Source of the DNA: a virus
IMG/VR virus record: IMGVR_UViG_3300025101_000019
Span: 109,351 to 173,350 of that record
Reading direction: 5' to 3' (one strand)
DNA: 64,000 nt
A program made the position numbers and the translations under genes. This document shows, in pieces, positions 1 through 64,000 of this stretch (positions are counted from its first letter, which is position 1; each line of letters begins with the position of its first letter). Under the pieces are notes generated by a model. It had not been told where the DNA came from. It ran no database searches and saw only the letters and a program-made list of their open reading frames with translations.

Positions 1-195
1 AAAATACTCTCTACGAGATGGTTCGTATGAATTACGAATATCACCTGCTGCGTAAACAGTACCATATTTTAAGAAATCTTGGTAAAATTCCTTAATAATA
101 TTTGTTTTTTTCTTTTCTTTCTTCTCTTCTTGTGCATTTACACTCATTGGTGCAAACATTAAGAAAATCATGAATAATGATAATAAATTTTTCAT
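1..195 (-). CDS. Secreted/outer-membrane protein, N-terminal part only (runs off window)
   Basis: Manual translation MKNLLSLFMIFLMFAPMSVNA|QEEKKEKKKTNIIKEFYQDFLKYGTVYAAGD...; Sec-type signal peptide followed by Gln; GAGGGG upstream. Confidence 0.7.
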   Translation of the reverse strand, partial: MKNLLSLFMIFLMFAPMSVNAQEEKKEKKKTNIIKEFYQDFLKYGTVYAAGDIRNSYEPSRREYF

Positions 196-214
196 TGTGG
201 TATGTTTCCCCTCT

Positions 215-463
215 TTACTTTTTAGCAAATTTTTCTAACCCTGCGATACCAAAACAACCAAGAGTTATATATACGAATGAGTTGTATATAAATTCATTGA
301 TTATTAAATCTTTTCCAAAGTATCCAGTTCCCAAGTCAACGATTGCAAATAGTGTCATGACTGCAAAGCTCATAAACCCTATAACATTTTTTTCGTTAAT
401 GTCGTTGTTGTCCTTAAATATGTTTTTAAATGCCATCCATTTTCTCCCAATATATTTAAACAT
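215..463 (-). CDS. Small two-TM membrane protein, putative holin
   Basis: Two hydrophobic segments, basic C-terminus, directly downstream of endolysin, late motif at 497-504. Confidence 0.6.
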   Translation of the reverse strand: MFKYIGRKWMAFKNIFKDNNDINEKNVIGFMSFAVMTLFAIVDLGTGYFGKDLIINEFIYNSFVYITLGCFGIAGLEKFAKK

Positions 464-513
464 AACTTCTAATCCTTTTTGTTAACTGATTACTCATATA
501 AATAGTTTCTTTC

Positions 514-1395
514 CTACAAATCCACTAACATATCTAACAATTCCGCCTGTGGGAACATATCAAACTTATCCTTACGAGTGTTTGTATGTGTCCACATACC
601 TTTTACTCGTCCATAATATGCATCTTCATTGAACTCAAATCCGTCAGCACCTTTTGCTTTTACCTCTTCTACAAGACCTTTTCTTACATCAATACTATCT
701 CTTTCTGCAATCCACAAAATCCACAATCTTAATGCTTCAATTTGTTTATCAGAATATCTGTGCCAATGTTTAAATCCTCTGAATGGTTTGTCCAATGTAA
801 CGATTTGTGATTCATGTGCAGTTGTTCCTGCATATGTTTTTCCGTCTTTAAGATATCCAAAGTTATTTACTTCGATACCAACCGAATGTGTATGCATATG
901 TTGTGAACCATTCTTTCCTAAATGCCATCCATAATGACCCTCAGGAAACGCCTGAACCATTACTCCATCATATGTTTCATCATTACCTTTGATTGATTGA
1001 CCACCTAATACAAACTCAGTTGCGACTGCTCCTCTACTATCTCTACCCCAATGGTCAACAGTTCTGTATGGATTCTGCCATCCTGCGGTGTGATGTAAGA
1101 AACAATATTCTTTTTTTGTGATTCCACTTTTGTATTCACCAACTGGAAGATAGTGTCTATTGACCACTAATCCGTTTTCTGTTGTGAATGTCTTTTCAGT
1201 ATCATCAGTAGTAGCAAGACCCATAGTATCCCAAGTGGAAGGACCAACAATCCCATCAGCAACCAAACCATTGGCTTTTTGAAATTCTTGAACTGCTTTC
1301 TTAGTTCCCTCACCGAATATACCATCCGCTCCTATATTTAAAAATTCTTGTAAATCTTTTACTTCTTGTCCTCTTGAACCTACTCTAAGTAACAT
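514..1395 (-). CDS. Endolysin: PG-binding domain plus N-acetylmuramoyl-L-alanine amidase
   Basis: GSRGQEVKDLQ..ADGIFG..T..AV..FQ..ADGIVGPST repeats; HHTAG, SVGIE, HTN..KFD zinc amidase motifs. Confidence 0.88.
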   Translation of the reverse strand: MLLRVGSRGQEVKDLQEFLNIGADGIFGEGTKKAVQEFQKANGLVADGIVGPSTWDTMGLATTDDTEKTFTTENGLVVNRHYLPVGEYKSGITKKEYCFLHHTAGWQNPYRTVDHWGRDSRGAVATEFVLGGQSIKGNDETYDGVMVQAFPEGHYGWHLGKNGSQHMHTHSVGIEVNNFGYLKDGKTYAGTTAHESQIVTLDKPFRGFKHWHRYSDKQIEALRLWILWIAERDSIDVRKGLVEEVKAKGADGFEFNEDAYYGRVKGMWTHTNTRKDKFDMFPQAELLDMLVDL

Positions 1396-1404
1396 TTTGA
1401 CCCC

Positions 1405-1719
1405 TTATTTTTTTCTACCAGCACAATGTGCTTTTTGACTAAACCCCTTCGGATTATTACAGTCAATTGATTTTTTATAGTCGGAAGACCATTTCTCATC
1501 AATCTTTTTGATAAGTTCTTCCAATCTCTTCTCTAAAGTTTCTTTTTTAGAGGGAAGACCTTTATGTTTAGTTGCAGCATACTTTTTAACATCAGACTTC
1601 TTCATTTTCTTTGCAACTTTTTGTGCATCTTTAGAAAAATCTGAAGCTTTTGCATCACCTTTTTGTATTGCTCTAACAATACCCATGAATTTCTGTTGTT
1701 GTTTACTTACTGCGGGCAT
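1405..1719 (-). CDS. Small basic T4-like phage protein
   Basis: MPAVSKQQQKFMG..TKHKGLP and KKSIDCNNPKGFSQKAHC modules recalled from T4-like phages; strong SD TAAGGAG. Confidence 0.65.
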   Translation of the reverse strand: MPAVSKQQQKFMGIVRAIQKGDAKASDFSKDAQKVAKKMKKSDVKKYAATKHKGLPSKKETLEKRLEELIKKIDEKWSSDYKKSIDCNNPKGFSQKAHCAGRKK

Positions 1720-1732
1720 AAAAATCTCCTTA

Positions 1733-1942
1733 CTAATAAGTATGTAAAAATTTAAAAGGAATCATCCAATGAATATCAAAAGGGTCACTAACCTCTGCTT
1801 CTTCCTTTTGTTCGTTGAGTGATATAAGAGTCACCTTTTCGCCCTCTACCAGACTTCCCCTGTGATTGCTGAAGGTCTCCCTCATCAATATCTTTTCTCC
1901 TATTTTTTCTTGTAATTTTTTCATATGTTTCAAAATATTCAT
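1733..1942 (-). CDS. Hypothetical protein (possible SH3-like beta barrel)
   Basis: GEKVTLISL..EAEVSDPF..WMIP pattern; overlaps 1788..1979 in another frame. Confidence 0.5.
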   Translation of the reverse strand: MNILKHMKKLQEKIGEKILMRETFSNHRGSLVEGEKVTLISLNEQKEEAEVSDPFDIHWMIPFKFLHTY

Positions 1943-1979
1943 CCTCGAAGTCTATACTTCGCACATCAATTTTACCCAT
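1788..1979 (-). CDS. Hypothetical charged small protein
   Basis: Start overlaps the stop of 1972..2217 (translational coupling). Confidence 0.5.
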   Translation of the reverse strand: MGKIDVRSIDFEDEYFETYEKITRKNRRKDIDEGDLQQSQGKSGRGRKGDSYITQRTKGRSRG

Positions 1980-2217
1980 TTTTAATTATCCTTAAATTTT
2001 CTATTTTTTTGAGAAATTGTTCAACTGAATAGTCTTTGTTTTTTTCGTCTTTGATTTTTACTTCTGTAAGTGTATCAGGGTATTTGTTAACCAGCCTTTC
2101 AAGAATTTCGAAACCTTGGTCTGTCCAAAAATTCTTAAAGGATGTTTCACCTAAGATGTTTGTAGAATAGTCTACATCATCCTCATTATCCTCTGGTAAC
2201 AATATGTAGTATATCAT
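1972..2217 (-). CDS. Hypothetical protein
   Basis: ATGA overlap with the upstream glycosyltransferase gene. Confidence 0.65.
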   Translation of the reverse strand: MIYYILLPEDNEDDVDYSTNILGETSFKNFWTDQGFEILERLVNKYPDTLTEVKIKDEKNKDYSVEQFLKKIENLRIIKNG

Positions 2218-3398
2218 AGATTTATCAAACTTTTTTCGTAGTATTTTACTTTATTAACCTTTATATTAAATATGTCCAATTCGAACTCACCGCATTCAAT
2301 TCCATTAGAATCGAAGATTTCTGACCACTTTTGTATGTAAGAATATGATGTATTTGATAGTCTATTTGCATCAAAACTTATTTCAATATCAGCTTCTTTT
2401 TGTACATTTATTCTTGTAGTTAAATCAAACTTAGTATTTGGTTGTTCCAATTTTATATAACTCTCGATGACATCTTCGTCTATATCAATTGTTATTGAAT
2501 CACACCAAGGTTCTAAAATGTTTAATATTTGAGAATTACCATTTTCTACATTAAATTTAATATCATATTTATGTGGAACTTCTGGCATCATCATTGCGTC
2601 ATGTTTTACAAAATGACCCCATTTTCTAATAAAATTCCTTGTTGACCTCATATTTTGTTTCAACCATTCATCTGATTCTTTACCAACTTCAGTTAATGTT
2701 GGGTTGAATCTTGAACCTCTACAAGTCATATGATATACACACCCATCCCAAGTTTGAATCAAATCATATCCATTCAAGAGAAATCTATTGAATATGTCTG
2801 AATCTTCTTTGGATTGAGGTGCGTATAATGGGTCATGTCCACCAATTGAGGTGAAGTCTTCTTTGAATAAAAACCAAGGTGCAAATATACCTTTAGTAGT
2901 TTTTCCATGTTTATATCTTTCATCACCTGTATTAAACCATTCTAAGAATCCATCCTCATCAAAGTCCTCAGGTTCAGTTTTCCAATCCTTGAGTACTTTT
3001 TCAGGCCCATCTGGGTGAAGTGGTGGTTCAATTCGTGTCAATGAAACAACACTCAATGGTTTAATGTGTTCTAATACAGATTCTAATGCGCCAGGACAGA
3101 GATACATATCTGCGTGGTATATTCCTACAATCGGAGTATCTGCTATCTCTACTAACTCATCATATAGGATTGTATGTCCTACTCTTGTTGGTCCTTCGTT
3201 TCTAATTGCCTTGAAGTTTGGGTCGTGTACCATCATATCCTCACACCATTCCCAAGTCCCATCGGAACTGAAATCATCTGCTACACATATTGTTGGTTCA
3301 GGACCTGCATTCTTTCTAATTGATTCGTAAGACCACTTGAGATACTTTAAATTATCTCTTGATGGTTGAATAAAACTAATATCTTTTTTACTTAACAT
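2214..3398 (-). CDS. Glycosyltransferase family 2
   Basis: ADDFSSDGT, HADM (DxD-like), GGHDP..EDSD motifs. Confidence 0.85.
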   Translation of the reverse strand: MLSKKDISFIQPSRDNLKYLKWSYESIRKNAGPEPTICVADDFSSDGTWEWCEDMMVHDPNFKAIRNEGPTRVGHTILYDELVEIADTPIVGIYHADMYLCPGALESVLEHIKPLSVVSLTRIEPPLHPDGPEKVLKDWKTEPEDFDEDGFLEWFNTGDERYKHGKTTKGIFAPWFLFKEDFTSIGGHDPLYAPQSKEDSDIFNRFLLNGYDLIQTWDGCVYHMTCRGSRFNPTLTEVGKESDEWLKQNMRSTRNFIRKWGHFVKHDAMMMPEVPHKYDIKFNVENGNSQILNILEPWCDSITIDIDEDVIESYIKLEQPNTKFDLTTRINVQKEADIEISFDANRLSNTSYSYIQKWSEIFDSNGIECGEFELDIFNIKVNKVKYYEKSLINL

Positions 3399-4251
3399 AA
3401 CTTTTTACCTTTTTAATTAAATCATCGTATGATTCTGTATGATATATTTTTTGACCTGATAGTTTAGGGAAGAATGTTTCATATGCTTTATGTTTTACTT
3501 CATACCCCTTTACTCCATATATAATATTTTCACCACCGAAATATGCAGCCAATGCTGAATTACCACCTTGTGTTGATATTTGATGTTCGGTTAGACTTAA
3601 AACTGCCATCTGTGCTTCATTATATGATAGGTTGTATTCATTTGCGATATCTTGTACTGTTTGTATATTATATTTACTTATCAGTTCTTTATCACCAAAA
3701 TCAAGTGGTGGACTACCATCTTGTGTAATATCATCTACATCAGGTCTGTTATAGATTATATGAAACTTATCAGAACATAATTCAAATATTGTTTTTAATG
3801 AGTCTAAATTAATATAATTTACAGGGTCAGAGTCCCACTCCGTTTGATACTTATTTGATATTACTAATAAAGGTTTATCAAAATTTAATCCCATCCAATT
3901 GTAAACTCCCTTGTAGTGACCATTCAAATCAGGCGGTGACCATCTGTCTTCCCAAACATTACGATTCCCTGCATCTTTTGCATCAGGCCAAAGTTCGTTT
4001 ATCTTTTTACCAAAAAATCCTGCAACATGATTGTGTTGTCTATAATAGGGTACATCGTTTATTTTCAGTTGCATATACTGAATTCTATTTGGATAGACTT
4101 CTGTCACATCTAAATTTGGATATAAGATATGACCACCCTTTGAAGTTCTTACTTTTACATCAACCCCTTGTTCTTTTGCATAATTTATTAAAGGTAGTGC
4201 TGCAAATAGTTCGTAACCAAACTCACCATGTATATCAAAGGTTGTTGTCAT
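3388..4251 (-). CDS. Putative glycosyltransferase-like protein
   Basis: HGEFGYEL N-terminus and ISTQGGNS C-terminal segment resemble GT-B folds; inside glycan island. Confidence 0.45.
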   Translation of the reverse strand: MTTTFDIHGEFGYELFAALPLINYAKEQGVDVKVRTSKGGHILYPNLDVTEVYPNRIQYMQLKINDVPYYRQHNHVAGFFGKKINELWPDAKDAGNRNVWEDRWSPPDLNGHYKGVYNWMGLNFDKPLLVISNKYQTEWDSDPVNYINLDSLKTIFELCSDKFHIIYNRPDVDDITQDGSPPLDFGDKELISKYNIQTVQDIANEYNLSYNEAQMAVLSLTEHQISTQGGNSALAAYFGGENIIYGVKGYEVKHKAYETFFPKLSGQKIYHTESYDDLIKKVKSYVK

Positions 4252-5138
4252 TAAAAATCAAATTTCAATTGTCTACTACTAAACAAAGATTTAATATACT
4301 CGTCTAATCTATCTTGAGGTTCCCAGTCAAGAAACTCGATTGCCTCATCTGATTCTCTTAGAGTTTCTTTGTAATTACCTTGTTGGTTTGGAATGTACTT
4401 TCTTTTACACCCACTATATTTTTCGAACATATCTGCCACTTGGTTAATTGAATAGTTTGTACCTGTTCCAAGTTCCCAAGCATCAAATGTTGGTTTAGTA
4501 TCATGAGCATTTAACTTTAGTAATGCGTCTACTATATCGTGTACATGGGTAAAGTCTCTTTTTTGTTCACCATCACCGACAATTGTAATTGGTTGGTTAT
4601 CTCTGATTTGTCTTCTCCAGATACCAATTACTGCTGCCCAATCACCATCAATAACTTCATGTGGTCCATATACATTATAGAACCTACAAATCTCTATACT
4701 CATTCCGTAAGTCTTTTTGTATAACTTACATAATTCCTCACCAAGATATTTACAAGCTGCATATGGTGATTGATATGGGTCGTGGTGTTTAGAAGATGAA
4801 CCTGCGTAAATAACTTTAATACCTTTTTTTCTTGCAAAGTCTAAAACCCTCTGAGTTCCTAAAGTATTAACATCAAATGTTTCTGATGGATTTTCAAATG
4901 AAGGTTGTATTCTTGACAATCCTGCCAAGTGATATATCAAGTCTATGTCCTCAGTAAATGAAAACCAACTACTAATCCACTTAACATCATCTTCGTAATA
5001 TGTTGCACCCTTGACATGATTACTTTTTGTACCTGTTGAGTAATCATCAAGTACAACTACTTCATGTCCATTTGTAACTAATCTTTTAACTAAATTTGTA
5101 CCAACAAAACCGGCACCTCCTGTAACTAATATTTTCAT
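4251..5138 (-). CDS. NAD-dependent sugar epimerase/dehydratase
   Basis: TGGAGFVG, YAACK (YxxxK), RFYNVYGP, RDFTHV. Confidence 0.92.
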   Translation of the reverse strand: MKILVTGGAGFVGTNLVKRLVTNGHEVVVLDDYSTGTKSNHVKGATYYEDDVKWISSWFSFTEDIDLIYHLAGLSRIQPSFENPSETFDVNTLGTQRVLDFARKKGIKVIYAGSSSKHHDPYQSPYAACKYLGEELCKLYKKTYGMSIEICRFYNVYGPHEVIDGDWAAVIGIWRRQIRDNQPITIVGDGEQKRDFTHVHDIVDALLKLNAHDTKPTFDAWELGTGTNYSINQVADMFEKYSGCKRKYIPNQQGNYKETLRESDEAIEFLDWEPQDRLDEYIKSLFSSRQLKFDF

Positions 5139-6043
5139 AATAATGGTATTCTATTTGGATTATCTGTTCCTTTTATTTGTTTTACAAAAGTTTGGTCATC
5201 GTGTTCAGGCAATCTACCCCATTTTTTAATAAACTTTTGTGCATTTGTTGATTCTGATTCTTGTTGTCTTTTAGATTTAGAATTCAGTTTATCCTTTGCT
5301 TCATCTCTGAAATGAGAACCTCTTGCTGAAAAGTGATATACAATTGACTTGGATGACATAATAAATTTATATCCTTCTAATTGCATTCTAATAAACAAAT
5401 CCATGTCGTCAAATGAAGCGGGTGCGAATAGTGGGTCGTTACCACCAATCCAAACATAATCATCTTTTTTACAGAAGAATCCGGCACCACCACCTTTTCT
5501 TACACGAGTTTCATCCATTGCGGAAAGTTTTTGAGACCATTCATCAAACCAATCTTTATCGAAGTTGTGATGGAACTCCCCAAACTCATCAGTTGATACA
5601 AATACAGTACCAGGTCGGTAATCAGGGTCATTAGGAAATATTTTAGGTTGAATTCTAAATGATGAAGCGATTATTCTTTTACCTTGAATAGTCCACTCTG
5701 CATTCTCTTCTACGATTTTTTGTAACTCTATATCTTGATTTGGAGCAATCCACATATCTGAGTGAATTATATTTACATACTCTGTTTGTGCTTTGTCAAC
5801 ACAAAAATCCATACCACCGCCGATTCCTCTTGGTATATCATTATGTTCTACAAACCCTTTTAGATTCTTGTCTGCTTGCATTTGATTCATTAACCACTCA
5901 TCTGTACCATCAGTACAATTCTCTGCGTGAATCACAATCGGTTGGTCTTTGTAATATGCATTCTTTCTTACAGACTCGTAAGCAAGTTTTACATAGTCAA
6001 GATTATTATTTGTTGAAATACAAGTTGTTATTGGACTTTCCAT
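5135..6043 (-). CDS. Glycosyltransferase family 2 (paralogue of 2214..3398)
   Basis: ENCTDGT, HSDM, GGNDPLFAP..DDMD; start moved to MESP. Confidence 0.85.
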   Translation of the reverse strand: MESPITTCISTNNNLDYVKLAYESVRKNAYYKDQPIVIHAENCTDGTDEWLMNQMQADKNLKGFVEHNDIPRGIGGGMDFCVDKAQTEYVNIIHSDMWIAPNQDIELQKIVEENAEWTIQGKRIIASSFRIQPKIFPNDPDYRPGTVFVSTDEFGEFHHNFDKDWFDEWSQKLSAMDETRVRKGGGAGFFCKKDDYVWIGGNDPLFAPASFDDMDLFIRMQLEGYKFIMSSKSIVYHFSARGSHFRDEAKDKLNSKSKRQQESESTNAQKFIKKWGRLPEHDDQTFVKQIKGTDNPNRIPLL

Positions 6044-6975
6044 ACATCTTCCCATTTATATGTTTTTGTTTGTTTCATAAAGTTGTAAGCATTATATTTA
6101 GAATACTCACTTGCTTTAGGATACCAATCATTTGACTTTCTTTGTTCGTTTATATCTTTACCATCCTCACTAACAACATATTTTCTTTTTCTTGGATGTT
6201 CTCTGTTATGTACTAATAAAATATTCTTTACAATATACAAAGGAATTTGGTTATTTCCAAATATTGTTAACATTTTATTCATAAAAGCAGTATCTTCGTG
6301 GGTAAAGAATACTGATTTTGGTATGTTTACTCCACTTTTTATTATCTCCGATGACATTACCAACCCACAACCATTAAATTTATAGTTGTATGTAGATTCT
6401 ATATGTGGTGATTCAACATCTGAGTTTATCTCTTCCATTTTATCATAATCCATATAACACCTCGTCCCATACCATGCGTGTGGGTCTCTTGGTAAATCGG
6501 TTAGTTTTGGGTGTTCTAATGGTTTCCACGAATCATCCCACATTTTACAAGTTGAAAAGAACCCAACCCACTTTGGTGTTTGTTCTTTAACTGCCTCGTG
6601 TAATGATAATATCGTTTCCATCGCTTGTGATGGAACTAACATATCGGATTCACCCCAAAACAAGATGTCTACAAGTTCACAATACTTTTCGTTAAAATCT
6701 CTTCTGTAATCTGCGATTGTATATAAATCATCTCTGACTTCGTATTTGATTTGATAACCTTGTAGTTTATATTGATTACAAACTCTAACATACTTTTCCA
6801 TAATGTATGTTAACATATCAACCTCATCAGAAACTTTTTCTAAGTCTTGATTTGTGACTAAACACATATCAATCAAAACTTTTTCTTTTGTTACTATTGA
6901 TTTAGTTAAGGAATCTAAATACTCCTCAAACATATCAACTTCGTACCATTGTACTAAACAACCTGCCGCTACCAT
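6028..6975 (-). CDS. Putative GT-A glycosyltransferase
   Basis: GESDML DxD-like motif and HEDT motif; start moved to MVAAG. Confidence 0.55.
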   Translation of the reverse strand: MVAAGCLVQWYEVDMFEEYLDSLTKSIVTKEKVLIDMCLVTNQDLEKVSDEVDMLTYIMEKYVRVCNQYKLQGYQIKYEVRDDLYTIADYRRDFNEKYCELVDILFWGESDMLVPSQAMETILSLHEAVKEQTPKWVGFFSTCKMWDDSWKPLEHPKLTDLPRDPHAWYGTRCYMDYDKMEEINSDVESPHIESTYNYKFNGCGLVMSSEIIKSGVNIPKSVFFTHEDTAFMNKMLTIFGNNQIPLYIVKNILLVHNREHPRKRKYVVSEDGKDINEQRKSNDWYPKASEYSKYNAYNFMKQTKTYKWEDVWKVQ

Positions 6976-7793
6976 AATGTATCTCTTGGAATCCCTTCCC
7001 AACCAGGATTAGTTTCTGAATCGATTACCCACGAAACATTTTGTTTCTGTAACCATTGGTAGATACCTTTAGTTGCGTTTGCTACTGACTTGATTTCTCT
7101 TGGCCCCATTGATGTTTTTGCATAAACAATCTTTTCGTGTTCATTACCATAGAAATGTTCTTGGAATACTCGTTGTGTATCGTCTTCTGTTCCATTTTCA
7201 AATGATGATAAATCACCAATGTCCCATCCAACTGTAACAATCTTTCTACACCCTAAGTACAATGCCAATGGAATTGCCATCTCATACATAATACCAGGCC
7301 CCCAAGGTTGTTGAAATCCTATTTCGGGGTGGTCTAACTTCATAGTATCCCAATCTTCTTTTTCTGATAGAGAATGAATCATTTTGTTAGGACCAACTCC
7401 ACCACCTGTATTTGGATTGTTTCTAAATATAGGAATGAATAGGTCTGATTCTAAATTATTATCAAAAATCATTTGAGGATGAAATTGTTCAAATATTGCC
7501 CATGTTATGATTGATTTATTATCTGACCAATCGTATGGTGCGAAGTTACAAAAGTTTAGTAAGTGAAAGTCAGTAACATCTTTTACTAAATTATATGATT
7601 GTTTGATTGGCATACATAATTTATCTGCCATAAACTCATTAAGGAATTCTTTATCATACTTTTTAAGTGAAGGACCACCTGCGATTATATATGCAGTCTC
7701 ATTTTTGTACTGATTTTTTAATACCTTTAACCTATCTTCAGGTTCTTCTAATTTTAGAAGTTCTTCTCGTAACTTACTTGTCTGTAATTTCAT
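6969..7793 (-). CDS. Maf/DUF115-like (GT29/42-related) sugar transferase-like protein
   Basis: AYIIAGGPSL and ALYLGCRKIVTVGWD motifs; start moved to MKLQT. Confidence 0.6.
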   Translation of the reverse strand: MKLQTSKLREELLKLEEPEDRLKVLKNQYKNETAYIIAGGPSLKKYDKEFLNEFMADKLCMPIKQSYNLVKDVTDFHLLNFCNFAPYDWSDNKSIITWAIFEQFHPQMIFDNNLESDLFIPIFRNNPNTGGGVGPNKMIHSLSEKEDWDTMKLDHPEIGFQQPWGPGIMYEMAIPLALYLGCRKIVTVGWDIGDLSSFENGTEDDTQRVFQEHFYGNEHEKIVYAKTSMGPREIKSVANATKGIYQWLQKQNVSWVIDSETNPGWEGIPRDTLW

Positions 7794-8199
7794 CGAATTG
7801 TTTAAGTGTTTGTTCCCACGATTCAAACCTAATACCTCTGTCATCTATGTAACAGACTGCTCTTGGTTTTTCACAAGTTATTTCTTTTATATAAGTATCA
7901 ATCTTATATTTGGTTAACCACTCCCATATTAGTTCTTCACCTGTCTTACCATTTACAAGTGGTCTATCAGGTTTTACTTTAGCGGTAAATAAAACTATAT
8001 CATATCCCTTTTCATCGAACCATTTGATTGCGTCTATTGAACCCTCAATCGGTGGGTCATACACAGTTCCATCATGAAACCCTTTTGAATTACCATGGAC
8101 AACACCATCAAAGTCTATTGCAACTTGATGATTGTTTTCATGCCATTGTAGTGCATCGTAGTCTTCTATTTCTTTCTTAAGGGTGTCTTCTGTTTTCAT
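7774..8199 (-). CDS. HAD-superfamily phosphatase
   Basis: IDFDGVV, FTAK, KP..YIDDR motifs; start moved to MKTED. Confidence 0.8.
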   Translation of the reverse strand: MKTEDTLKKEIEDYDALQWHENNHQVAIDFDGVVHGNSKGFHDGTVYDPPIEGSIDAIKWFDEKGYDIVLFTAKVKPDRPLVNGKTGEELIWEWLTKYKIDTYIKEITCEKPRAVCYIDDRGIRFESWEQTLKQFDEITDK

Positions 8200-8914
8200 A
8201 ATTACTGAATACTGGTGTTGATTTATTTCTACTTGAATATGCCCCATAAATAAACTTTCTAAACTCCTTAGTCTCGTGTTGTTTACTTACAGAGTGTAAT
8301 GAGTTTGGTGACGATAAAAAGAATACTGCTCTATTTGCTTTTGCTGGTACAACTGAGTGAATAAGTACTTCCTCATCGTTGTATAACTTAGGTGCACCAC
8401 CCCTTGGTTGTTGATAAGTTTCTACTCCATCGCTTGAATGTATTATAAAGTCACCACCACTCCAATCCTTATCATTAAAGAATATTAAGAAGTTCAGAAA
8501 TCTCTTCTGAGAATCTGCGTGTACTTCTCTAACATAACCATCACCTGCCTCTGACCAATCTATATGAGTAAACATTTTTTGATTTGATAATGACTCATCT
8601 GTTAAAGTACATCCCCAATATTCCATAGAAGATTGGAATTTGTCTTTAAAGTAGTTTAGCATTTCATCTGAATCTATGTAATTGTGAAACTCATTCCATG
8701 TTGTTGTAGATTCTAACCACTTCCAAGTATCTGGTTGACTTGCACTATTTGCGATTTGTCTACGACCACCCATAACAGTATTTGCCTTTTCTTCTATGAG
8801 TTTACCTGGCCATTCCTTAACCAAATTATTAAAGATGTCTTGTTCAAAACAATCATCAATGACTATATAGTCATATGGATAATTGTATACTCTTGCATTA
8901 TTAAAGTTAATCAT
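8177..8914 (-). CDS. 2OG-Fe(II) oxygenase
   Basis: HAD (HxD) ... GG ... SLHSV ... RKFIY. Confidence 0.8.
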   Translation of the reverse strand: MINFNNARVYNYPYDYIVIDDCFEQDIFNNLVKEWPGKLIEEKANTVMGGRRQIANSASQPDTWKWLESTTTWNEFHNYIDSDEMLNYFKDKFQSSMEYWGCTLTDESLSNQKMFTHIDWSEAGDGYVREVHADSQKRFLNFLIFFNDKDWSGGDFIIHSSDGVETYQQPRGGAPKLYNDEEVLIHSVVPAKANRAVFFLSSPNSLHSVSKQHETKEFRKFIYGAYSSRNKSTPVFSNYENRRHP

Positions 8915-9299
8915 ATTTCTCGTATATTTTCTCTTCGAAAAATTCTGAGTTTAACAAGTGATTAATTTCTTTCTTTTCTGCTGCCCTTCTATCATTAGTA
9001 TAATATACTGCTCTTGCCAACTCAATAAACTCTTCATCAAATTTATTGTCTCGTTCTTTTAGTCTAACTGAGTCTTCGATGACCCACATTTCACCATTAG
9101 TTTTTAATAACCTTTGGTAAACTTCTTTAAGTTCATCACCACCTGCTTCCCAAAATGGTTTCAACTTATCTTGTAAATAATTTAGTTCATTTGTAATATT
9201 AGTTTTTTGAACTGAATCATTAACATTTTTTAATTTTATTTCAAGGATTGATAACTTATCAAATGCGTCACCAATCGGTGTTTTAATTTCTATTGCCAT
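8907..9299 (-). CDS. DUF6165-like protein
   Basis: GDAFDKLSILEIK ... WVIED ... FIELARAVYYTNDRRA..K..IN pattern. Confidence 0.7.
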   Translation of the reverse strand: MAIEIKTPIGDAFDKLSILEIKLKNVNDSVQKTNITNELNYLQDKLKPFWEAGGDELKEVYQRLLKTNGEMWVIEDSVRLKERDNKFDEEFIELARAVYYTNDRRAAEKKEINHLLNSEFFEEKIYEKYD

Positions 9300-10221
9300 A
9301 GTTTTCTAACATTTTTTTAATACCATCTTCTAAATATACAAAATTTTTATGAGATACACAACTTTTTAGTTTAGAAAGTGATGGTCGTCTCCATTTAGTA
9401 TCGTTGCCCCATGCTTCTTTGTATTTCTTTTTATATTTTTTACCCATGATTCTATGGATAGTTTTAGCTAAATCTTTGATTCTAACTTCTTCATCAAATC
9501 CAATGTTTATGATTTCGTTATCAACTTTTTCAATAATCTGAGATGCCATTTCTGCGTGGTCTGTTACATAACAAAAAGACCTTGTTTGATTACCATCACC
9601 ATATAGATAAAACTCTTCGCCTGATTGTACTCTTTCTATAAATTCAGGTATTACTTGACCATACCCATTTGTTGCCATTCTCGGGCCGTAAGTATTAAAT
9701 GGTCTAAGAATCACAAAACTCTTTCTTTTCTCATTTGCCCACAACCTTGTCAAGAACTCACCCATACCTTTTGAGGATGCGTATGAATCTCTATCTGCCA
9801 ATGGATGTAGAATCATTGCGTCATCTTCTTTCGTTGGTATCGATGGAGTTGGTCCATAAATTTCAGATGATGATGCGTATACTACTTTTGTTACTGAAGG
9901 TGTACATGCGTTCAATACATTCTGAGTCATTAAGATATTATTGTTACATACTTTAAATGGTATATCATAAAAATACCTTGTACCATTTATTGCAGCGTAG
10001 TGAACAACTATTTCAAATTGTTGTTCTTCCATAAACTTTTTAATGGGGTCTTGATAAACCAAATCTAACTCTTTAAATGTAAAGTTTTCATGATTTGGTA
10101 AGTTACTCACTTTACCTCTAAAAAAGTTATCTACTCCAACAACCTCGTGACCTTTATCTAATAAAGTATCACAAAGATGTGACCCCAAAAATCCTGCTGC
10201 ACCTGTAACTAATATCTTCAT
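9283..10221 (-). CDS. NAD-dependent epimerase / UDP-glucuronate decarboxylase-like
   Basis: TGAAGFLGSHL, SSSEIYG, YASSK, RPFNTYGPRM, TRSFCYV. Confidence 0.88.
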   Translation of the reverse strand: MKILVTGAAGFLGSHLCDTLLDKGHEVVGVDNFFRGKVSNLPNHENFTFKELDLVYQDPIKKFMEEQQFEIVVHYAAINGTRYFYDIPFKVCNNNILMTQNVLNACTPSVTKVVYASSSEIYGPTPSIPTKEDDAMILHPLADRDSYASSKGMGEFLTRLWANEKRKSFVILRPFNTYGPRMATNGYGQVIPEFIERVQSGEEFYLYGDGNQTRSFCYVTDHAEMASQIIEKVDNEIINIGFDEEVRIKDLAKTIHRIMGKKYKKKYKEAWGNDTKWRRPSLSKLKSCVSHKNFVYLEDGIKKMLENYGNRN

Positions 10222-11024
10222 TATATTTCGTATCTCATTCCTTTAGGAACTTTTTTAACAAATTTGTCGTTTTCTTCGTCAATGAATCTGAATATGTCTA
10301 CATCAATATCGTATTTTTTACATAGAACTTTCATTGCCTTTGTGTCTTTAGGTAAACACATACCACCATAACCACCAAACTCTTTATTTACATTTAGATA
10401 GTGACCTTCACCAACTCCATGGAATAAAAATGCGTCTTTGATTGCATCATAGTTTGCACCAAAATGTTGTGCTACTTTATGGAATGAGTTTGCAAATGTG
10501 ATTCTCATCGCTTTGTAAGTGTTTGAGAAGTACTTCATAAGTTCGGCATCAATGATTTTGACTTTTACTTTGTGAAATGGTAGTGAACCATGACTCTTTA
10601 CAATCAAATCATAGTTTTCATCACTATCAGTACCAACAACTAAAATGTTATTGTTGTATACAAAGTCTTCGTATGCACATCTTTCTCTTAAGAATTCAGG
10701 CACAAAACACATATTAAGATTTGGATATTCTTTTCTTAATCTATTTGTTGTACCAGGTTCAATTGTACTTTTCAATGCTACAAGACCTTTATACTCCAAG
10801 TCATTTAATTGTTTTATTACACTATTAACTGCCGTTAAATCACATTCATCATTTGCACCTGTTGGAGTACCAACGGTAATAAAGTTGATTTCTGTATCTA
10901 ATGTATCTTCTATTGAAGTCTCAGGCATTTTGATATCGTAACCAACCACTTCGTGTCCGATGTATTCAAATCCTTTTGATATTGCAGAACCTACTGCTCC
11001 GATTCCGATTACTCCTAATTTCAT
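10221..11024 (-). CDS. ugd: UDP-glucose/GDP-mannose 6-dehydrogenase family (short form)
   Basis: GIGAVG, VGTPT, KSTIEPG, PEFLRE, catalytic GYGGMCLPKD; C-terminal domain absent. Confidence 0.85.
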   Translation of the reverse strand: MKLGVIGIGAVGSAISKGFEYIGHEVVGYDIKMPETSIEDTLDTEINFITVGTPTGANDECDLTAVNSVIKQLNDLEYKGLVALKSTIEPGTTNRLRKEYPNLNMCFVPEFLRERCAYEDFVYNNNILVVGTDSDENYDLIVKSHGSLPFHKVKVKIIDAELMKYFSNTYKAMRITFANSFHKVAQHFGANYDAIKDAFLFHGVGEGHYLNVNKEFGGYGGMCLPKDTKAMKVLCKKYDIDVDIFRFIDEENDKFVKKVPKGMRYEI

Positions 11025-11683
11025 TCCCATATGTAATTCCATTTTTGTTTATGCCACTTATTTTCTTTAATGTATTTTATAATATCATGGTGTACCATCT
11101 TTGTATCAAAATAGTGTGGCTTACAATATAAATGACCAAAGAGTGGAACTCCACTCGTTACTGAATCTGCCATATTCATAAAACTTCCTTCATAAACATG
11201 GATTTCTTTTGCGTTCTGTAATACTTTTCTGTAATCCAATATATGTCCTGCTCTACCATCAAGGTTTATCACAGGTAAATTTGGATTCATAAAATGTTTT
11301 CTGTTAATACCAATCATTGGACGATTCATATTATCAAGTGGTCTTTCATGTACGATTATGTAATCTTTACCATGCGTTTGAACCAACTCATTATATAATC
11401 TATCCTCTTCATTTACATCATAATCCCAAGTTAAATCTCGCCAACTACTATGTTCAACACCATCTTGAAATTTTAATCCTATATGTGGTGCGTGATATTC
11501 ATGAGGACAAGTACCTGTTGATAGGTTTGGTGTCTCATTGTATAGTTTTTCAAATAACCAATTTAGTCTTGGTACTTGTATGTATACTCTATCGTATTCT
11601 TTACAATACTTTTCTTTAATTACTGATGAGAACATTAACCCATCACCAACTCCACCTGCGTGTCCTATTGTTATTGCTTCCAT
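11021..11683 (-). CDS. Putative glycosyltransferase-like protein
   Basis: GGVGDGL N-terminal motif, YIIVH and AKEIH..EGSF segments typical of GT-B enzymes. Confidence 0.5.
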   Translation of the reverse strand: MEAITIGHAGGVGDGLMFSSVIKEKYCKEYDRVYIQVPRLNWLFEKLYNETPNLSTGTCPHEYHAPHIGLKFQDGVEHSSWRDLTWDYDVNEEDRLYNELVQTHGKDYIIVHERPLDNMNRPMIGINRKHFMNPNLPVINLDGRAGHILDYRKVLQNAKEIHVYEGSFMNMADSVTSGVPLFGHLYCKPHYFDTKMVHHDIIKYIKENKWHKQKWNYIWE

Positions 11684-13452
11684 TAACTTAACATTTTTTC
11701 AACGATTTCGATATCTGATGGATAGTCAACTGCGTGTGATACATTGTCCACCATTACCATTTTTACTTTATGTCCCATCTCTATAAATCTATCAATCTCA
11801 ATGTCTTCTTCAAATTCGAGTGGTGTCTTTTTACCATAATCGGCAAAGTCTTTTAGATGTTCTCTATTGAATCCGTAGATACAAACTTGTTTCATTGGAT
11901 TACTGGTCTTACCCTGTTTTGTTCCTGGGAGTGGACTCCTTGAACACCAAATTAACTCATCATTTAGATTTGTGATTACTTTTGGTATCTTTGGGTCTTC
12001 AATCTTTTCGTGAGGATTCAAATATGCCATACAATTTATAATATGGTCAGGGTTATCAATCTTAGCTTGAATAACTTTATCAATATCGTTTGCTGATAAC
12101 ATAGGTTCGTCACCTTGGACATTGATGATAAAGTCTGCGTCTATTTCCATTGCCGCTTCTGCTACTCTATCTGTACCCGTTGGACATTCGTCTGAAGTTA
12201 AGATTACTTTTAAACCATTGTTTTTTGCAACATCAACAATTTCTTCGTTTTCTGTTGCGATGTAAACATTATCTTTACCCACCATCGAGTTTTGACATAG
12301 TTCAGCAACCCAAAGAATCATTTCTTTTCCATTAATCATCGCAAGAGGTTTTCCAGGGAATCTTGACGATTTGTATCTTGCGGGGATAACTATCGCAACC
12401 TTTGGGTCTAAGACCCCATCAAGTTTTTTATTATCAAACGACTTCGATTCAGGTATGTCAAGTAATACATCTTCTATCCTATTAGGATGTAAGAACGATT
12501 GTTGTAAGTTCTGAGGATACAATGGGTGAATGTGTTTCAATCCACTAACCATATAGTTGTGTGTAAAGCCCCATTTGTATTTTTCCATCAAAGGATTCAT
12601 CCAATCAGAAATAACTTTTTGTAAGGGTTTACAATTGTATTGTGTTTTATCACCCCAAAGAAATTTTGTTTGGTCTTTTGCGTATTGTAGGTAAGTTACA
12701 AGTTGTTCTGTTTTAACATTTCCGACACCTCTACCCATTCCAAGTAAAGTACCATCTAACCAAAGTGCCCCTTCGGATTCTGCGGCAAGACAATTGGCGA
12801 ATGCAAGTCCAAGGTTATCGTGTGTATGAATCCCAATCTTCGAATCACCTTCGAATAGTTCTACAATCTCTTTTGTTCTATCAGGAGTCAATGCTCCATA
12901 TGAATCAGCAAAGTATAATGATAGTGGTTTTAATTCACCCATATCATTTACGAAAGTATTTATTTCACTATCATCTAATAAAGATATACCCATCAGATTT
13001 ACTATCAATTCGTAATCCTTTGATTGGATATATTTACCGATTTCGATTGCGAGGTCTAATTCCGAATACTTTATCGCGAGACGACAAATATCGAATGGTG
13101 AATTTTCCCCATCATGGATAACATCATCAATCAATGAGAAATCTACTTCATTACCTTTTATGAAATCCTTTGCGTCAATCATAAACGCAAGTTTGAGGTT
13201 TACTGGCTTTCTATTGTCCAATACATCCCAAATGAACCTATCGTTACACTTACGATATTTACCACCCTTAACAGGCGATTTGTAACCCATCTCCATTACT
13301 CCCACTCCCGAAAGGTCAAGGGCTTGTACTAAGTCTCTGACCATCTGAGTGTCAAAGTTCCAATTGGTGTAGTACCCACCATCTCTTAATGTACAATCTA
13401 ATATCATAGGAAATTTGTTAAAATTTTCTTTCGACACACGAATCGTTCCCAA
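11683..13452 (-). CDS. Fusion of HMGL-like (DRE-TIM) aldolase and CMP-Kdo synthetase-like cytidylyltransferase
   Basis: DCTLRDGG, ADSYG, HTHDN, GMGRGVGN; then IPARYKSSRFPGKPL, TGTDR, NVQGDEP, VDYPSD; likely ATG start at 13407. Confidence 0.9.
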   Translation of the reverse strand: MGTIRVSKENFNKFPMILDCTLRDGGYYTNWNFDTQMVRDLVQALDLSGVGVMEMGYKSPVKGGKYRKCNDRFIWDVLDNRKPVNLKLAFMIDAKDFIKGNEVDFSLIDDVIHDGENSPFDICRLAIKYSELDLAIEIGKYIQSKDYELIVNLMGISLLDDSEINTFVNDMGELKPLSLYFADSYGALTPDRTKEIVELFEGDSKIGIHTHDNLGLAFANCLAAESEGALWLDGTLLGMGRGVGNVKTEQLVTYLQYAKDQTKFLWGDKTQYNCKPLQKVISDWMNPLMEKYKWGFTHNYMVSGLKHIHPLYPQNLQQSFLHPNRIEDVLLDIPESKSFDNKKLDGVLDPKVAIVIPARYKSSRFPGKPLAMINGKEMILWVAELCQNSMVGKDNVYIATENEEIVDVAKNNGLKVILTSDECPTGTDRVAEAAMEIDADFIINVQGDEPMLSANDIDKVIQAKIDNPDHIINCMAYLNPHEKIEDPKIPKVITNLNDELIWCSRSPLPGTKQGKTSNPMKQVCIYGFNREHLKDFADYGKKTPLEFEEDIEIDRFIEMGHKVKMVMVDNVSHAVDYPSDIEIVEKMLS

Positions 13453-13460
13453 AATGTGGG

Positions 13461-14084
13461 TTACACGAGGGTGTCATAATAGTCGTTTTGTTTTACTTGT
13501 TTTTCTATATCTTTGTGATGGAACAATGATAGTTCCTCAACCCAAGGTAAATTAGAAATCGTGTCATATCCATCGAGTTTCTCGTGTACCTTATTTATCC
13601 AACGAATGGAGTCTGATTTTTTATAAACTCTCCATTGTGGGTCTGGCCAATTTACTCGACCTTTATCATCAACCTTCCACCCCCACTTCTGAATGTACTC
13701 ATCGGTTAATCCATCTACCAAATTTACTCTTGGTACAAGAATTACATCAACACCATTCATTTCAAGGATTGCTGGAAGGTTTTCAATCAATTCATTATTA
13801 GGGATTTCATCTGCGTCAATCTGAAAGATGTAATCACCATTACATAAATCTGTTAATTTGTTTTTCCAATTTGCGAAGTGTCCATCGAACTCACCACTAT
13901 GCCATGAGTAAGTTGGATTTACTGATTTTGCTCTTAGAAATTCTTCTACTTTTGTATCACCATTCTTAGAATCGTATAGAACTACGATTTCATCTTCGTC
14001 TCTGATATTGTCTAATAAGTAAGGTATTAGTTTTTGAATTTCTACCAACTCATTACAAACTGTAATTGCGTAACTTATTTTCAT
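13461..14084 (-). CDS. Glycosyltransferase family 2
   Basis: ISYAITVCNE, IDADE, WPDPQWR, VHE. Confidence 0.85.
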   Translation of the reverse strand: MKISYAITVCNELVEIQKLIPYLLDNIRDEDEIVVLYDSKNGDTKVEEFLRAKSVNPTYSWHSGEFDGHFANWKNKLTDLCNGDYIFQIDADEIPNNELIENLPAILEMNGVDVILVPRVNLVDGLTDEYIQKWGWKVDDKGRVNWPDPQWRVYKKSDSIRWINKVHEKLDGYDTISNLPWVEELSLFHHKDIEKQVKQNDYYDTLV

Positions 14085-14093
14085 ACTCTATTT

Positions 14094-14609
14094 TTATAAT
14101 CCTACGGGTGGAGTATCTTGTGTGGTCTCCAAATCCGTATCGTCCTTTCGAACTTGTTCTTGTTGTCTTCGTTCTGACCTTGATGCTATTTTATCAAATA
14201 CACCATAGTCATAGTTATAAACTGTTATCTGTCCTACATTCTTTTCAACCAAAGTTCTATAACCATTTTGAAGGTCTTTGTTCTTTAGTTTAGAAGTGTA
14301 GAATTGTTTAGAGTTAACTTCTACTCTCAATTTACTCAAATCTAACTTTTTAATTTGAGGAGTAGTACTTGTTACCTCATTCAAATCCTCTGCAAGTTTA
14401 GTAAACTTGTCGGGTGCACAATCTTTTAAATCTAAACAATGAAAGTAATTCTTGAATTTAGGTTGTAAGATAAAGACAAACATATCTCTCTGAGTGTTGT
14501 CTCGTTTCTTATACCTAATCTTTGCAACCATACCTCTTTCTAATTTAGTCTTAGAAACTCTTGTAGGGTCTGTTAATTTACTTCTATGTCTACTTGTAAA
14601 ATCTGGCAT
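14094..14609 (-). CDS. Hypothetical protein (weak resemblance to DNA end-protector-like family)
   Basis: Coupled ORF, basic; no firm motif. Confidence 0.5.
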   Translation of the reverse strand: MPDFTSRHRSKLTDPTRVSKTKLERGMVAKIRYKKRDNTQRDMFVFILQPKFKNYFHCLDLKDCAPDKFTKLAEDLNEVTSTTPQIKKLDLSKLRVEVNSKQFYTSKLKNKDLQNGYRTLVEKNVGQITVYNYDYGVFDKIASRSERRQQEQVRKDDTDLETTQDTPPVGL

Positions 14610-15889
14610 TACTTTTTCTTCAATTTAGGTAGTTTCAATCCAACTTGAGTAGGACCTTCACCAACTTTATATTGTGTTAACAACTCACCTAACTTCTCTG
14701 TCATCTTATCTTGAGTAAAGTTAGTTTTTACATAATGTCTGTTTTTACGAGACATTACCACTGCTTTTTTGTAATTGTTATAAACTGTTTTTAGAACACC
14801 ACCTGCTTGTTGATGGTCAATCTTGAACCATTTTGCTTGTTCAAGAATCCATTTGTTTGCAGCTGATTTATGAACATTCTCTAATTTACCACCTACTAAA
14901 AAGTTATATTCTTTATGTAAGAAATCTACATGACCACTCCAAGCTGATGCTATAATTGGTTTACCACTAACACATGCCTCAAGTAATGGTCTACCGAATC
15001 CTTCACCATGAGTAAATGATACATGAGATTTTACTTTTGGATGATTGTATACTGAATTCATTTCTTCATCGGTCAAATCACCATCTAAAATATAAATATT
15101 AGGAAAGTTAGTTCCACCGATTCTATTTTTACATCTTTCGATTGTTTTTCTTAGTCGATGTATATTTGATATTGATGGTTGTCCATTATTAGTTTTTAGA
15201 ACCAACGCAGGTTTAGTTTTGTTTTTAAAAGATGTTCCCTTAAATGTATTCAAAAATACTTTTACTAATGAATATATGTTTTTTCTATCTTGACCATCTG
15301 CACCTGGCAACCAATGACCCACAAATAAGAAACAAAAGTTTTCTGGTATTTTGTCAAATACTTTTTTAACAGTATTGTTTATAGGTGCTTTATTGTCAAA
15401 AACCTTTGTGTCAAATCCTTCGAATAAAACTTCAACAGGTTTTTCTAATTTCAACTCACCCATCTTTTGTTTTGTCTGGTCATTGAGTTTATCATAAACT
15501 GCCGATAAAGTTCTTGCTGAATGTTCTGACGAAACCATAGTTAAGTCCATTCTATTACACCCATCAATAAATTCTGCAGGTGCATCTGATGTTTCGATAA
15601 CTGCTGATACACCAATATTAAAATGACCTACTGGTTGAAACTCTGATGGAATTGTCATTTGAATCCAAATATCTGGCTTCGTTTCCATTTTACGACTGAT
15701 TCTTGAAGTCAAATCTGAATCATCAGGTGTCAATGCGTTGATAGGAGTTTGTCCCCATCGTTGAGACAATATTCTAATGTCCCACTCATCACCCTTTAAC
15801 TGAATTAATGACCTTACGAAATCTCTACTTCTTGCACCATAACCACTTCTTGTAGCTATTGGACAACTAATTACACATACTTTTTTCAT
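14609..15889 (-). CDS. Glycosyltransferase family 4 (GT-B)
   Basis: SGYG, DRKN, GEGFGRPLLEA..SGKPII. Confidence 0.9.
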   Translation of the reverse strand: MKKVCVISCPIATRSGYGARSRDFVRSLIQLKGDEWDIRILSQRWGQTPINALTPDDSDLTSRISRKMETKPDIWIQMTIPSEFQPVGHFNIGVSAVIETSDAPAEFIDGCNRMDLTMVSSEHSARTLSAVYDKLNDQTKQKMGELKLEKPVEVLFEGFDTKVFDNKAPINNTVKKVFDKIPENFCFLFVGHWLPGADGQDRKNIYSLVKVFLNTFKGTSFKNKTKPALVLKTNNGQPSISNIHRLRKTIERCKNRIGGTNFPNIYILDGDLTDEEMNSVYNHPKVKSHVSFTHGEGFGRPLLEACVSGKPIIASAWSGHVDFLHKEYNFLVGGKLENVHKSAANKWILEQAKWFKIDHQQAGGVLKTVYNNYKKAVVMSRKNRHYVKTNFTQDKMTEKLGELLTQYKVGEGPTQVGLKLPKLKKK

Positions 15890-17298
15890 ATCTTGTAAAT
15901 ATCAAATCTTTGTCTTGGTTTCCAATTTTCAAAACAACCATCGATTGCTTCAATAAATTTCTTACCCATTGTTTCGGCTGCCATATCACCTGCACCCATA
16001 ATAAATTCATGTCCTTTCATACCTGCGGATGTACACTCATCCCTACCCTTACTATACCATTTATCTATTGCCGAACCGATGTCTTTATAAGAACATCTAT
16101 CATCAAATATATAAGGAGTAACGGGTGACCCTTGTAGTGAACGATTAGAAGGCCAGATTGGTTCAACCCATTCACCCCAAGTCAGTTCGTCTATAATTGG
16201 ATTATCTTTATCGTGTAAAGAACCAATCTCAACATAATCATCTCCAGTTAAGAACTCACCATTTCTTTTAAATCCACATTGGTCTTGTAATCCACCTGTA
16301 ACATTTACAATGATAGGAGTACCTGCTCGTAATGCTTCACAAGAACCCAAACCAAACCCTTCGTTTGATGCGACATTCAATACCACATCACACGAGTTAT
16401 AAAACATATTTAATCCTTCCGTACTTAGTTTTCCATCTGAAAACTTTACATCACAATTAGTTACATTCATTTTTACCAATTCAGGAAGGTCTGTACCATT
16501 ATCATCAATTGGATTTGTGTGCATGAACAATAGTACTTTTTTATTTGGATGTTTCTTTGCAAACTCTTCTACTCCTAAAACAACATCACCTGGAACTTTT
16601 CTACGAATGTTTCTGTTACACCATCCGAGAATAAAGTCATAATCATTAATACCACATTCTTCTTTGTATGCTATTAAATTAGTATCTGTATCTGATAGTG
16701 GTTTGAATAAGTTAGTTACTCCATGTGGAATATACTTGAAAGACCAATCTTCTCTATCTTCACCATACCAATCCATTACTCTTTTGTTAATACCATATGT
16801 TTGTTTGGATATACCTAACAACAAGTCACAACTTGCGTAAAATGGTGCATTCCAATGTGGGTCAGGTAATGAGTCCCATATATTGTAATACATGATTGGA
16901 CAAATCTGTCTAACCTCATTTTCCATATCATACAACCATCCCCAAAATCTTGGGTCAGTAAAGTGTAGTATTGCGTCTGGTTTTTCTACATTCAATAATT
17001 CTCTTAAAACTTCAGGATTACCATAACTTGTATGGGCGTATATCTTTACAGATGCATCTTCTATGCCTGTAAGTTTTCTAACATCATCATCTAAAATGAA
17101 TTGTTTACCATGGTCGGGATGTTTTAATGCAGCCCCCAATTGTACCCAATCATATTTGTGTACTGTTGATAGTACGATTTCTTTTGATTGTGTTGCAATC
17201 CCACTATGTAATCGTAAATCATCGGAAAGTAAAAGTATCTTTGGTTTCTTAACCTTATTCTTAGATACCTTCTTTAGTTTTGGTAGTTCTATGCTCAT
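15886..17298 (-). CDS. Glycosyltransferase family 4 (GT-B)
   Basis: IPHG, NRNIRRK, NEGFGLGSCEALRAGTPII. Confidence 0.9.
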   Translation of the reverse strand: MSIELPKLKKVSKNKVKKPKILLLSDDLRLHSGIATQSKEIVLSTVHKYDWVQLGAALKHPDHGKQFILDDDVRKLTGIEDASVKIYAHTSYGNPEVLRELLNVEKPDAILHFTDPRFWGWLYDMENEVRQICPIMYYNIWDSLPDPHWNAPFYASCDLLLGISKQTYGINKRVMDWYGEDREDWSFKYIPHGVTNLFKPLSDTDTNLIAYKEECGINDYDFILGWCNRNIRRKVPGDVVLGVEEFAKKHPNKKVLLFMHTNPIDDNGTDLPELVKMNVTNCDVKFSDGKLSTEGLNMFYNSCDVVLNVASNEGFGLGSCEALRAGTPIIVNVTGGLQDQCGFKRNGEFLTGDDYVEIGSLHDKDNPIIDELTWGEWVEPIWPSNRSLQGSPVTPYIFDDRCSYKDIGSAIDKWYSKGRDECTSAGMKGHEFIMGAGDMAAETMGKKFIEAIDGCFENWKPRQRFDIYKI

Positions 17299-17326
17299 TC
17301 TATAACTTCTTCTTAATTTATTTAAC

Positions 17327-17334
17327 TATAAATA
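17327..17334 (-). promoter_or_regulatory. Putative late promoter motif TATTTATA heading the glycan island
   Basis: Same motif at 497, 38831, 42252, 52271, 56876, 57217, 59789, 63532; TATTTATT at 53825 and 54414. Confidence 0.6.
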
Positions 17335-17349
17335 TACAAAAAATATTTA

Positions 17350-17733
17350 TTAAATCCTATTATAATCATCATTAATTCTAACGATATCATCTTCACCGAA
17401 ATAGGTTCCAGTTTGAACCTCTATAAACTCAACGGGTTCATCCGTTTCATTCCATGCTCTGTGCTTTGCACCTAATGGTATTCTAATGGTCTCACCATAT
17501 TTTCTGAATACCTTTTCATCATCCAAAACAATTGTTAACTCACCTTTTATAATCGTCCAACATTCTTGTCTTTTGTGGTGATACTGATAAGATAGTTTTT
17601 GATTTGGATTTACTGTAATTCTTTTTACTTTTGTTGTAGGGTCATCTAACAATACTTCATACTTTCCCCATGGTCGAGTTTCAGTTAAGATTCCCCTAGC
17701 AGTTATTGATTGGTTTGATTCTAATTTACTCAT
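17350..17733 (-). CDS. Mannose-6-phosphate isomerase type II cupin domain
   Basis: RPWG.Y, LSYQYHHKRQECW, IEVQTGTYFGEDDIVR. Confidence 0.9.
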   Translation of the reverse strand: MSKLESNQSITARGILTETRPWGKYEVLLDDPTTKVKRITVNPNQKLSYQYHHKRQECWTIIKGELTIVLDDEKVFRKYGETIRIPLGAKHRAWNETDEPVEFIEVQTGTYFGEDDIVRINDDYNRI

Positions 17734-18125
17734 TGTACAAAACTTGCTTTTTTACCCCATCTATTTAGTAACCTACTAAAATGATTAAAGTCTTTTCTTG
17801 TTATTTCACCAAAGTATATTATTCTATCTGAATTATGTACTATACAATCGTACTGATGAAGTGGTTGTGTTGGATGATATGGTTTATCATAATAATCATC
17901 GTCCATTCCACTATACAAAGTACTTGATGTATGTGCTGCGTTATATTCGATATACTTTAGATTCATTTCTAACGCATATTTTCTAACCCACTTCTCTACA
18001 CCATTCTTTTTACCTCTCGTGATAATTGTTAAATCATCACCAAACTTTTGTTTGAGTTTAAAGATTGCTTCTTTAAGTTCACCTCTATTCTCGTACTTCT
18101 CATCCCCTATCAGAGCTACCTTCAT
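17730..18125 (-). CDS. SLOG/DUF2493-like protein
   Basis: MKVALIG..IITRG..GVEKW..YA Rossmann-like pattern; start moved to MKVAL. Confidence 0.55.
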   Translation of the reverse strand: MKVALIGDEKYENRGELKEAIFKLKQKFGDDLTIITRGKKNGVEKWVRKYALEMNLKYIEYNAAHTSSTLYSGMDDDYYDKPYHPTQPLHQYDCIVHNSDRIIYFGEITRKDFNHFSRLLNRWGKKASFVQ

Positions 18126-18612
18126 TTTTATTAAGTGTGTTTCGTACCTTTTTCCAATACCTTTTAGTTTGTTTCTTTTGTAATCCCTTCGGACCACCAT
18201 TCCAACACCTTGCGATTTTCTCATATGAACTTTCTTTGTGATAATAATCTACAAATACATAAAACATTTCAATAGACTTTTCTCTATTCCATCTGTCATC
18301 AAGTGTATAAAATCTATTATCATCATTTTTGTTTAAAATTCGATTTACATCATTCACCATTATGGGTCTAATCTGTAATACTCCTGCAGCGTTTTCTCTT
18401 TTTGCATATGCAGTTGGGTTACCCTCTGATTCTACCCACACCATTGCCTCTACCAAATCATCTAAATTTCTTACAATGGGTTTTATTTCATTTTCTACTT
18501 TTTCAATTTTAATTTCCTTAATAGGAATCGTGTCAATTTGTTCTATTGGTTGTTCGTTGTTATTTACCGAAGAACATAGTAATCCGACTAATACTATTGA
18601 AAGATTTCTCAT
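18100..18612 (-). CDS. Lysozyme-like/transglycosylase with N-terminal signal or anchor
   Basis: VESEG, GVLQI, ARCWNGGP..T..YW motifs; hydrophobic N-terminus. Confidence 0.75.
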   Translation of the reverse strand: MRNLSIVLVGLLCSSVNNNEQPIEQIDTIPIKEIKIEKVENEIKPIVRNLDDLVEAMVWVESEGNPTAYAKRENAAGVLQIRPIMVNDVNRILNKNDDNRFYTLDDRWNREKSIEMFYVFVDYYHKESSYEKIARCWNGGPKGLQKKQTKRYWKKVRNTLNKNEGSSDRG

Positions 18613-19559
18613 ACAAATTTTATTCGTTCAACTTTGGGACATAATTCACTATCCTTAAAAGGACAATACTTACAACTTTTCTTGTTTTTACCCATCGTAG
18701 CGGGAAAGTCCCCTTCTGTGTTGTAAGAACCATCATCGTTAAAAGCGTTGGCGATAAACTCATCAAAACTTTTTACAATCTTATTTAGTGTTGGTTTTCC
18801 ATGTGATGGTACAAATTCTTGTACTCGTTTCTGAGCAAACATAGCTTCTTCCCATAACTTCCTCTTAACTATAAAGTACCTAACTTGTATCTTGTCTAAA
18901 GGATATCCATATTGTTCAGCGAAAAACTTCTTGTACAATACTAATTGAGCAGTTTTTGTTTTATCTGCTTTTTGCCATTTGTTCCAACCTTTTGTTGAGG
19001 TTTTGATATCCCAAATTTCTATTGTATTATCTGCAAGATTCTCAAATACTAAGTCGAGGAATCCCTTCATCATAATGTTTTCATTAGAATCGGATGCTGG
19101 ATAGTATATTGGTAACTCAACTCCAACTAATTTCATAGTCCTTGTTGAGAAGTATGATGCTCTATTCTTACGAAGGAAATCCAATATCTGAACACCATCA
19201 TCGTAGAATTCATTCATTTGGTCTTTTGTGGTGAACTTGACACCATAGACTGCCATCATCTTTTTGTACTCCTTAGCCATCTCTTCTAATAGTAGAGATT
19301 CTAAGTCCATTTCATTTGCTTTAACTGCCGACTCGTTGTACATTACTTGTAACCACGATTGAATTGTCTCGTGCATCGCAGTACCAAATACAAGATGAAT
19401 AGATGGGTCAAAGTCTTTGTGACCATCCATATAGGTCAATTTCCATTGTTTTGGACAATTAGCCCACATTGTATATTGAGAATACGAAACTTTAACATCA
19501 CCCTTCTGTTCTTTATGAACGGGGAAATTAAAGATGTTAGATACCATAGATTTTTTCAT
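18609..19559 (-). CDS. PD-(D/E)XK exonuclease (Cas4/RecB-like)
   Basis: SYSQ..CP, GTAMH, GFLDL..DIKT, QL.LY, CKYCPF..C; start moved downstream of promoter 19565. Confidence 0.85.
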   Translation of the reverse strand: MKKSMVSNIFNFPVHKEQKGDVKVSYSQYTMWANCPKQWKLTYMDGHKDFDPSIHLVFGTAMHETIQSWLQVMYNESAVKANEMDLESLLLEEMAKEYKKMMAVYGVKFTTKDQMNEFYDDGVQILDFLRKNRASYFSTRTMKLVGVELPIYYPASDSNENIMMKGFLDLVFENLADNTIEIWDIKTSTKGWNKWQKADKTKTAQLVLYKKFFAEQYGYPLDKIQVRYFIVKRKLWEEAMFAQKRVQEFVPSHGKPTLNKIVKSFDEFIANAFNDDGSYNTEGDFPATMGKNKKSCKYCPFKDSELCPKVERIKFV

Positions 19560-19564
19560 ACACT

Positions 19565-19596
19565 CTAATATACGACAATTTGACGAGAATGCCAAA
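19565..19596 (-). promoter_or_regulatory. Bacteroidota sigma70-type promoter (-33/-7)
   Basis: TTTG-N20-TATATTAG. Confidence 0.75.
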
Positions 19597-19624
19597 TTTT
19601 TAATGTTATTAAATTGTTAAGTTT

Positions 19625-20035
19625 TTACTTAGCCCACTTCTTTCTTTGGACTATCTGAGAGATAATTCCGTATACACTCAAGTCTTCGTAAGTGTCTTGG
19701 ATATTCTCACCGACCTCATCAGGTTGCCCTAATACAACCAATTGCTTTAGTCTTTGGATTTTATCGTTTTTTCTAAACCATAACCCAACTAATGATAGTT
19801 TGATATCTTCGTCTGATTCTAAATTAGTTCCAACCGATATATTACCTGGCCCATAGTTTCTTTGTTTTTTACAAAATGTTTCATACATTTCATCTAAAAT
19901 CTTTTGGAACTCTGATGTAGTTTCTGGGTATAATCTTTCACAATATTCTACTGCGTTTTCTTCTACATTTCTTTTTTCAGTTCTCTCACCCTTCCACTCT
20001 ACTTTATTTTTTCTGTCTTTTATTACTTTAGCCAT
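19625..20035 (-). CDS. Nucleotide-modification-associated domain 1 (DUF1599-like)
   Basis: FCKKQRNYG, R.NDKIQRL, V.E.IQDT..DLSVY. Confidence 0.75.
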   Translation of the reverse strand: MAKVIKDRKNKVEWKGERTEKRNVEENAVEYCERLYPETTSEFQKILDEMYETFCKKQRNYGPGNISVGTNLESDEDIKLSLVGLWFRKNDKIQRLKQLVVLGQPDEVGENIQDTYEDLSVYGIISQIVQRKKWAK

Positions 20036-20466
20036 TTTTTTATTTCTTTTTTATCTAACCCATATTTTAACAATATTTCAGTAATATCGTCTTTACTAAG
20101 TATTTCAAGATAGTCTCTGACTTCTCTTTGTGATACTGAGTAGTACTTTGCAAGATACTCCAACACATTGGAATTATACTTGTCATCTTTTTTACCTTTT
20201 ATGTATTTGTCAAAAGACCTTTTCTTTGGTAAAAAATCAAGATACATTTTATAAACATCTCTTGGACTGAGTTGACCAATAGTAAACTTTTGTAGCTCGT
20301 TAACCAACTCCAATAATCCCATATTCATAGACAAAAACCTATTGACCATAAATGGTTCAAAGGTTTTTTTATCCATAACTGAAAGACTATCCCAAGAAGT
20401 TTTTGACTCCTTAAGTCCAGATAGATGTTGAAATAATGTCTTAGCCTTCTTGGTTGTCGCCATCAA
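20023..20466 (-). CDS. Clamp loader small subunit (gp62-like)
   Basis: PFMVNRFLS, LPKKRSF.KY, YYSVS.RE..YL. Confidence 0.8.
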   Translation of the reverse strand: MMATTKKAKTLFQHLSGLKESKTSWDSLSVMDKKTFEPFMVNRFLSMNMGLLELVNELQKFTIGQLSPRDVYKMYLDFLPKKRSFDKYIKGKKDDKYNSNVLEYLAKYYSVSQREVRDYLEILSKDDITEILLKYGLDKKEIKKWLK

Positions 20467-20731
20467 TTAGTTCTTTCGGTGTAAATTTAGGATGAACAGT
20501 TCCACAATTGTTACACAATACAACAGGTATTGGTAACATTGATGCTACACCATTTGGTGATTGTACTGCTGGTACTTCTTTATACATTGTTACTTCGTCA
20601 AAAAATATCCCACCACACTCAGGACAACTTACTGTCTCTAATTTTCTTGGGTCAAGTTTTAATTGAGGTTGTTGTTGTGGGTTTTGTTGACCACCCAAGT
20701 TAACAACTTTACCTTTTCCTTTTTTTGCCAT
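20441..20731 (-). CDS. Zinc-ribbon protein
   Basis: CPECG ... CNNCG. Confidence 0.7.
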   Translation of the reverse strand: MAKKGKGKVVNLGGQQNPQQQPQLKLDPRKLETVSCPECGGIFFDEVTMYKEVPAVQSPNGVASMLPIPVVLCNNCGTVHPKFTPKELIDGDNQEG

Positions 20732-20734
20732 AAT

Positions 20735-21655
20735 TTATTTTCCTAATGTCATTAAAATAGTTAATACCATAGCCATCACATTGATTTCTTTATCAACTAC
20801 CATGGAGTCTTTGTACTGACCCTCGGCTATATTTAAAATAGTGTGTCCGACTTTACCATTTGCATATGAATCTACTTCATCATAAAGTGCTCTATACAAT
20901 GGTGTAAAGTCTTTCACTTTTGAATCTGCAATAATTTGTCTGATTGTGTTGAACTTTGTTTTCATTTCACCACTCTCTTGTAAAACTTTTATTACATCTT
21001 CAGTATAGTTCGCCTGAATTGTAGAGGTTGTATCTATTTGTAATTCACCTTTGACAACTTGTCTTTGTGCTGAATTTAGAACTCTACGAATGTCAGGATA
21101 ACCACTATTGACCAAAATTGCCAAGTCTTCTTTTTCAAACTTAACTGATTCCTCGTTTAGTATATCAAACAATCTTTTTGCCACTTCTTTTTTAGAAGGT
21201 GGTGTTATTGCGAATGTTTGACAACGAGATTGAATCGGGTCAATAATTTTCTCTACATAGTTACAAGTTAAAATGAACCTTGTAGATTTACTAAAAGTTT
21301 CCATAAGATTACGAAGTGCTGCCTGTGCATTTGGTGTCAAATAATCAGCTTCGTCTAATATGATAACTTTCCACTTTCTGAAACCCATTGATGATGCGAA
21401 TCCACGAATCTTGTCACGAACTGCGTCAACTGAGTTTTCATCAGAAGCGTTAATATACATCAAATCACAATCAATCTGATTTGTGATTATCTTTGCGAGG
21501 GTAGTCTTACCAGTTCCTGCAACTCCATAGAGTAACAAGTGAGGTACATCCTCATTTTCAATGTATATTTTTACTTTGTCTAATATATGTTGATTACCAA
21601 CATATCCATCTAATGTATCGGGTCTGTATTTTTCAACCCATAGTGAATTGCTCAT
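20735..21655 (-). CDS. Clamp loader ATPase subunit (gp44/RFC-like)
   Basis: WVEKYRP, GVAGTGKT, DEAD, SRC. Confidence 0.95.
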   Translation of the reverse strand: MSNSLWVEKYRPDTLDGYVGNQHILDKVKIYIENEDVPHLLLYGVAGTGKTTLAKIITNQIDCDLMYINASDENSVDAVRDKIRGFASSMGFRKWKVIILDEADYLTPNAQAALRNLMETFSKSTRFILTCNYVEKIIDPIQSRCQTFAITPPSKKEVAKRLFDILNEESVKFEKEDLAILVNSGYPDIRRVLNSAQRQVVKGELQIDTTSTIQANYTEDVIKVLQESGEMKTKFNTIRQIIADSKVKDFTPLYRALYDEVDSYANGKVGHTILNIAEGQYKDSMVVDKEINVMAMVLTILMTLGK

Positions 21656-22842
21656 CTACCTACTTCTTTTAAATATGTTTCTTTTGCGTTTTCCCAAGTC
21701 ATTCCAATAATATCCATGTAATACAATGTATCTGGTTTCAACCTATTCTCATCATGTAACTTAGTGTATCTTCTAATAGCTTTCTTCTTCCACCATCTGA
21801 TTGTGTAATCATCACCTTCTTCGAACTTCTTTTTCATCTTCAACTGACTTTCATCAATCTCGTTTCTTAGAAACTCATTACCATTATCATACATCATTGC
21901 GAAGTATACACCTCGTTTAAATCCATGTTGATATTGTGTACTTTTGATTCCCAACTCTTTGAAAATCATAGACAATATTCTTTGTTTGATACCAGATACA
22001 GGTCCTTGGATACCTTCCTTTTGGGTTGTAACTCTTTTGTATTCATCAGCATTATGTTCTTTCATCCATTGATGCCAGATATCGTAAAATTGATTATCAG
22101 GTTTAGTAGAAACTTTACCTGTCGATTCACCTAATGTTTTGAAATGTGGTATTCCATTATATTGTGAATGGATTCCATAAAGAGAAGTTGTACCAACTGC
22201 GATTAGAGTTTGTCCATACTTTTCTTTCCACAAATCTCTGAATGTAGGTGAAGTGGTCAATGCCGAAACAAGTTTACCACCTAAGAAGTTATATCCCAAA
22301 GGTTGTGTTGCGATGATAGATGTACCAATTGTAGTATGATTCAACTTACCATCTTTAAACTTGTTTTCTTTATCCCACCCAATGTATTTATCACGAACAC
22401 CTAAAGATGTTACATCAGAACCAAGTGATATTACACCAAGTACTTTACCACTTTTTCGGTCTTTAGCAAATGCTTTTATATTACGACCTGGATTAGCAGT
22501 AAACTCCATTGATGAAATACACTTTCGGATGTCAGTCCACTTTGCAGTCCCTGCAGAATCTACGATTAAGTCTACATAAGGTTCTAACTCTTCAATTTCT
22601 TTAATAGTCTGTTCCTTGTTGTAGATGTCAGTTGGAGTCCAAATCATATCATAAGACTTTGCAAGACTTGGTTTTCTTGCCATAGACTTAGGTAGGTCTG
22701 AGTTCCACTCCTGCCACTTTTTATAAAGAGTTTGTTCCTCAACTGGCATACTTGATAGGTATTCCATATTGTCGATGAATCGTTTTCTCTCTACATCATA
22801 GTCAAAGACTGGTGCCGCTGGTTCTGTGTCCCAAAATTGCAT
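21652..22842 (-). CDS. DUF4338/Druantia DruA-like GNAT-related protein
   Basis: PGR, RD.YIGW, PLGYNFLGGKL, TTSLYG..SQYN, LGES.G motifs. Confidence 0.75.
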   Translation of the reverse strand: MQFWDTEPAAPVFDYDVERKRFIDNMEYLSSMPVEEQTLYKKWQEWNSDLPKSMARKPSLAKSYDMIWTPTDIYNKEQTIKEIEELEPYVDLIVDSAGTAKWTDIRKCISSMEFTANPGRNIKAFAKDRKSGKVLGVISLGSDVTSLGVRDKYIGWDKENKFKDGKLNHTTIGTSIIATQPLGYNFLGGKLVSALTTSPTFRDLWKEKYGQTLIAVGTTSLYGIHSQYNGIPHFKTLGESTGKVSTKPDNQFYDIWHQWMKEHNADEYKRVTTQKEGIQGPVSGIKQRILSMIFKELGIKSTQYQHGFKRGVYFAMMYDNGNEFLRNEIDESQLKMKKKFEEGDDYTIRWWKKKAIRRYTKLHDENRLKPDTLYYMDIIGMTWENAKETYLKEVGR

Positions 22843-23537
22843 TACTTAATCTCCACTAAATAATAGTTAGACTTAAATCCATCATTTTCAAATGAAACAT
22901 GAGCTAATCCATTTGGTGAAATCTTCAATGAAGATGATTTTGCACCCTTGTTAGCATTAAGGATTTCCTTTAAGTACTTAGCTGAGAATGATATTGGTTC
23001 TACATCACCATCACACTCACATTCTACATTGATTGAGATTCTGTTAGAGTTAATCTTTGAATAACCTAAGATTACTTCACCTTTGTTACTTTTACAACTA
23101 AATGTAAATGTATCTGAATCAGATAATGCACCTTTAGACTTTACGAATTTGTTTACGAAGTCATTGTCCATTTTGATAGTAGATGTAAAATCAGGTAATT
23201 GTTTCAAATCTGGAACAACAGGTATTACAGAAAGGTCAGCCAACATATAGTTTACTGAAGTACCTTTATCTGAGAACACAAGTGCTGCGTCACCTTCTTT
23301 TACACTAATATCTGAATCTAATACAGATAATAGTCCTTTTAATTGAGATGTAGTGTAAACACCATACTCTCCATTTGGAAAGTCTTTGTTATCACTACTT
23401 ACATTTCCTAATAGGGTCTTATCATCAGAAATGAATTTTACTGACAACCCTGCATCTGTTGAATCAATCTTTACTGATTCTACCTCACCACCCAAATTAT
23501 ATCGAGTAATGAACCCTTCAAACGAGCTTTTTTTCAT
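22842..23537 (-). CDS. Sliding clamp (gp45-like)
   Basis: Size, beta-rich two-domain pattern, position between PolB and clamp loader. Confidence 0.8.
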   Translation of the reverse strand: MKKSSFEGFITRYNLGGEVESVKIDSTDAGLSVKFISDDKTLLGNVSSDNKDFPNGEYGVYTTSQLKGLLSVLDSDISVKEGDAALVFSDKGTSVNYMLADLSVIPVVPDLKQLPDFTSTIKMDNDFVNKFVKSKGALSDSDTFTFSCKSNKGEVILGYSKINSNRISINVECECDGDVEPISFSAKYLKEILNANKGAKSSSLKISPNGLAHVSFENDGFKSNYYLVEIK

Positions 23538-23569
23538 AATTTACTTTTTACTATTGATTTATTATTATA

Positions 23570-23601
23570 CTAATATACGAAATTTATTTTTAAAATCCAA
23601 A
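23570..23601 (-). promoter_or_regulatory. Bacteroidota sigma70-type promoter for clamp operon
   Basis: TTTG-N20-TATATTAG. Confidence 0.75.
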
Positions 23602-24204
23602 CCATTTTAACATTTTTAATCGTCTTTTTTTGAAATGGTATATATAAATGTTTTTTGGTTTGGTCTTTTCATACTTTGCTTTACCATTTTCAAGTGCTTT
23701 TCTAATCTCTAACGCAAATGGTTTAAACTTACCATTATGTTTAGTTCTAATCGTTTTATCGTGATATCTAAATCCATTATACATAATAACACGACCTGGT
23801 TGAGTTTCACCTTTAAATTCAAAGTTTGTAGCTTTGTAAACCACACCCTCGTGTCCAAATGATTTATCTGCATATGATATAATCATATCTAAATCGGTGT
23901 TTCTCTGTAACCATCTAAGAGTCGAACCTATAAAGTAAGACTCTGTATTTTTAGGTGTATCATCTACACAAACTAATCTTTTTAATTCTAATATTTTATC
24001 AGGATTATTTGTATACTTTTGTTCTACTCCACCCATTCCAATCTTACCATATACAATTGCCCCAATCATATTGTTACCATCCATTAACTTAAAACAATAT
24101 GAAGTTTTTAATCCATTCATATTTTTAGAGTAATGGTATTTTTCAATAAAATCAACTACTTGACTTCTTGGACACTTTTCAACTATGTAATTTGTTACAC
24201 TCAT
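23590..24204 (-). CDS. Mom-family adenine-modification (GNAT) protein 1
   Basis: HYS, ELKRL, N.ES.FI, SYAD, HEGVVYKATNF. Confidence 0.8.
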   Translation of the reverse strand: MSVTNYIVEKCPRSQVVDFIEKYHYSKNMNGLKTSYCFKLMDGNNMIGAIVYGKIGMGGVEQKYTNNPDKILELKRLVCVDDTPKNTESYFIGSTLRWLQRNTDLDMIISYADKSFGHEGVVYKATNFEFKGETQPGRVIMYNGFRYHDKTIRTKHNGKFKPFALEIRKALENGKAKYEKTKPKNIYIYHFKKRRLKMLKWFGF

Positions 24205-26720
24205 TAAAATCCAAAAAATTCTGAAGCTTTATTTAGATTTGGATTTGGTTTCTCCCAATCCATAGCTTTATAGAAGTCATCAAGTTTATTTTCTAACTCC
24301 TTTTCCCAAATTTTATCGTAGTCAATATATTGTTCTACAAGATTTAAAATCTGAGGTGGGTCATTGTGACCTTTTAGTCCTGTCGTATCTAATCCGAGAG
24401 GATTCTTTTTCAAATATACCCACTTAATCTTATCACCATCTTTCATTGGTTCGTACTTGTATGGTACTTTATAGAAAGCAAGTAATTGATTATATGTTAT
24501 TGCTGCCTTAACATGCGCAGGTGACCCCTTTTGGAATTCACCTAATACTTGTGTCTTTGTTGTATACTTACTCATACCTTTGACCGCTGAGTTCTTTGCG
24601 ATATCAATGAATGGTCGGTCTTCCATACCTTTTTTGTAATCAAGAATCTTAGTATCAATCTCCTTTTTATCAACCGACCTTAGAATATCTAACAAAACAG
24701 TCTTCATAACTTCCTTAAAATATGTTGGGAATGAACTTCTTTTTACATCCAATCCTTTCACATCTAACTTATCACAATCAACTTCATTATCATTGATAAT
24801 CCATTGTGCGTATCTTTTCTTTGATACCCAAAACCCACCCTTTGCAATCGTTTCTTGTTTAATATCAAATTTATGTGTATCGATGTTAAATAACTTTTTT
24901 GCCATCGTATCATAAACTTTGTTGATATGACCTTCGACTTCTTTTGCTGCGGATATAATCGCAGGAATCATTTCTTCATCCGACTCTTCATTAAGTTGTG
25001 GATTCCTAGCTTTTACTAACGGCGCTGCTTGATAAAAAACAGAATCAGTATCGGTATAAACATTGTAGTCATCTTCTTTTCCTATTACTTTTGAATAATA
25101 TTGATTTGCAATCAACTCAGTTGTTTTAATTACAGTTTGACCTGTAATTGTAGTTGCTTCTGCGTTATCCACATCGTAGAATCTGAATGATGGTAATCCC
25201 AACACCCCATACAATGAGTTTAACATAATCTTTTGTACTAATTGTCGTTTACCATAAAACTTGTATTGTTCGTCATTACCTTCTTTACCATACTTTTTCA
25301 TCAAGTCTTTGTATTCAACTCGTTTGTCAAACCAAACACTTAGTATTTCAGGTATAACTCCAACTTTATCTGTTCTATATAAAACACCATTTGCAGCAAC
25401 AGAGTATCTATTCTTTTCAATAAACTTTAGAAATTTATCTTTAGGTAGTGGTGGAAACTCATTACCCTCATCATCCAAAATAGAGTAAGTATCAATCTTA
25501 CCTCTCATATGGTCTTCTGCTACATAATTCTTAAGTTTACCAATCTTAGTTTCAGGTGAGATATTGATACTCATAATGATTGATGGATATAGTGATGTTA
25601 AATCCAAATCATAAACCCATTTGTAAAGACCAGGTTTTGGTTCTTTTACATATGCGCCTGTAAACTTCCCTTCACCATCAGACCCATCTGCGTTTCGTTT
25701 CTTTCTCCATGGTTTATTGGGTGCTACCCTACCACTCCTTCTAAGGAATGTAAGAATAGCTCCCTCTAACCATTTAGATGAAAACAGAAAGTCTTCGTAG
25801 AACACATGACCTGTATGACATATTGCCCTTGCTAAGTCAATGAATTGTAATTTCTTATCCAAGTCAACTACCAACTCAACATCAACTAAGTTATACTCAA
25901 TAAACTTTTCAATATCATCTCTGAATAGTTGGTCTAAGTTTCCTTCATACTCAATCTTACCTCGACCTAACTCAATTGTTGCAACAGTATCTAATCGATA
26001 GTTGGGTAGTTCTGTAAAGTTATAACACTTATATAAAGCGAGATAATCTAATGCAGATACTCCTGCAATAATATATCTGTTTCTGTACTTGTTGTATGAT
26101 ACTTTACCAATTGGTGATAATTGATTTGCATATTGTTGACCGAATAGTAGTTTATATCTATTGTAAAGATATGTAACATCAAAGAAATCAATATTCCACC
26201 CCGTTACAATAGTTGGATTTATCTCTCTCCACTTGGACATAAACGCTGATAATAATCCCTCTTCAGTATCAAATGATTCTACCTTTGCACCTTTGATTGT
26301 TTTATCAATCTTTTCACCTTTGTTAACTACATAGACAAAATAGTCATTTGTAATTGAGTCATGTGCTGCGATTGAAGTAATTGCGTTACTTGCAGTTTCA
26401 ATATCAGGCAACCCACTATTCATTTCAACCTCAATATCAAATGTTAGAATTGTATGTCCTGTTGATAGTTCGTCTGAATCACCATACTCATCAATTAGAA
26501 ACCTCGTCATTTCATTAACATCAGACTCATATAATTTTAAGTCATCATCTTGTTTCCAATAATTTAATTTCTTAAGTCGTTCACCATGAATGGATTGATG
26601 TGCTCCATTACCATCTCTTACATAGGCGTACCTACGATACTTAGATGTAAAGTAACCTTTTTCATCATCCCAACAATGGATGATAGACTTTTCTTTTTCG
26701 AAGAATACATTTTGATACAT
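24204..26720 (-). CDS. Family B DNA polymerase (gp43-like)
   Basis: FDIE exonuclease, DLTSLYPS, KIMLNSLYG, YTDTDS, KKRY. Confidence 0.97.
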   Translation of the reverse strand: MYQNVFFEKEKSIIHCWDDEKGYFTSKYRRYAYVRDGNGAHQSIHGERLKKLNYWKQDDDLKLYESDVNEMTRFLIDEYGDSDELSTGHTILTFDIEVEMNSGLPDIETASNAITSIAAHDSITNDYFVYVVNKGEKIDKTIKGAKVESFDTEEGLLSAFMSKWREINPTIVTGWNIDFFDVTYLYNRYKLLFGQQYANQLSPIGKVSYNKYRNRYIIAGVSALDYLALYKCYNFTELPNYRLDTVATIELGRGKIEYEGNLDQLFRDDIEKFIEYNLVDVELVVDLDKKLQFIDLARAICHTGHVFYEDFLFSSKWLEGAILTFLRRSGRVAPNKPWRKKRNADGSDGEGKFTGAYVKEPKPGLYKWVYDLDLTSLYPSIIMSINISPETKIGKLKNYVAEDHMRGKIDTYSILDDEGNEFPPLPKDKFLKFIEKNRYSVAANGVLYRTDKVGVIPEILSVWFDKRVEYKDLMKKYGKEGNDEQYKFYGKRQLVQKIMLNSLYGVLGLPSFRFYDVDNAEATTITGQTVIKTTELIANQYYSKVIGKEDDYNVYTDTDSVFYQAAPLVKARNPQLNEESDEEMIPAIISAAKEVEGHINKVYDTMAKKLFNIDTHKFDIKQETIAKGGFWVSKKRYAQWIINDNEVDCDKLDVKGLDVKRSSFPTYFKEVMKTVLLDILRSVDKKEIDTKILDYKKGMEDRPFIDIAKNSAVKGMSKYTTKTQVLGEFQKGSPAHVKAAITYNQLLAFYKVPYKYEPMKDGDKIKWVYLKKNPLGLDTTGLKGHNDPPQILNLVEQYIDYDKIWEKELENKLDDFYKAMDWEKPNPNLNKASEFFGF

Positions 26721-26724
26721 ATGT

Positions 26725-26756
26725 TAAATATACGAAATTATTTTGACTTTACCAAA
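26725..26756 (-). promoter_or_regulatory. Bacteroidota sigma70-type promoter for PolB
   Basis: TTTG-N20-TATATTTA. Confidence 0.72.
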
Positions 26757-27537
26757 AGTTAACTGCGTTTTCTGGCGTATAAGTTTCATGTTTTTCAATA
26801 GGTGGTAAAAACTCCTCAGGGTCTTTTGGATACGGACTTGTTTTATGTTTTAACATCTTACTAAGTTTTCGTTTCTCAGATTTGTTTTGACCTAAGATTT
26901 GAATGTACCTATGTTTAGGTGCTTCTTTCTTTCGCCAAAAACATGATTTGTTTTGTTTACCTATTTCTGTTTTTAAGTGTTCTACATTATGTGAACCCCA
27001 TTTTGAGAATACAGTTCTCGAATGAATCCAATTGTAAGGATTTTCAGTTAGTGATACTGAATAGTTTGGCATTAGTTGTATATCACGACAATCTTGATAT
27101 AACCAATTAGTTGCTTGGTAAATGCCACCGAGGTGTAATTGTTCAGGGTCTGCGTAACTCAATAACATCTTAATATTTGGTGCATTTTCTCTCATCCATT
27201 TAAAAGACTGACCCATTGAGTATGATTCTACATTTGAACCATATCCATCGTGTATAAACAATCTTGTCAATTCTAAACACTCATCTTTTTCTAAACCATC
27301 AATTACAGACTTAATCGCTGAACGACCTACGGGATATCCATATACCAAACAACCAATTAGTTTTTCACTACCAAAAAACTCACCATCACCTTTGTAATAC
27401 ACACCAAGTGCGTATCTACACATTGTCCATGCGTGAGAGTAGTGATACTTCACTATCATATGTTTTGCAACACTTTTATTGATTTCTCTGATTGAAACCT
27501 TTGAGGCGTCTACATAATGTTTATTAGGTTCTTTCAA
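26749..27537 (-). CDS. Mom-family adenine-modification (GNAT) protein 2
   Basis: HYS, ELTRL, NVES, SYADP, HLGGIYQATNW, KHRY. Confidence 0.8.
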   Translation of the reverse strand: MKEPNKHYVDASKVSIREINKSVAKHMIVKYHYSHAWTMCRYALGVYYKGDGEFFGSEKLIGCLVYGYPVGRSAIKSVIDGLEKDECLELTRLFIHDGYGSNVESYSMGQSFKWMRENAPNIKMLLSYADPEQLHLGGIYQATNWLYQDCRDIQLMPNYSVSLTENPYNWIHSRTVFSKWGSHNVEHLKTEIGKQNKSCFWRKKEAPKHRYIQILGQNKSEKRKLSKMLKHKTSPYPKDPEEFLPPIEKHETYTPENAVNFW

Positions 27538-28276
27538 TTGGTTCTAATTTTTTTATTTCTTCTTCAAATAACTCACCCTGTTTAGGATATGGTAGTGAAG
27601 GATATTTTAAACTCTTTAATATACGACTTTTTTTTGACTTATCCAAAATATAAATGTATCGATGCTTTCTTGGTTCTTTTTTAATCCAAAAAGTTTTACC
27701 AATTACCTTTTGTATTTTGGTGGGGTTATTAGTTCCATAATATGGAAATATTGTTCTACCATGTTGCCACTCCCCATTTTCTTCAAACTTAAATAACCAA
27801 CTATCATTTGGTCTTATTCTATTTCCTTGGTATACCCAATTAGTTGACTGATATACAGTTCCTAAATGACCTGCTTTGGGGTCTGAGTATGAAATTAATC
27901 CTTTGATGTGTTTTGCGTAGGTTCTTAACCACTTAAATGTTTGACCTACAAACCAACTTTCAATGTTACATCCGTATCCATCAAATACAAATAATCTTGT
28001 AAGTTCTAATACTTCTTTTCTATCCAATAACTCTGATATTGATTGCCCAGAGTGTCTTCCGATTGGGTCACCATATGTTGCAACACCGATTAACTTATCT
28101 GTCGATGAAAAGAAAGAGTGTGAGTTATCCTCAATATACAATCCCAAACAATAACTAACCTTTGTCCATATACCACTATAATGGTTTTTTATGATAATGT
28201 CCTTTGCTACTGATTTTGAGATAGGTCTTACGGATAACTTTGAAATATCTGTATACTCTTTCCCTTTAATTTTCAT
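27524..28276 (-). CDS. Mom-family adenine-modification (GNAT) protein 3
   Basis: HYS, ELTRL, NIESWF, SYSDP, HLGTVYQSTNW, KHRY. Confidence 0.8.
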   Translation of the reverse strand: MKIKGKEYTDISKLSVRPISKSVAKDIIIKNHYSGIWTKVSYCLGLYIEDNSHSFFSSTDKLIGVATYGDPIGRHSGQSISELLDRKEVLELTRLFVFDGYGCNIESWFVGQTFKWLRTYAKHIKGLISYSDPKAGHLGTVYQSTNWVYQGNRIRPNDSWLFKFEENGEWQHGRTIFPYYGTNNPTKIQKVIGKTFWIKKEPRKHRYIYILDKSKKSRILKSLKYPSLPYPKQGELFEEEIKKLEPIERT

Positions 28277-28476
28277 TGATACTCGTTAAACTCACCAAAT
28301 AGTAAGTGTTTCCAAGTTTCACCTCTAACAATTTTTCTTATGTTAGCAGGTGATACTCCATTGTTTCTTGCCAATACTCTAATATTACGATGACCCACTT
28401 GCCATAATTTACGAATAGACCTTACTTGTCTTTCCGTTAATTTATGTTGTGGATGTAATTCACCTCTTAATGCCAT
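28273..28476 (-). CDS. Stand-alone HTH DNA-binding protein (resembles C-terminal domain of HNH endonucleases)
   Basis: GELHPQHKLT..V..IR..LA..GVS..I..I.RG.TWKH; ATG 28476 preferred because GTG 28491 overlaps the promoter. Confidence 0.7.
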   Translation of the reverse strand: MALRGELHPQHKLTERQVRSIRKLWQVGHRNIRVLARNNGVSPANIRKIVRGETWKHLLFGEFNEYQ

Positions 28477-28490
28477 TCTAAATCTTTTCA

Positions 28491-28522
28491 CTAATATACG
28501 AAATTTATTTTAATTTTCCAAA
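28491..28522 (-). promoter_or_regulatory. Bacteroidota sigma70-type promoter for HTH-Mom-Mom operon
   Basis: TTTG-N20-TATATTAG. Confidence 0.75.
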
Positions 28523-29067
28523 ATTATATCACCACTTTTTAATCCACTTGGTTCGATATCCCATAGATTAATTGCTATTGCGTGTCTTGTACCACGAGTA
28601 ACTTTAGTAACTCTATGTGGATGGGCGCCTGCAGGGAATATAACCAGTCTATTATACTTTGGTTCTAATCTTTCAGGTTCACCATCTTGACCATGTGGAT
28701 ATATTTCAAGATAACCACCATCAATATCATTTTCCCAAGGATAGTAAACTGTTCCAATTATTGGTGTAATAATTTCGTTTGTTCTCCAGTAATGTGCTTC
28801 GTCTTTGTCAAAATGGAATGGTAGTTCATCCTTTTCTTCAAACTCCGAGTAAATGCCTGTCCAATATTCGAATCCTGTAACACTTAATGGTTCGTATGGT
28901 GAGTTCTCACCCCAAATGTATTCTATCAACCTTTTTTTAAGTGTATCGGTAGGTGAATTCCACCAACCATCCCACCACATATAACTTTTATCATTAAAAA
29001 ATGTGGTGTCATTCTTTAAATCATTCAATAGACTTTCGTCTTTTATAAAATCATCTATTACTATCAT
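28510..29067 (-). CDS. 2OG-Fe(II) oxygenase
   Basis: HFDKD, GGYL, NRLVIF, H.V..V..G.R. Confidence 0.85.
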   Translation of the reverse strand: MIVIDDFIKDESLLNDLKNDTTFFNDKSYMWWDGWWNSPTDTLKKRLIEYIWGENSPYEPLSVTGFEYWTGIYSEFEEKDELPFHFDKDEAHYWRTNEIITPIIGTVYYPWENDIDGGYLEIYPHGQDGEPERLEPKYNRLVIFPAGAHPHRVTKVTRGTRHAIAINLWDIEPSGLKSGDIILEN

Positions 29068-30155
29068 AAACTTTCTACTTTCTTAAGTGCGGATGCGATT
29101 ACTTGATGCATATCATAGTATTTGTACTCTGCCAACCTACCACCAAATATTACTTTATCTTGACCATCCGCAAGTTTTTTATATTTGTTATACATCTCAT
29201 TGTTAATTTTATCATTTACAGGATAATATGGTTCTACCCCTCTTTCGTAAAGTTGTGGATATTCCCAACTAACATAAGTTCCTTTTTGATTCTGATTATC
29301 AAAATGTTTATGTTCTATGGTTCGAGTATAAGGTGTTTCTGAATCCGTATAGTTCATTAATGCACATCCTTGATAATTATCTTTTGATTTATACATTTTA
29401 TGCATCCAATGTAAAGACTTGTATTCTAAGTCACCATATTTGTAATCGAAGTACTTATCAATCGGACCTGTATAAATTACTTTATTACCCATATCATCCC
29501 AAAAGTCTTTTTTATCAAAATAATCCGTTTCTGTAAATACTTCAATACCTTCTAATAGTCTTTCAAATATCTGAGTGTATCCACCGATTGGTATTCCTTG
29601 ATATTTGTCATTGAAGTAATTGTTATTATATGTGTATCTTACAGGCAATCTTTTGATAATTGACTTTGGTAACAACTTAGCTGGCTTCATCCATTGTTTT
29701 TGGGTGTAACCTTTTATTAACTTTTCGTAAATGTCGTCACCAACAAGTGCTTTCGCCTGTTCTTCTAAATTAGTTGGAGTATCCTTAAATCTTTGTGATT
29801 CAATCCTTTGTTTTGCTCCTTCGGGTGTCGTTACACCCCACATTTTGTTGAATGTATACATATTGAAAGGTAACGGATATATTTCACCCTTATAGTTTGC
29901 AACTATATTCAATTGGAATTGATGAAAATCTACAAACTGATTTATCCAATGCCAAACCTTATCATTATTTGTATGAAATATATGTGGTCCATATTTGTGT
30001 ACATGAATACCTTCTATTTCTTCGGTATAACAATTACCACCGATGTGGTCTCGTTTTTCTAATACAAGAACCTTTTTACCTTTTTCTCTAAGTTCGTATG
30101 CACATACTGCACCAAAGAATCCAGAACCTACAATAATGTAATCGTATTTAGCCAT
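29064..30155 (-). CDS. glf: UDP-galactopyranose mutase
   Basis: GSGFFG, HIGGN, YGPHIFHT, YYP, GRLAEYKYYDMHQ. Confidence 0.95.
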   Translation of the reverse strand: MAKYDYIIVGSGFFGAVCAYELREKGKKVLVLEKRDHIGGNCYTEEIEGIHVHKYGPHIFHTNNDKVWHWINQFVDFHQFQLNIVANYKGEIYPLPFNMYTFNKMWGVTTPEGAKQRIESQRFKDTPTNLEEQAKALVGDDIYEKLIKGYTQKQWMKPAKLLPKSIIKRLPVRYTYNNNYFNDKYQGIPIGGYTQIFERLLEGIEVFTETDYFDKKDFWDDMGNKVIYTGPIDKYFDYKYGDLEYKSLHWMHKMYKSKDNYQGCALMNYTDSETPYTRTIEHKHFDNQNQKGTYVSWEYPQLYERGVEPYYPVNDKINNEMYNKYKKLADGQDKVIFGGRLAEYKYYDMHQVIASALKKVESL

Positions 30156-31278
30156 TCAATCCTCTTAATGCTTTAGTATGAAGTTCTTTTGGATATTCAC
30201 TTGTATCGTAATATGCGGTATCCTCTATTATAAACTGAAGATTTGGGAATGGGTTTTTTCTGTTTAAATCTACTAACATTTTAGTACATTGTAATGCTTT
30301 ACTAAAGTGTTTTCGTTCCAAGTATATTTCTGCCAATCTGGCGTATGATTCATTTCTGTCGTGACAAAACTCAACACTTTTATTCAACCACTCTATTTGT
30401 TTATCAATTTGACCCATCCACCTGTATGCAGCTGCTATTCCACAACAACACCAATAAGAAAATTCATCTTTTGTAGATGATACTAAATTATTCTCTTTGT
30501 ACTCTGGATTTACTTTATAAAGATATTGTTCAAAATAAAATATACATCGTCTTGCAAACTCTTTCCTATGGTCTTCACCAAATGGAAAATTATCACCAAG
30601 TGTATCGTGATAGGATTTTGCTATGTAGAATAAATGATAATTATCCTCTAAGACTTTATTGTTTGGGACTACATCAAGTTCTAAGTTTAATGCATCTTTT
30701 AAAAACTTCATTGGTTGTAACCAAGTTTGTCCATCGTTAGTTAGAATGTGTCTAAACTTTTTGTCTAATGGTACTCGTTGAAATCCTTCACCAACATCAT
30801 CTCTATCTAAATAAATTGTCTCATGCGCTTTTTCTGGGTAGAATGCCCATGGTTCTTTTGCATTCCATAACCAAGTTCTAAAATACTTTACACCTGGCCC
30901 TTGACATGGTACATTGAAACTCTGAATGGATGTATCGTTAAATACAGACCAATCAAAATCATCATCCACTTGTAATTGTTCGTCTGCATCAACTCTAAGT
31001 ATCCAATCACACCCATGGTCTGCACTTAATGCAGTTTTTATACAATGGTCTCTGTTTATTCCATGACCCTTCCACCAATCTAATTGATATAAGAAACCAG
31101 GTATTCCTTTAGCTTCAAAGAAGTTCTTAATTATATCTTGTGTTCCATCAGTTGAACCATTATCTTGAATAACCCAATAGTCGATATACTCGTAAACACT
31201 CTCTAACATCCTTGTGATGACATGAGCTTCGTTATTTACCATTGTGTTAAAACAAAACTTTGCAGTAGTGTTTTTCAT
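30148..31278 (-). CDS. GT2 glycosyltransferase with TPR-like C-terminus
   Basis: MVNNE, DNGSTDGT, DADE, AHE; helical repeat C-terminus. Confidence 0.82.
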   Translation of the reverse strand: MKNTTAKFCFNTMVNNEAHVITRMLESVYEYIDYWVIQDNGSTDGTQDIIKNFFEAKGIPGFLYQLDWWKGHGINRDHCIKTALSADHGCDWILRVDADEQLQVDDDFDWSVFNDTSIQSFNVPCQGPGVKYFRTWLWNAKEPWAFYPEKAHETIYLDRDDVGEGFQRVPLDKKFRHILTNDGQTWLQPMKFLKDALNLELDVVPNNKVLEDNYHLFYIAKSYHDTLGDNFPFGEDHRKEFARRCIFYFEQYLYKVNPEYKENNLVSSTKDEFSYWCCCGIAAAYRWMGQIDKQIEWLNKSVEFCHDRNESYARLAEIYLERKHFSKALQCTKMLVDLNRKNPFPNLQFIIEDTAYYDTSEYPKELHTKALRGLNG

Positions 31279-31294
31279 AACTTATTAATTGTTT

Positions 31295-31531
31295 TTATGC
31301 AGATAGATATTCGTTTACAGGTTTTACACCAATGTGTCTTTTCACTTCAACTCCACCTTCTAATAACACAACAGTCGGTACACTTCTGATTCCGTACTTT
31401 TGTGCAAAGTCTGGTTGTTCATCTACATTTATTTTATTTACGGGAATAGTATTCCCCACCTGTTCCATTACGGGACTCAACATTTTACATGGACCACACC
31501 ATGGTGCTGAAAAGTACAAATATTCTTTCAT
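31295..31531 (-). CDS. Thioredoxin
   Basis: WCGPC, SVPT. Confidence 0.93.
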   Translation of the reverse strand: MKEYLYFSAPWCGPCKMLSPVMEQVGNTIPVNKINVDEQPDFAQKYGIRSVPTVVLLEGGVEVKRHIGVKPVNEYLSA

Positions 31532-31548
31532 TACTTACCTTTTTTTAA

Positions 31549-33333
31549 TTAACCATCACAGGATACACAATCGGGGTCTAATGCTCGTGCTGCGATATCA
31601 CCACGAAGGACAGACTCCGTTCTCATATAATATAAAGTTTTGATTCCTTGTTTCCATGCTTCTAAAGTAACTTGATTAATCCACTTTGGACTTGCTTCAG
31701 ATGGAAATGCCAGATTCAACGAAACTCCTTGGTCAATATATTGTTGTCTAACACCCGCTTGTCTAACCAATTCTAATTGATTAATCTCTTTGAATGTTTT
31801 AAAAACATCTTTGACCCAAAAGACTTGGTCTTTATCAAATGCTTCTTGAGGAATGTCTTCTCTTTTTAAGAGTTTACCATCAACATATCCCCAATCGTCC
31901 AATTCTTTAATATCTTGAACTGAACCACCATCTTCTAAAACTTTATCCCAAGTTCCTTTTTTGTTAATACCCACTTTTCTAAATACCTTTTCTAATTCAA
32001 GGTTTTTACGAATGAATGTTCCCTTTGCCGTTTGTTCCGTAAATACATTGGAAGGCCAAGGTTCAATTCCTGCGGATACATTACCACTTAATTTAGAATT
32101 AGAAACAGTAGGAGCAATTGCTCTTAAGTGTGTGTTTCTAAATCCACTATCTTTACACCATAATGGTTCACCATACTCGGTAGCCATATCTCTTGATGCT
32201 CTTTCTGATTCAATCTTTAACTGAGAAAAAATCTTACGAGTTTCAAATTGAGCAGGTAATCCTTCAAAGGAAATACCTTTTCTTTGTAAGTAAGTGTGCC
32301 ATCCTAAGACACCCAAACCTAATGCTCTACCTTTTTCTGCTGAACGAACTGCGTTTTCAAATCCTCTCATATTCTTAGCTTTTTGTAAGAATTCTGAAAG
32401 TACACCATCTAAAAAGTATGTAGCGGTGTATATTAAATCTGTATCTTTCCACTCATCGTACTTTGCTAAGTTGAGTGAGGATAAACAACAAACAAAACTA
32501 TGTGATTCATCTGTATGTAATGTGATTTCAGAACAGATGTTTGTCATATGGACTTTTAATCCATTGTTTTTGTACATTGGTGGATTTGCTTTGTTGATAT
32601 TACCTTTATACATTATATAAGGTTCACCTGTTGCTTTTCTTTTTTGAAGTACTTTACCCCATTTTCTTCTTGCTTCTGGGTCAGCTTCTTCTAATCTTCT
32701 CATAAACTTATCACCAACAACTACACATTGATGTAAATTTAAACATTGTCTGTTTACATCACCCTTTGGTTCTCTGATTTCAATCCACTCATCAAAATCA
32801 CCATGTTCGATGTTTAAGTTTACGGATGCTGCTCCTCTTCGTACTGCTCCTTGATTTGTAGCAAGGATTGTAGAATCATAAATCTTAGCAAATGGAACAA
32901 CACCATCGGATGTACCATTTTGAGTAATATTAGAACCTGCAGGTCTAATCATATTTAAACCTACACCTACTCCACCACCATGTTTGGCGAGTAACATCAT
33001 CTCTAAGTTCTTTTTACCGATATCATTTATTGAGTCTGCGACATCAATTCCAAAACAACTGATTGGTAGTCCTCTGTCTGTACCTGTATTTGATAGTACA
33101 GGTGATGCTAAATTTAACCAACCTTTCCAAATGTAATCAAAGAATTTTGATGCAAGTTGTGGTTTTTCTAATCTACGAGCTACTGCCGTTGATACTCTCC
33201 AATATGCATCTTTTGGTTTTTCTCCAGGTAGTAAATAACCATTTGATATAGTTTTTACATATATTTCTGTATTTGCCCAAACGGGAAAATCCGTACCTAT
33301 TTCCCATTCTAAATGTTCTGCGTGATTCTTCAT
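31549..33333 (-). CDS. nrdA: Ribonucleotide reductase class I alpha subunit (no ATP cone)
   Basis: PISCF, TNICSEI, VCCLSS, APT, TLYY, C-terminal CVSC; start moved to MKNHA. Confidence 0.95.
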   Translation of the reverse strand: MKNHAEHLEWEIGTDFPVWANTEIYVKTISNGYLLPGEKPKDAYWRVSTAVARRLEKPQLASKFFDYIWKGWLNLASPVLSNTGTDRGLPISCFGIDVADSINDIGKKNLEMMLLAKHGGGVGVGLNMIRPAGSNITQNGTSDGVVPFAKIYDSTILATNQGAVRRGAASVNLNIEHGDFDEWIEIREPKGDVNRQCLNLHQCVVVGDKFMRRLEEADPEARRKWGKVLQKRKATGEPYIMYKGNINKANPPMYKNNGLKVHMTNICSEITLHTDESHSFVCCLSSLNLAKYDEWKDTDLIYTATYFLDGVLSEFLQKAKNMRGFENAVRSAEKGRALGLGVLGWHTYLQRKGISFEGLPAQFETRKIFSQLKIESERASRDMATEYGEPLWCKDSGFRNTHLRAIAPTVSNSKLSGNVSAGIEPWPSNVFTEQTAKGTFIRKNLELEKVFRKVGINKKGTWDKVLEDGGSVQDIKELDDWGYVDGKLLKREDIPQEAFDKDQVFWVKDVFKTFKEINQLELVRQAGVRQQYIDQGVSLNLAFPSEASPKWINQVTLEAWKQGIKTLYYMRTESVLRGDIAARALDPDCVSCDG

Positions 33334-33344
33334 AACTTGTTTTC

Positions 33345-34337
33345 TTAAAATATGTCGTCCCAATCTTCACCTTCATTTGCCTTACTATAATCAGTAGGCC
33401 TCAAAGCGAAGAAGTCTGTATGTGTTTGTCCACCTGTTAAGTGGTAGAACCAATCTAAATTAGATGCTTTTTCCTCATCAAAGTCAAAGATACCATTATA
33501 TCCTAATTCTTTTAATTTAGAGTTTGTTCTTGATTTTATAAATTCTTTTAAATTGTCTGATTTTAGGTTTTCCAAATCACCCATCTCAAACATTTTGTCA
33601 ATGTACTTAATTTCAAGGTCAACAATTAATCTTGCTGCCTCTTCAATTGATTCTTTACATTCATCTAATAATTCAGGATATTCATCACACATATGTCTGA
33701 ATAACTGACATCCCATCTTAGAATGTAAAGATTCATCTCTTACAGACCATTTCATTTGCTGACCTATACCTTTTAACTTGTTTCTCATTTGAAATGAGTA
33801 AAGTACTGCGAATGAAGAATATAACGCCACACCCTCTGTAAATGCTGAGAATATAGCGAGTGATTTTCCTACTTCTTTTCTTGCGTCTGCATTAGATTTT
33901 AAATCTTCATGAGTATATCTGTTTGTTATACTTGCAAGGTTCTCAAATCTCTCTGCCGTTGCAGGTTCATGTAAAAATGCCTCAAAGTCTTCCAAACCTA
34001 ATGATTCGTTTAGATATGAATATGCCGTTGCGTGAATTGTTTCTTGTGAACCAAACATCATCGCCATCTGTTTTATCTCATGCTTTGGAAACCAATCGGT
34101 AACCATATTAGTCCAATAATCAGATACCGCACATTCAGTTTGTGCAAACCCAAGTAATATATTACCGACTAAGTTTTTTTCTTCAGGTGTTAAATGTTCG
34201 TTCCAATCTTTGATATCCCCTTGCATTGGAATTTCAGTATGTAACCAAAATGCCTGTGCTTGTTTCAACCACCCCTCTGTATAATATTCAGGGTATTCAA
34301 AAGGTTTAAATGGGATACGATTGTCAAATAATGCCAT
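33345..34337 (-). CDS. nrdB: Ribonucleotide reductase class I beta subunit
   Basis: ETIHATAY, EGV.LYSSF, RDESLH, DFF..RPTDY. Confidence 0.95.
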   Translation of the reverse strand: MALFDNRIPFKPFEYPEYYTEGWLKQAQAFWLHTEIPMQGDIKDWNEHLTPEEKNLVGNILLGFAQTECAVSDYWTNMVTDWFPKHEIKQMAMMFGSQETIHATAYSYLNESLGLEDFEAFLHEPATAERFENLASITNRYTHEDLKSNADARKEVGKSLAIFSAFTEGVALYSSFAVLYSFQMRNKLKGIGQQMKWSVRDESLHSKMGCQLFRHMCDEYPELLDECKESIEEAARLIVDLEIKYIDKMFEMGDLENLKSDNLKEFIKSRTNSKLKELGYNGIFDFDEEKASNLDWFYHLTGGQTHTDFFALRPTDYSKANEGEDWDDIF

Positions 34338-34396
34338 AGTAATTTTTATAGATTTATATTATACATTTATGTTCTTGTCGGTTTTAATATATATGA

Positions 34397-35755
34397 TTAA
34401 AAATCGATATCACCCGACATTTCTTTATATTTTTGCGCTAATTCCTTTCTTACTAAACTCTCCCCTTGTTTCATCTGGGTAGTAGTTTTTCTACCATCAA
34501 TGGAATCATCGTTGTAAATATGAATTTGGCCTGTTGAGAAGTTTGCTTTAGATGGGAATGTCATTCCATCTGGCCCAAACCTATTTTTAATAACATGCCA
34601 TCTACCCGTTCCTGCAAGTTTGTCTTCTATTTTACGAGATAATGATACTACAAAGTCTGCGGTCATCATTTTAGAGAATGAACCTGCGATTTTTGTACCT
34701 GTAATAATATCATCTTCTGCACCACTACGATTAATTTGTGATGCCGTATAAACGGGAACTTCATATTCACCTGCCATACCACGAAGGTCTTCGATAATTT
34801 CTTCTAACTCTTCGTGTCTTTTTTCTTTCTGAGGACCTCTAAGTAAGTCTGCGTAATCAACAATAACTACATCAGGTTTCTTACCTTGTAAAATCATCTT
34901 GTCCATATGGGCTTTTAATGATGTTACACTTGCGGTTTTGGTTGGATAATGTTTTACAACTAAGTCACCCTTTACATTTTGGACTGCCTTCTCGACATCT
35001 TCCATATTAAATTTCAAGTTTCCTACTGCTACTCCACTTAGTACGGCATCATATCTCTGACCAACATAACCTTCATTTAATTCAAGAGTATAGTGTGCTA
35101 CTATCTTCCCTTGTTTCATTGCGTTAACCCCAATGTTTACTAACGACCAAGACTTACCAATACCAGGAGGTGCTGCGAATAAAACTAACTCACCCTTACC
35201 AAAACCACCTTGTGTAATTTCATCAATAACTTGCCAACCTGTTGAGACTACATTCCTAACTGTATCTTCATATCTTTCGGTAATCATAGATTTGTACTCA
35301 TGACCAATATCAGAATCTTGACCTGCTTTCATAGCAGTATCAATGTTTTTCTTTATCATATCGTATTTCCCACTTTCTAATAATGGTACTGAATCTAAGA
35401 TTGCGTTTTTGATAGATTGATTTTTACAGAAGTCAAGAACTTGCTCTTTTACAAATTCTAAATCATCACTTTCTAAATGATTCCATGCAAATTTTAATGT
35501 ATCAACTACCGAAGTTTTTAATACATCTCTTTCTATGGTGTTTATTTTGACTTTGAGAACATCTAAGGTTGGCATCTTCTCAAATTCATGCATATACTTT
35601 AGGATATTTTTTACTAACCACTCTGCTGATTCAGCATCAAAGTACTCTGGCTTAATAATATCATATATCTGTCGTGTAAACGACCTATCTGATAATATAG
35701 AAGATATAACTTTATTCTGAAATGAGGTACTGAACTTACTTCCTAATTTTTCCAT
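34397..35755 (-). CDS. Replicative DnaB-like helicase (gp41-like)
   Basis: APPGIGKS, TLE, VDYAD, ASQINR, KNRFG. Confidence 0.93.
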   Translation of the reverse strand: MEKLGSKFSTSFQNKVISSILSDRSFTRQIYDIIKPEYFDAESAEWLVKNILKYMHEFEKMPTLDVLKVKINTIERDVLKTSVVDTLKFAWNHLESDDLEFVKEQVLDFCKNQSIKNAILDSVPLLESGKYDMIKKNIDTAMKAGQDSDIGHEYKSMITERYEDTVRNVVSTGWQVIDEITQGGFGKGELVLFAAPPGIGKSWSLVNIGVNAMKQGKIVAHYTLELNEGYVGQRYDAVLSGVAVGNLKFNMEDVEKAVQNVKGDLVVKHYPTKTASVTSLKAHMDKMILQGKKPDVVIVDYADLLRGPQKEKRHEELEEIIEDLRGMAGEYEVPVYTASQINRSGAEDDIITGTKIAGSFSKMMTADFVVSLSRKIEDKLAGTGRWHVIKNRFGPDGMTFPSKANFSTGQIHIYNDDSIDGRKTTTQMKQGESLVRKELAQKYKEMSGDIDF

Positions 35756-35760
35756 AGACT

Positions 35761-35791
35761 ACAATATACGAAATTATTTTTTAATATCAAA
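35761..35791 (-). promoter_or_regulatory. Bacteroidota sigma70-type promoter for helicase
   Basis: TTTG-N19-TATATTGT. Confidence 0.68.
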
Positions 35792-36829
35792 GTGATTCTT
35801 AAGATAATTGTCTAATGATGTAAATGAATTTCTTAACCACGAATCTACATTTGCAAATGCGGTGTATAATTTGTCATACATAAACATCTTTTTGAACTCT
35901 ACTATGTTTAGTTGAGGTTGGTGTACATCCATCATTTCTCTAACATTAGATGTAATTGATGAAGATATCTCAGGGTCAGATAATTGCATTAACCCATAAT
36001 TCATATTTATTGTATCTAAATTGTCCATAAGTTTTTTTGACAACTTCTCATCACACTCTTTAGAACATTTCTCTATGAATGTATCTAAAGAAAGGTGATT
36101 TTCCGTTAAAAACTTCATTTTAGATTCAATTGTCTTAATACCAACACCATTTACACCTTTTATGTTATCTGATTTGTCACCCATTAAAACTCTGTAAAAT
36201 ATAAGATTTTGTGCACTTACTCCGAAGTCTTCTTTAACTTCTGTTTCAGTATACATTTTCTTTTTAGTGGGTGTATACACTTGGATTCGGTGATTTACTA
36301 ATTGTAAAAAGTCCTTATCAGATGAAAGAATAGTTACCTGCTTTTCAAAGTAATGATTTGCAAGATATGCTATAATATCATCTGCTTCTACATAATCTAT
36401 ATAAGTCATTGTTATCGGTAATATCTGTAAGTACTCAATTAGTCTCTTAAATTGATTCCTCATAGATACTCGTTGGTCTTCTAAGTCCTCATATCCTGCA
36501 AGTCTATTTAACTTAGTTAACCCCGTTCTACCTTCCTTATATCCCTTATATACGGACTTTCTTCTGTTTGAACCACCTTTTCCATCAAAGACTATAATAA
36601 CACGAGTTGGTTTTAATCTTCTAATCGTTGCAGCGGTGGACAAGAGAAACCCTGTCACACCACCACAATGTTCACCATCATCATTTAAAGCAGGTACTGC
36701 TCCAAATACTCTAATGAATTGATTAAGACCATCAATGATAAGAACTCTATCATTGAGTGATTCATTTTTAGTTGTATTATATTCTTTGTTTACTTCCTTA
36801 AGAAGTTCTGCGTATTTACTATTCATCAA
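35774..36829 (-). CDS. 5'-3' flap exonuclease / RNase H (T4 rnh-like)
   Basis: IDG.N, VFDG, YK..R, EADD, SDKD, GDKSDNIKGV. Confidence 0.93.
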   Translation of the reverse strand: MMNSKYAELLKEVNKEYNTTKNESLNDRVLIIDGLNQFIRVFGAVPALNDDGEHCGGVTGFLLSTAATIRRLKPTRVIIVFDGKGGSNRRKSVYKGYKEGRTGLTKLNRLAGYEDLEDQRVSMRNQFKRLIEYLQILPITMTYIDYVEADDIIAYLANHYFEKQVTILSSDKDFLQLVNHRIQVYTPTKKKMYTETEVKEDFGVSAQNLIFYRVLMGDKSDNIKGVNGVGIKTIESKMKFLTENHLSLDTFIEKCSKECDEKLSKKLMDNLDTINMNYGLMQLSDPEISSSITSNVREMMDVHQPQLNIVEFKKMFMYDKLYTAFANVDSWLRNSFTSLDNYLKNHFDIKK

Positions 36830-37952
36830 AATCTGTTACTTCAACATTATCAATATTTGCCTCTTCACTTGATTTCTTGTATGCCATAATATATGAATTA
36901 CAGATTTCTTCGTAAAGAGATTCTTTTAGCTCAGGTCTTTCTTCGAGAATGTCTTCAAAATTCTTTGCTTGGAATTTTAGTTCCTCACCTGTCGATTTGT
37001 CAACATAAGTGTACCATGCACCACTTTGAGTTACCAACTTATATGTTTTCATCATTTGTAACCATGAACCATAATTGTCGATACCACTATCAAAGTAGAT
37101 ATCATAGTCAACTGAACGAAGAGGTGGTCCCATTCTATTCTTGATAACTTGAGCACGAGTTTTGATACCAACTACTTGGTCAACCCCACCTATTTTAGAT
37201 TTAAGTTGTCCCATAGATTTTAGTCTTAGTCTACAAGATGAGTGGAATGCTATTGCTTTACCACCACTTGTAGTCCAAGGGTCACCAAATGAAACACCTA
37301 ATCTTGTTCTTAACTGATTTGTGAATATTAATGAGATTCGTTCTCTACCAATAAGATTAGTAACTTTTCTCATAGCTTTAGAGATAATAATAGCTTTCTG
37401 AGTTGCATAACCTGCTTGGTCATAATCTGCTGATAACTCAACCTTAGTTGATGCACCAGCAACAGAGTCTACTACTATTGTTACTAACTTCTTCTTATCA
37501 GAACCTCTTACGGATTCTATGATAGAGTCGATTGCTTCAAATATATCTTCTACGGATTCAAGAGGAACATATAACATCTTTTCGATATCAATTCCAATAG
37601 CCGCCAAAAACTCAGTATTACAAGCATTCTCAGTATCTATGTAAACACCAAGACCACCCTTCTTTTGAGTGTCTGCTATTGCGTGTGCAGCTAGTAATGA
37701 TTTTCCACTTCCTTCTAAGCCAGTAATCTCAGTTATACGACCTACTGGTAGTCCACCATTTGGTCTGTTTGAGATTGCCAAATCTAACATTGGAGAACCT
37801 GTCGAAACCCACCCATCAAGGTCAGTTGGAGTTTGTTCCCCACCATCCAAGAAGTAAGCCACCTTGTGGGTGGTCTTAAACTTCTTGTTTAGATTGGTAG
37901 CTAAGATGGAAGATAGTTCATCACGAACTGATTCTTTCTTCTTCTTTGCCAT
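36819..37952 (-). CDS. RecA/UvsX recombinase
   Basis: GLEGSGKS, DTE, VDSVA, NQLR, GGKA..F, KNR. Confidence 0.95.
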   Translation of the reverse strand: MAKKKKESVRDELSSILATNLNKKFKTTHKVAYFLDGGEQTPTDLDGWVSTGSPMLDLAISNRPNGGLPVGRITEITGLEGSGKSLLAAHAIADTQKKGGLGVYIDTENACNTEFLAAIGIDIEKMLYVPLESVEDIFEAIDSIIESVRGSDKKKLVTIVVDSVAGASTKVELSADYDQAGYATQKAIIISKAMRKVTNLIGRERISLIFTNQLRTRLGVSFGDPWTTSGGKAIAFHSSCRLRLKSMGQLKSKIGGVDQVVGIKTRAQVIKNRMGPPLRSVDYDIYFDSGIDNYGSWLQMMKTYKLVTQSGAWYTYVDKSTGEELKFQAKNFEDILEERPELKESLYEEICNSYIMAYKKSSEEANIDNVEVTDFDE

Positions 37953-37955
37953 AAA

Positions 37956-38717
37956 TTATTCGTTAAATAAGTCGTCAAACGCCTCTTTTACATTACTTGC
38001 TGGAGAGGTTGCAGTTGTAGTTTCTTTAACTTCAACTTTAGGTTCTTCTTTTTTATCAGAAACTTCACCTGTATCTAACCATTCTTTCAACATTCCTTCC
38101 ATTTCCTCATAAGAAACTTTTTTGAACATATCACCAAGAACGATTTGGTCTTTAGAGGTTTCTAAAATGTTCTTATCCTCTGAGATAGGTGTTGTATTAG
38201 GTTTTACTCTGATGTATGTCTCAGGGTAAGTTTTACCTAATTCTGCAGCAGTTTTAAATTCTACTGTTACATCTCTACCATTCACAGGGTCAGTTAAATC
38301 ACCATAGTCAGGGTCAGCGAAGAATCCAAGAAGTTCTTGGTATACATTCTTACCGAATCCCCAAAACTTAACACCTTCAGACTCTTCACCTCTAACGATG
38401 ATAGGAACATAAGTTCTCATCTTTGGAGTTAATTTTCTTGAAAGTTGGTAATCGTTTCTGTCACCTGTTGCTTTCAACTTTTCTGCAAACTCTAAAATAG
38501 GGTCTGCTTCACCAAAAGAACTTGGGCTGATAATGTTTTTACCACCAAATCCAAAATGGAAATAAAGTTCGATGAACGGGTTAGAAGGATTGTGAACATA
38601 AGGAAGAATCCTTACTTGTTGTTTGCCGGGTTGTGGTTTCCACAAGTTGTCGGTCTTTGTTACTTTGGTCTGAAGAGAATTCAGACGATTGCGGATTGCG
38701 TTTAAATCAATTGCCAT
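37956..38717 (-). CDS. Single-stranded DNA-binding protein (gp32-like)
   Basis: WKP..G...VRILP, KFWGFGK, DP..GRD, acidic-aromatic tail FDDLF; next to recombinase. Confidence 0.85.
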   Translation of the reverse strand: MAIDLNAIRNRLNSLQTKVTKTDNLWKPQPGKQQVRILPYVHNPSNPFIELYFHFGFGGKNIISPSSFGEADPILEFAEKLKATGDRNDYQLSRKLTPKMRTYVPIIVRGEESEGVKFWGFGKNVYQELLGFFADPDYGDLTDPVNGRDVTVEFKTAAELGKTYPETYIRVKPNTTPISEDKNILETSKDQIVLGDMFKKVSYEEMEGMLKEWLDTGEVSDKKEEPKVEVKETTTATSPASNVKEAFDDLFNE

Positions 38718-38756
38718 AATTTACCTTTTTTAATTATTAATTATTTATGTTAGTCA

Positions 38757-38788
38757 CTAATATACAACATTTGGTTGACAAATCCAAA
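38757..38788 (-). promoter_or_regulatory. Bacteroidota sigma70-type promoter for SSB-RecA-exonuclease
   Basis: TTTG-N20-TATATTAG. Confidence 0.75.
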
Positions 38789-38871
38789 TATATTCTTAAT
38801 TATTTTTTATTTTGTTCTTTTCAGTACTACTATAAATATGTAAAAATATTTAATAACGCAGTTTATATGAA

Positions 38872-39750
38872 TTAAACAAGATTAGTTAGTAATCCCTCGT
38901 TGACGAGTTCCAAATAGTGCTTTTTGTAATCTATATCTTCCATATCACCTTGTCTTAATTCAATAGGAGTACTGTATTCTTGATTCATTGCGAGTATACG
39001 CATTGATTGTTCAAAATCAGGTATTCTATCATATAACTTCATCCCATCATAGTACTCAACAAACGGATTCTTTGCGTCCCAATTTGTATGAATCATTAAA
39101 TCTTGTTCGTACCATCTGAATCTCTTGCCTACTTGTAATGTTCCTGTTCCTGTTAACCACTTACTTCGAGGTTTACTTGAATCGTATGGATTTTGGATTG
39201 GTCGTCTAATATCTTTTTCATAATACCATGGCCACATTTCGTGTTGAAGCATCCAAACCCCATCTTTAAATTTTGTTTTAGGTGCATATGAGTGTTTAAG
39301 CATTTCTTCATGAACTTCGGAATCAAAATTAGAACCAGCTGAAATGTGCTTTACATAAGTGTAATATCTTTGAAAGGTTTTGTATTGTTCTTCTAATGGA
39401 CTATTAATGAACACAAGGTCAATACATTCCCATGCCATTCTGAATATCTTTATTACATCTTCGTGTAGTATTGGTCTAACTAAATCCCCATACTCTCCAA
39501 ACTGAACTCTAAGAAAATCTAATTGCTCTCTTGTAAAGTCATGTACTACATATATCCATTTGAAGTGTTTAGAGTCTACAAATTTTTGAATTAACTCATC
39601 ATCAGTATAACCGACTATAACCGCAGTTCTTTTTGGTTGTAAATCAACTGGTACAGATTTACCACTACCTATCTGATAATTGTCTTTATGAAAATTGTGT
39701 CTTATGATACATGATAACATATCATCAAGACCATTATAACTTTTTTGCAT
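38872..39750 (-). CDS. Hypothetical protein, N-terminus resembles a degenerate class I methyltransferase
   Basis: TAVIVG, IDLVFINS, ISAGSNF spacing; canonical acidic residues missing. Confidence 0.4.
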   Translation of the reverse strand: MQKSYNGLDDMLSCIIRHNFHKDNYQIGSGKSVPVDLQPKRTAVIVGYTDDELIQKFVDSKHFKWIYVVHDFTREQLDFLRVQFGEYGDLVRPILHEDVIKIFRMAWECIDLVFINSPLEEQYKTFQRYYTYVKHISAGSNFDSEVHEEMLKHSYAPKTKFKDGVWMLQHEMWPWYYEKDIRRPIQNPYDSSKPRSKWLTGTGTLQVGKRFRWYEQDLMIHTNWDAKNPFVEYYDGMKLYDRIPDFEQSMRILAMNQEYSTPIELRQGDMEDIDYKKHYLELVNEGLLTNLV

Positions 39751-39755
39751 ATAAT

Positions 39756-40145
39756 TTAGTTTACATTGACTATTCTAAATAAACTTGTATTTAATATTTT
39801 GTATCCATCACCATCTGTTAGAATCATAGAGTTTCTATAACTATCCCAATCAATTTTATATGTTTTATCCTCAACACCACCATTTAAGTCTACAATCAAT
39901 CTATTCAATGCGTTGATTGTGTAAATAGTGTTTGACTCTTTCTTACGATGTGCTAATATAGTACTTCCTAAGAATTTTCTTTCATTGTTTGGTATGATGT
40001 TATAACTAATCACTAATTCTTGTGATGGTTTTAATTTTAAAATAAATATCTTTCTACTATAAAGGATGAATGAGTCTTGAATAGTTTCTAAAACCGATTC
40101 AAATTCAGCTTCATTAGTAAATGTACATAATAATTGCGTTCTCAC
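39756..40145 (-). CDS. Conserved phage hypothetical protein
   Basis: LLCTF ... HRKKESNTIYTINALN; GTG start with AAGGG upstream. Confidence 0.7.
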   Translation of the reverse strand: MRTQLLCTFTNEAEFESVLETIQDSFILYSRKIFILKLKPSQELVISYNIIPNNERKFLGSTILAHRKKESNTIYTINALNRLIVDLNGGVEDKTYKIDWDSYRNSMILTDGDGYKILNTSLFRIVNVN

Positions 40146-40154
40146 CCATATCCC

Positions 40155-42248
40155 TTATTTTATCTTTAAAGCTGATTTAACTTTTCCTAATGGAAGTTCT
40201 TGTGTACCTTCAAAGTTGTAACTATATCTACCAGATGAATTAGTTCCCATTCTAAATTGGGAATATTTCATATCACCTGTTGTTTCATTTATACCTGTTA
40301 ATCCATATCCCGTCATTGTGAAATACTTACCATCTTTTGCGTTTGTTCTTAAAAAGAATACCGTTGTATCTGATAAGTCTTTTGACAACTTGTCTTGTAC
40401 AAATTTTTCAGAACCAGGAAATTGTTTATATGTAGTTCCTTTTCCATCTTTATCTACACCAAAGACTTTATATAAAGGTAATGTTGTTTTACCATATATC
40501 ATTTCTTTCTCTATCTCTATTAGTTGTGAGTATAACTTTTTTGCATCGCCAGATAAATCACCCAATATACTTTTAAGTACGATTGCTGATTGAAAGTTTG
40601 TCAATAACTTAGCAACAGTATCTTTTGATACAGGTGCAGTTAAAGAGAGTTTTTCATATCCGTTATAGTAAAATGCTGGATTTGATATAGCTGAACTATA
40701 CAATGCTTTTAGTTTAGTATCCACATTAGTTACTAATTTATCTAATACTTTTTGATTTGTTGCAATTTGTTCAAAAGAATCATATATAGATGGTTTCTTA
40801 GCTTCATTTAGAATACCTTCATGTAACCCTGCTCTTAGTAATTCTTTTTCTAATTTTTTAACTTCAGATTTTGGAGATTTTTTTAATCCCTTGAATATCT
40901 TTTTTGAGAATCCAAATAAGAATTTCCCTAATTGAGAAATTTTCTGTAATAAGTTAGAACCAATACCTTTTATAAAAGCAACACCCTTATTTAAAAAGTC
41001 TCTTAATCCCTCATTCAATTGAACTGACTCTAATGCCAAATTCTTAACATCCTCAGTACCCAATAACCCATACTTGTCTTTTAAGAATCCATATATTTTA
41101 CCTAATTGAGCTCCACCTTCTGCTTTTTTGAGTGATACTTGTATAAACTTAATACTTGTACCAGTTATTGTACAAACACCCTTTTTATCATATTCAACAG
41201 GTAACCCTTCACCTAACTTAGATATAAGTTCAGACGATGGGACATTGGATATAACACAATCAGCAGTATTATCTTTTACACCATCTACTAATTCAGAACG
41301 CTCAGTAGCTTGATAATATCCTTTTATATTTTTATGAGTTATAAATGCACCTTTAAATTTCATATCATCTGTAAACTTGGTCATACCTGCCATTAATTGT
41401 GCTATCAAGAAATAATCACCGAGTGGCATCGTATCTAATTTAGATAAAATCTCATTAGGTTTTGCGTATTCTCCACTACTCCCCAATGCTTTTACAAATT
41501 TCTGTTTTACATCGTTAGTAACTTTTGGTAAAGTTTCTTCGGTAGCTGCATTTAATTGTTTAAGTATACTGAAACCATTTACATATGTTCCCATACATTG
41601 TGCAGTTTCCATCGTTTCTGTATCAAAGTTTACATCAGTTGGTTTAGAACCTTTTCTCATTTTACCAAATAAAGACTGAATGTTTCCATTACTTGCGGTA
41701 ATTATATAATTTTTACCAGTATCTTCAGCGGATACATATACAGTTTGACCATTATTTATTTTTACTTGAACACCATCTTCAGTAGGTGCTATTTTAGTAA
41801 AAGGTCCTTTAGGTACTTTTTCACCTTTTGGTAATCCCATTTGTAATAAATCTGCCGTATTTTTAAGTGGTATGAATTTATCACCTATTGCATATTTGTT
41901 GTCATATATGGAAGCTTCACTAAGGAGTTGTCCTAATTGAATTAGTATATTTTCTTTTACTTTTTCTTTATCCTTTAACTTGTCTTTTTCAATCTGAGTC
42001 AACATTCCAAATTTGTCAATGTCTTTTTCTTCACCAGAGTCAGGTCTTTCTTCTTCTGGCTCTTCTTCATTACCTTTATCAAACTCTTGAATTAGAATAT
42101 CAGCGTTTGCTTCACCAACCTCATCTATAAGATGATAATAAAAAGATTTTAAGAATTCTTCAGTATAAATACCTTCAGTAAGTTTAGTGTCTATATCAGA
42201 CCAAACCTTCCGTAATATTCTATCTACTATGTTTTGGGATTTCTTCAT
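40155..42248 (-). CDS. Large late protein, possibly capsid-internal, with nuclease-like motif
   Basis: Late motif at 42252; several (I/L)xE-G/A sites; TAD....VSLK segment. Confidence 0.5.
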   Translation of the reverse strand: MKKSQNIVDRILRKVWSDIDTKLTEGIYTEEFLKSFYYHLIDEVGEANADILIQEFDKGNEEEPEEERPDSGEEKDIDKFGMLTQIEKDKLKDKEKVKENILIQLGQLLSEASIYDNKYAIGDKFIPLKNTADLLQMGLPKGEKVPKGPFTKIAPTEDGVQVKINNGQTVYVSAEDTGKNYIITASNGNIQSLFGKMRKGSKPTDVNFDTETMETAQCMGTYVNGFSILKQLNAATEETLPKVTNDVKQKFVKALGSSGEYAKPNEILSKLDTMPLGDYFLIAQLMAGMTKFTDDMKFKGAFITHKNIKGYYQATERSELVDGVKDNTADCVISNVPSSELISKLGEGLPVEYDKKGVCTITGTSIKFIQVSLKKAEGGAQLGKIYGFLKDKYGLLGTEDVKNLALESVQLNEGLRDFLNKGVAFIKGIGSNLLQKISQLGKFLFGFSKKIFKGLKKSPKSEVKKLEKELLRAGLHEGILNEAKKPSIYDSFEQIATNQKVLDKLVTNVDTKLKALYSSAISNPAFYYNGYEKLSLTAPVSKDTVAKLLTNFQSAIVLKSILGDLSGDAKKLYSQLIEIEKEMIYGKTTLPLYKVFGVDKDGKGTTYKQFPGSEKFVQDKLSKDLSDTTVFFLRTNAKDGKYFTMTGYGLTGINETTGDMKYSQFRMGTNSSGRYSYNFEGTQELPLGKVKSALKIK

Positions 42249-42260
42249 AACTATAAATAC

Positions 42261-43487
42261 CTAAATATCGGTCTTAACCATATTATCATAATTGTTTCCA
42301 ATTTCTATCTCGACAGGGAATCCATCTTTTTCCATTATTGATTTAACTTCCCTAATGTAATTCTCTTCGTTTGCGTCAACATCGAACAGAATCGAGTCGT
42401 ATGTATATAATATAGGTACTGACTTTTGATTCAAATTGATTTTTGACAATTTATCTAATATAAATATGTTTCTTTCTGTTTCAAGCGCTTGTAAAACATA
42501 ATTAAATAATTTATTTTTATTTAGATTCTCATCAAATTTAATTTTTCTTTGTAAAATAGGTGTAACCACTTCACGATTTCGTAAGAAATCTAACCATAGT
42601 GAGTTTATGTAATCTGATGTTTTTTTGAAAAATGGTATGTGATAGTATTCATCTTCCACCCCACCATATAGTTGTCTAAATGTGATTGCCTTTGCTTGAC
42701 TAATATCTTTTCCATATTGATTTGCCAACCACCCATGTGCTTTCTTATCTAACGGAATATCTATGCCAATTAGTTTTGATATAAGTCGAATATGATATCC
42801 ATCGAAATCTAATTGGCACAATTTACCATTTTCGAATCGTGAAATAAATCTACTACGAGTACCATCATTTTTCTTAAGTGCTGCGTAATTTACTCCACCA
42901 AATGTATTGGATGGTCGTGATGTTGTAGTAAGTGTATTATATTGAGTATGTTCAAGTGTATCTAAATCCGTATAAAGTCCATTCTTCTCAACCCATTGTA
43001 ATGCTTTCGCATATAGTTGTGAGAATTTAGAAATTTTTGAGTCGACAAAAAGTTTCTTCCAATCTTCGAATTGTTCGTAGTGTTTCCATATAGGAATAAG
43101 GTCATTTGCTTTAGGTGCCTGTCGTCTTCTGAATATAGTGTAGATGGGTTTCTCTTGTACATCGAATGGTTTAGCTTGCCAAAAGAGTGACATTTCTAAA
43201 TCATACATATTGGGTAAGAAATCATAGTGATATAGAAAATCTTTCATTCCTACTATGTAAACTTCTTTAAAGTTGTGAAACTCTACCTTTTCGTCTATTT
43301 TACTTGCGTCTATGTTGTTGTAATTAACAAATAGGTCTAATGTACCATCTGATATGATTAGTGCGGATACTCGTGTCTTTATAGGGTGTTTATCTAAACT
43401 CGTAAGTATAGGGTACACCAATATCCTTTCCCGATAGAGTTGGGATATATGTTTCTTAAGTTGTTTGTTGCTATCTACAATTTTCAT
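42261..43487 (-). CDS. Compact family A DNA polymerase-like protein
   Basis: TTTSRPS, R.RFI, motif A DFDGYHIRL, motif B AK..TFRQLYG, NYVLQ, motif C YTYDS. Confidence 0.8.
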   Translation of the reverse strand: MKIVDSNKQLKKHISQLYRERILVYPILTSLDKHPIKTRVSALIISDGTLDLFVNYNNIDASKIDEKVEFHNFKEVYIVGMKDFLYHYDFLPNMYDLEMSLFWQAKPFDVQEKPIYTIFRRRQAPKANDLIPIWKHYEQFEDWKKLFVDSKISKFSQLYAKALQWVEKNGLYTDLDTLEHTQYNTLTTTSRPSNTFGGVNYAALKKNDGTRSRFISRFENGKLCQLDFDGYHIRLISKLIGIDIPLDKKAHGWLANQYGKDISQAKAITFRQLYGGVEDEYYHIPFFKKTSDYINSLWLDFLRNREVVTPILQRKIKFDENLNKNKLFNYVLQALETERNIFILDKLSKINLNQKSVPILYTYDSILFDVDANEENYIREVKSIMEKDGFPVEIEIGNNYDNMVKTDI

Positions 43488-43493
43488 CCGTAA

Positions 43494-43525
43494 CTAATAT
43501 ACGAAACTTTTATGAATTATCCAAA
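43494..43525 (-). promoter_or_regulatory. Bacteroidota sigma70-type promoter for PolA-like gene
   Basis: TTTG-N20-TATATTAG. Confidence 0.75.
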
Positions 43526-43861
43526 TTAATATCCGATAAACTCTAAGTCAATATCACTTACCAATCCTTTTTCAGCATAGTAAGGATACTCTTCGTTTAA
43601 CCAATAGTTTTGAACATTATCAAGTTCGTTTATAACTTCTTGGTATAATTCTGAAGTATCATCATCACTTCCGTATGATGCTCCCCATTGGATTCCACCA
43701 CAAAGTTGTATCAGTTCATTGAGTTTATCCCAATTATTTTTATTGTTCTTAATACTAAGTAATATCTCAGCTTTCATCAATTCTGCTACTTTCTCATTGT
43801 GGTCATACATTTCTTTTGACCATGGTTTTGTGATTTCAATTCCGTATTTCATATTTTTCAT
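43526..43861 (-). CDS. Hypothetical protein
   Basis: ORF in early operon. Confidence 0.6.
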   Translation of the reverse strand: MKNMKYGIEITKPWSKEMYDHNEKVAELMKAEILLSIKNNKNNWDKLNELIQLCGGIQWGASYGSDDDTSELYQEVINELDNVQNYWLNEEYPYYAEKGLVSDIDLEFIGY

Positions 43862-43862
43862 T

Positions 43863-44081
43863 TTATTTATACATTATTACTACTGACCCAAACTTGTCAT
43901 CAAACACTTTGATTAGATTATCATAATCACCACTTGTCATTTCTTTCATTAGTGGTTCAAATGGAACACCCACTTGTTTACAAAGGTTTTTTGCAACTCC
44001 TAATATGTAATATGCATTACCTTGAGGACCTGTCAAGTCTATTTCAATTTTTCCGTTACTTTTTGGTTTTGATTTTATCAT
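43863..44081 (-). CDS. Conserved phage hypothetical protein
   Basis: IDLTGPQGNA..LG, M.SGDY; first gene after promoter 44101. Confidence 0.7.
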   Translation of the reverse strand: MIKSKPKSNGKIEIDLTGPQGNAYYILGVAKNLCKQVGVPFEPLMKEMTSGDYDNLIKVFDDKFGSVVIMYK

Positions 44082-44100
44082 ATCTCTTAATCTTACACTA

Positions 44101-44132
44101 CTAATATAGTGATAATATTTGAGACTACCAAA
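44101..44132 (-). promoter_or_regulatory. Bacteroidota sigma70-type promoter
   Basis: TTTG-N20-TATATTAG. Confidence 0.72.
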
Positions 44133-44152
44133 CTTTTAATGTTAAATAATTG

Positions 44153-44731
44153 TTAAATTTTTGCACCTTGTTGTAAGTTGGTAAGATATCGTTCAAGGCC
44201 TAAAAATACATTCTGATACAACATAATTGTTCTTTTATTGGTATCAATAATACCTTTTTCTTCTGGTGTATCATTTAAAGGTCCAGCAATTTTCCATTTT
44301 AATTCGAGTTTCTGATAGTATACACTCTCTAACTCACCAAACCCATCTTCACTTACTTCATTAATAATGGTACTTCCCTTTCTTTTGTAAAAATACCTTG
44401 TTGCAAAAGAATTGTCATAATCTTCTTGAGTTGGTTGAAACAAATGAGGGTCAGGTACTACAAGATTTTGTTCATAATCTTCAACTAACTCTTTTAATAC
44501 ATTATATTGAAAAGTATTTTTCGCAAGTTGTTCGTTCAATCTATAAAGTGGTACTAATTTTACAGATACATCTTTTACATATACTGGCTGAGTATATATT
44601 TCTCCTGTGTTGGTATATTTGTGATATTGCCCAACCCATTCGTCACCATCATCAGTCATCCATTCACCACCCTCGGTGTATAGACCCTTTTGGATACTTC
44701 CTTCTGGATAATATATTCTTCGTCTTCCCAT
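44153..44731 (-). CDS. Tail/baseplate-associated hypothetical protein
   Basis: Coupled to baseplate operon. Confidence 0.55.
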   Translation of the reverse strand: MGRRRIYYPEGSIQKGLYTEGGEWMTDDGDEWVGQYHKYTNTGEIYTQPVYVKDVSVKLVPLYRLNEQLAKNTFQYNVLKELVEDYEQNLVVPDPHLFQPTQEDYDNSFATRYFYKRKGSTIINEVSEDGFGELESVYYQKLELKWKIAGPLNDTPEEKGIIDTNKRTIMLYQNVFLGLERYLTNLQQGAKI

Positions 44732-46488
44732 TATACATCAATCATCATTAGGCCAGATATTTTAGTAGACCAATCACCACCATTAAATTCTTGACCAATT
44801 TTTGTTACTATAAAATATGCTTTATCTCTTATTCTCGTTGGTAATCTATCAACGCTAAAACAATCTCCATATTTTGGTTCATTGTAACCATCAACAGTAA
44901 GTTCACATTCTAACCCATAACTAATGTTTGGGTTATATTTTTTATTGTTATTTTTTACATATGCTTTCAATGCTTGTTTTGCACCTGTAATATCATCTTC
45001 ACTAATATTATCCCCAAGTGATTCAATTGCTTTTGCTAAATCTCCTTCGAAATCATTAGCATTTTCTCCAACAGAACCTGGATAACAACCCGCAAAAACT
45101 GCATCTAATTGTGGTGAACCCTCACCATCCATAGCTGCTGCAGTTGCTAACGCAATTAGGTCTGAGTCTAAATTAGATGTAAGACTGCAATCTCTAACAC
45201 CATCTCCAAAACCTTTTACTAATTTAATCATTGTTGGAGTTGCTTGTTTTTTAGCTGCAGTACCCTTATTTAAAATTAGAAATTTACCTTTTTCAGACTC
45301 AGGCGAATCTGGGTCATTGTATAAAAATAATGTAAGATATCCACCTGAGTTTTCATTTATTTTATTAAATATTTTTTTTAAGAACATAGATGTTGCTACC
45401 CTACTTGGAGAATCTTGTTTTCCTGGTGGATTTTTTAGTTCTTTCATTGTGGTTTGCATAAACCCAATTTGAACCCAAATACCTGCCAATGGATTACTAC
45501 CTTTTGTTAAAGCGCTATAATCTGCATTAGGACCATACTTCGATGCCCAACCAAATATCATTTCTAATGGATTTGCTGATGCTATTTTTGAATCATTTGA
45601 TGTTTTTATTTTTATTTGAGAATAATCAAACTTTTGAGCTGCAGTACCGGCAACACTTTTAGAATTTTTATTAACATAGTCAATAAACTCATCTAATCTT
45701 ACATATGGTAAAACATTATCTGTTGCACTATTAAAGAACGATGACCATCCCGTATTTACCATTTGGTGATTAACCAATCCAATTTTAGGTTTACCTGCAC
45801 CACCACTTCTAACTTGAGCTTTACCCTCTGCAGGTTTACCCGTTAGTTTTGATGAGATTCCAACAAGGTTTGTTATTAAGTCGGTTGATGGGACTTCTTT
45901 ACCAGACTCAGGGTCTTTAACTGTTTCTTTACCCACATCTTTTAAAGTCATGTAGTCAACATCTAAAACACCATCTGCTGCTCCTGCTACTTTTAAACTA
46001 ACATCGTAACTTAAATCAGAGTTAATAGTGAAATTAAATCCTGTGATTTCACCTGTTACTGTTTTTGCCGTTCCACCAACCCATCCTATCGTAACCTTTA
46101 CTCGTTGTCTTGGTGTCATAAAGTTTTTTTCGATATGGTTAAAATGAGCTCGACTATAAACTTTACAATTACAACTTGCTTCAAATAACATTGCGTCTGA
46201 TATATCTTGCCCACCATCGTTATTTATAGAAATACTTTCTAATACAGGAAAAGGTGTTAATCTACCACTATCATCTGTAAGCAAGTCTGCGTGTGTAGCA
46301 TCATTAGTAATACTTTCTATTGACTTAAATGAATTGGAAGAACATTTAACAATTCCACCACTTGCAAGTGTAATTTTTCCATAAGCTCTACTGTGAAGTC
46401 CTACTCCTGAGACACCGATACTACTTACATCACTTGACATTTGCTGTGTTGGCTTTGGTAAAGCTCTTGCACCTAATTGAAAACTCAT
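44731..46488 (-). CDS. Putative baseplate hub protein (gp27/late-control-D-like)
   Basis: C-terminal ELTVDG..YGD.F..LP..FIVTKI.QEF..WSTKI pattern; synteny. Confidence 0.55.
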   Translation of the reverse strand: MSFQLGARALPKPTQQMSSDVSSIGVSGVGLHSRAYGKITLASGGIVKCSSNSFKSIESITNDATHADLLTDDSGRLTPFPVLESISINNDGGQDISDAMLFEASCNCKVYSRAHFNHIEKNFMTPRQRVKVTIGWVGGTAKTVTGEITGFNFTINSDLSYDVSLKVAGAADGVLDVDYMTLKDVGKETVKDPESGKEVPSTDLITNLVGISSKLTGKPAEGKAQVRSGGAGKPKIGLVNHQMVNTGWSSFFNSATDNVLPYVRLDEFIDYVNKNSKSVAGTAAQKFDYSQIKIKTSNDSKIASANPLEMIFGWASKYGPNADYSALTKGSNPLAGIWVQIGFMQTTMKELKNPPGKQDSPSRVATSMFLKKIFNKINENSGGYLTLFLYNDPDSPESEKGKFLILNKGTAAKKQATPTMIKLVKGFGDGVRDCSLTSNLDSDLIALATAAAMDGEGSPQLDAVFAGCYPGSVGENANDFEGDLAKAIESLGDNISEDDITGAKQALKAYVKNNNKKYNPNISYGLECELTVDGYNEPKYGDCFSVDRLPTRIRDKAYFIVTKIGQEFNGGDWSTKISGLMMIDV

Positions 46489-46491
46489 AAC

Positions 46492-46797
46492 TTAATCTTC
46501 TTTTTTATTTAACGCATCATACTCATTTATAAACTTTAGTGTATCGTTAGGAATTCTTAATTGTATTCCAACTTCTGGAAACAAAGTACCTTTTCCTATA
46601 TTATTAGCTCTGGCTATAATCCACCACAATGTAGGGTCTGAATAATATTCCCATGCTAAATTATCTAACCTATCACCTTCTTTTGTTATAATGTAAGTAT
46701 CATTAATTTCAGGATTTATTATAGGATATACTAATGTAGTAGAGTACTTTCGTTCACCCTCTTTTTTAATTACTGGTATGTTATCGTATCTTTTCAT
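46492..46797 (-). CDS. LysM-like baseplate protein (gp53/tail X-like)
   Basis: GDRLDNLAWEYY.DP.LWWIIA.AN..G..LRIP. Confidence 0.85.
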   Translation of the reverse strand: MKRYDNIPVIKKEGERKYSTTLVYPIINPEINDTYIITKEGDRLDNLAWEYYSDPTLWWIIARANNIGKGTLFPEVGIQLRIPNDTLKFINEYDALNKKED

Positions 46798-46799
46798 AT

Positions 46800-49589
46800 T
46801 TAACTCGCACCTTGAATTCTAAAATCACTACTAAAAACAAATACCTCACCACTATCATATTCGTGTATATTATTTCCAAGTACAGTAGCACCTACCGCAA
46901 CATCAATACCCATTGGTAATCCAAAATCTACATCCCATGCAACCTCGTCTGAGTATGTATATGATAATGATGTTAATATCATTGGTGTTTCTACATACAA
47001 CTTACCAACTGTTAGTTTTAATTCTTTGTTCGTTTTACTACCCGGCGCAGTATATCCGTTTCCTGTATAATTTGGCATTGTATAAGTTGCTAATCGTTCT
47101 AACTTAGTCCACAATGGTTGCATCTCAACTCTTGATGTTGGGTATACTTTAAAATTAAATGATATGTCTCGTTTAAATGACTCATAAACATATACAGGTT
47201 CTGCTCTACCACTATATTTTATTTCAGTATAAGTTGGTGAGAAGTTCTCTGCTAACCCCGTTACAGTTCCTCTAAATTGTAGATTACTCTTTTCAGTACC
47301 TAATCTGAAAACTAAATTAACTAAGTCTGATTGGATTTCATCACCAATTTTTGATGCTTGTATTTTATCGTAATGCGATGACCAATTAGTAAGCTTTGTG
47401 GTATCATATTTCATTTCCTTTTGACCAGTTCTAGCCGAACCATCTGTATAGACAGGTTTACCTGGACTTGGGAACTTAAATATTGTTTCTATATTTTCTT
47501 TGTCATACTCTTTTGATTCTACATTACCCCTTGAACCACCTTTTAACTTTTTCCTAAAATCAGTTGGCGATACAGGTGTAGCTCCAAGCTGCGCTCTTTC
47601 ATCTGCCATATCCATTAACTTACCATGAGAAATCATCATATAATCCCCAATGTCAACAATATCTGGCCCTACTAATCCATCTGATTCAACAAGATTTGGT
47701 TTGTTATCTTCATTGAACTTTTGTATTTTACCTAATTGTTCTACTACACCATATTTCTTAAGGTCTTCTGGGTCAGTTGGTATAGATTTAAAATATGTTT
47801 CTTCAGTTTCTTCATTTTTTTCTTTAAAAAAGAACTTTTGAGTGTAATCAGATAGACCTGTAATTTTATTACCAGTTGCGATTGCACCTAATCCTTTTAT
47901 AAATGAATTTGTATATCTTTTTACAACAGTCTGACCAATACCATATAAGGAATCAGTACCACCACTAAATGTTTTTAAGTCACTACCAATTTCAATCGTA
48001 CCAAAACTATCATATAACGAAATTAGATTATTTTTTGGTTTTTGAAGATTACCTTCGGTGACACCACCTATTTTTGTGTATTTTCCTAGCGTATCTAATC
48101 CAAGGATACCACTTCTATCAGGTTTAAATCCTATTTGTTGACCACCTATCGCAGCTAAGAAGTTTGCAGGAGTCCAAATTTTATTATATGTGTTACTTCT
48201 CTGATTTCCAATTTGTGTTGCAGACCATAGTAAACCTTTTACTGATAAAAAGAATGAACCCATCCTTACTAAGTCTATTGCAGCTCTTTCAGTTGAAGCA
48301 ACTGCCCCACCACGAATTAAACCATCATCAATTGGGAATCCAAATCCCCAACTTTGAGGTTCACCTTTTTTCTTTCGTTGTATACCTCTTAAAACATATG
48401 GTTGAGGTATTAAACTAAATTTATTTGCTTCTGGGTCTTGAAGATTGAATTTAGAGTACATTTCGTCTAAGAAAGATGGTGATTGTCTTTGTTGTAATAA
48501 ATCACCAATACTTGTATATGAATCTATGTATCTATCACCATCTGGTGAGTATCTTTGTGTATCACCAATTGCTTTTCCTACCTTATATTGACCATATCCG
48601 GCTTGAAATGATATTCCAGGACTTTGTTGACTAAAATTACTTAATAATGACGATGCGTTATCAAATTGAGTATCATTTATACCTGTAAATTTAGTATCAT
48701 CTTTGGTTCTCATAAATGGTGAGAATCCAACTGCTTTATCATCGGTAAAGAAATTAACCTGTTGTCCTACTTCAAGTCCTTGACCTTCTAAGTTACCATT
48801 GAAAGTAAAATCATTAGGTGTCGTTTCACCTTTAAATTTATCACCTTGTCCTGCAACTGGTGGAGTCGTTTCACCTAAAAATGATTCACCAGTTTGTTTT
48901 AACATTTCGTTAGGTGTCGTTTCACCTAAAAACTTAGAACTTCTATCTGATTCATTGGGTGTCGTTTCACCTAAAAACTTTGAAGACCTATCTGATTCAT
49001 TGGGTGTTGTTTCACCTAAAAACTTAGAACTTCTATCTGATTCGTTAGGAGTTGTTTCACCTAAAAACTTAGAACTTCTATCTGATTCGTTAGGAGTTGT
49101 CTCACCTAAGAAGTTTTGTGCAAATTTAAACTCTTTAGGAGTTGTCTCACCTAAAAACTTTTGTGTAAACTTAAACTCTTTTGCTTCAGTCTCACCTTTA
49201 AACTTTTCTGTCTGATTTGCAAGTGTAGGGTTTGTTTCACCTTTAAACTTTTCTGTCTGATTTGCAAGTGTAGGGTTTGTTTCACCTTTGAACTTTTCTG
49301 TCTGATTAACAAGTGTTGGGTCGGTTTGTCCTTTGAACTTATCACCTTGAGTTACTTCATTTGCTTCAGTCTCACCCTTGAACTTATCACCTTGTGTTAC
49401 TTTATTCTGAGAAGTACCTACTTTTTCAGGAGTTTGTCTTGAATATTGTACATCATTTTTTGTTTTGATTTTATCAGTTAATGGTACAGTATTAAACGCA
49501 GAAGGTTCTATTCTTGTTTTTACTTCAAGAGGTTCACTTTTTGGCTTTCTGTAATCACCAAGATTTGATTTTAAGTCTTTTAATGACAT
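46800..49589 (-). CDS. Baseplate/tail-tube initiator-like protein with N-terminal 15-aa repeats
   Basis: C-terminal YSGRAEPVYVY..RDISFNF tube-initiator-like domain; follows tape measure. Confidence 0.6.
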   Translation of the reverse strand: MSLKDLKSNLGDYRKPKSEPLEVKTRIEPSAFNTVPLTDKIKTKNDVQYSRQTPEKVGTSQNKVTQGDKFKGETEANEVTQGDKFKGQTDPTLVNQTEKFKGETNPTLANQTEKFKGETNPTLANQTEKFKGETEAKEFKFTQKFLGETTPKEFKFAQNFLGETTPNESDRSSKFLGETTPNESDRSSKFLGETTPNESDRSSKFLGETTPNESDRSSKFLGETTPNEMLKQTGESFLGETTPPVAGQGDKFKGETTPNDFTFNGNLEGQGLEVGQQVNFFTDDKAVGFSPFMRTKDDTKFTGINDTQFDNASSLLSNFSQQSPGISFQAGYGQYKVGKAIGDTQRYSPDGDRYIDSYTSIGDLLQQRQSPSFLDEMYSKFNLQDPEANKFSLIPQPYVLRGIQRKKKGEPQSWGFGFPIDDGLIRGGAVASTERAAIDLVRMGSFFLSVKGLLWSATQIGNQRSNTYNKIWTPANFLAAIGGQQIGFKPDRSGILGLDTLGKYTKIGGVTEGNLQKPKNNLISLYDSFGTIEIGSDLKTFSGGTDSLYGIGQTVVKRYTNSFIKGLGAIATGNKITGLSDYTQKFFFKEKNEETEETYFKSIPTDPEDLKKYGVVEQLGKIQKFNEDNKPNLVESDGLVGPDIVDIGDYMMISHGKLMDMADERAQLGATPVSPTDFRKKLKGGSRGNVESKEYDKENIETIFKFPSPGKPVYTDGSARTGQKEMKYDTTKLTNWSSHYDKIQASKIGDEIQSDLVNLVFRLGTEKSNLQFRGTVTGLAENFSPTYTEIKYSGRAEPVYVYESFKRDISFNFKVYPTSRVEMQPLWTKLERLATYTMPNYTGNGYTAPGSKTNKELKLTVGKLYVETPMILTSLSYTYSDEVAWDVDFGLPMGIDVAVGATVLGNNIHEYDSGEVFVFSSDFRIQGAS
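48808..49394 (-). repeat. Coding tandem repeat, ~45 bp unit x13 (F[KL]G[EQ]T core)
   Basis: Units such as KFLGETTPNESDRSS (x4) and QTEKFKGETNPTLAN (x2); ends approximate. Confidence 0.92.
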
Positions 49590-51976
49590 TATGTTCCTCT
49601 ACTTTGTCTTGTTCTCTGTGTTCTTGATATTTCACTAACTACTTTATTATCAAATACTATTTGTATTGGTTGACCCTTTATGTCAGCTCTCAACAATTTA
49701 AGTTCTTCTAATAATGGGTCACTTTCACCACCACCACCTGCGGTTGCACCACCACCATCGTCACCACCTGCTCCAAATGCTCCTGCAATCATTGGTAACA
49801 TAAGTCCTAATGCGAATACTGTTCCAAGGAATGGTGTTATCATCAATAGACCCATTGCGAATGGCATCATCGCCAACCCTACTGCCGCAAGTCCTGCCGC
49901 CAAGGAAAGTAAACCTGGTGCGACTAACACTAATTGACTTAATCCTGCGGCTAATGCCGATATTGCTGGAACTGCTGCAATCAATATCATAGATGCGAGT
50001 CCAAATGCAAGAATACCCGGCGTTGCGTAAAGTAATCCAAGACCCAATGCCAACATACCAATACCAAGTAAACTTAATATTGCGGTTAATGGTATTAATG
50101 CGGGTGCAATCATAATCAGACCCATTAAGGATTCTGTAAGATTACCCATCATTTCAAATCCTTTAGCAATTTCTTGTATTGCGTACCCAAGAACTAATAA
50201 TGCTGCGGCTATGATTAACATTGCGGCTGCACCTGCGAGAATAGCAACTGCTCCAACACCACTCATCATTATTGCACCTACCAATGCCAATGCACCTACT
50301 AATGCTAACATGGATACAACTGCCATACCAATAGCTTTCCATTCAACCTTCATAAATTCTTGTACTGCTTTTGCGAATACAAATACGGCTGCCGCTACAA
50401 GTATTAATGCTGCACCACCTGCGAGTAGTTTCTTGGCGTCTATTTTTGAAATGGCGTCTGTCATACCACTCATTCCTTTACCACCACCACTTTTGATATT
50501 AGACTTTTTCTTGGTGATTGATTTTGACTTATCATTACCACCACTACCTGGTGCACCACCAAAGAAACTCTTACCACCTAATTTGTTCATTATACCATAT
50601 TGTATAATCATTGAAGCAAGTTGTTTTCCCGTCTCTATTAAACCTTGCCCCATACTGGTAGCTCCTGCGGTTAGGAATCCGTAAACTTTTGCACCTTTTT
50701 CACCAAACTTTGCTTGTAACTCTGCGTTCTTTTCTTGAGTCTGTAACATATTACCCAACTCAGATGCAGACATTCCAATTGCGTCAGCATATATCTGTTG
50801 TTGTTTACGACCCATTTTACCAAAGTCTTCTGCAGATACACCTGCGTCATTTATAGCCTTCATCATCATTTCAGCACCCTTGGCTTGGTCACCGAATTGC
50901 ATTTCTTCTGCGGCTTTTAACATAGCTTGTTGGTCAGGTAACATTTCACCTAATCCAAATGCCCTTGCTTTCATCTGTTTTTGGATACTACCTTCTATAT
51001 CTAACATATTGTCAGATACCGCATTCAGTTTCTCCATTGACATCCCTTGTTTAACAAGTTCTGCTGATTTTTTAGCTAATACTTTAATTTCTTCTTTTGA
51101 CATCCCCAACATTTGGTTTTGTTGACTTGCCATATCTTTTAGAACTGCGGATGCGTTGACACCGACACCACTTGCGATGTCTTTTATTTCAGATGTCATA
51201 TCACTTGCGTCAGCACCTGCTTGTTCAAATATTTGTTGTAGTGCGACTGCACCAGCACCATCACCTAATAAGTTGGATAGTTCTGCTACATCTTTTAATG
51301 TTTCTGCGTTTATATGTTGAGCCGTTCCAAATGCGTCACTCATTGCCGTTGCAGCTGATGCCGCATCTTCTGCACTTACTGTTAGTGAGAACATCGATGC
51401 ACCTTGAATACTTGAAGCCATTCCTGCTGCTTCATTTGCTGATAGACCCATTGTCTTATATAAATCTATTGCAGTATCGTAAGTTCCAGTAAATGCCTCT
51501 TTTGCTTTACCAATACCTTCAGTAAATGCTTTTGCACCTAATGCCGCTACACCACCTGCTGCAAATAGGTCTGCAAGTTCTGATGAGTATCCTAATGATT
51601 CTTTTAATTGGTCGTTTTGGTCTTTAAGTAAATCTTCGTATTCTTTAGCTTTGTCTACTTGTTTTTGAACTTCTAATTCTTTCTCTTTTTCAGCATCAAG
51701 AATTTTAATTGTAGTGTCCAATTGTTTCATCAATCCCTTATTCAGGAATTTACCACTCTTTACAGTTTTTTCTATGTAGTCTTGTCTAGCTTCAACTGCT
51801 GCGTTTAGTTTATCGGCGGCACTTGTTTGTGATTTAAGATTGTCTGCTAATTTTGAGGCAAACTCATTTGCAGCCTTGGTATTCTTTCCTGCTTTACCAA
51901 GAAGGTCTGCTAATTCATTGGCGTAATTTCTTGCGCCAAGAAATGATTCTTCAATCTTTTTATAATCATCTGCCAT
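49589..51976 (-). CDS. Tail tape measure protein
   Basis: Ala/Gly/Met-rich helical protein with hydrophobic C-terminal segments, downstream of chaperones and tube. Confidence 0.85.
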   Translation of the reverse strand: MADDYKKIEESFLGARNYANELADLLGKAGKNTKAANEFASKLADNLKSQTSAADKLNAAVEARQDYIEKTVKSGKFLNKGLMKQLDTTIKILDAEKEKELEVQKQVDKAKEYEDLLKDQNDQLKESLGYSSELADLFAAGGVAALGAKAFTEGIGKAKEAFTGTYDTAIDLYKTMGLSANEAAGMASSIQGASMFSLTVSAEDAASAATAMSDAFGTAQHINAETLKDVAELSNLLGDGAGAVALQQIFEQAGADASDMTSEIKDIASGVGVNASAVLKDMASQQNQMLGMSKEEIKVLAKKSAELVKQGMSMEKLNAVSDNMLDIEGSIQKQMKARAFGLGEMLPDQQAMLKAAEEMQFGDQAKGAEMMMKAINDAGVSAEDFGKMGRKQQQIYADAIGMSASELGNMLQTQEKNAELQAKFGEKGAKVYGFLTAGATSMGQGLIETGKQLASMIIQYGIMNKLGGKSFFGGAPGSGGNDKSKSITKKKSNIKSGGGKGMSGMTDAISKIDAKKLLAGGAALILVAAAVFVFAKAVQEFMKVEWKAIGMAVVSMLALVGALALVGAIMMSGVGAVAILAGAAAMLIIAAALLVLGYAIQEIAKGFEMMGNLTESLMGLIMIAPALIPLTAILSLLGIGMLALGLGLLYATPGILAFGLASMILIAAVPAISALAAGLSQLVLVAPGLLSLAAGLAAVGLAMMPFAMGLLMITPFLGTVFALGLMLPMIAGAFGAGGDDGGGATAGGGGESDPLLEELKLLRADIKGQPIQIVFDNKVVSEISRTQRTRQSRGT

Positions 51977-51990
51977 TTAGAACCCTAAAG

Positions 51991-52248
51991 TTATTCAATT
52001 CCGAATTGTTTCTTCATTACTTGAGGAATTTTATCCTTACTACCATATTGTTGGATAAGTAGTTTTTCTTGAGCTGAAGTTATGTCTTTCACTTTTTGTT
52101 TAGACCTTTCAATGTCCTTTTCAATCTGTTTAAGTTTGGTATCGGTTTTAGCCTTTTGTATTCTGTGAAAGATTCTATCAATAAAACCCTCATCTACTCC
52201 CTTGGAAGATAAGACCTCTCTTAATTTAGTTGCTTTGATGGTTTTCAT
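51991..52248 (-). CDS. Small late hypothetical protein
   Basis: Late motif at 52271; coiled-coil-like. Confidence 0.65.
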   Translation of the reverse strand: MKTIKATKLREVLSSKGVDEGFIDRIFHRIQKAKTDTKLKQIEKDIERSKQKVKDITSAQEKLLIQQYGSKDKIPQVMKKQFGIE

Positions 52249-52281
52249 ATAATATCCCTTTGTTATATTCTATAAATATGT

Positions 52282-52306
52282 AAAAACCCAACAAATATGT
52301 CGGGTT
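52282..52306 (-). terminator. Rho-independent terminator
   Basis: Minus strand AACCCGACA-TATT-TGTTGGGTT followed by T run. Confidence 0.7.
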
Positions 52307-52318
52307 CTTATACTACTA

Positions 52319-52540
52319 TTATTTTCTTGGTGTTTTTGACTTGATTTTTCTCATTTCTTTATCATGTGCCTTTTTTTCTTCTTGTTTGAATTCTATTATC
52401 TTACCGATATAGAAGTTTCTCGCCCAAACAGGCATATTGTAGACATCGGTGTGACTAAACCCACCATTTCCATGATATATGAGGTCAAAAATTTGAGAAT
52501 GTAAATGCTTTCTATAATCACTCGGAAGGCCAAAAAAACC
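52319..52540 (-). CDS. Tail assembly chaperone C-terminal module (gp51-like), probably made by frameshift from 52518..53396
   Basis: IFDLIYHG..FS..DVYNMPVW.R.FY motif; no convincing own start; overlaps upstream gene at GGGTTTTTTTGG. Confidence 0.7.
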   Translation of the reverse strand, partial: GFFGLPSDYRKHLHSQIFDLIYHGNGGFSHTDVYNMPVWARNFYIGKIIEFKQEEKKAHDKEMRKIKSKTPRK

Positions 52541-53396
52541 CGACATCCATAGGCAGTTGCATTTCTCTCTCTTCCCCGGTCTCCTCAGATACAAATTCAA
52601 ATGTTAAATCAATATCGGGAACACTTTGGTTGATATACGCTCTGAGTGCCTTTGAATCTACTGCGAATAATTCATTGTCCACGAAATGATTGATGTCTTT
52701 TTGGTCATCTGACCCATCTACTGAAAGAATCATATTTTTCATTCTTGTAGTTAACTCTCTTGAAGTCATATCTTTTAATTTACGATTTGCCTTCTTAATT
52801 GCTTCTACTTGATGTTTAACTTTTCTTTCTTTAGATTCGGTCATCGCCATAAAGGTAACCTTTCTCTGTGAGGTTGGTAAAGTGAATTCGAACTCATTTT
52901 TATGTGGTTCTACTTGATTTTCACCCTCATAATCCTTATTTTGGAATTGAGTAAGGTCGATGTTTTCTTTTTGCTTTGTACCTGGCATAGTTGGGTCGTC
53001 AATTTCAACCTTATACTCTTTACCATACCCAAGTACTCTTGCAGCAATCATAATTGCGTTTTTATCACCTGTAACTAAATCTATGTATTTAATTGTTTCA
53101 CCTTCACCATTACCAACGATTAATGACTGAAATAATCTGTCTAAAACAGTTCCGTCTTTAATATATGATTGTGTGGTTAGGATATCTTCCTCTTTTGCGG
53201 TCATATACTTCATTTCAACCTTTCCACTTGATAGTGGGTTGTCTTTTGGGTATATAAGTCCTTTTGAGGGTAAATCTATAACTTCCGTAGGGAACTTATA
53301 GTCACGAACTTCTCTTTGTTCGTGGTCTTTGATAGCTTTTTGTACCATATCCTTGTCGGAAATTGGGTACTCATCTTCTAATCTTTCTTTTGCCAT
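52518..53396 (-). CDS. Baseplate hub/tail assembly chaperone (gp26-like)
   Basis: IDLPSKG..Y, MTAKEEDIL, R..GYG.EY, F.LP, C-terminal FFWP. Confidence 0.82.
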   Translation of the reverse strand: MAKERLEDEYPISDKDMVQKAIKDHEQREVRDYKFPTEVIDLPSKGLIYPKDNPLSSGKVEMKYMTAKEEDILTTQSYIKDGTVLDRLFQSLIVGNGEGETIKYIDLVTGDKNAIMIAARVLGYGKEYKVEIDDPTMPGTKQKENIDLTQFQNKDYEGENQVEPHKNEFEFTLPTSQRKVTFMAMTESKERKVKHQVEAIKKANRKLKDMTSRELTTRMKNMILSVDGSDDQKDINHFVDNELFAVDSKALRAYINQSVPDIDLTFEFVSEETGEEREMQLPMDVGFFWPSE

Positions 53397-53469
53397 AATA
53401 AAACTCGTTTTATATCTTTTTTTGTTGTACTGTACTATAATATATATGTAACTGGACTATTATTAATAC

Positions 53470-53504
53470 AAAAAGTCTCAAAATTGTTTTAATAATGAGA
53501 CTTT
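53470..53504 (-). terminator. Putative terminator hairpin
   Basis: AAAGTCTCA...TGAGACTTT inverted repeat followed by T run on minus strand. Confidence 0.55.
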
Positions 53505-53527
53505 AAGATTTTAAAATAGATTTTGGA

Positions 53528-53797
53528 TTATCCCCAAGTATAATTACCTTCGGTTCCTGTTAGTGTAGTTACACCACATTCAAATCCATCTGGTAAATCA
53601 CCATCATAGGTAATTTTTTCTCTTCCACCATAATCGAAGCCATTAATTGGTAGTCCCCAATCTTCATTTGCTTCTGCGATTGTAAAATGCGTTGCAGCTT
53701 CACCACCATTGTCCTTGTCTTCCCAAGTACAATATGAATCATCACCAATCCACTCAACAATATTGTCATCAATTCTTTTAACTATTAATTTTGCCAT
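53528..53797 (-). CDS. Small acidic late protein
   Basis: Own late motif, SD AAGGAG, downstream hairpin. Confidence 0.7.
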   Translation of the reverse strand: MAKLIVKRIDDNIVEWIGDDSYCTWEDKDNGGEAATHFTIAEANEDWGLPINGFDYGGREKITYDGDLPDGFECGVTTLTGTEGNYTWG

Positions 53798-53845
53798 ATC
53801 TTATCTCCTTTTTGGTTAACCTCTAATAAATATGTAAATAAAATT

Positions 53846-53872
53846 AAAAAACCCACCTTATGGGGCGGGTTT
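53846..53872 (-). terminator. Rho-independent terminator after tail tube gene
   Basis: Minus strand AAACCCGCC-CCATAA-GGTGGGTTT followed by T run. Confidence 0.75.
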
Positions 53873-53901
53873 CTTATTTCAATTTTTATTACAATCCGTA
53901 T

Positions 53902-54390
53902 TTAGTATTGTAGTATTGCGTAATCGTAAGTAAGTGTCATTTCTACTGTTGCCAAATCTTCACCTGCGTAGTCCATGTCTGAAAAATTAGCTGATTGAAT
54001 ATATGCACCTTTAAGTGTCCACTCTTCTACTTTATCACCAACAGGACCCAAACTGTTAAATGTGATATCTTTCTTATAGAAATCAGAGTATCCATCTCTA
54101 CCTGTTACAGATTCGTGATGTAGTCTTACCCACTCCATTACTGCTTGTGCAGCGGAAGGTACGACTGGGTCGTATAAAGTGATTGCTAAATCTTGCCACT
54201 CAGAACGACCTTTTACATATCTTCTAACATTGATATGGTCGATGGTAACTTTACCATTGTTTATTTCTGGTCTGGCTGCCGTTTTCACCAAGTATGCAGG
54301 GATTCCTTCGATGTACATGATGAACCTATTTGACATTTTAGGTTCAAAGTTGGTGAACATTATTTCATTTGGGTCTAATAATTGTGCCAT
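53902..54390 (-). CDS. Tail tube protein (gp19-like)
   Basis: NRF, KGR.EW..L.ITLYD, EW, YKKD, W.LKGA, LTYDYA; follows sheath. Confidence 0.92.
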   Translation of the reverse strand: MAQLLDPNEIMFTNFEPKMSNRFIMYIEGIPAYLVKTAARPEINNGKVTIDHINVRRYVKGRSEWQDLAITLYDPVVPSAAQAVMEWVRLHHESVTGRDGYSDFYKKDITFNSLGPVGDKVEEWTLKGAYIQSANFSDMDYAGEDLATVEMTLTYDYAILQY

Positions 54391-54435
54391 TTAATTCTCC
54401 TATTTCTCTTTCTAATAAATAGTCTTTATTTTATT

Positions 54436-56838
54436 TTATTCAGGAAAAGCTGCGCCAGTTGGTAGTACATTGAAATCAAGTACTATAAATTCTGCAGTTT
54501 TTGCTGGTTGAATAAAGATTTCTCCTTTTAAGATGTTTCTATCTATAATATCTGGTGTATTGTTTGATTCGTCCATAATCACTCGGAAAGCGAAAAGACC
54601 TTGTCTTTGTTGTACTGACTCTAAGTATGGGTTAACAATACTTAAGAATCTGTTTCTTGTTGCTGCCGTATTATTTTCGAATAGTAAATACCTTGAAGAT
54701 GATGCGATGAACTTCTTCAATGCGATTAACAATCTTCTAACATTAATTCTGTCAAGAGCTGATGGTCTAGCTTGTAATGTCTTTTGACCAAATACAGTAG
54801 CACCTTGTCCAGGGAATGTAGCGATTGGGTTAATTCTGTTTTCGTATAATGTATCTCTCTCGTCATGAGTTAATCTTGACTTAACTTCGATTACATTTGA
54901 TAAACCACCTCTATTAAGACCTGCTGGTGCGAACCATGGTTCAGCAACTGCGTCATTAAATGCGATAACACCTGGTAATACAACACTTGGTGGTACCCAG
55001 ACTGGCTTATTTTTATCTGTGTCAAGAATCTTAACCCATGGGTGATAAGTTCCAACATAGTTTGAATCGAATGAACTTAGTGAGTTAACTACTGTTGCGA
55101 TTGAATCTGTGTAAGAACCTGCGTCCATTACATAGAATGTGTCTTGTCTGTCTTCACACATATCTTTAGCGAAAGTAGTTACTGACGAGTGTAGTCTATT
55201 GATTACACCTGGTGTAATTAACAAGTTCATGTCATACTCATCAGGATTTGACATTGCGCTAATAGCTTTTCTCATTGCGATTGTACCTTCTGCGGTTGCT
55301 GATGATAAATCTAATCCTTGCATATTACCTGCAACAATGTTTTCTCCTGTTAGTACTGTTCTGTTTGGTGCGAATCCATCGAATCCACCTTGGAATGGTA
55401 CTAAGAATTTTTTGTTGTCTATAAGACCATCGTTTAGTGCAATTGCTGCTCCATTAGAAGTACATTGACTTAATAAGAACTTATTTCCAACACTTTCAGA
55501 GTTTGAATCTGGAATTGGGTTTAAGTAGTTTAAGTTATCTGTATTTGTAAAGTCGAATGAATAACCTAAGAATGCTCTCTTGTTAAATTCACCTGCAATT
55601 GATTGTTCTGTTACATATGTAGGACTTGGTAAATCATGTCCACTATGTATAGGTGACTTAACTGGTGCGAATCCGAAAGGAACAAGACTTGCATCAAGTG
55701 CTCCACCATCCATATCACTATTTACTTCTACTCTAATGTTTACAGATGCGTTTGGATAATCCCCATTTGAAGTAACTTTACCATTGTTATCAACAGTAAT
55801 AAACTTGTCACCAATAACTCTTTTAATGTAGTTAGGTGAATTAGGGTCTAAGTTAAGTCCACTAAATTCTTCTATAATACTTGGTCTAACATCACTATCT
55901 TGAACAGTTTGACCGAATATAGAATTAGCAATTTTAGAAGTATCTACTCTTCGTAGGATAACACTAAATGTTCCATACTCAGAACCAGGAACTTCATTTG
56001 CTGGTTTAATATCTCTAATACCAATTTTAAATTCGTAGTTTGTCGAAGTACCATGTGACAATGTGTGGAATCTAAATAAGTTTTTACTTGTACCTGATAC
56101 ATCTTGTGATATGATGAAAGGTGTTGAAGCTTCTTGGTATGCTTTTGTATAGTCAGTTTTTCTAAATGTATCAACTTCTACATTACAATTAGGGTCAGCT
56201 GCGAAAGATGCCGATTGGAATGAATTGAAGTTCATATATAGGTAACCAAATTCCGAACCATTTTTAGGAGATGAACCAAGTGTTTTTCCAATGTAGTTTA
56301 CTGCGCTTGGGTCTAATGATGCGGTTGCTATTGCAAGTACTGCTGACTCTGATAAACCTGTTACTGCACCTGATGCACTCATATAAAGTGCGAAGTTAGA
56401 TGCCGAAACATCTGGTGTTGGTGAAGCTGCTGAACCACTCAAGTTTGTTACAAGTGACCTATCAAATGAACCTGTTGAGTTTGCAACACCACCGAAAGGT
56501 ACTTTTGTAGTAGGGTGAATTACTGCTGCTACTGAACCACTAATCTTTAATACTAAAGGTTCAACAGTGTAACCACTCTGTCCTAATACTCTTACGATAG
56601 TCGCAGTTCCTGCGTCTTCTAAATATGATTGTGCAGTATAAGGTAGGTATGAATCTTCTGTCAAACCACCAAATACTTGTTGAAATTCTTGAAAGGACTC
56701 TACCTGTGTTGGTACGAATGCAGGCCCCTTTATACTTTGTCCTATAAGTGCCGCACCTATCTCCCCTATACCTTGTGGTAAGAATGAGAGGTCTTTTTCT
56801 CTTGTGAATACACCTGGACTAACAATTCTTTCTGCCAT
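54436..56838 (-). CDS. Tail sheath protein (gp18-like)
   Basis: SPGVF.RE.D, WFAPAGLNRG, RINPI, GQKTL, DRINVRRL, AEFI.LDF. Confidence 0.96.
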   Translation of the reverse strand: MAERIVSPGVFTREKDLSFLPQGIGEIGAALIGQSIKGPAFVPTQVESFQEFQQVFGGLTEDSYLPYTAQSYLEDAGTATIVRVLGQSGYTVEPLVLKISGSVAAVIHPTTKVPFGGVANSTGSFDRSLVTNLSGSAASPTPDVSASNFALYMSASGAVTGLSESAVLAIATASLDPSAVNYIGKTLGSSPKNGSEFGYLYMNFNSFQSASFAADPNCNVEVDTFRKTDYTKAYQEASTPFIISQDVSGTSKNLFRFHTLSHGTSTNYEFKIGIRDIKPANEVPGSEYGTFSVILRRVDTSKIANSIFGQTVQDSDVRPSIIEEFSGLNLDPNSPNYIKRVIGDKFITVDNNGKVTSNGDYPNASVNIRVEVNSDMDGGALDASLVPFGFAPVKSPIHSGHDLPSPTYVTEQSIAGEFNKRAFLGYSFDFTNTDNLNYLNPIPDSNSESVGNKFLLSQCTSNGAAIALNDGLIDNKKFLVPFQGGFDGFAPNRTVLTGENIVAGNMQGLDLSSATAEGTIAMRKAISAMSNPDEYDMNLLITPGVINRLHSSVTTFAKDMCEDRQDTFYVMDAGSYTDSIATVVNSLSSFDSNYVGTYHPWVKILDTDKNKPVWVPPSVVLPGVIAFNDAVAEPWFAPAGLNRGGLSNVIEVKSRLTHDERDTLYENRINPIATFPGQGATVFGQKTLQARPSALDRINVRRLLIALKKFIASSSRYLLFENNTAATRNRFLSIVNPYLESVQQRQGLFAFRVIMDESNNTPDIIDRNILKGEIFIQPAKTAEFIVLDFNVLPTGAAFPE

Positions 56839-56875
56839 TATTTTCTCCTAAATTAAATCTTTGGGTTTACCTTTA

Positions 56876-56883
56876 TATAAATA
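56876..56883 (-). promoter_or_regulatory. Putative late promoter motif TATTTATA (sheath)
   Basis: Intergenic, upstream of structural gene. Confidence 0.65.
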
Positions 56884-56908
56884 CTCCAAAAATTTCCAAA
56901 ACGAATAC

Positions 56909-57190
56909 TTATTTGTTAGGTGTGAAAGTATTTGTAGCTACATCGTAAGTTCCCTCACCATATTTAGCTCTCAACTCCACACTTAATTCTCTTTCCTCGT
57001 TGGATAATTCTCTGTAAGATTCCATCAAAGTGTTCTTTTCAAGTTTCATTTCATTGAATTGGGCTTCCATGTTTTGAATACCAATTTCAATCTCACCTAA
57101 CCTTGATGTAATTGATAGAGTTTTACTTTGAATTTCCGTAATTTTTTTAACTTCTTCTTCCGAAAAACTTTTTATTTCTTTTTCTGCCAT
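56909..57190 (-). CDS. Small coiled-coil protein
   Basis: Heptad pattern, C-terminal KYGEG.YD. Confidence 0.7.
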   Translation of the reverse strand: MAEKEIKSFSEEEVKKITEIQSKTLSITSRLGEIEIGIQNMEAQFNEMKLEKNTLMESYRELSNEERELSVELRAKYGEGTYDVATNTFTPNK

Positions 57191-57232
57191 AACATATTAA
57201 TTTTATTTACTACACTTATAAATATGGAAAAA

Positions 57233-58072
57233 TTATTCATTACCACTCTTTTTAGAGATTTTAATGCCAGAAAGACTTGGGTCTTCTGAAAATGAAACTT
57301 TTCCAATCGATACTGTTCGTTTAGTATTGTTGTTTAGTCCGACATATTCTGGAACGATATAAGCCTTAGTTACTAAAGATATTGTTGCTTTAGTAATTCG
57401 GTCTTGACCCATCTCAGACATTGTTTCAAATGAGTAAGAATCACCTTTTATTACAAACTTATATCTTTCACCAAAAGAACGACCTTGGAAAAATACAATT
57501 TGCTCTACAACTTTGTTAACTTGTTCCATATAGTCACACCAAACTATCACTTCATATTGTAAATCAACATAATCAGGTCTTTCAACTGACATAAATTCTT
57601 TCTTTGGATTTTCTCCTGTCAGTATTGCAAATTGGTCGTACTTATTAAGTTTATTGTACTTTCTTTCAAAGAACTGATGTGTATCTTCGTTTTGTGCAAC
57701 TTTTAATTTTGCTAAATCGGTGTTTACTGATAGATTATCTCTTTTAAAAACAATAACGGGAGTTAACATCATTCCGTTTTCGTCTCTCATAAACCCATCT
57801 CGTTGTGCACTTGCCCACTTTTCAGGTGATGCATACATTACAGGAACAGGATAAAATCTTCCATCATCCTCAACAGTTGGTCTTACATCCTTTTCTAAAA
57901 AGTTTTTAAATGCAGAATCGATATCGTAAATACCAACACTTACATTTTTTACATTATCCTTATCCCTTCTAAACTGCTTTGCTTTATTTAATATAGGGTC
58001 AGGTGATGTAGAAGATTGTGTTTGTATAATCTGAGGTTTCGAGTTGTCTGTATTTCTGTATTTAGTTGCCAT
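57233..58072 (-). CDS. Tail terminator/completion protein (gp15-like)
   Basis: VPVMYA.PEKW, P.I...R, PDYVDL.YE; synteny. Confidence 0.7.
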   Translation of the reverse strand: MATKYRNTDNSKPQIIQTQSSTSPDPILNKAKQFRRDKDNVKNVSVGIYDIDSAFKNFLEKDVRPTVEDDGRFYPVPVMYASPEKWASAQRDGFMRDENGMMLTPVIVFKRDNLSVNTDLAKLKVAQNEDTHQFFERKYNKLNKYDQFAILTGENPKKEFMSVERPDYVDLQYEVIVWCDYMEQVNKVVEQIVFFQGRSFGERYKFVIKGDSYSFETMSEMGQDRITKATISLVTKAYIVPEYVGLNNNTKRTVSIGKVSFSEDPSLSGIKISKKSGNE

Positions 58073-58075
58073 CGT

Positions 58076-58603
58076 TTATAGTCCCATTGGTACTTCGTTA
58101 TCATTTTGGTTTGAATTACCGAATCTTGTTTCTACTAATTTAATACTTGTTTGTCTTGTAACATGACTATCACATATAATAGATACATTTAAACCTTGAG
58201 TTTCACCACCATCCCAATACTGAGGATTCTTTCCTGCAAAGTATTGATATGAGTATGATGCGTCTATTAGATGATATTCATTATTCCATTGTATAATATC
58301 ACCAACTGCAGGTACTAAATCTTTTTCTTTTAATGTATCTCTTAAAAACTTAAACTGAACTTCACGAGAATATGATTGTCCAAACTCATCAGATATTTGT
58401 GCTGCTTGATTTCTTTCTACTAAACATGGTATTTTTATTGGATTGTGAAATACTTTATTGTCACCCTCACCATATAAATTAGATTTGGTTTCAGTAATCG
58501 CAACCATATAGTAATACACTTCTGTATCAATTATATCATTAATGAGTTCTTTGTTCAATTTATTAAACAAACTCATATCTCTTTGTCCACCGAACAATGC
58601 CAT
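58076..58603 (-). CDS. Neck/head-closure protein (gp14-like)
   Basis: NLYGE, P.VGDII; synteny. Confidence 0.7.
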   Translation of the reverse strand: MALFGGQRDMSLFNKLNKELINDIIDTEVYYYMVAITETKSNLYGEGDNKVFHNPIKIPCLVERNQAAQISDEFGQSYSREVQFKFLRDTLKEKDLVPAVGDIIQWNNEYHLIDASYSYQYFAGKNPQYWDGGETQGLNVSIICDSHVTRQTSIKLVETRFGNSNQNDNEVPMGL

Positions 58604-58606
58604 AAA

Positions 58607-59770
58607 TTACCCTATAAAAATTGGTCTTGGTACTCTGTTTAAAGTTTCCTCTAAGTATTCAGACTCTTCTTTTCTTGCTTCCATTAATGCTCTACGAGAA
58701 GTTGATTCTAACATTTCTTTCAAGTCAGTTAACAAAGTTTCTTTTTCAGCCGAAGCTTCATTTCTTAAATCAGACCCATCAAGTGTTACATCTGCACCTG
58801 GTATAGGAATAGAACTAAATTTAGCTCTGATAGCACCTAACATCTCTTTTGCTAATGCTAATGCATATCGTGCAATCCATTGTTTACCTGCACTATTGAT
58901 ATTAGTATATGTTAATCTTCCAAATGGTGCGTTTGATAAATCACTTACAACATTTGAATTTGCAATTGGTGATTTACTTTCACTTTCTAATGTATAATCG
59001 AAATATACTTTTGCACCTGTATCTTTTCCTTGAGGGAATGGATATAATCTAATTCGTTGTCCATCTACATGGAATCCATATGATGATTTTCTAATATAAT
59101 CATTAAATTCGATTGCTTGTAATCTTAATAAGTCATCAAACATTGGTTGCATCATGAATGAAACACCTGGTGAGTAATTACCCCATCCAAAAGTTTCTAA
59201 CATTTGTTGAGAACCTAATCCTGTTCCGATAAATGGGTCAAAGTATCTTATGATTGCTGGTGGTTGTGTATGGAATACTCGTCTAAGTACGATACCATCA
59301 TTTACTGAACCATTTTCTAAGTTCACCACATTTGCATCAGATAAATCATAAATCTGTTGACCTGCTACCATTTCAAAAGAACCTGTATATACTGTTACTC
59401 GTCCACCACTTAATGCTTCAGTACCATAATCTTTTGCGATACTAACCATACCATTTAGATTTGGTGCAATCTCAGTATCAGACAAATCAGTACCTAAAGC
59501 AGTACCTTGTATTGACAACATATTTTCTTTTGCTCTGTATTGATTTACTTGTGAAGAGTATTCGTTAGCTGCTTCTTCAAGACAAGTAAAAAAGTTTATA
59601 TCTTGCAACTCGACATCTACGATTGGGTAACCCAATCTCTTCGCACACCATTCTGCTACTTTCGGAGCGTCATTCTGAAATTGAGTATCAGAATCAAAGA
59701 ATCCGAAAGGAGTTGATGAACCACTTGAAAATGAACCTGAACCAGGCCATATTGGAATGTTTACTGCCAT
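58607..59770 (-). CDS. Neck/adaptor protein (gp13-like)
   Basis: RLGYP.VDVEL, WI..YALAL.KE.LG..R.KF, VTLDG. Confidence 0.82.
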   Translation of the reverse strand: MAVNIPIWPGSGSFSSGSSTPFGFFDSDTQFQNDAPKVAEWCAKRLGYPIVDVELQDINFFTCLEEAANEYSSQVNQYRAKENMLSIQGTALGTDLSDTEIAPNLNGMVSIAKDYGTEALSGGRVTVYTGSFEMVAGQQIYDLSDANVVNLENGSVNDGIVLRRVFHTQPPAIIRYFDPFIGTGLGSQQMLETFGWGNYSPGVSFMMQPMFDDLLRLQAIEFNDYIRKSSYGFHVDGQRIRLYPFPQGKDTGAKVYFDYTLESESKSPIANSNVVSDLSNAPFGRLTYTNINSAGKQWIARYALALAKEMLGAIRAKFSSIPIPGADVTLDGSDLRNEASAEKETLLTDLKEMLESTSRRALMEARKEESEYLEETLNRVPRPIFIG

Positions 59771-59788
59771 TTAATTCTCCTCTATGTA

Positions 59789-59796
59789 TATAAATA
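59789..59796 (-). promoter_or_regulatory. Putative late promoter motif TATTTATA (neck genes)
   Basis: Intergenic, upstream of GAGGAG SD and neck gene. Confidence 0.65.

Positions 59797-64000: not shown

Follow-up and report, generated by a model that had tools for sequence, protein, structure and literature searches.

The 64,000-nucleotide stretch of viral DNA analysed here (the window) interleaves genes for Mom-like and GNAT-fold enzymes with those for a DNA polymerase, a sliding clamp and a clamp loader, which raises the question of whether these enzymes form one DNA-modification system and whether that system is coupled to replication. The source phage genome is 173 kb in size and 95% complete. 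The module is read in the order HTH, MomA, MomB, PolB, MomC, clamp, DruA-like, clamp loader, and both this order and the DUF1599-like gene further downstream, as described in the initial annotation, are borne out by the coordinates, with every gene on the minus strand:

28491-28522, minus strand: promoter-like element (TTTGG ... GTATATT) preceding HTH-MomA-MomB, putative function
28273-28491, minus strand: small HTH protein heading the unit, a core gene
27524-28276, minus strand: MomA, Mom-family GNAT, 250 aa (PF25680, 153 bits)
26749-27537, minus strand: MomB, Mom-family GNAT, 262 aa, TTG start (PF25680, 161 bits)
26725-26756, minus strand: promoter-like element preceding PolB, its upstream box overlapping the MomB F-W codons in this lineage
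24204-26720, minus strand: PolB, family B DNA polymerase with C-terminus F-F-x-F
24204-24215, minus strand: 12-bp direct repeat TTTGGATTTTAA, first copy, where PolB ends (second copy: 23590-23601)
23590-24204, minus strand: MomC, divergent Mom-family GNAT, 204 aa (PF25680, 119 bits)
23570-23601, minus strand: promoter-like element preceding clamp-DruA-loader, its upstream box overlapping the MomC end and the second 12-bp repeat copy
22842-23537, minus strand: sliding clamp, gp45-like (PHROG 223, E 3e-8; not recognised by Pfam)
21652-22842, minus strand: DruA-like/DUF4338 protein of GNAT fold, 396 aa, flanked by clamp and clamp loader (PF14236)
20735-21655, minus strand: clamp loader large subunit, gp44-like (PHROG 168, E 6e-83)
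20023-20466, minus strand: clamp loader small subunit, gp62-like (30% identity to the Mel-JY01 clamp loader A subunit)
19625-20035, minus strand: DUF1599/Nmad1-like gene (PHROG 1485, E 2e-12; Pfam E 9e-4, at 20 bits below the 25-bit cut-off)

About 10 copies of the promoter-like element were found across the genome, and a sigma-70 scan gave fewer sites in the real sequence than in shuffles, a result that carries no weight on its own. We propose that the locus encodes an anti-restriction set of DNA-modifying enzymes, modular in make-up, whose genes sit in three exchangeable slots of the PolB-clamp-loader module, and in which the Moms and the DruA-like protein would dock on the clamp; as a whole, we give this reading an even chance.

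The reaction of the Mom type is the Gly-tRNA-dependent formation of 6-NcmdA on dsDNA. MomA, MomB and MomC all score above the curated PF25680 cut-off of 27.1 bits and are the sole members of this family in the genome, and the five motifs that had been noted as common to them were all found in the alignment. They match the structure of Mu Mom (8bv8, E 1.5e-23), with which they share a GNAT fold with the Mom insertion region (PMC13219725). The activity residues of Mu Mom, H58, Y59, R111, S124, D149 and Y159 (PMC13219725), are kept in all three window Moms; among 28 MomA, 32 MomB and 8 MomC sequences five of them are invariant where aligned, and D149 is kept except in 3 MomB. W181 is kept in MomA and MomB, which are 47% identical to each other and 30-32% identical to MomC. 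A dN/dS of 0.04-0.11 over the three Moms and the DruA-like protein (0.04-0.08 for MomA) indicates purifying selection. As a counterpoint to our main reading, R151, reported to be essential in Mu Mom, is replaced by K, E and S in the window MomA, MomB and MomC (K in MomA, E/G/F in MomB and S/T in MomC across homologues), and W48, the dimer contact of the dimeric Mu Mom (PMC13219725), is replaced by S, N and P. The loss of these two residues makes the same reaction and motif as in Mu less likely, while family membership is unaffected. Judged by their sequences, MomA, MomB and MomC are separate Mom-family enzymes with intact catalytic residues, and they very probably modify DNA. By homology with Mu Mom, each would take an amino acid, by default glycine, off a charged tRNA of the host and attach it to N6 of adenine in dsDNA within its own limited sequence context, the donor, adduct and motif being predicted from the observed fold and residues. 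The chemistry of Mom has been worked out only of late, for a single enzyme; the three paralogues here, intact and altered at R151, are candidates for new motifs or amino-acid adducts. The earlier contrast with the single Mom of Mu holds for the three paralogues found here, but it is less new than was implied, as five Moms were reported in phage vB_PaeM_PA5oct (Iyer et al. 2021, PMC7824862), and jumbo phages of this type likewise carry several Moms in one large phage, interpreted there as a shield from multiple restriction systems (PMC7824862).

PolB, clamp and loader are surrounded by three cassette slots, which the four enzyme genes occupy. The linkage of homologues to replication genes is kept in dozens of relatives, where Mom and DruA-like genes again lie beside the replication genes. 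In lineages free of Mom, the DruA slot holds a TAGT glycosyltransferase or a GT-B-like protein, the Mom slot an ABC-ATPase-GNAT or a GT-B-like protein, and the MomC slot a SAM methyltransferase; homing-endonuclease-like genes also occupy these slots. The HTH and the DUF1599/Nmad1-like gene had been listed along with these genes, but both were rejected as parts of the system: they are core genes that remain in Mom-free lineages (the latter also in Mel-JY01), and the HTH is not system-specific because it persists where no Mom is found. MomC is absent from 98-99% identical relatives and is a presence/absence cassette between PolB and clamp, the junction in the relatives without it lying exactly at the 12-bp direct repeat; it travels with a recombination tract, and its distant relatives lie in unrelated genomic contexts. 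Since relatives this close lack it, the set is better seen as modular than as an invariable machine of four enzymes or a heterodimer that is always required. Thus, of the multi-enzyme system that had been suggested, three intact Moms and a GNAT-fold protein stand, in slots filled elsewhere by DNA-modifying enzymes, but a fixed set of four does not, given the MomC cassette and the loss of MomA from at least two lineages.

A possible link to the clamp lies in the protein termini. The F-F-x-F of PolB sits at the position of the clamp-binding peptide of T4/RB69 gp43, and peptides that bind gp45 in these phages include the gp43 C-terminus and the ligase loop LDFLF (PMC6212786). MomB has a conserved C-terminal tail with F-W as its last residues, kept in 23 distinct tails of which 19 are free of promoter overlap, and the DruA-like protein has an N-terminal tag, M-x-F-W-D, in 69/69 slot copies. 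A terminal Phe/Trp pair is present in 4 of the 7 genes from HTH to DruA-like versus 9 of 202 genome-wide. At either end, it was found in 10/16 of the enzyme families in the slots and in 0/24 of their remaining occupants (Fisher p 9e-6), a comparison in which the two classes were hand-labelled by us, five of the GT families share ancestry and the choice of motif followed inspection of the data. The terminal tag is absent from MomA, which has an internal loop with a conserved H-[SQ]-F-F, as well as from one GT-B family and TAGT. As in T4/RB69, a short aromatic peptide is found at the polymerase C-terminus and is common to other DNA-acting proteins; in contrast, the tags here are h-x-F-W and x-F-F rather than a literal LDFLF, and the predicted clients are DNA-modifying enzymes. 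Since most of the enzymes carry a polymerase-like tag, the replication clamp may carry them along as they mark newly made DNA. The short Phe/Trp pair, present in PolB, MomB and the DruA-like protein and probably also in MomC and MomA, would dock them on the phage's own clamp, so that new phage DNA would receive its mark behind the fork while that of the host is spared. On balance, we consider it probable that the tags bind the clamp. No paper on clamp docking of such enzymes was found in a literature search.

Prediction of a complex with the clamp, a check named in the initial annotation, gave a score of 0.33 for the clamp trimer and the MomB tail versus 0.00 for the best of 3 controls; the runs, with no interface given, shared at least 76% of contacts, with pLDDT of at least 53 for the partner and about 90 for the clamp trimer. 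The mark used for this score is reached by 58/80 solved complexes and 2/110 mismatches, and at 0.60 or below by only 7/80 together with both mismatches; 0.33 falls in that low range, and its support is therefore weak. The score may also stem from the model's memory of T4/RB69 clamp-peptide structures. For replication coupling, the tags shared with PolB and this score both speak indirectly.

It is also conceivable, if somewhat unlikely, that DNA is modified after replication and free of the clamp, that the location of the genes reflects shared promoters or timing and recombination hot spots, and that the tags have some other binding partner or none at all. Mu Mom works without a replisome, each slot has promoter-like elements at its edges, and in this genome three of the four tags coincide in part with a promoter box or with its repeat, the MomC tag being inseparable from it; the mobility of MomC with its tract and the weak complex score also fit. 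Furthermore, T4 glucosyltransferases failed to co-purify with gp45, and the binding of gp45 by the T4 alpha-glucosyltransferase, claimed earlier, could not be reproduced (10.64898/2025.12.06.692756). Nonetheless, the tags sit on unrelated families, at either terminus and on the last residues of PolB, and are conserved without promoter overlap and despite synonymous changes. An origin of the tags as a by-product of the promoter box was ruled out for PolB, MomB, DruA-like and GT-B, in which they are kept without overlap and with TTC variants. The all-TTT-TGG spelling of F-W in MomB agrees with the 25:1 bias of the genome. Mu Mom acts post-replicatively, on naked dsDNA and with no clamp involved, a further counterpoint to clamp docking, and Mu mom is late and tightly repressed, whereas the genes here lie among replication genes and carry clamp-type tags. 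The T4 alpha- and beta-glucosyltransferases likewise represent more than one post-synthetic DNA-modifying enzyme beside a T4-type replisome, for which replication coupling was once proposed, although their chemistry differs.

The fourth of the "Mom/GNAT-related" candidates has a GNAT fold, like the three PF25680 members, but does not belong to the Mom family. The DruA-like protein matches PF14236 (67 bits, cut-off 27) and the PADLOC DruA (E 7e-22), with no PF25680 match and nothing in sequence or profile that resembles the Moms (probability 0.7% against MomA by hhalign), and equivalents of Mom HY, R111, ES and D149 were not found when mapped by eye. An earlier model from 18 close sequences (pLDDT 54) was discarded; the model used (pLDDT 94.9) ranks Mu Mom 8bv8 first among 48,161 chains (Z 10.2, rmsd 3.5, 164 aligned), followed by GNATs at Z 7.6-8.7 with 8.7 for the runner-up, while Foldseek against the PDB gave nothing at E 0.001 and only weak acetyltransferase rows. 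With no sequence or profile similarity, the protein is linked to the Moms by fold alone, and this likeness by itself says nothing on function. Of 37 distinct loci, 31 have MomB together with the DruA-like gene and 6 have neither (concordant in 37/37), the latter falling in three separate places, that is three lineages, on a quick clamp and loader tree whose root is unreliable. A 94%-complete Mom-free genome had neither gene anywhere, with positive controls detected, and in a more distant phage the two co-occur 76 kb apart. We regard the DruA-like protein as a candidate DNA acyltransferase of putative chemistry, and we lean slightly towards its acting on DNA. Consistent with the observed fold and co-occurrence, this fourth GNAT, unrelated in sequence, would acylate DNA or the adduct by a different chemistry alongside MomB.

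A separate role, in which the three Moms modify DNA while the DruA-like protein acylates a protein of the replisome or host, or decoys the host Druantia defence, appears unlikely. Most GNATs at Z 8-8.7 act on protein or small-molecule amines, DUF4338 was termed a GNAT domain and read as a possible protein-targeting co-effector (PMC10853773), and the cultured phages Mosig and S-SCSM2R have a DruA-like gene but no Mom; the PADLOC match points the same way. However, DNA glycosyltransferases take the place of the DruA-like protein in its slot, Mom is the fold closest to it, it tracks MomB in all 37 loci, and homologues occur in fusion with ParB- and uracil-DNA-glycosylase-like domains. The family match is shared with the DruA of Druantia type I (DUF4338, PF14236), but the phage protein is solo, with clamp and loader as neighbours rather than other dru genes, and the DruE-type helicase domain PF09369 (DUF1998/MZB) was absent from the 95%-complete genome (control domain detected in 8/14). 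The longer, viral DruA-like subfamily is also found in pelagiphages and cyanophages, again near clamp/loader genes. No paper on a phage role for DUF4338 and no biochemistry of DUF4338/DruA were found in the literature searched; a DNA-acylating role would bear on how Druantia works, and is testable from virion DNA because of the Mom-like fold, the glycosyltransferase exchange and the cultured pelagiphage and cyanophage carriers. A bolder and distinctly unlikely version is that MomB and DUF4338 carry out a clamp-tethered, two-step DNA acylation via their Phe-Trp tags, in which MomB would place a tRNA amino acid on adenine and the DruA-like protein would add a second group, giving an undescribed base. 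If true, it would be the first biochemical function for DUF4338/DruA and the first clear case of replisome-coupled phage base hypermodification.

That MomA and MomB form one heteromeric enzyme, as had also been suggested for the adjacent pair, is very unlikely. Their genes adjoin and overlap, MomA was never seen without MomB, and their identity, together with the dimeric state of Mu Mom and the lost W48 contact, would suit such a pair. MomA is, however, missing from at least two lineages that keep MomB (the L130/L140/L145 clade and L089, all of them genome fragments), and is dispensable; both proteins have the full catalytic set, and in L047 a 208-aa gene sits between them, so that an obligate heteromer is not supported. 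Least likely by far is that the genes are selfish or decaying passengers of no benefit to the phage, for although MomC has a patchy distribution and a direct repeat at its borders and homing-endonuclease-like genes share the slots, purifying selection is strong, like that on PolB, no nuclease domain is fused, and MomB and the DruA-like gene are kept across lineages whose clamps are only 67% identical.

Motif avoidance in the genome counts against the modular anti-restriction set that we favor and suggests a narrow reach. GATC and ACGT have zero occurrences, from which any protection would be context-limited, and GATC avoidance is equal in Mom and Mom-free lineages; together with the avoidance of SAS words, this gives no hint that protection is broad. 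In Mom lineages the avoidance of CCGG and AGCT is weaker, but the groups overlap, with only three Mom-free lineages and hosts unidentified, and these words were not used as a protection signature. The SAS context of Mu gets no relief here: CACTG (O/E 0.07) and ACAGC (O/E 0.05), both of which contain it, are strongly avoided, a pattern that fits another specificity as one among several explanations.

The virus record is 173,350 bp long, 95% complete and 34% GC, the window being its final 64 kb. The minus strand carries nearly all genes, the replication module is T4-type, and the translations point to myovirus tail genes. The gene order, coordinates and motifs of the HTH-Mom-PolB-clamp-DruA-loader region, as described in the initial annotation, were reproduced with gene calls, profiles and alignment. 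The proteins of interest are encoded as follows.

MomA: 27524-28276 (-), match to the Mom family profile PF25680
MomB: 26749-27537 (-), match to PF25680
MomC: 23590-24204 (-), match to PF25680
DruA-like protein: 21652-22842 (-), DUF4338 protein between clamp and clamp loader

MomA and MomB are 47% identical, MomC is 30-32% identical to either, and all three lie above the PF25680 cut-off and match the chain in the Mu Mom crystal structure. Mu Mom acts as a dimer after replication: in an SAS context of double-stranded DNA it takes glycine from Gly-tRNA and attaches it to the N6 of adenine (PMC13219725). Residue mapping has shown that H58, Y59, R111, S124, D149 and Y159 of Mu Mom are present in the three proteins and throughout their families, that R151 is replaced (K in MomA, E/G/F in MomB, S/T in MomC), and that W48 is lost in all three, with W181 being R in MomC. 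None of them looks like a dead subunit, and their dN/dS of 0.04-0.11 is similar to that of PolB. The altered positions may allow other motifs or donors, none of which is singled out. tRNA-Gly(GCC), the donor type of Mu Mom, is encoded by the Mom-bearing relatives G007 and G009 (L214-L231); the tRNAs of the window's genome are Glu, Ala, Leu, Met and Arg, tRNA-Gly(GCC) being absent there and in the Mom-free relative G001.

The DruA-like protein passes PF14236 and PADLOC DruA, and a domain search of the 95% complete genome found no DruE-type domain; the gene is therefore not a Druantia system. It had been grouped with the Moms as Mom/GNAT-related. A structure model built from a 98-sequence alignment (pLDDT 94.9), compared with 48,161 solved chains, had Mu Mom as its top match (Z 10.2, rmsd 3.5, 164 aligned, 12% identity), with generic GNATs ranking below (Z 8.7 or less). 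Sequence and profile comparison detected no similarity to the Moms, and the family's own conserved motifs (QP.G...GGKL, TTSL[YF]G, invariant K190 and Y228) stand where Mom has HY, R111, ES and D149. Thus the grouping holds for the fold but not for sequence or catalytic motifs, and the chemistry probably differs from that of Mom. Domain fusions occur in four DUF4338 homologues (P0269, P0248, P0255, P0259), the partner being a uracil-DNA-glycosylase-superfamily domain, ParB N-terminal domains or DUF3102. Phages cultured on Pelagibacter and Synechococcus also carry relatives, located close to clamp-loader genes or between them, and no Mom was found in the two such phages checked. Additional short DUF4338 proteins (192-239 aa) lie within slots at L057:4063-4782, L064:8678-9256 and L077:740-1318; they retain a YHSY motif resembling the HY of Mom, one weakly matches the Mom PHROG (E 1e-4), and they could possibly bridge the two families.

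Comparison of relatives' loci, collected with MomB, DruA-like, clamp and MomC as queries, revealed three variable slots: HTH-PolB, PolB-clamp and clamp-loader. Of the 37 distinct loci that span the module, 31 have both MomB and the DruA-like gene and six have neither, the six falling at three positions on a quick clamp+loader tree. In a 94%-complete Mom-free genome neither was found elsewhere, while positive controls matched. Mom-free lineages carry a TET-associated glycosyltransferase (TAGT) or GT-B-like protein in the DruA-like slot, an ABC-ATPase-GNAT or GT-B-like protein in the Mom slot, and a SAM methyltransferase in the MomC slot. TAGT and ABC-GNAT have a known or predicted role in DNA modification (PMC7824862), and these occupants are the strongest indirect sign that the slots would serve that purpose. 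MomA is absent while MomB is retained in at least two lineages. MomC is scattered over the tree, and related genes turn up in phages in other, unrelated settings; four contigs 98-99% identical to the genome lack it, and their join coincides precisely with a 12-bp direct repeat. A ~1.2-kb tract (24100-25350) within the 3' third of PolB is 91-96% identical to relatives that are ~100% identical on either side; it is a recombination patch whose end is the MomC junction. HTH and the DUF1599/Nmad1 gene, which had been listed in the same gene order, are kept in lineages without any Mom and are rejected as parts of the set. This set is therefore modular, and we conclude that it is real and conserved and probably serves DNA modification.

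In most Mom lineages a GT-B-like gene, absent from the window's genome, stands directly ahead of PolB. The family (372-496 aa; L008:10839-11972, L024:5613-6731, L087:5368-6711, L113:9707-11197, L127:4339-5748) lies beside PolB or clamp in most relatives, and its members are candidate DNA glycosyltransferases, most bearing the terminal Phe/Trp pair described below. In L064 and L067 PolB lies in two reading frames, with a 275-aa gene in between in L064, probably an intron with a homing endonuclease. In Mel-JY01, the nearest cultured record by clamp comparison (37.5%), PolB, clamp and loader are mutually adjacent, with neither a Mom nor a DruA-like gene found. The chemistry of Mom is itself already known. 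A single phage with five Moms has been described before (PMC7824862). Our literature search found nothing on clamp-docked phage base-modifying enzymes, a phage role of DUF4338, or a PolB-clamp-loader slot architecture for modification enzymes.

It was also proposed that modification is coupled to replication. The C-terminus is F-F-x-F in PolB, h-x-F-W in MomB and W-F-G in MomC, the DruA-like protein begins M-x-F-W-D, and MomA carries, in place of a terminal pair, a conserved H-[SQ]-F-F loop. Terminal Phe/Trp pairs occur in 4 of the 7 genes from HTH to DruA-like versus 9 of 202 in the genome. Among slot occupants of relatives they occur in 10/16 enzyme families versus 0/24 others (p 9e-6), with the motif selected post hoc, the enzyme/other labels our own and five GT families related; in GT families the tag is N-terminal in some and C-terminal in others. 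TTTGG, the upstream box of a promoter-like element, reads as F-G or F-W; MomB and MomC overlap it at their ends, and so does PolB in MomC-less relatives. That the tags are a by-product of this box is countered by overlap-free copies in PolB (F-F-S-F, TTC codons), at the N-termini of DruA-like and GT-B proteins, and in 19 of the 23 MomB tails; for MomC, tag and box are inseparable. In T4 the clamp-binding peptide is the polymerase C-terminus and is reused by other proteins (PMC6212786), so that the clamp would be the natural partner of the tags here. When the clamp trimer was modelled with MomB 229-262, the score was 0.33 against 0.00 for the best control, with runs sharing at least 76% of contacts and partner pLDDT not below 53, a mark reached by 58/80 solved complexes and 2/110 mismatches, of which only 7/80 and both mismatches lie at 0.60 or under. 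The model hints weakly at docking and may echo solved T4/RB69 complexes. Precedents from Mu and T4 put coupling through the clamp in question, as no clamp is needed by Mu Mom and a recent test saw no binding of T4 glucosyltransferases to gp45 (10.64898/2025.12.06.692756).

The promoter-like element, TTTGG-N~18-GTATATT[AT]G, has ~10 copies in the genome (window 19596, 23601, 26756, 28522, 38788, 43525, 44132 (-), and elsewhere), and its upstream box frequently forms the final codons of the preceding gene. It resembles the Bacteroidetes promoter type TAnnTTTG (PMC10309648), and we tentatively infer a Bacteroidota host.

GATC and ACGT do not occur in the 173-kb genome, CTAG, CACTG, ACAGC, ACATGT, CTATAG and GGTACC are almost missing, and several 6-mers are avoided. 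GATC is zero or near zero in all 22 related sequences checked, an avoidance common to every lineage. Any modification would thus be context-limited, which fits a need for several specificities and gives no positive sign of protection.

Translations of window 2214-17298 and 29064-31278 show an extended series of genes for glycosyltransferases and nucleotide-sugar enzymes, with epimerases and a UDP-galactopyranose mutase-like gene among them, more likely serving protein or surface glycosylation than DNA. At 18609-19595 a Cas4-like PD-(D/E)XK nuclease (PADLOC E 2e-5), preceded by its own promoter-like element, is kept in all relatives.
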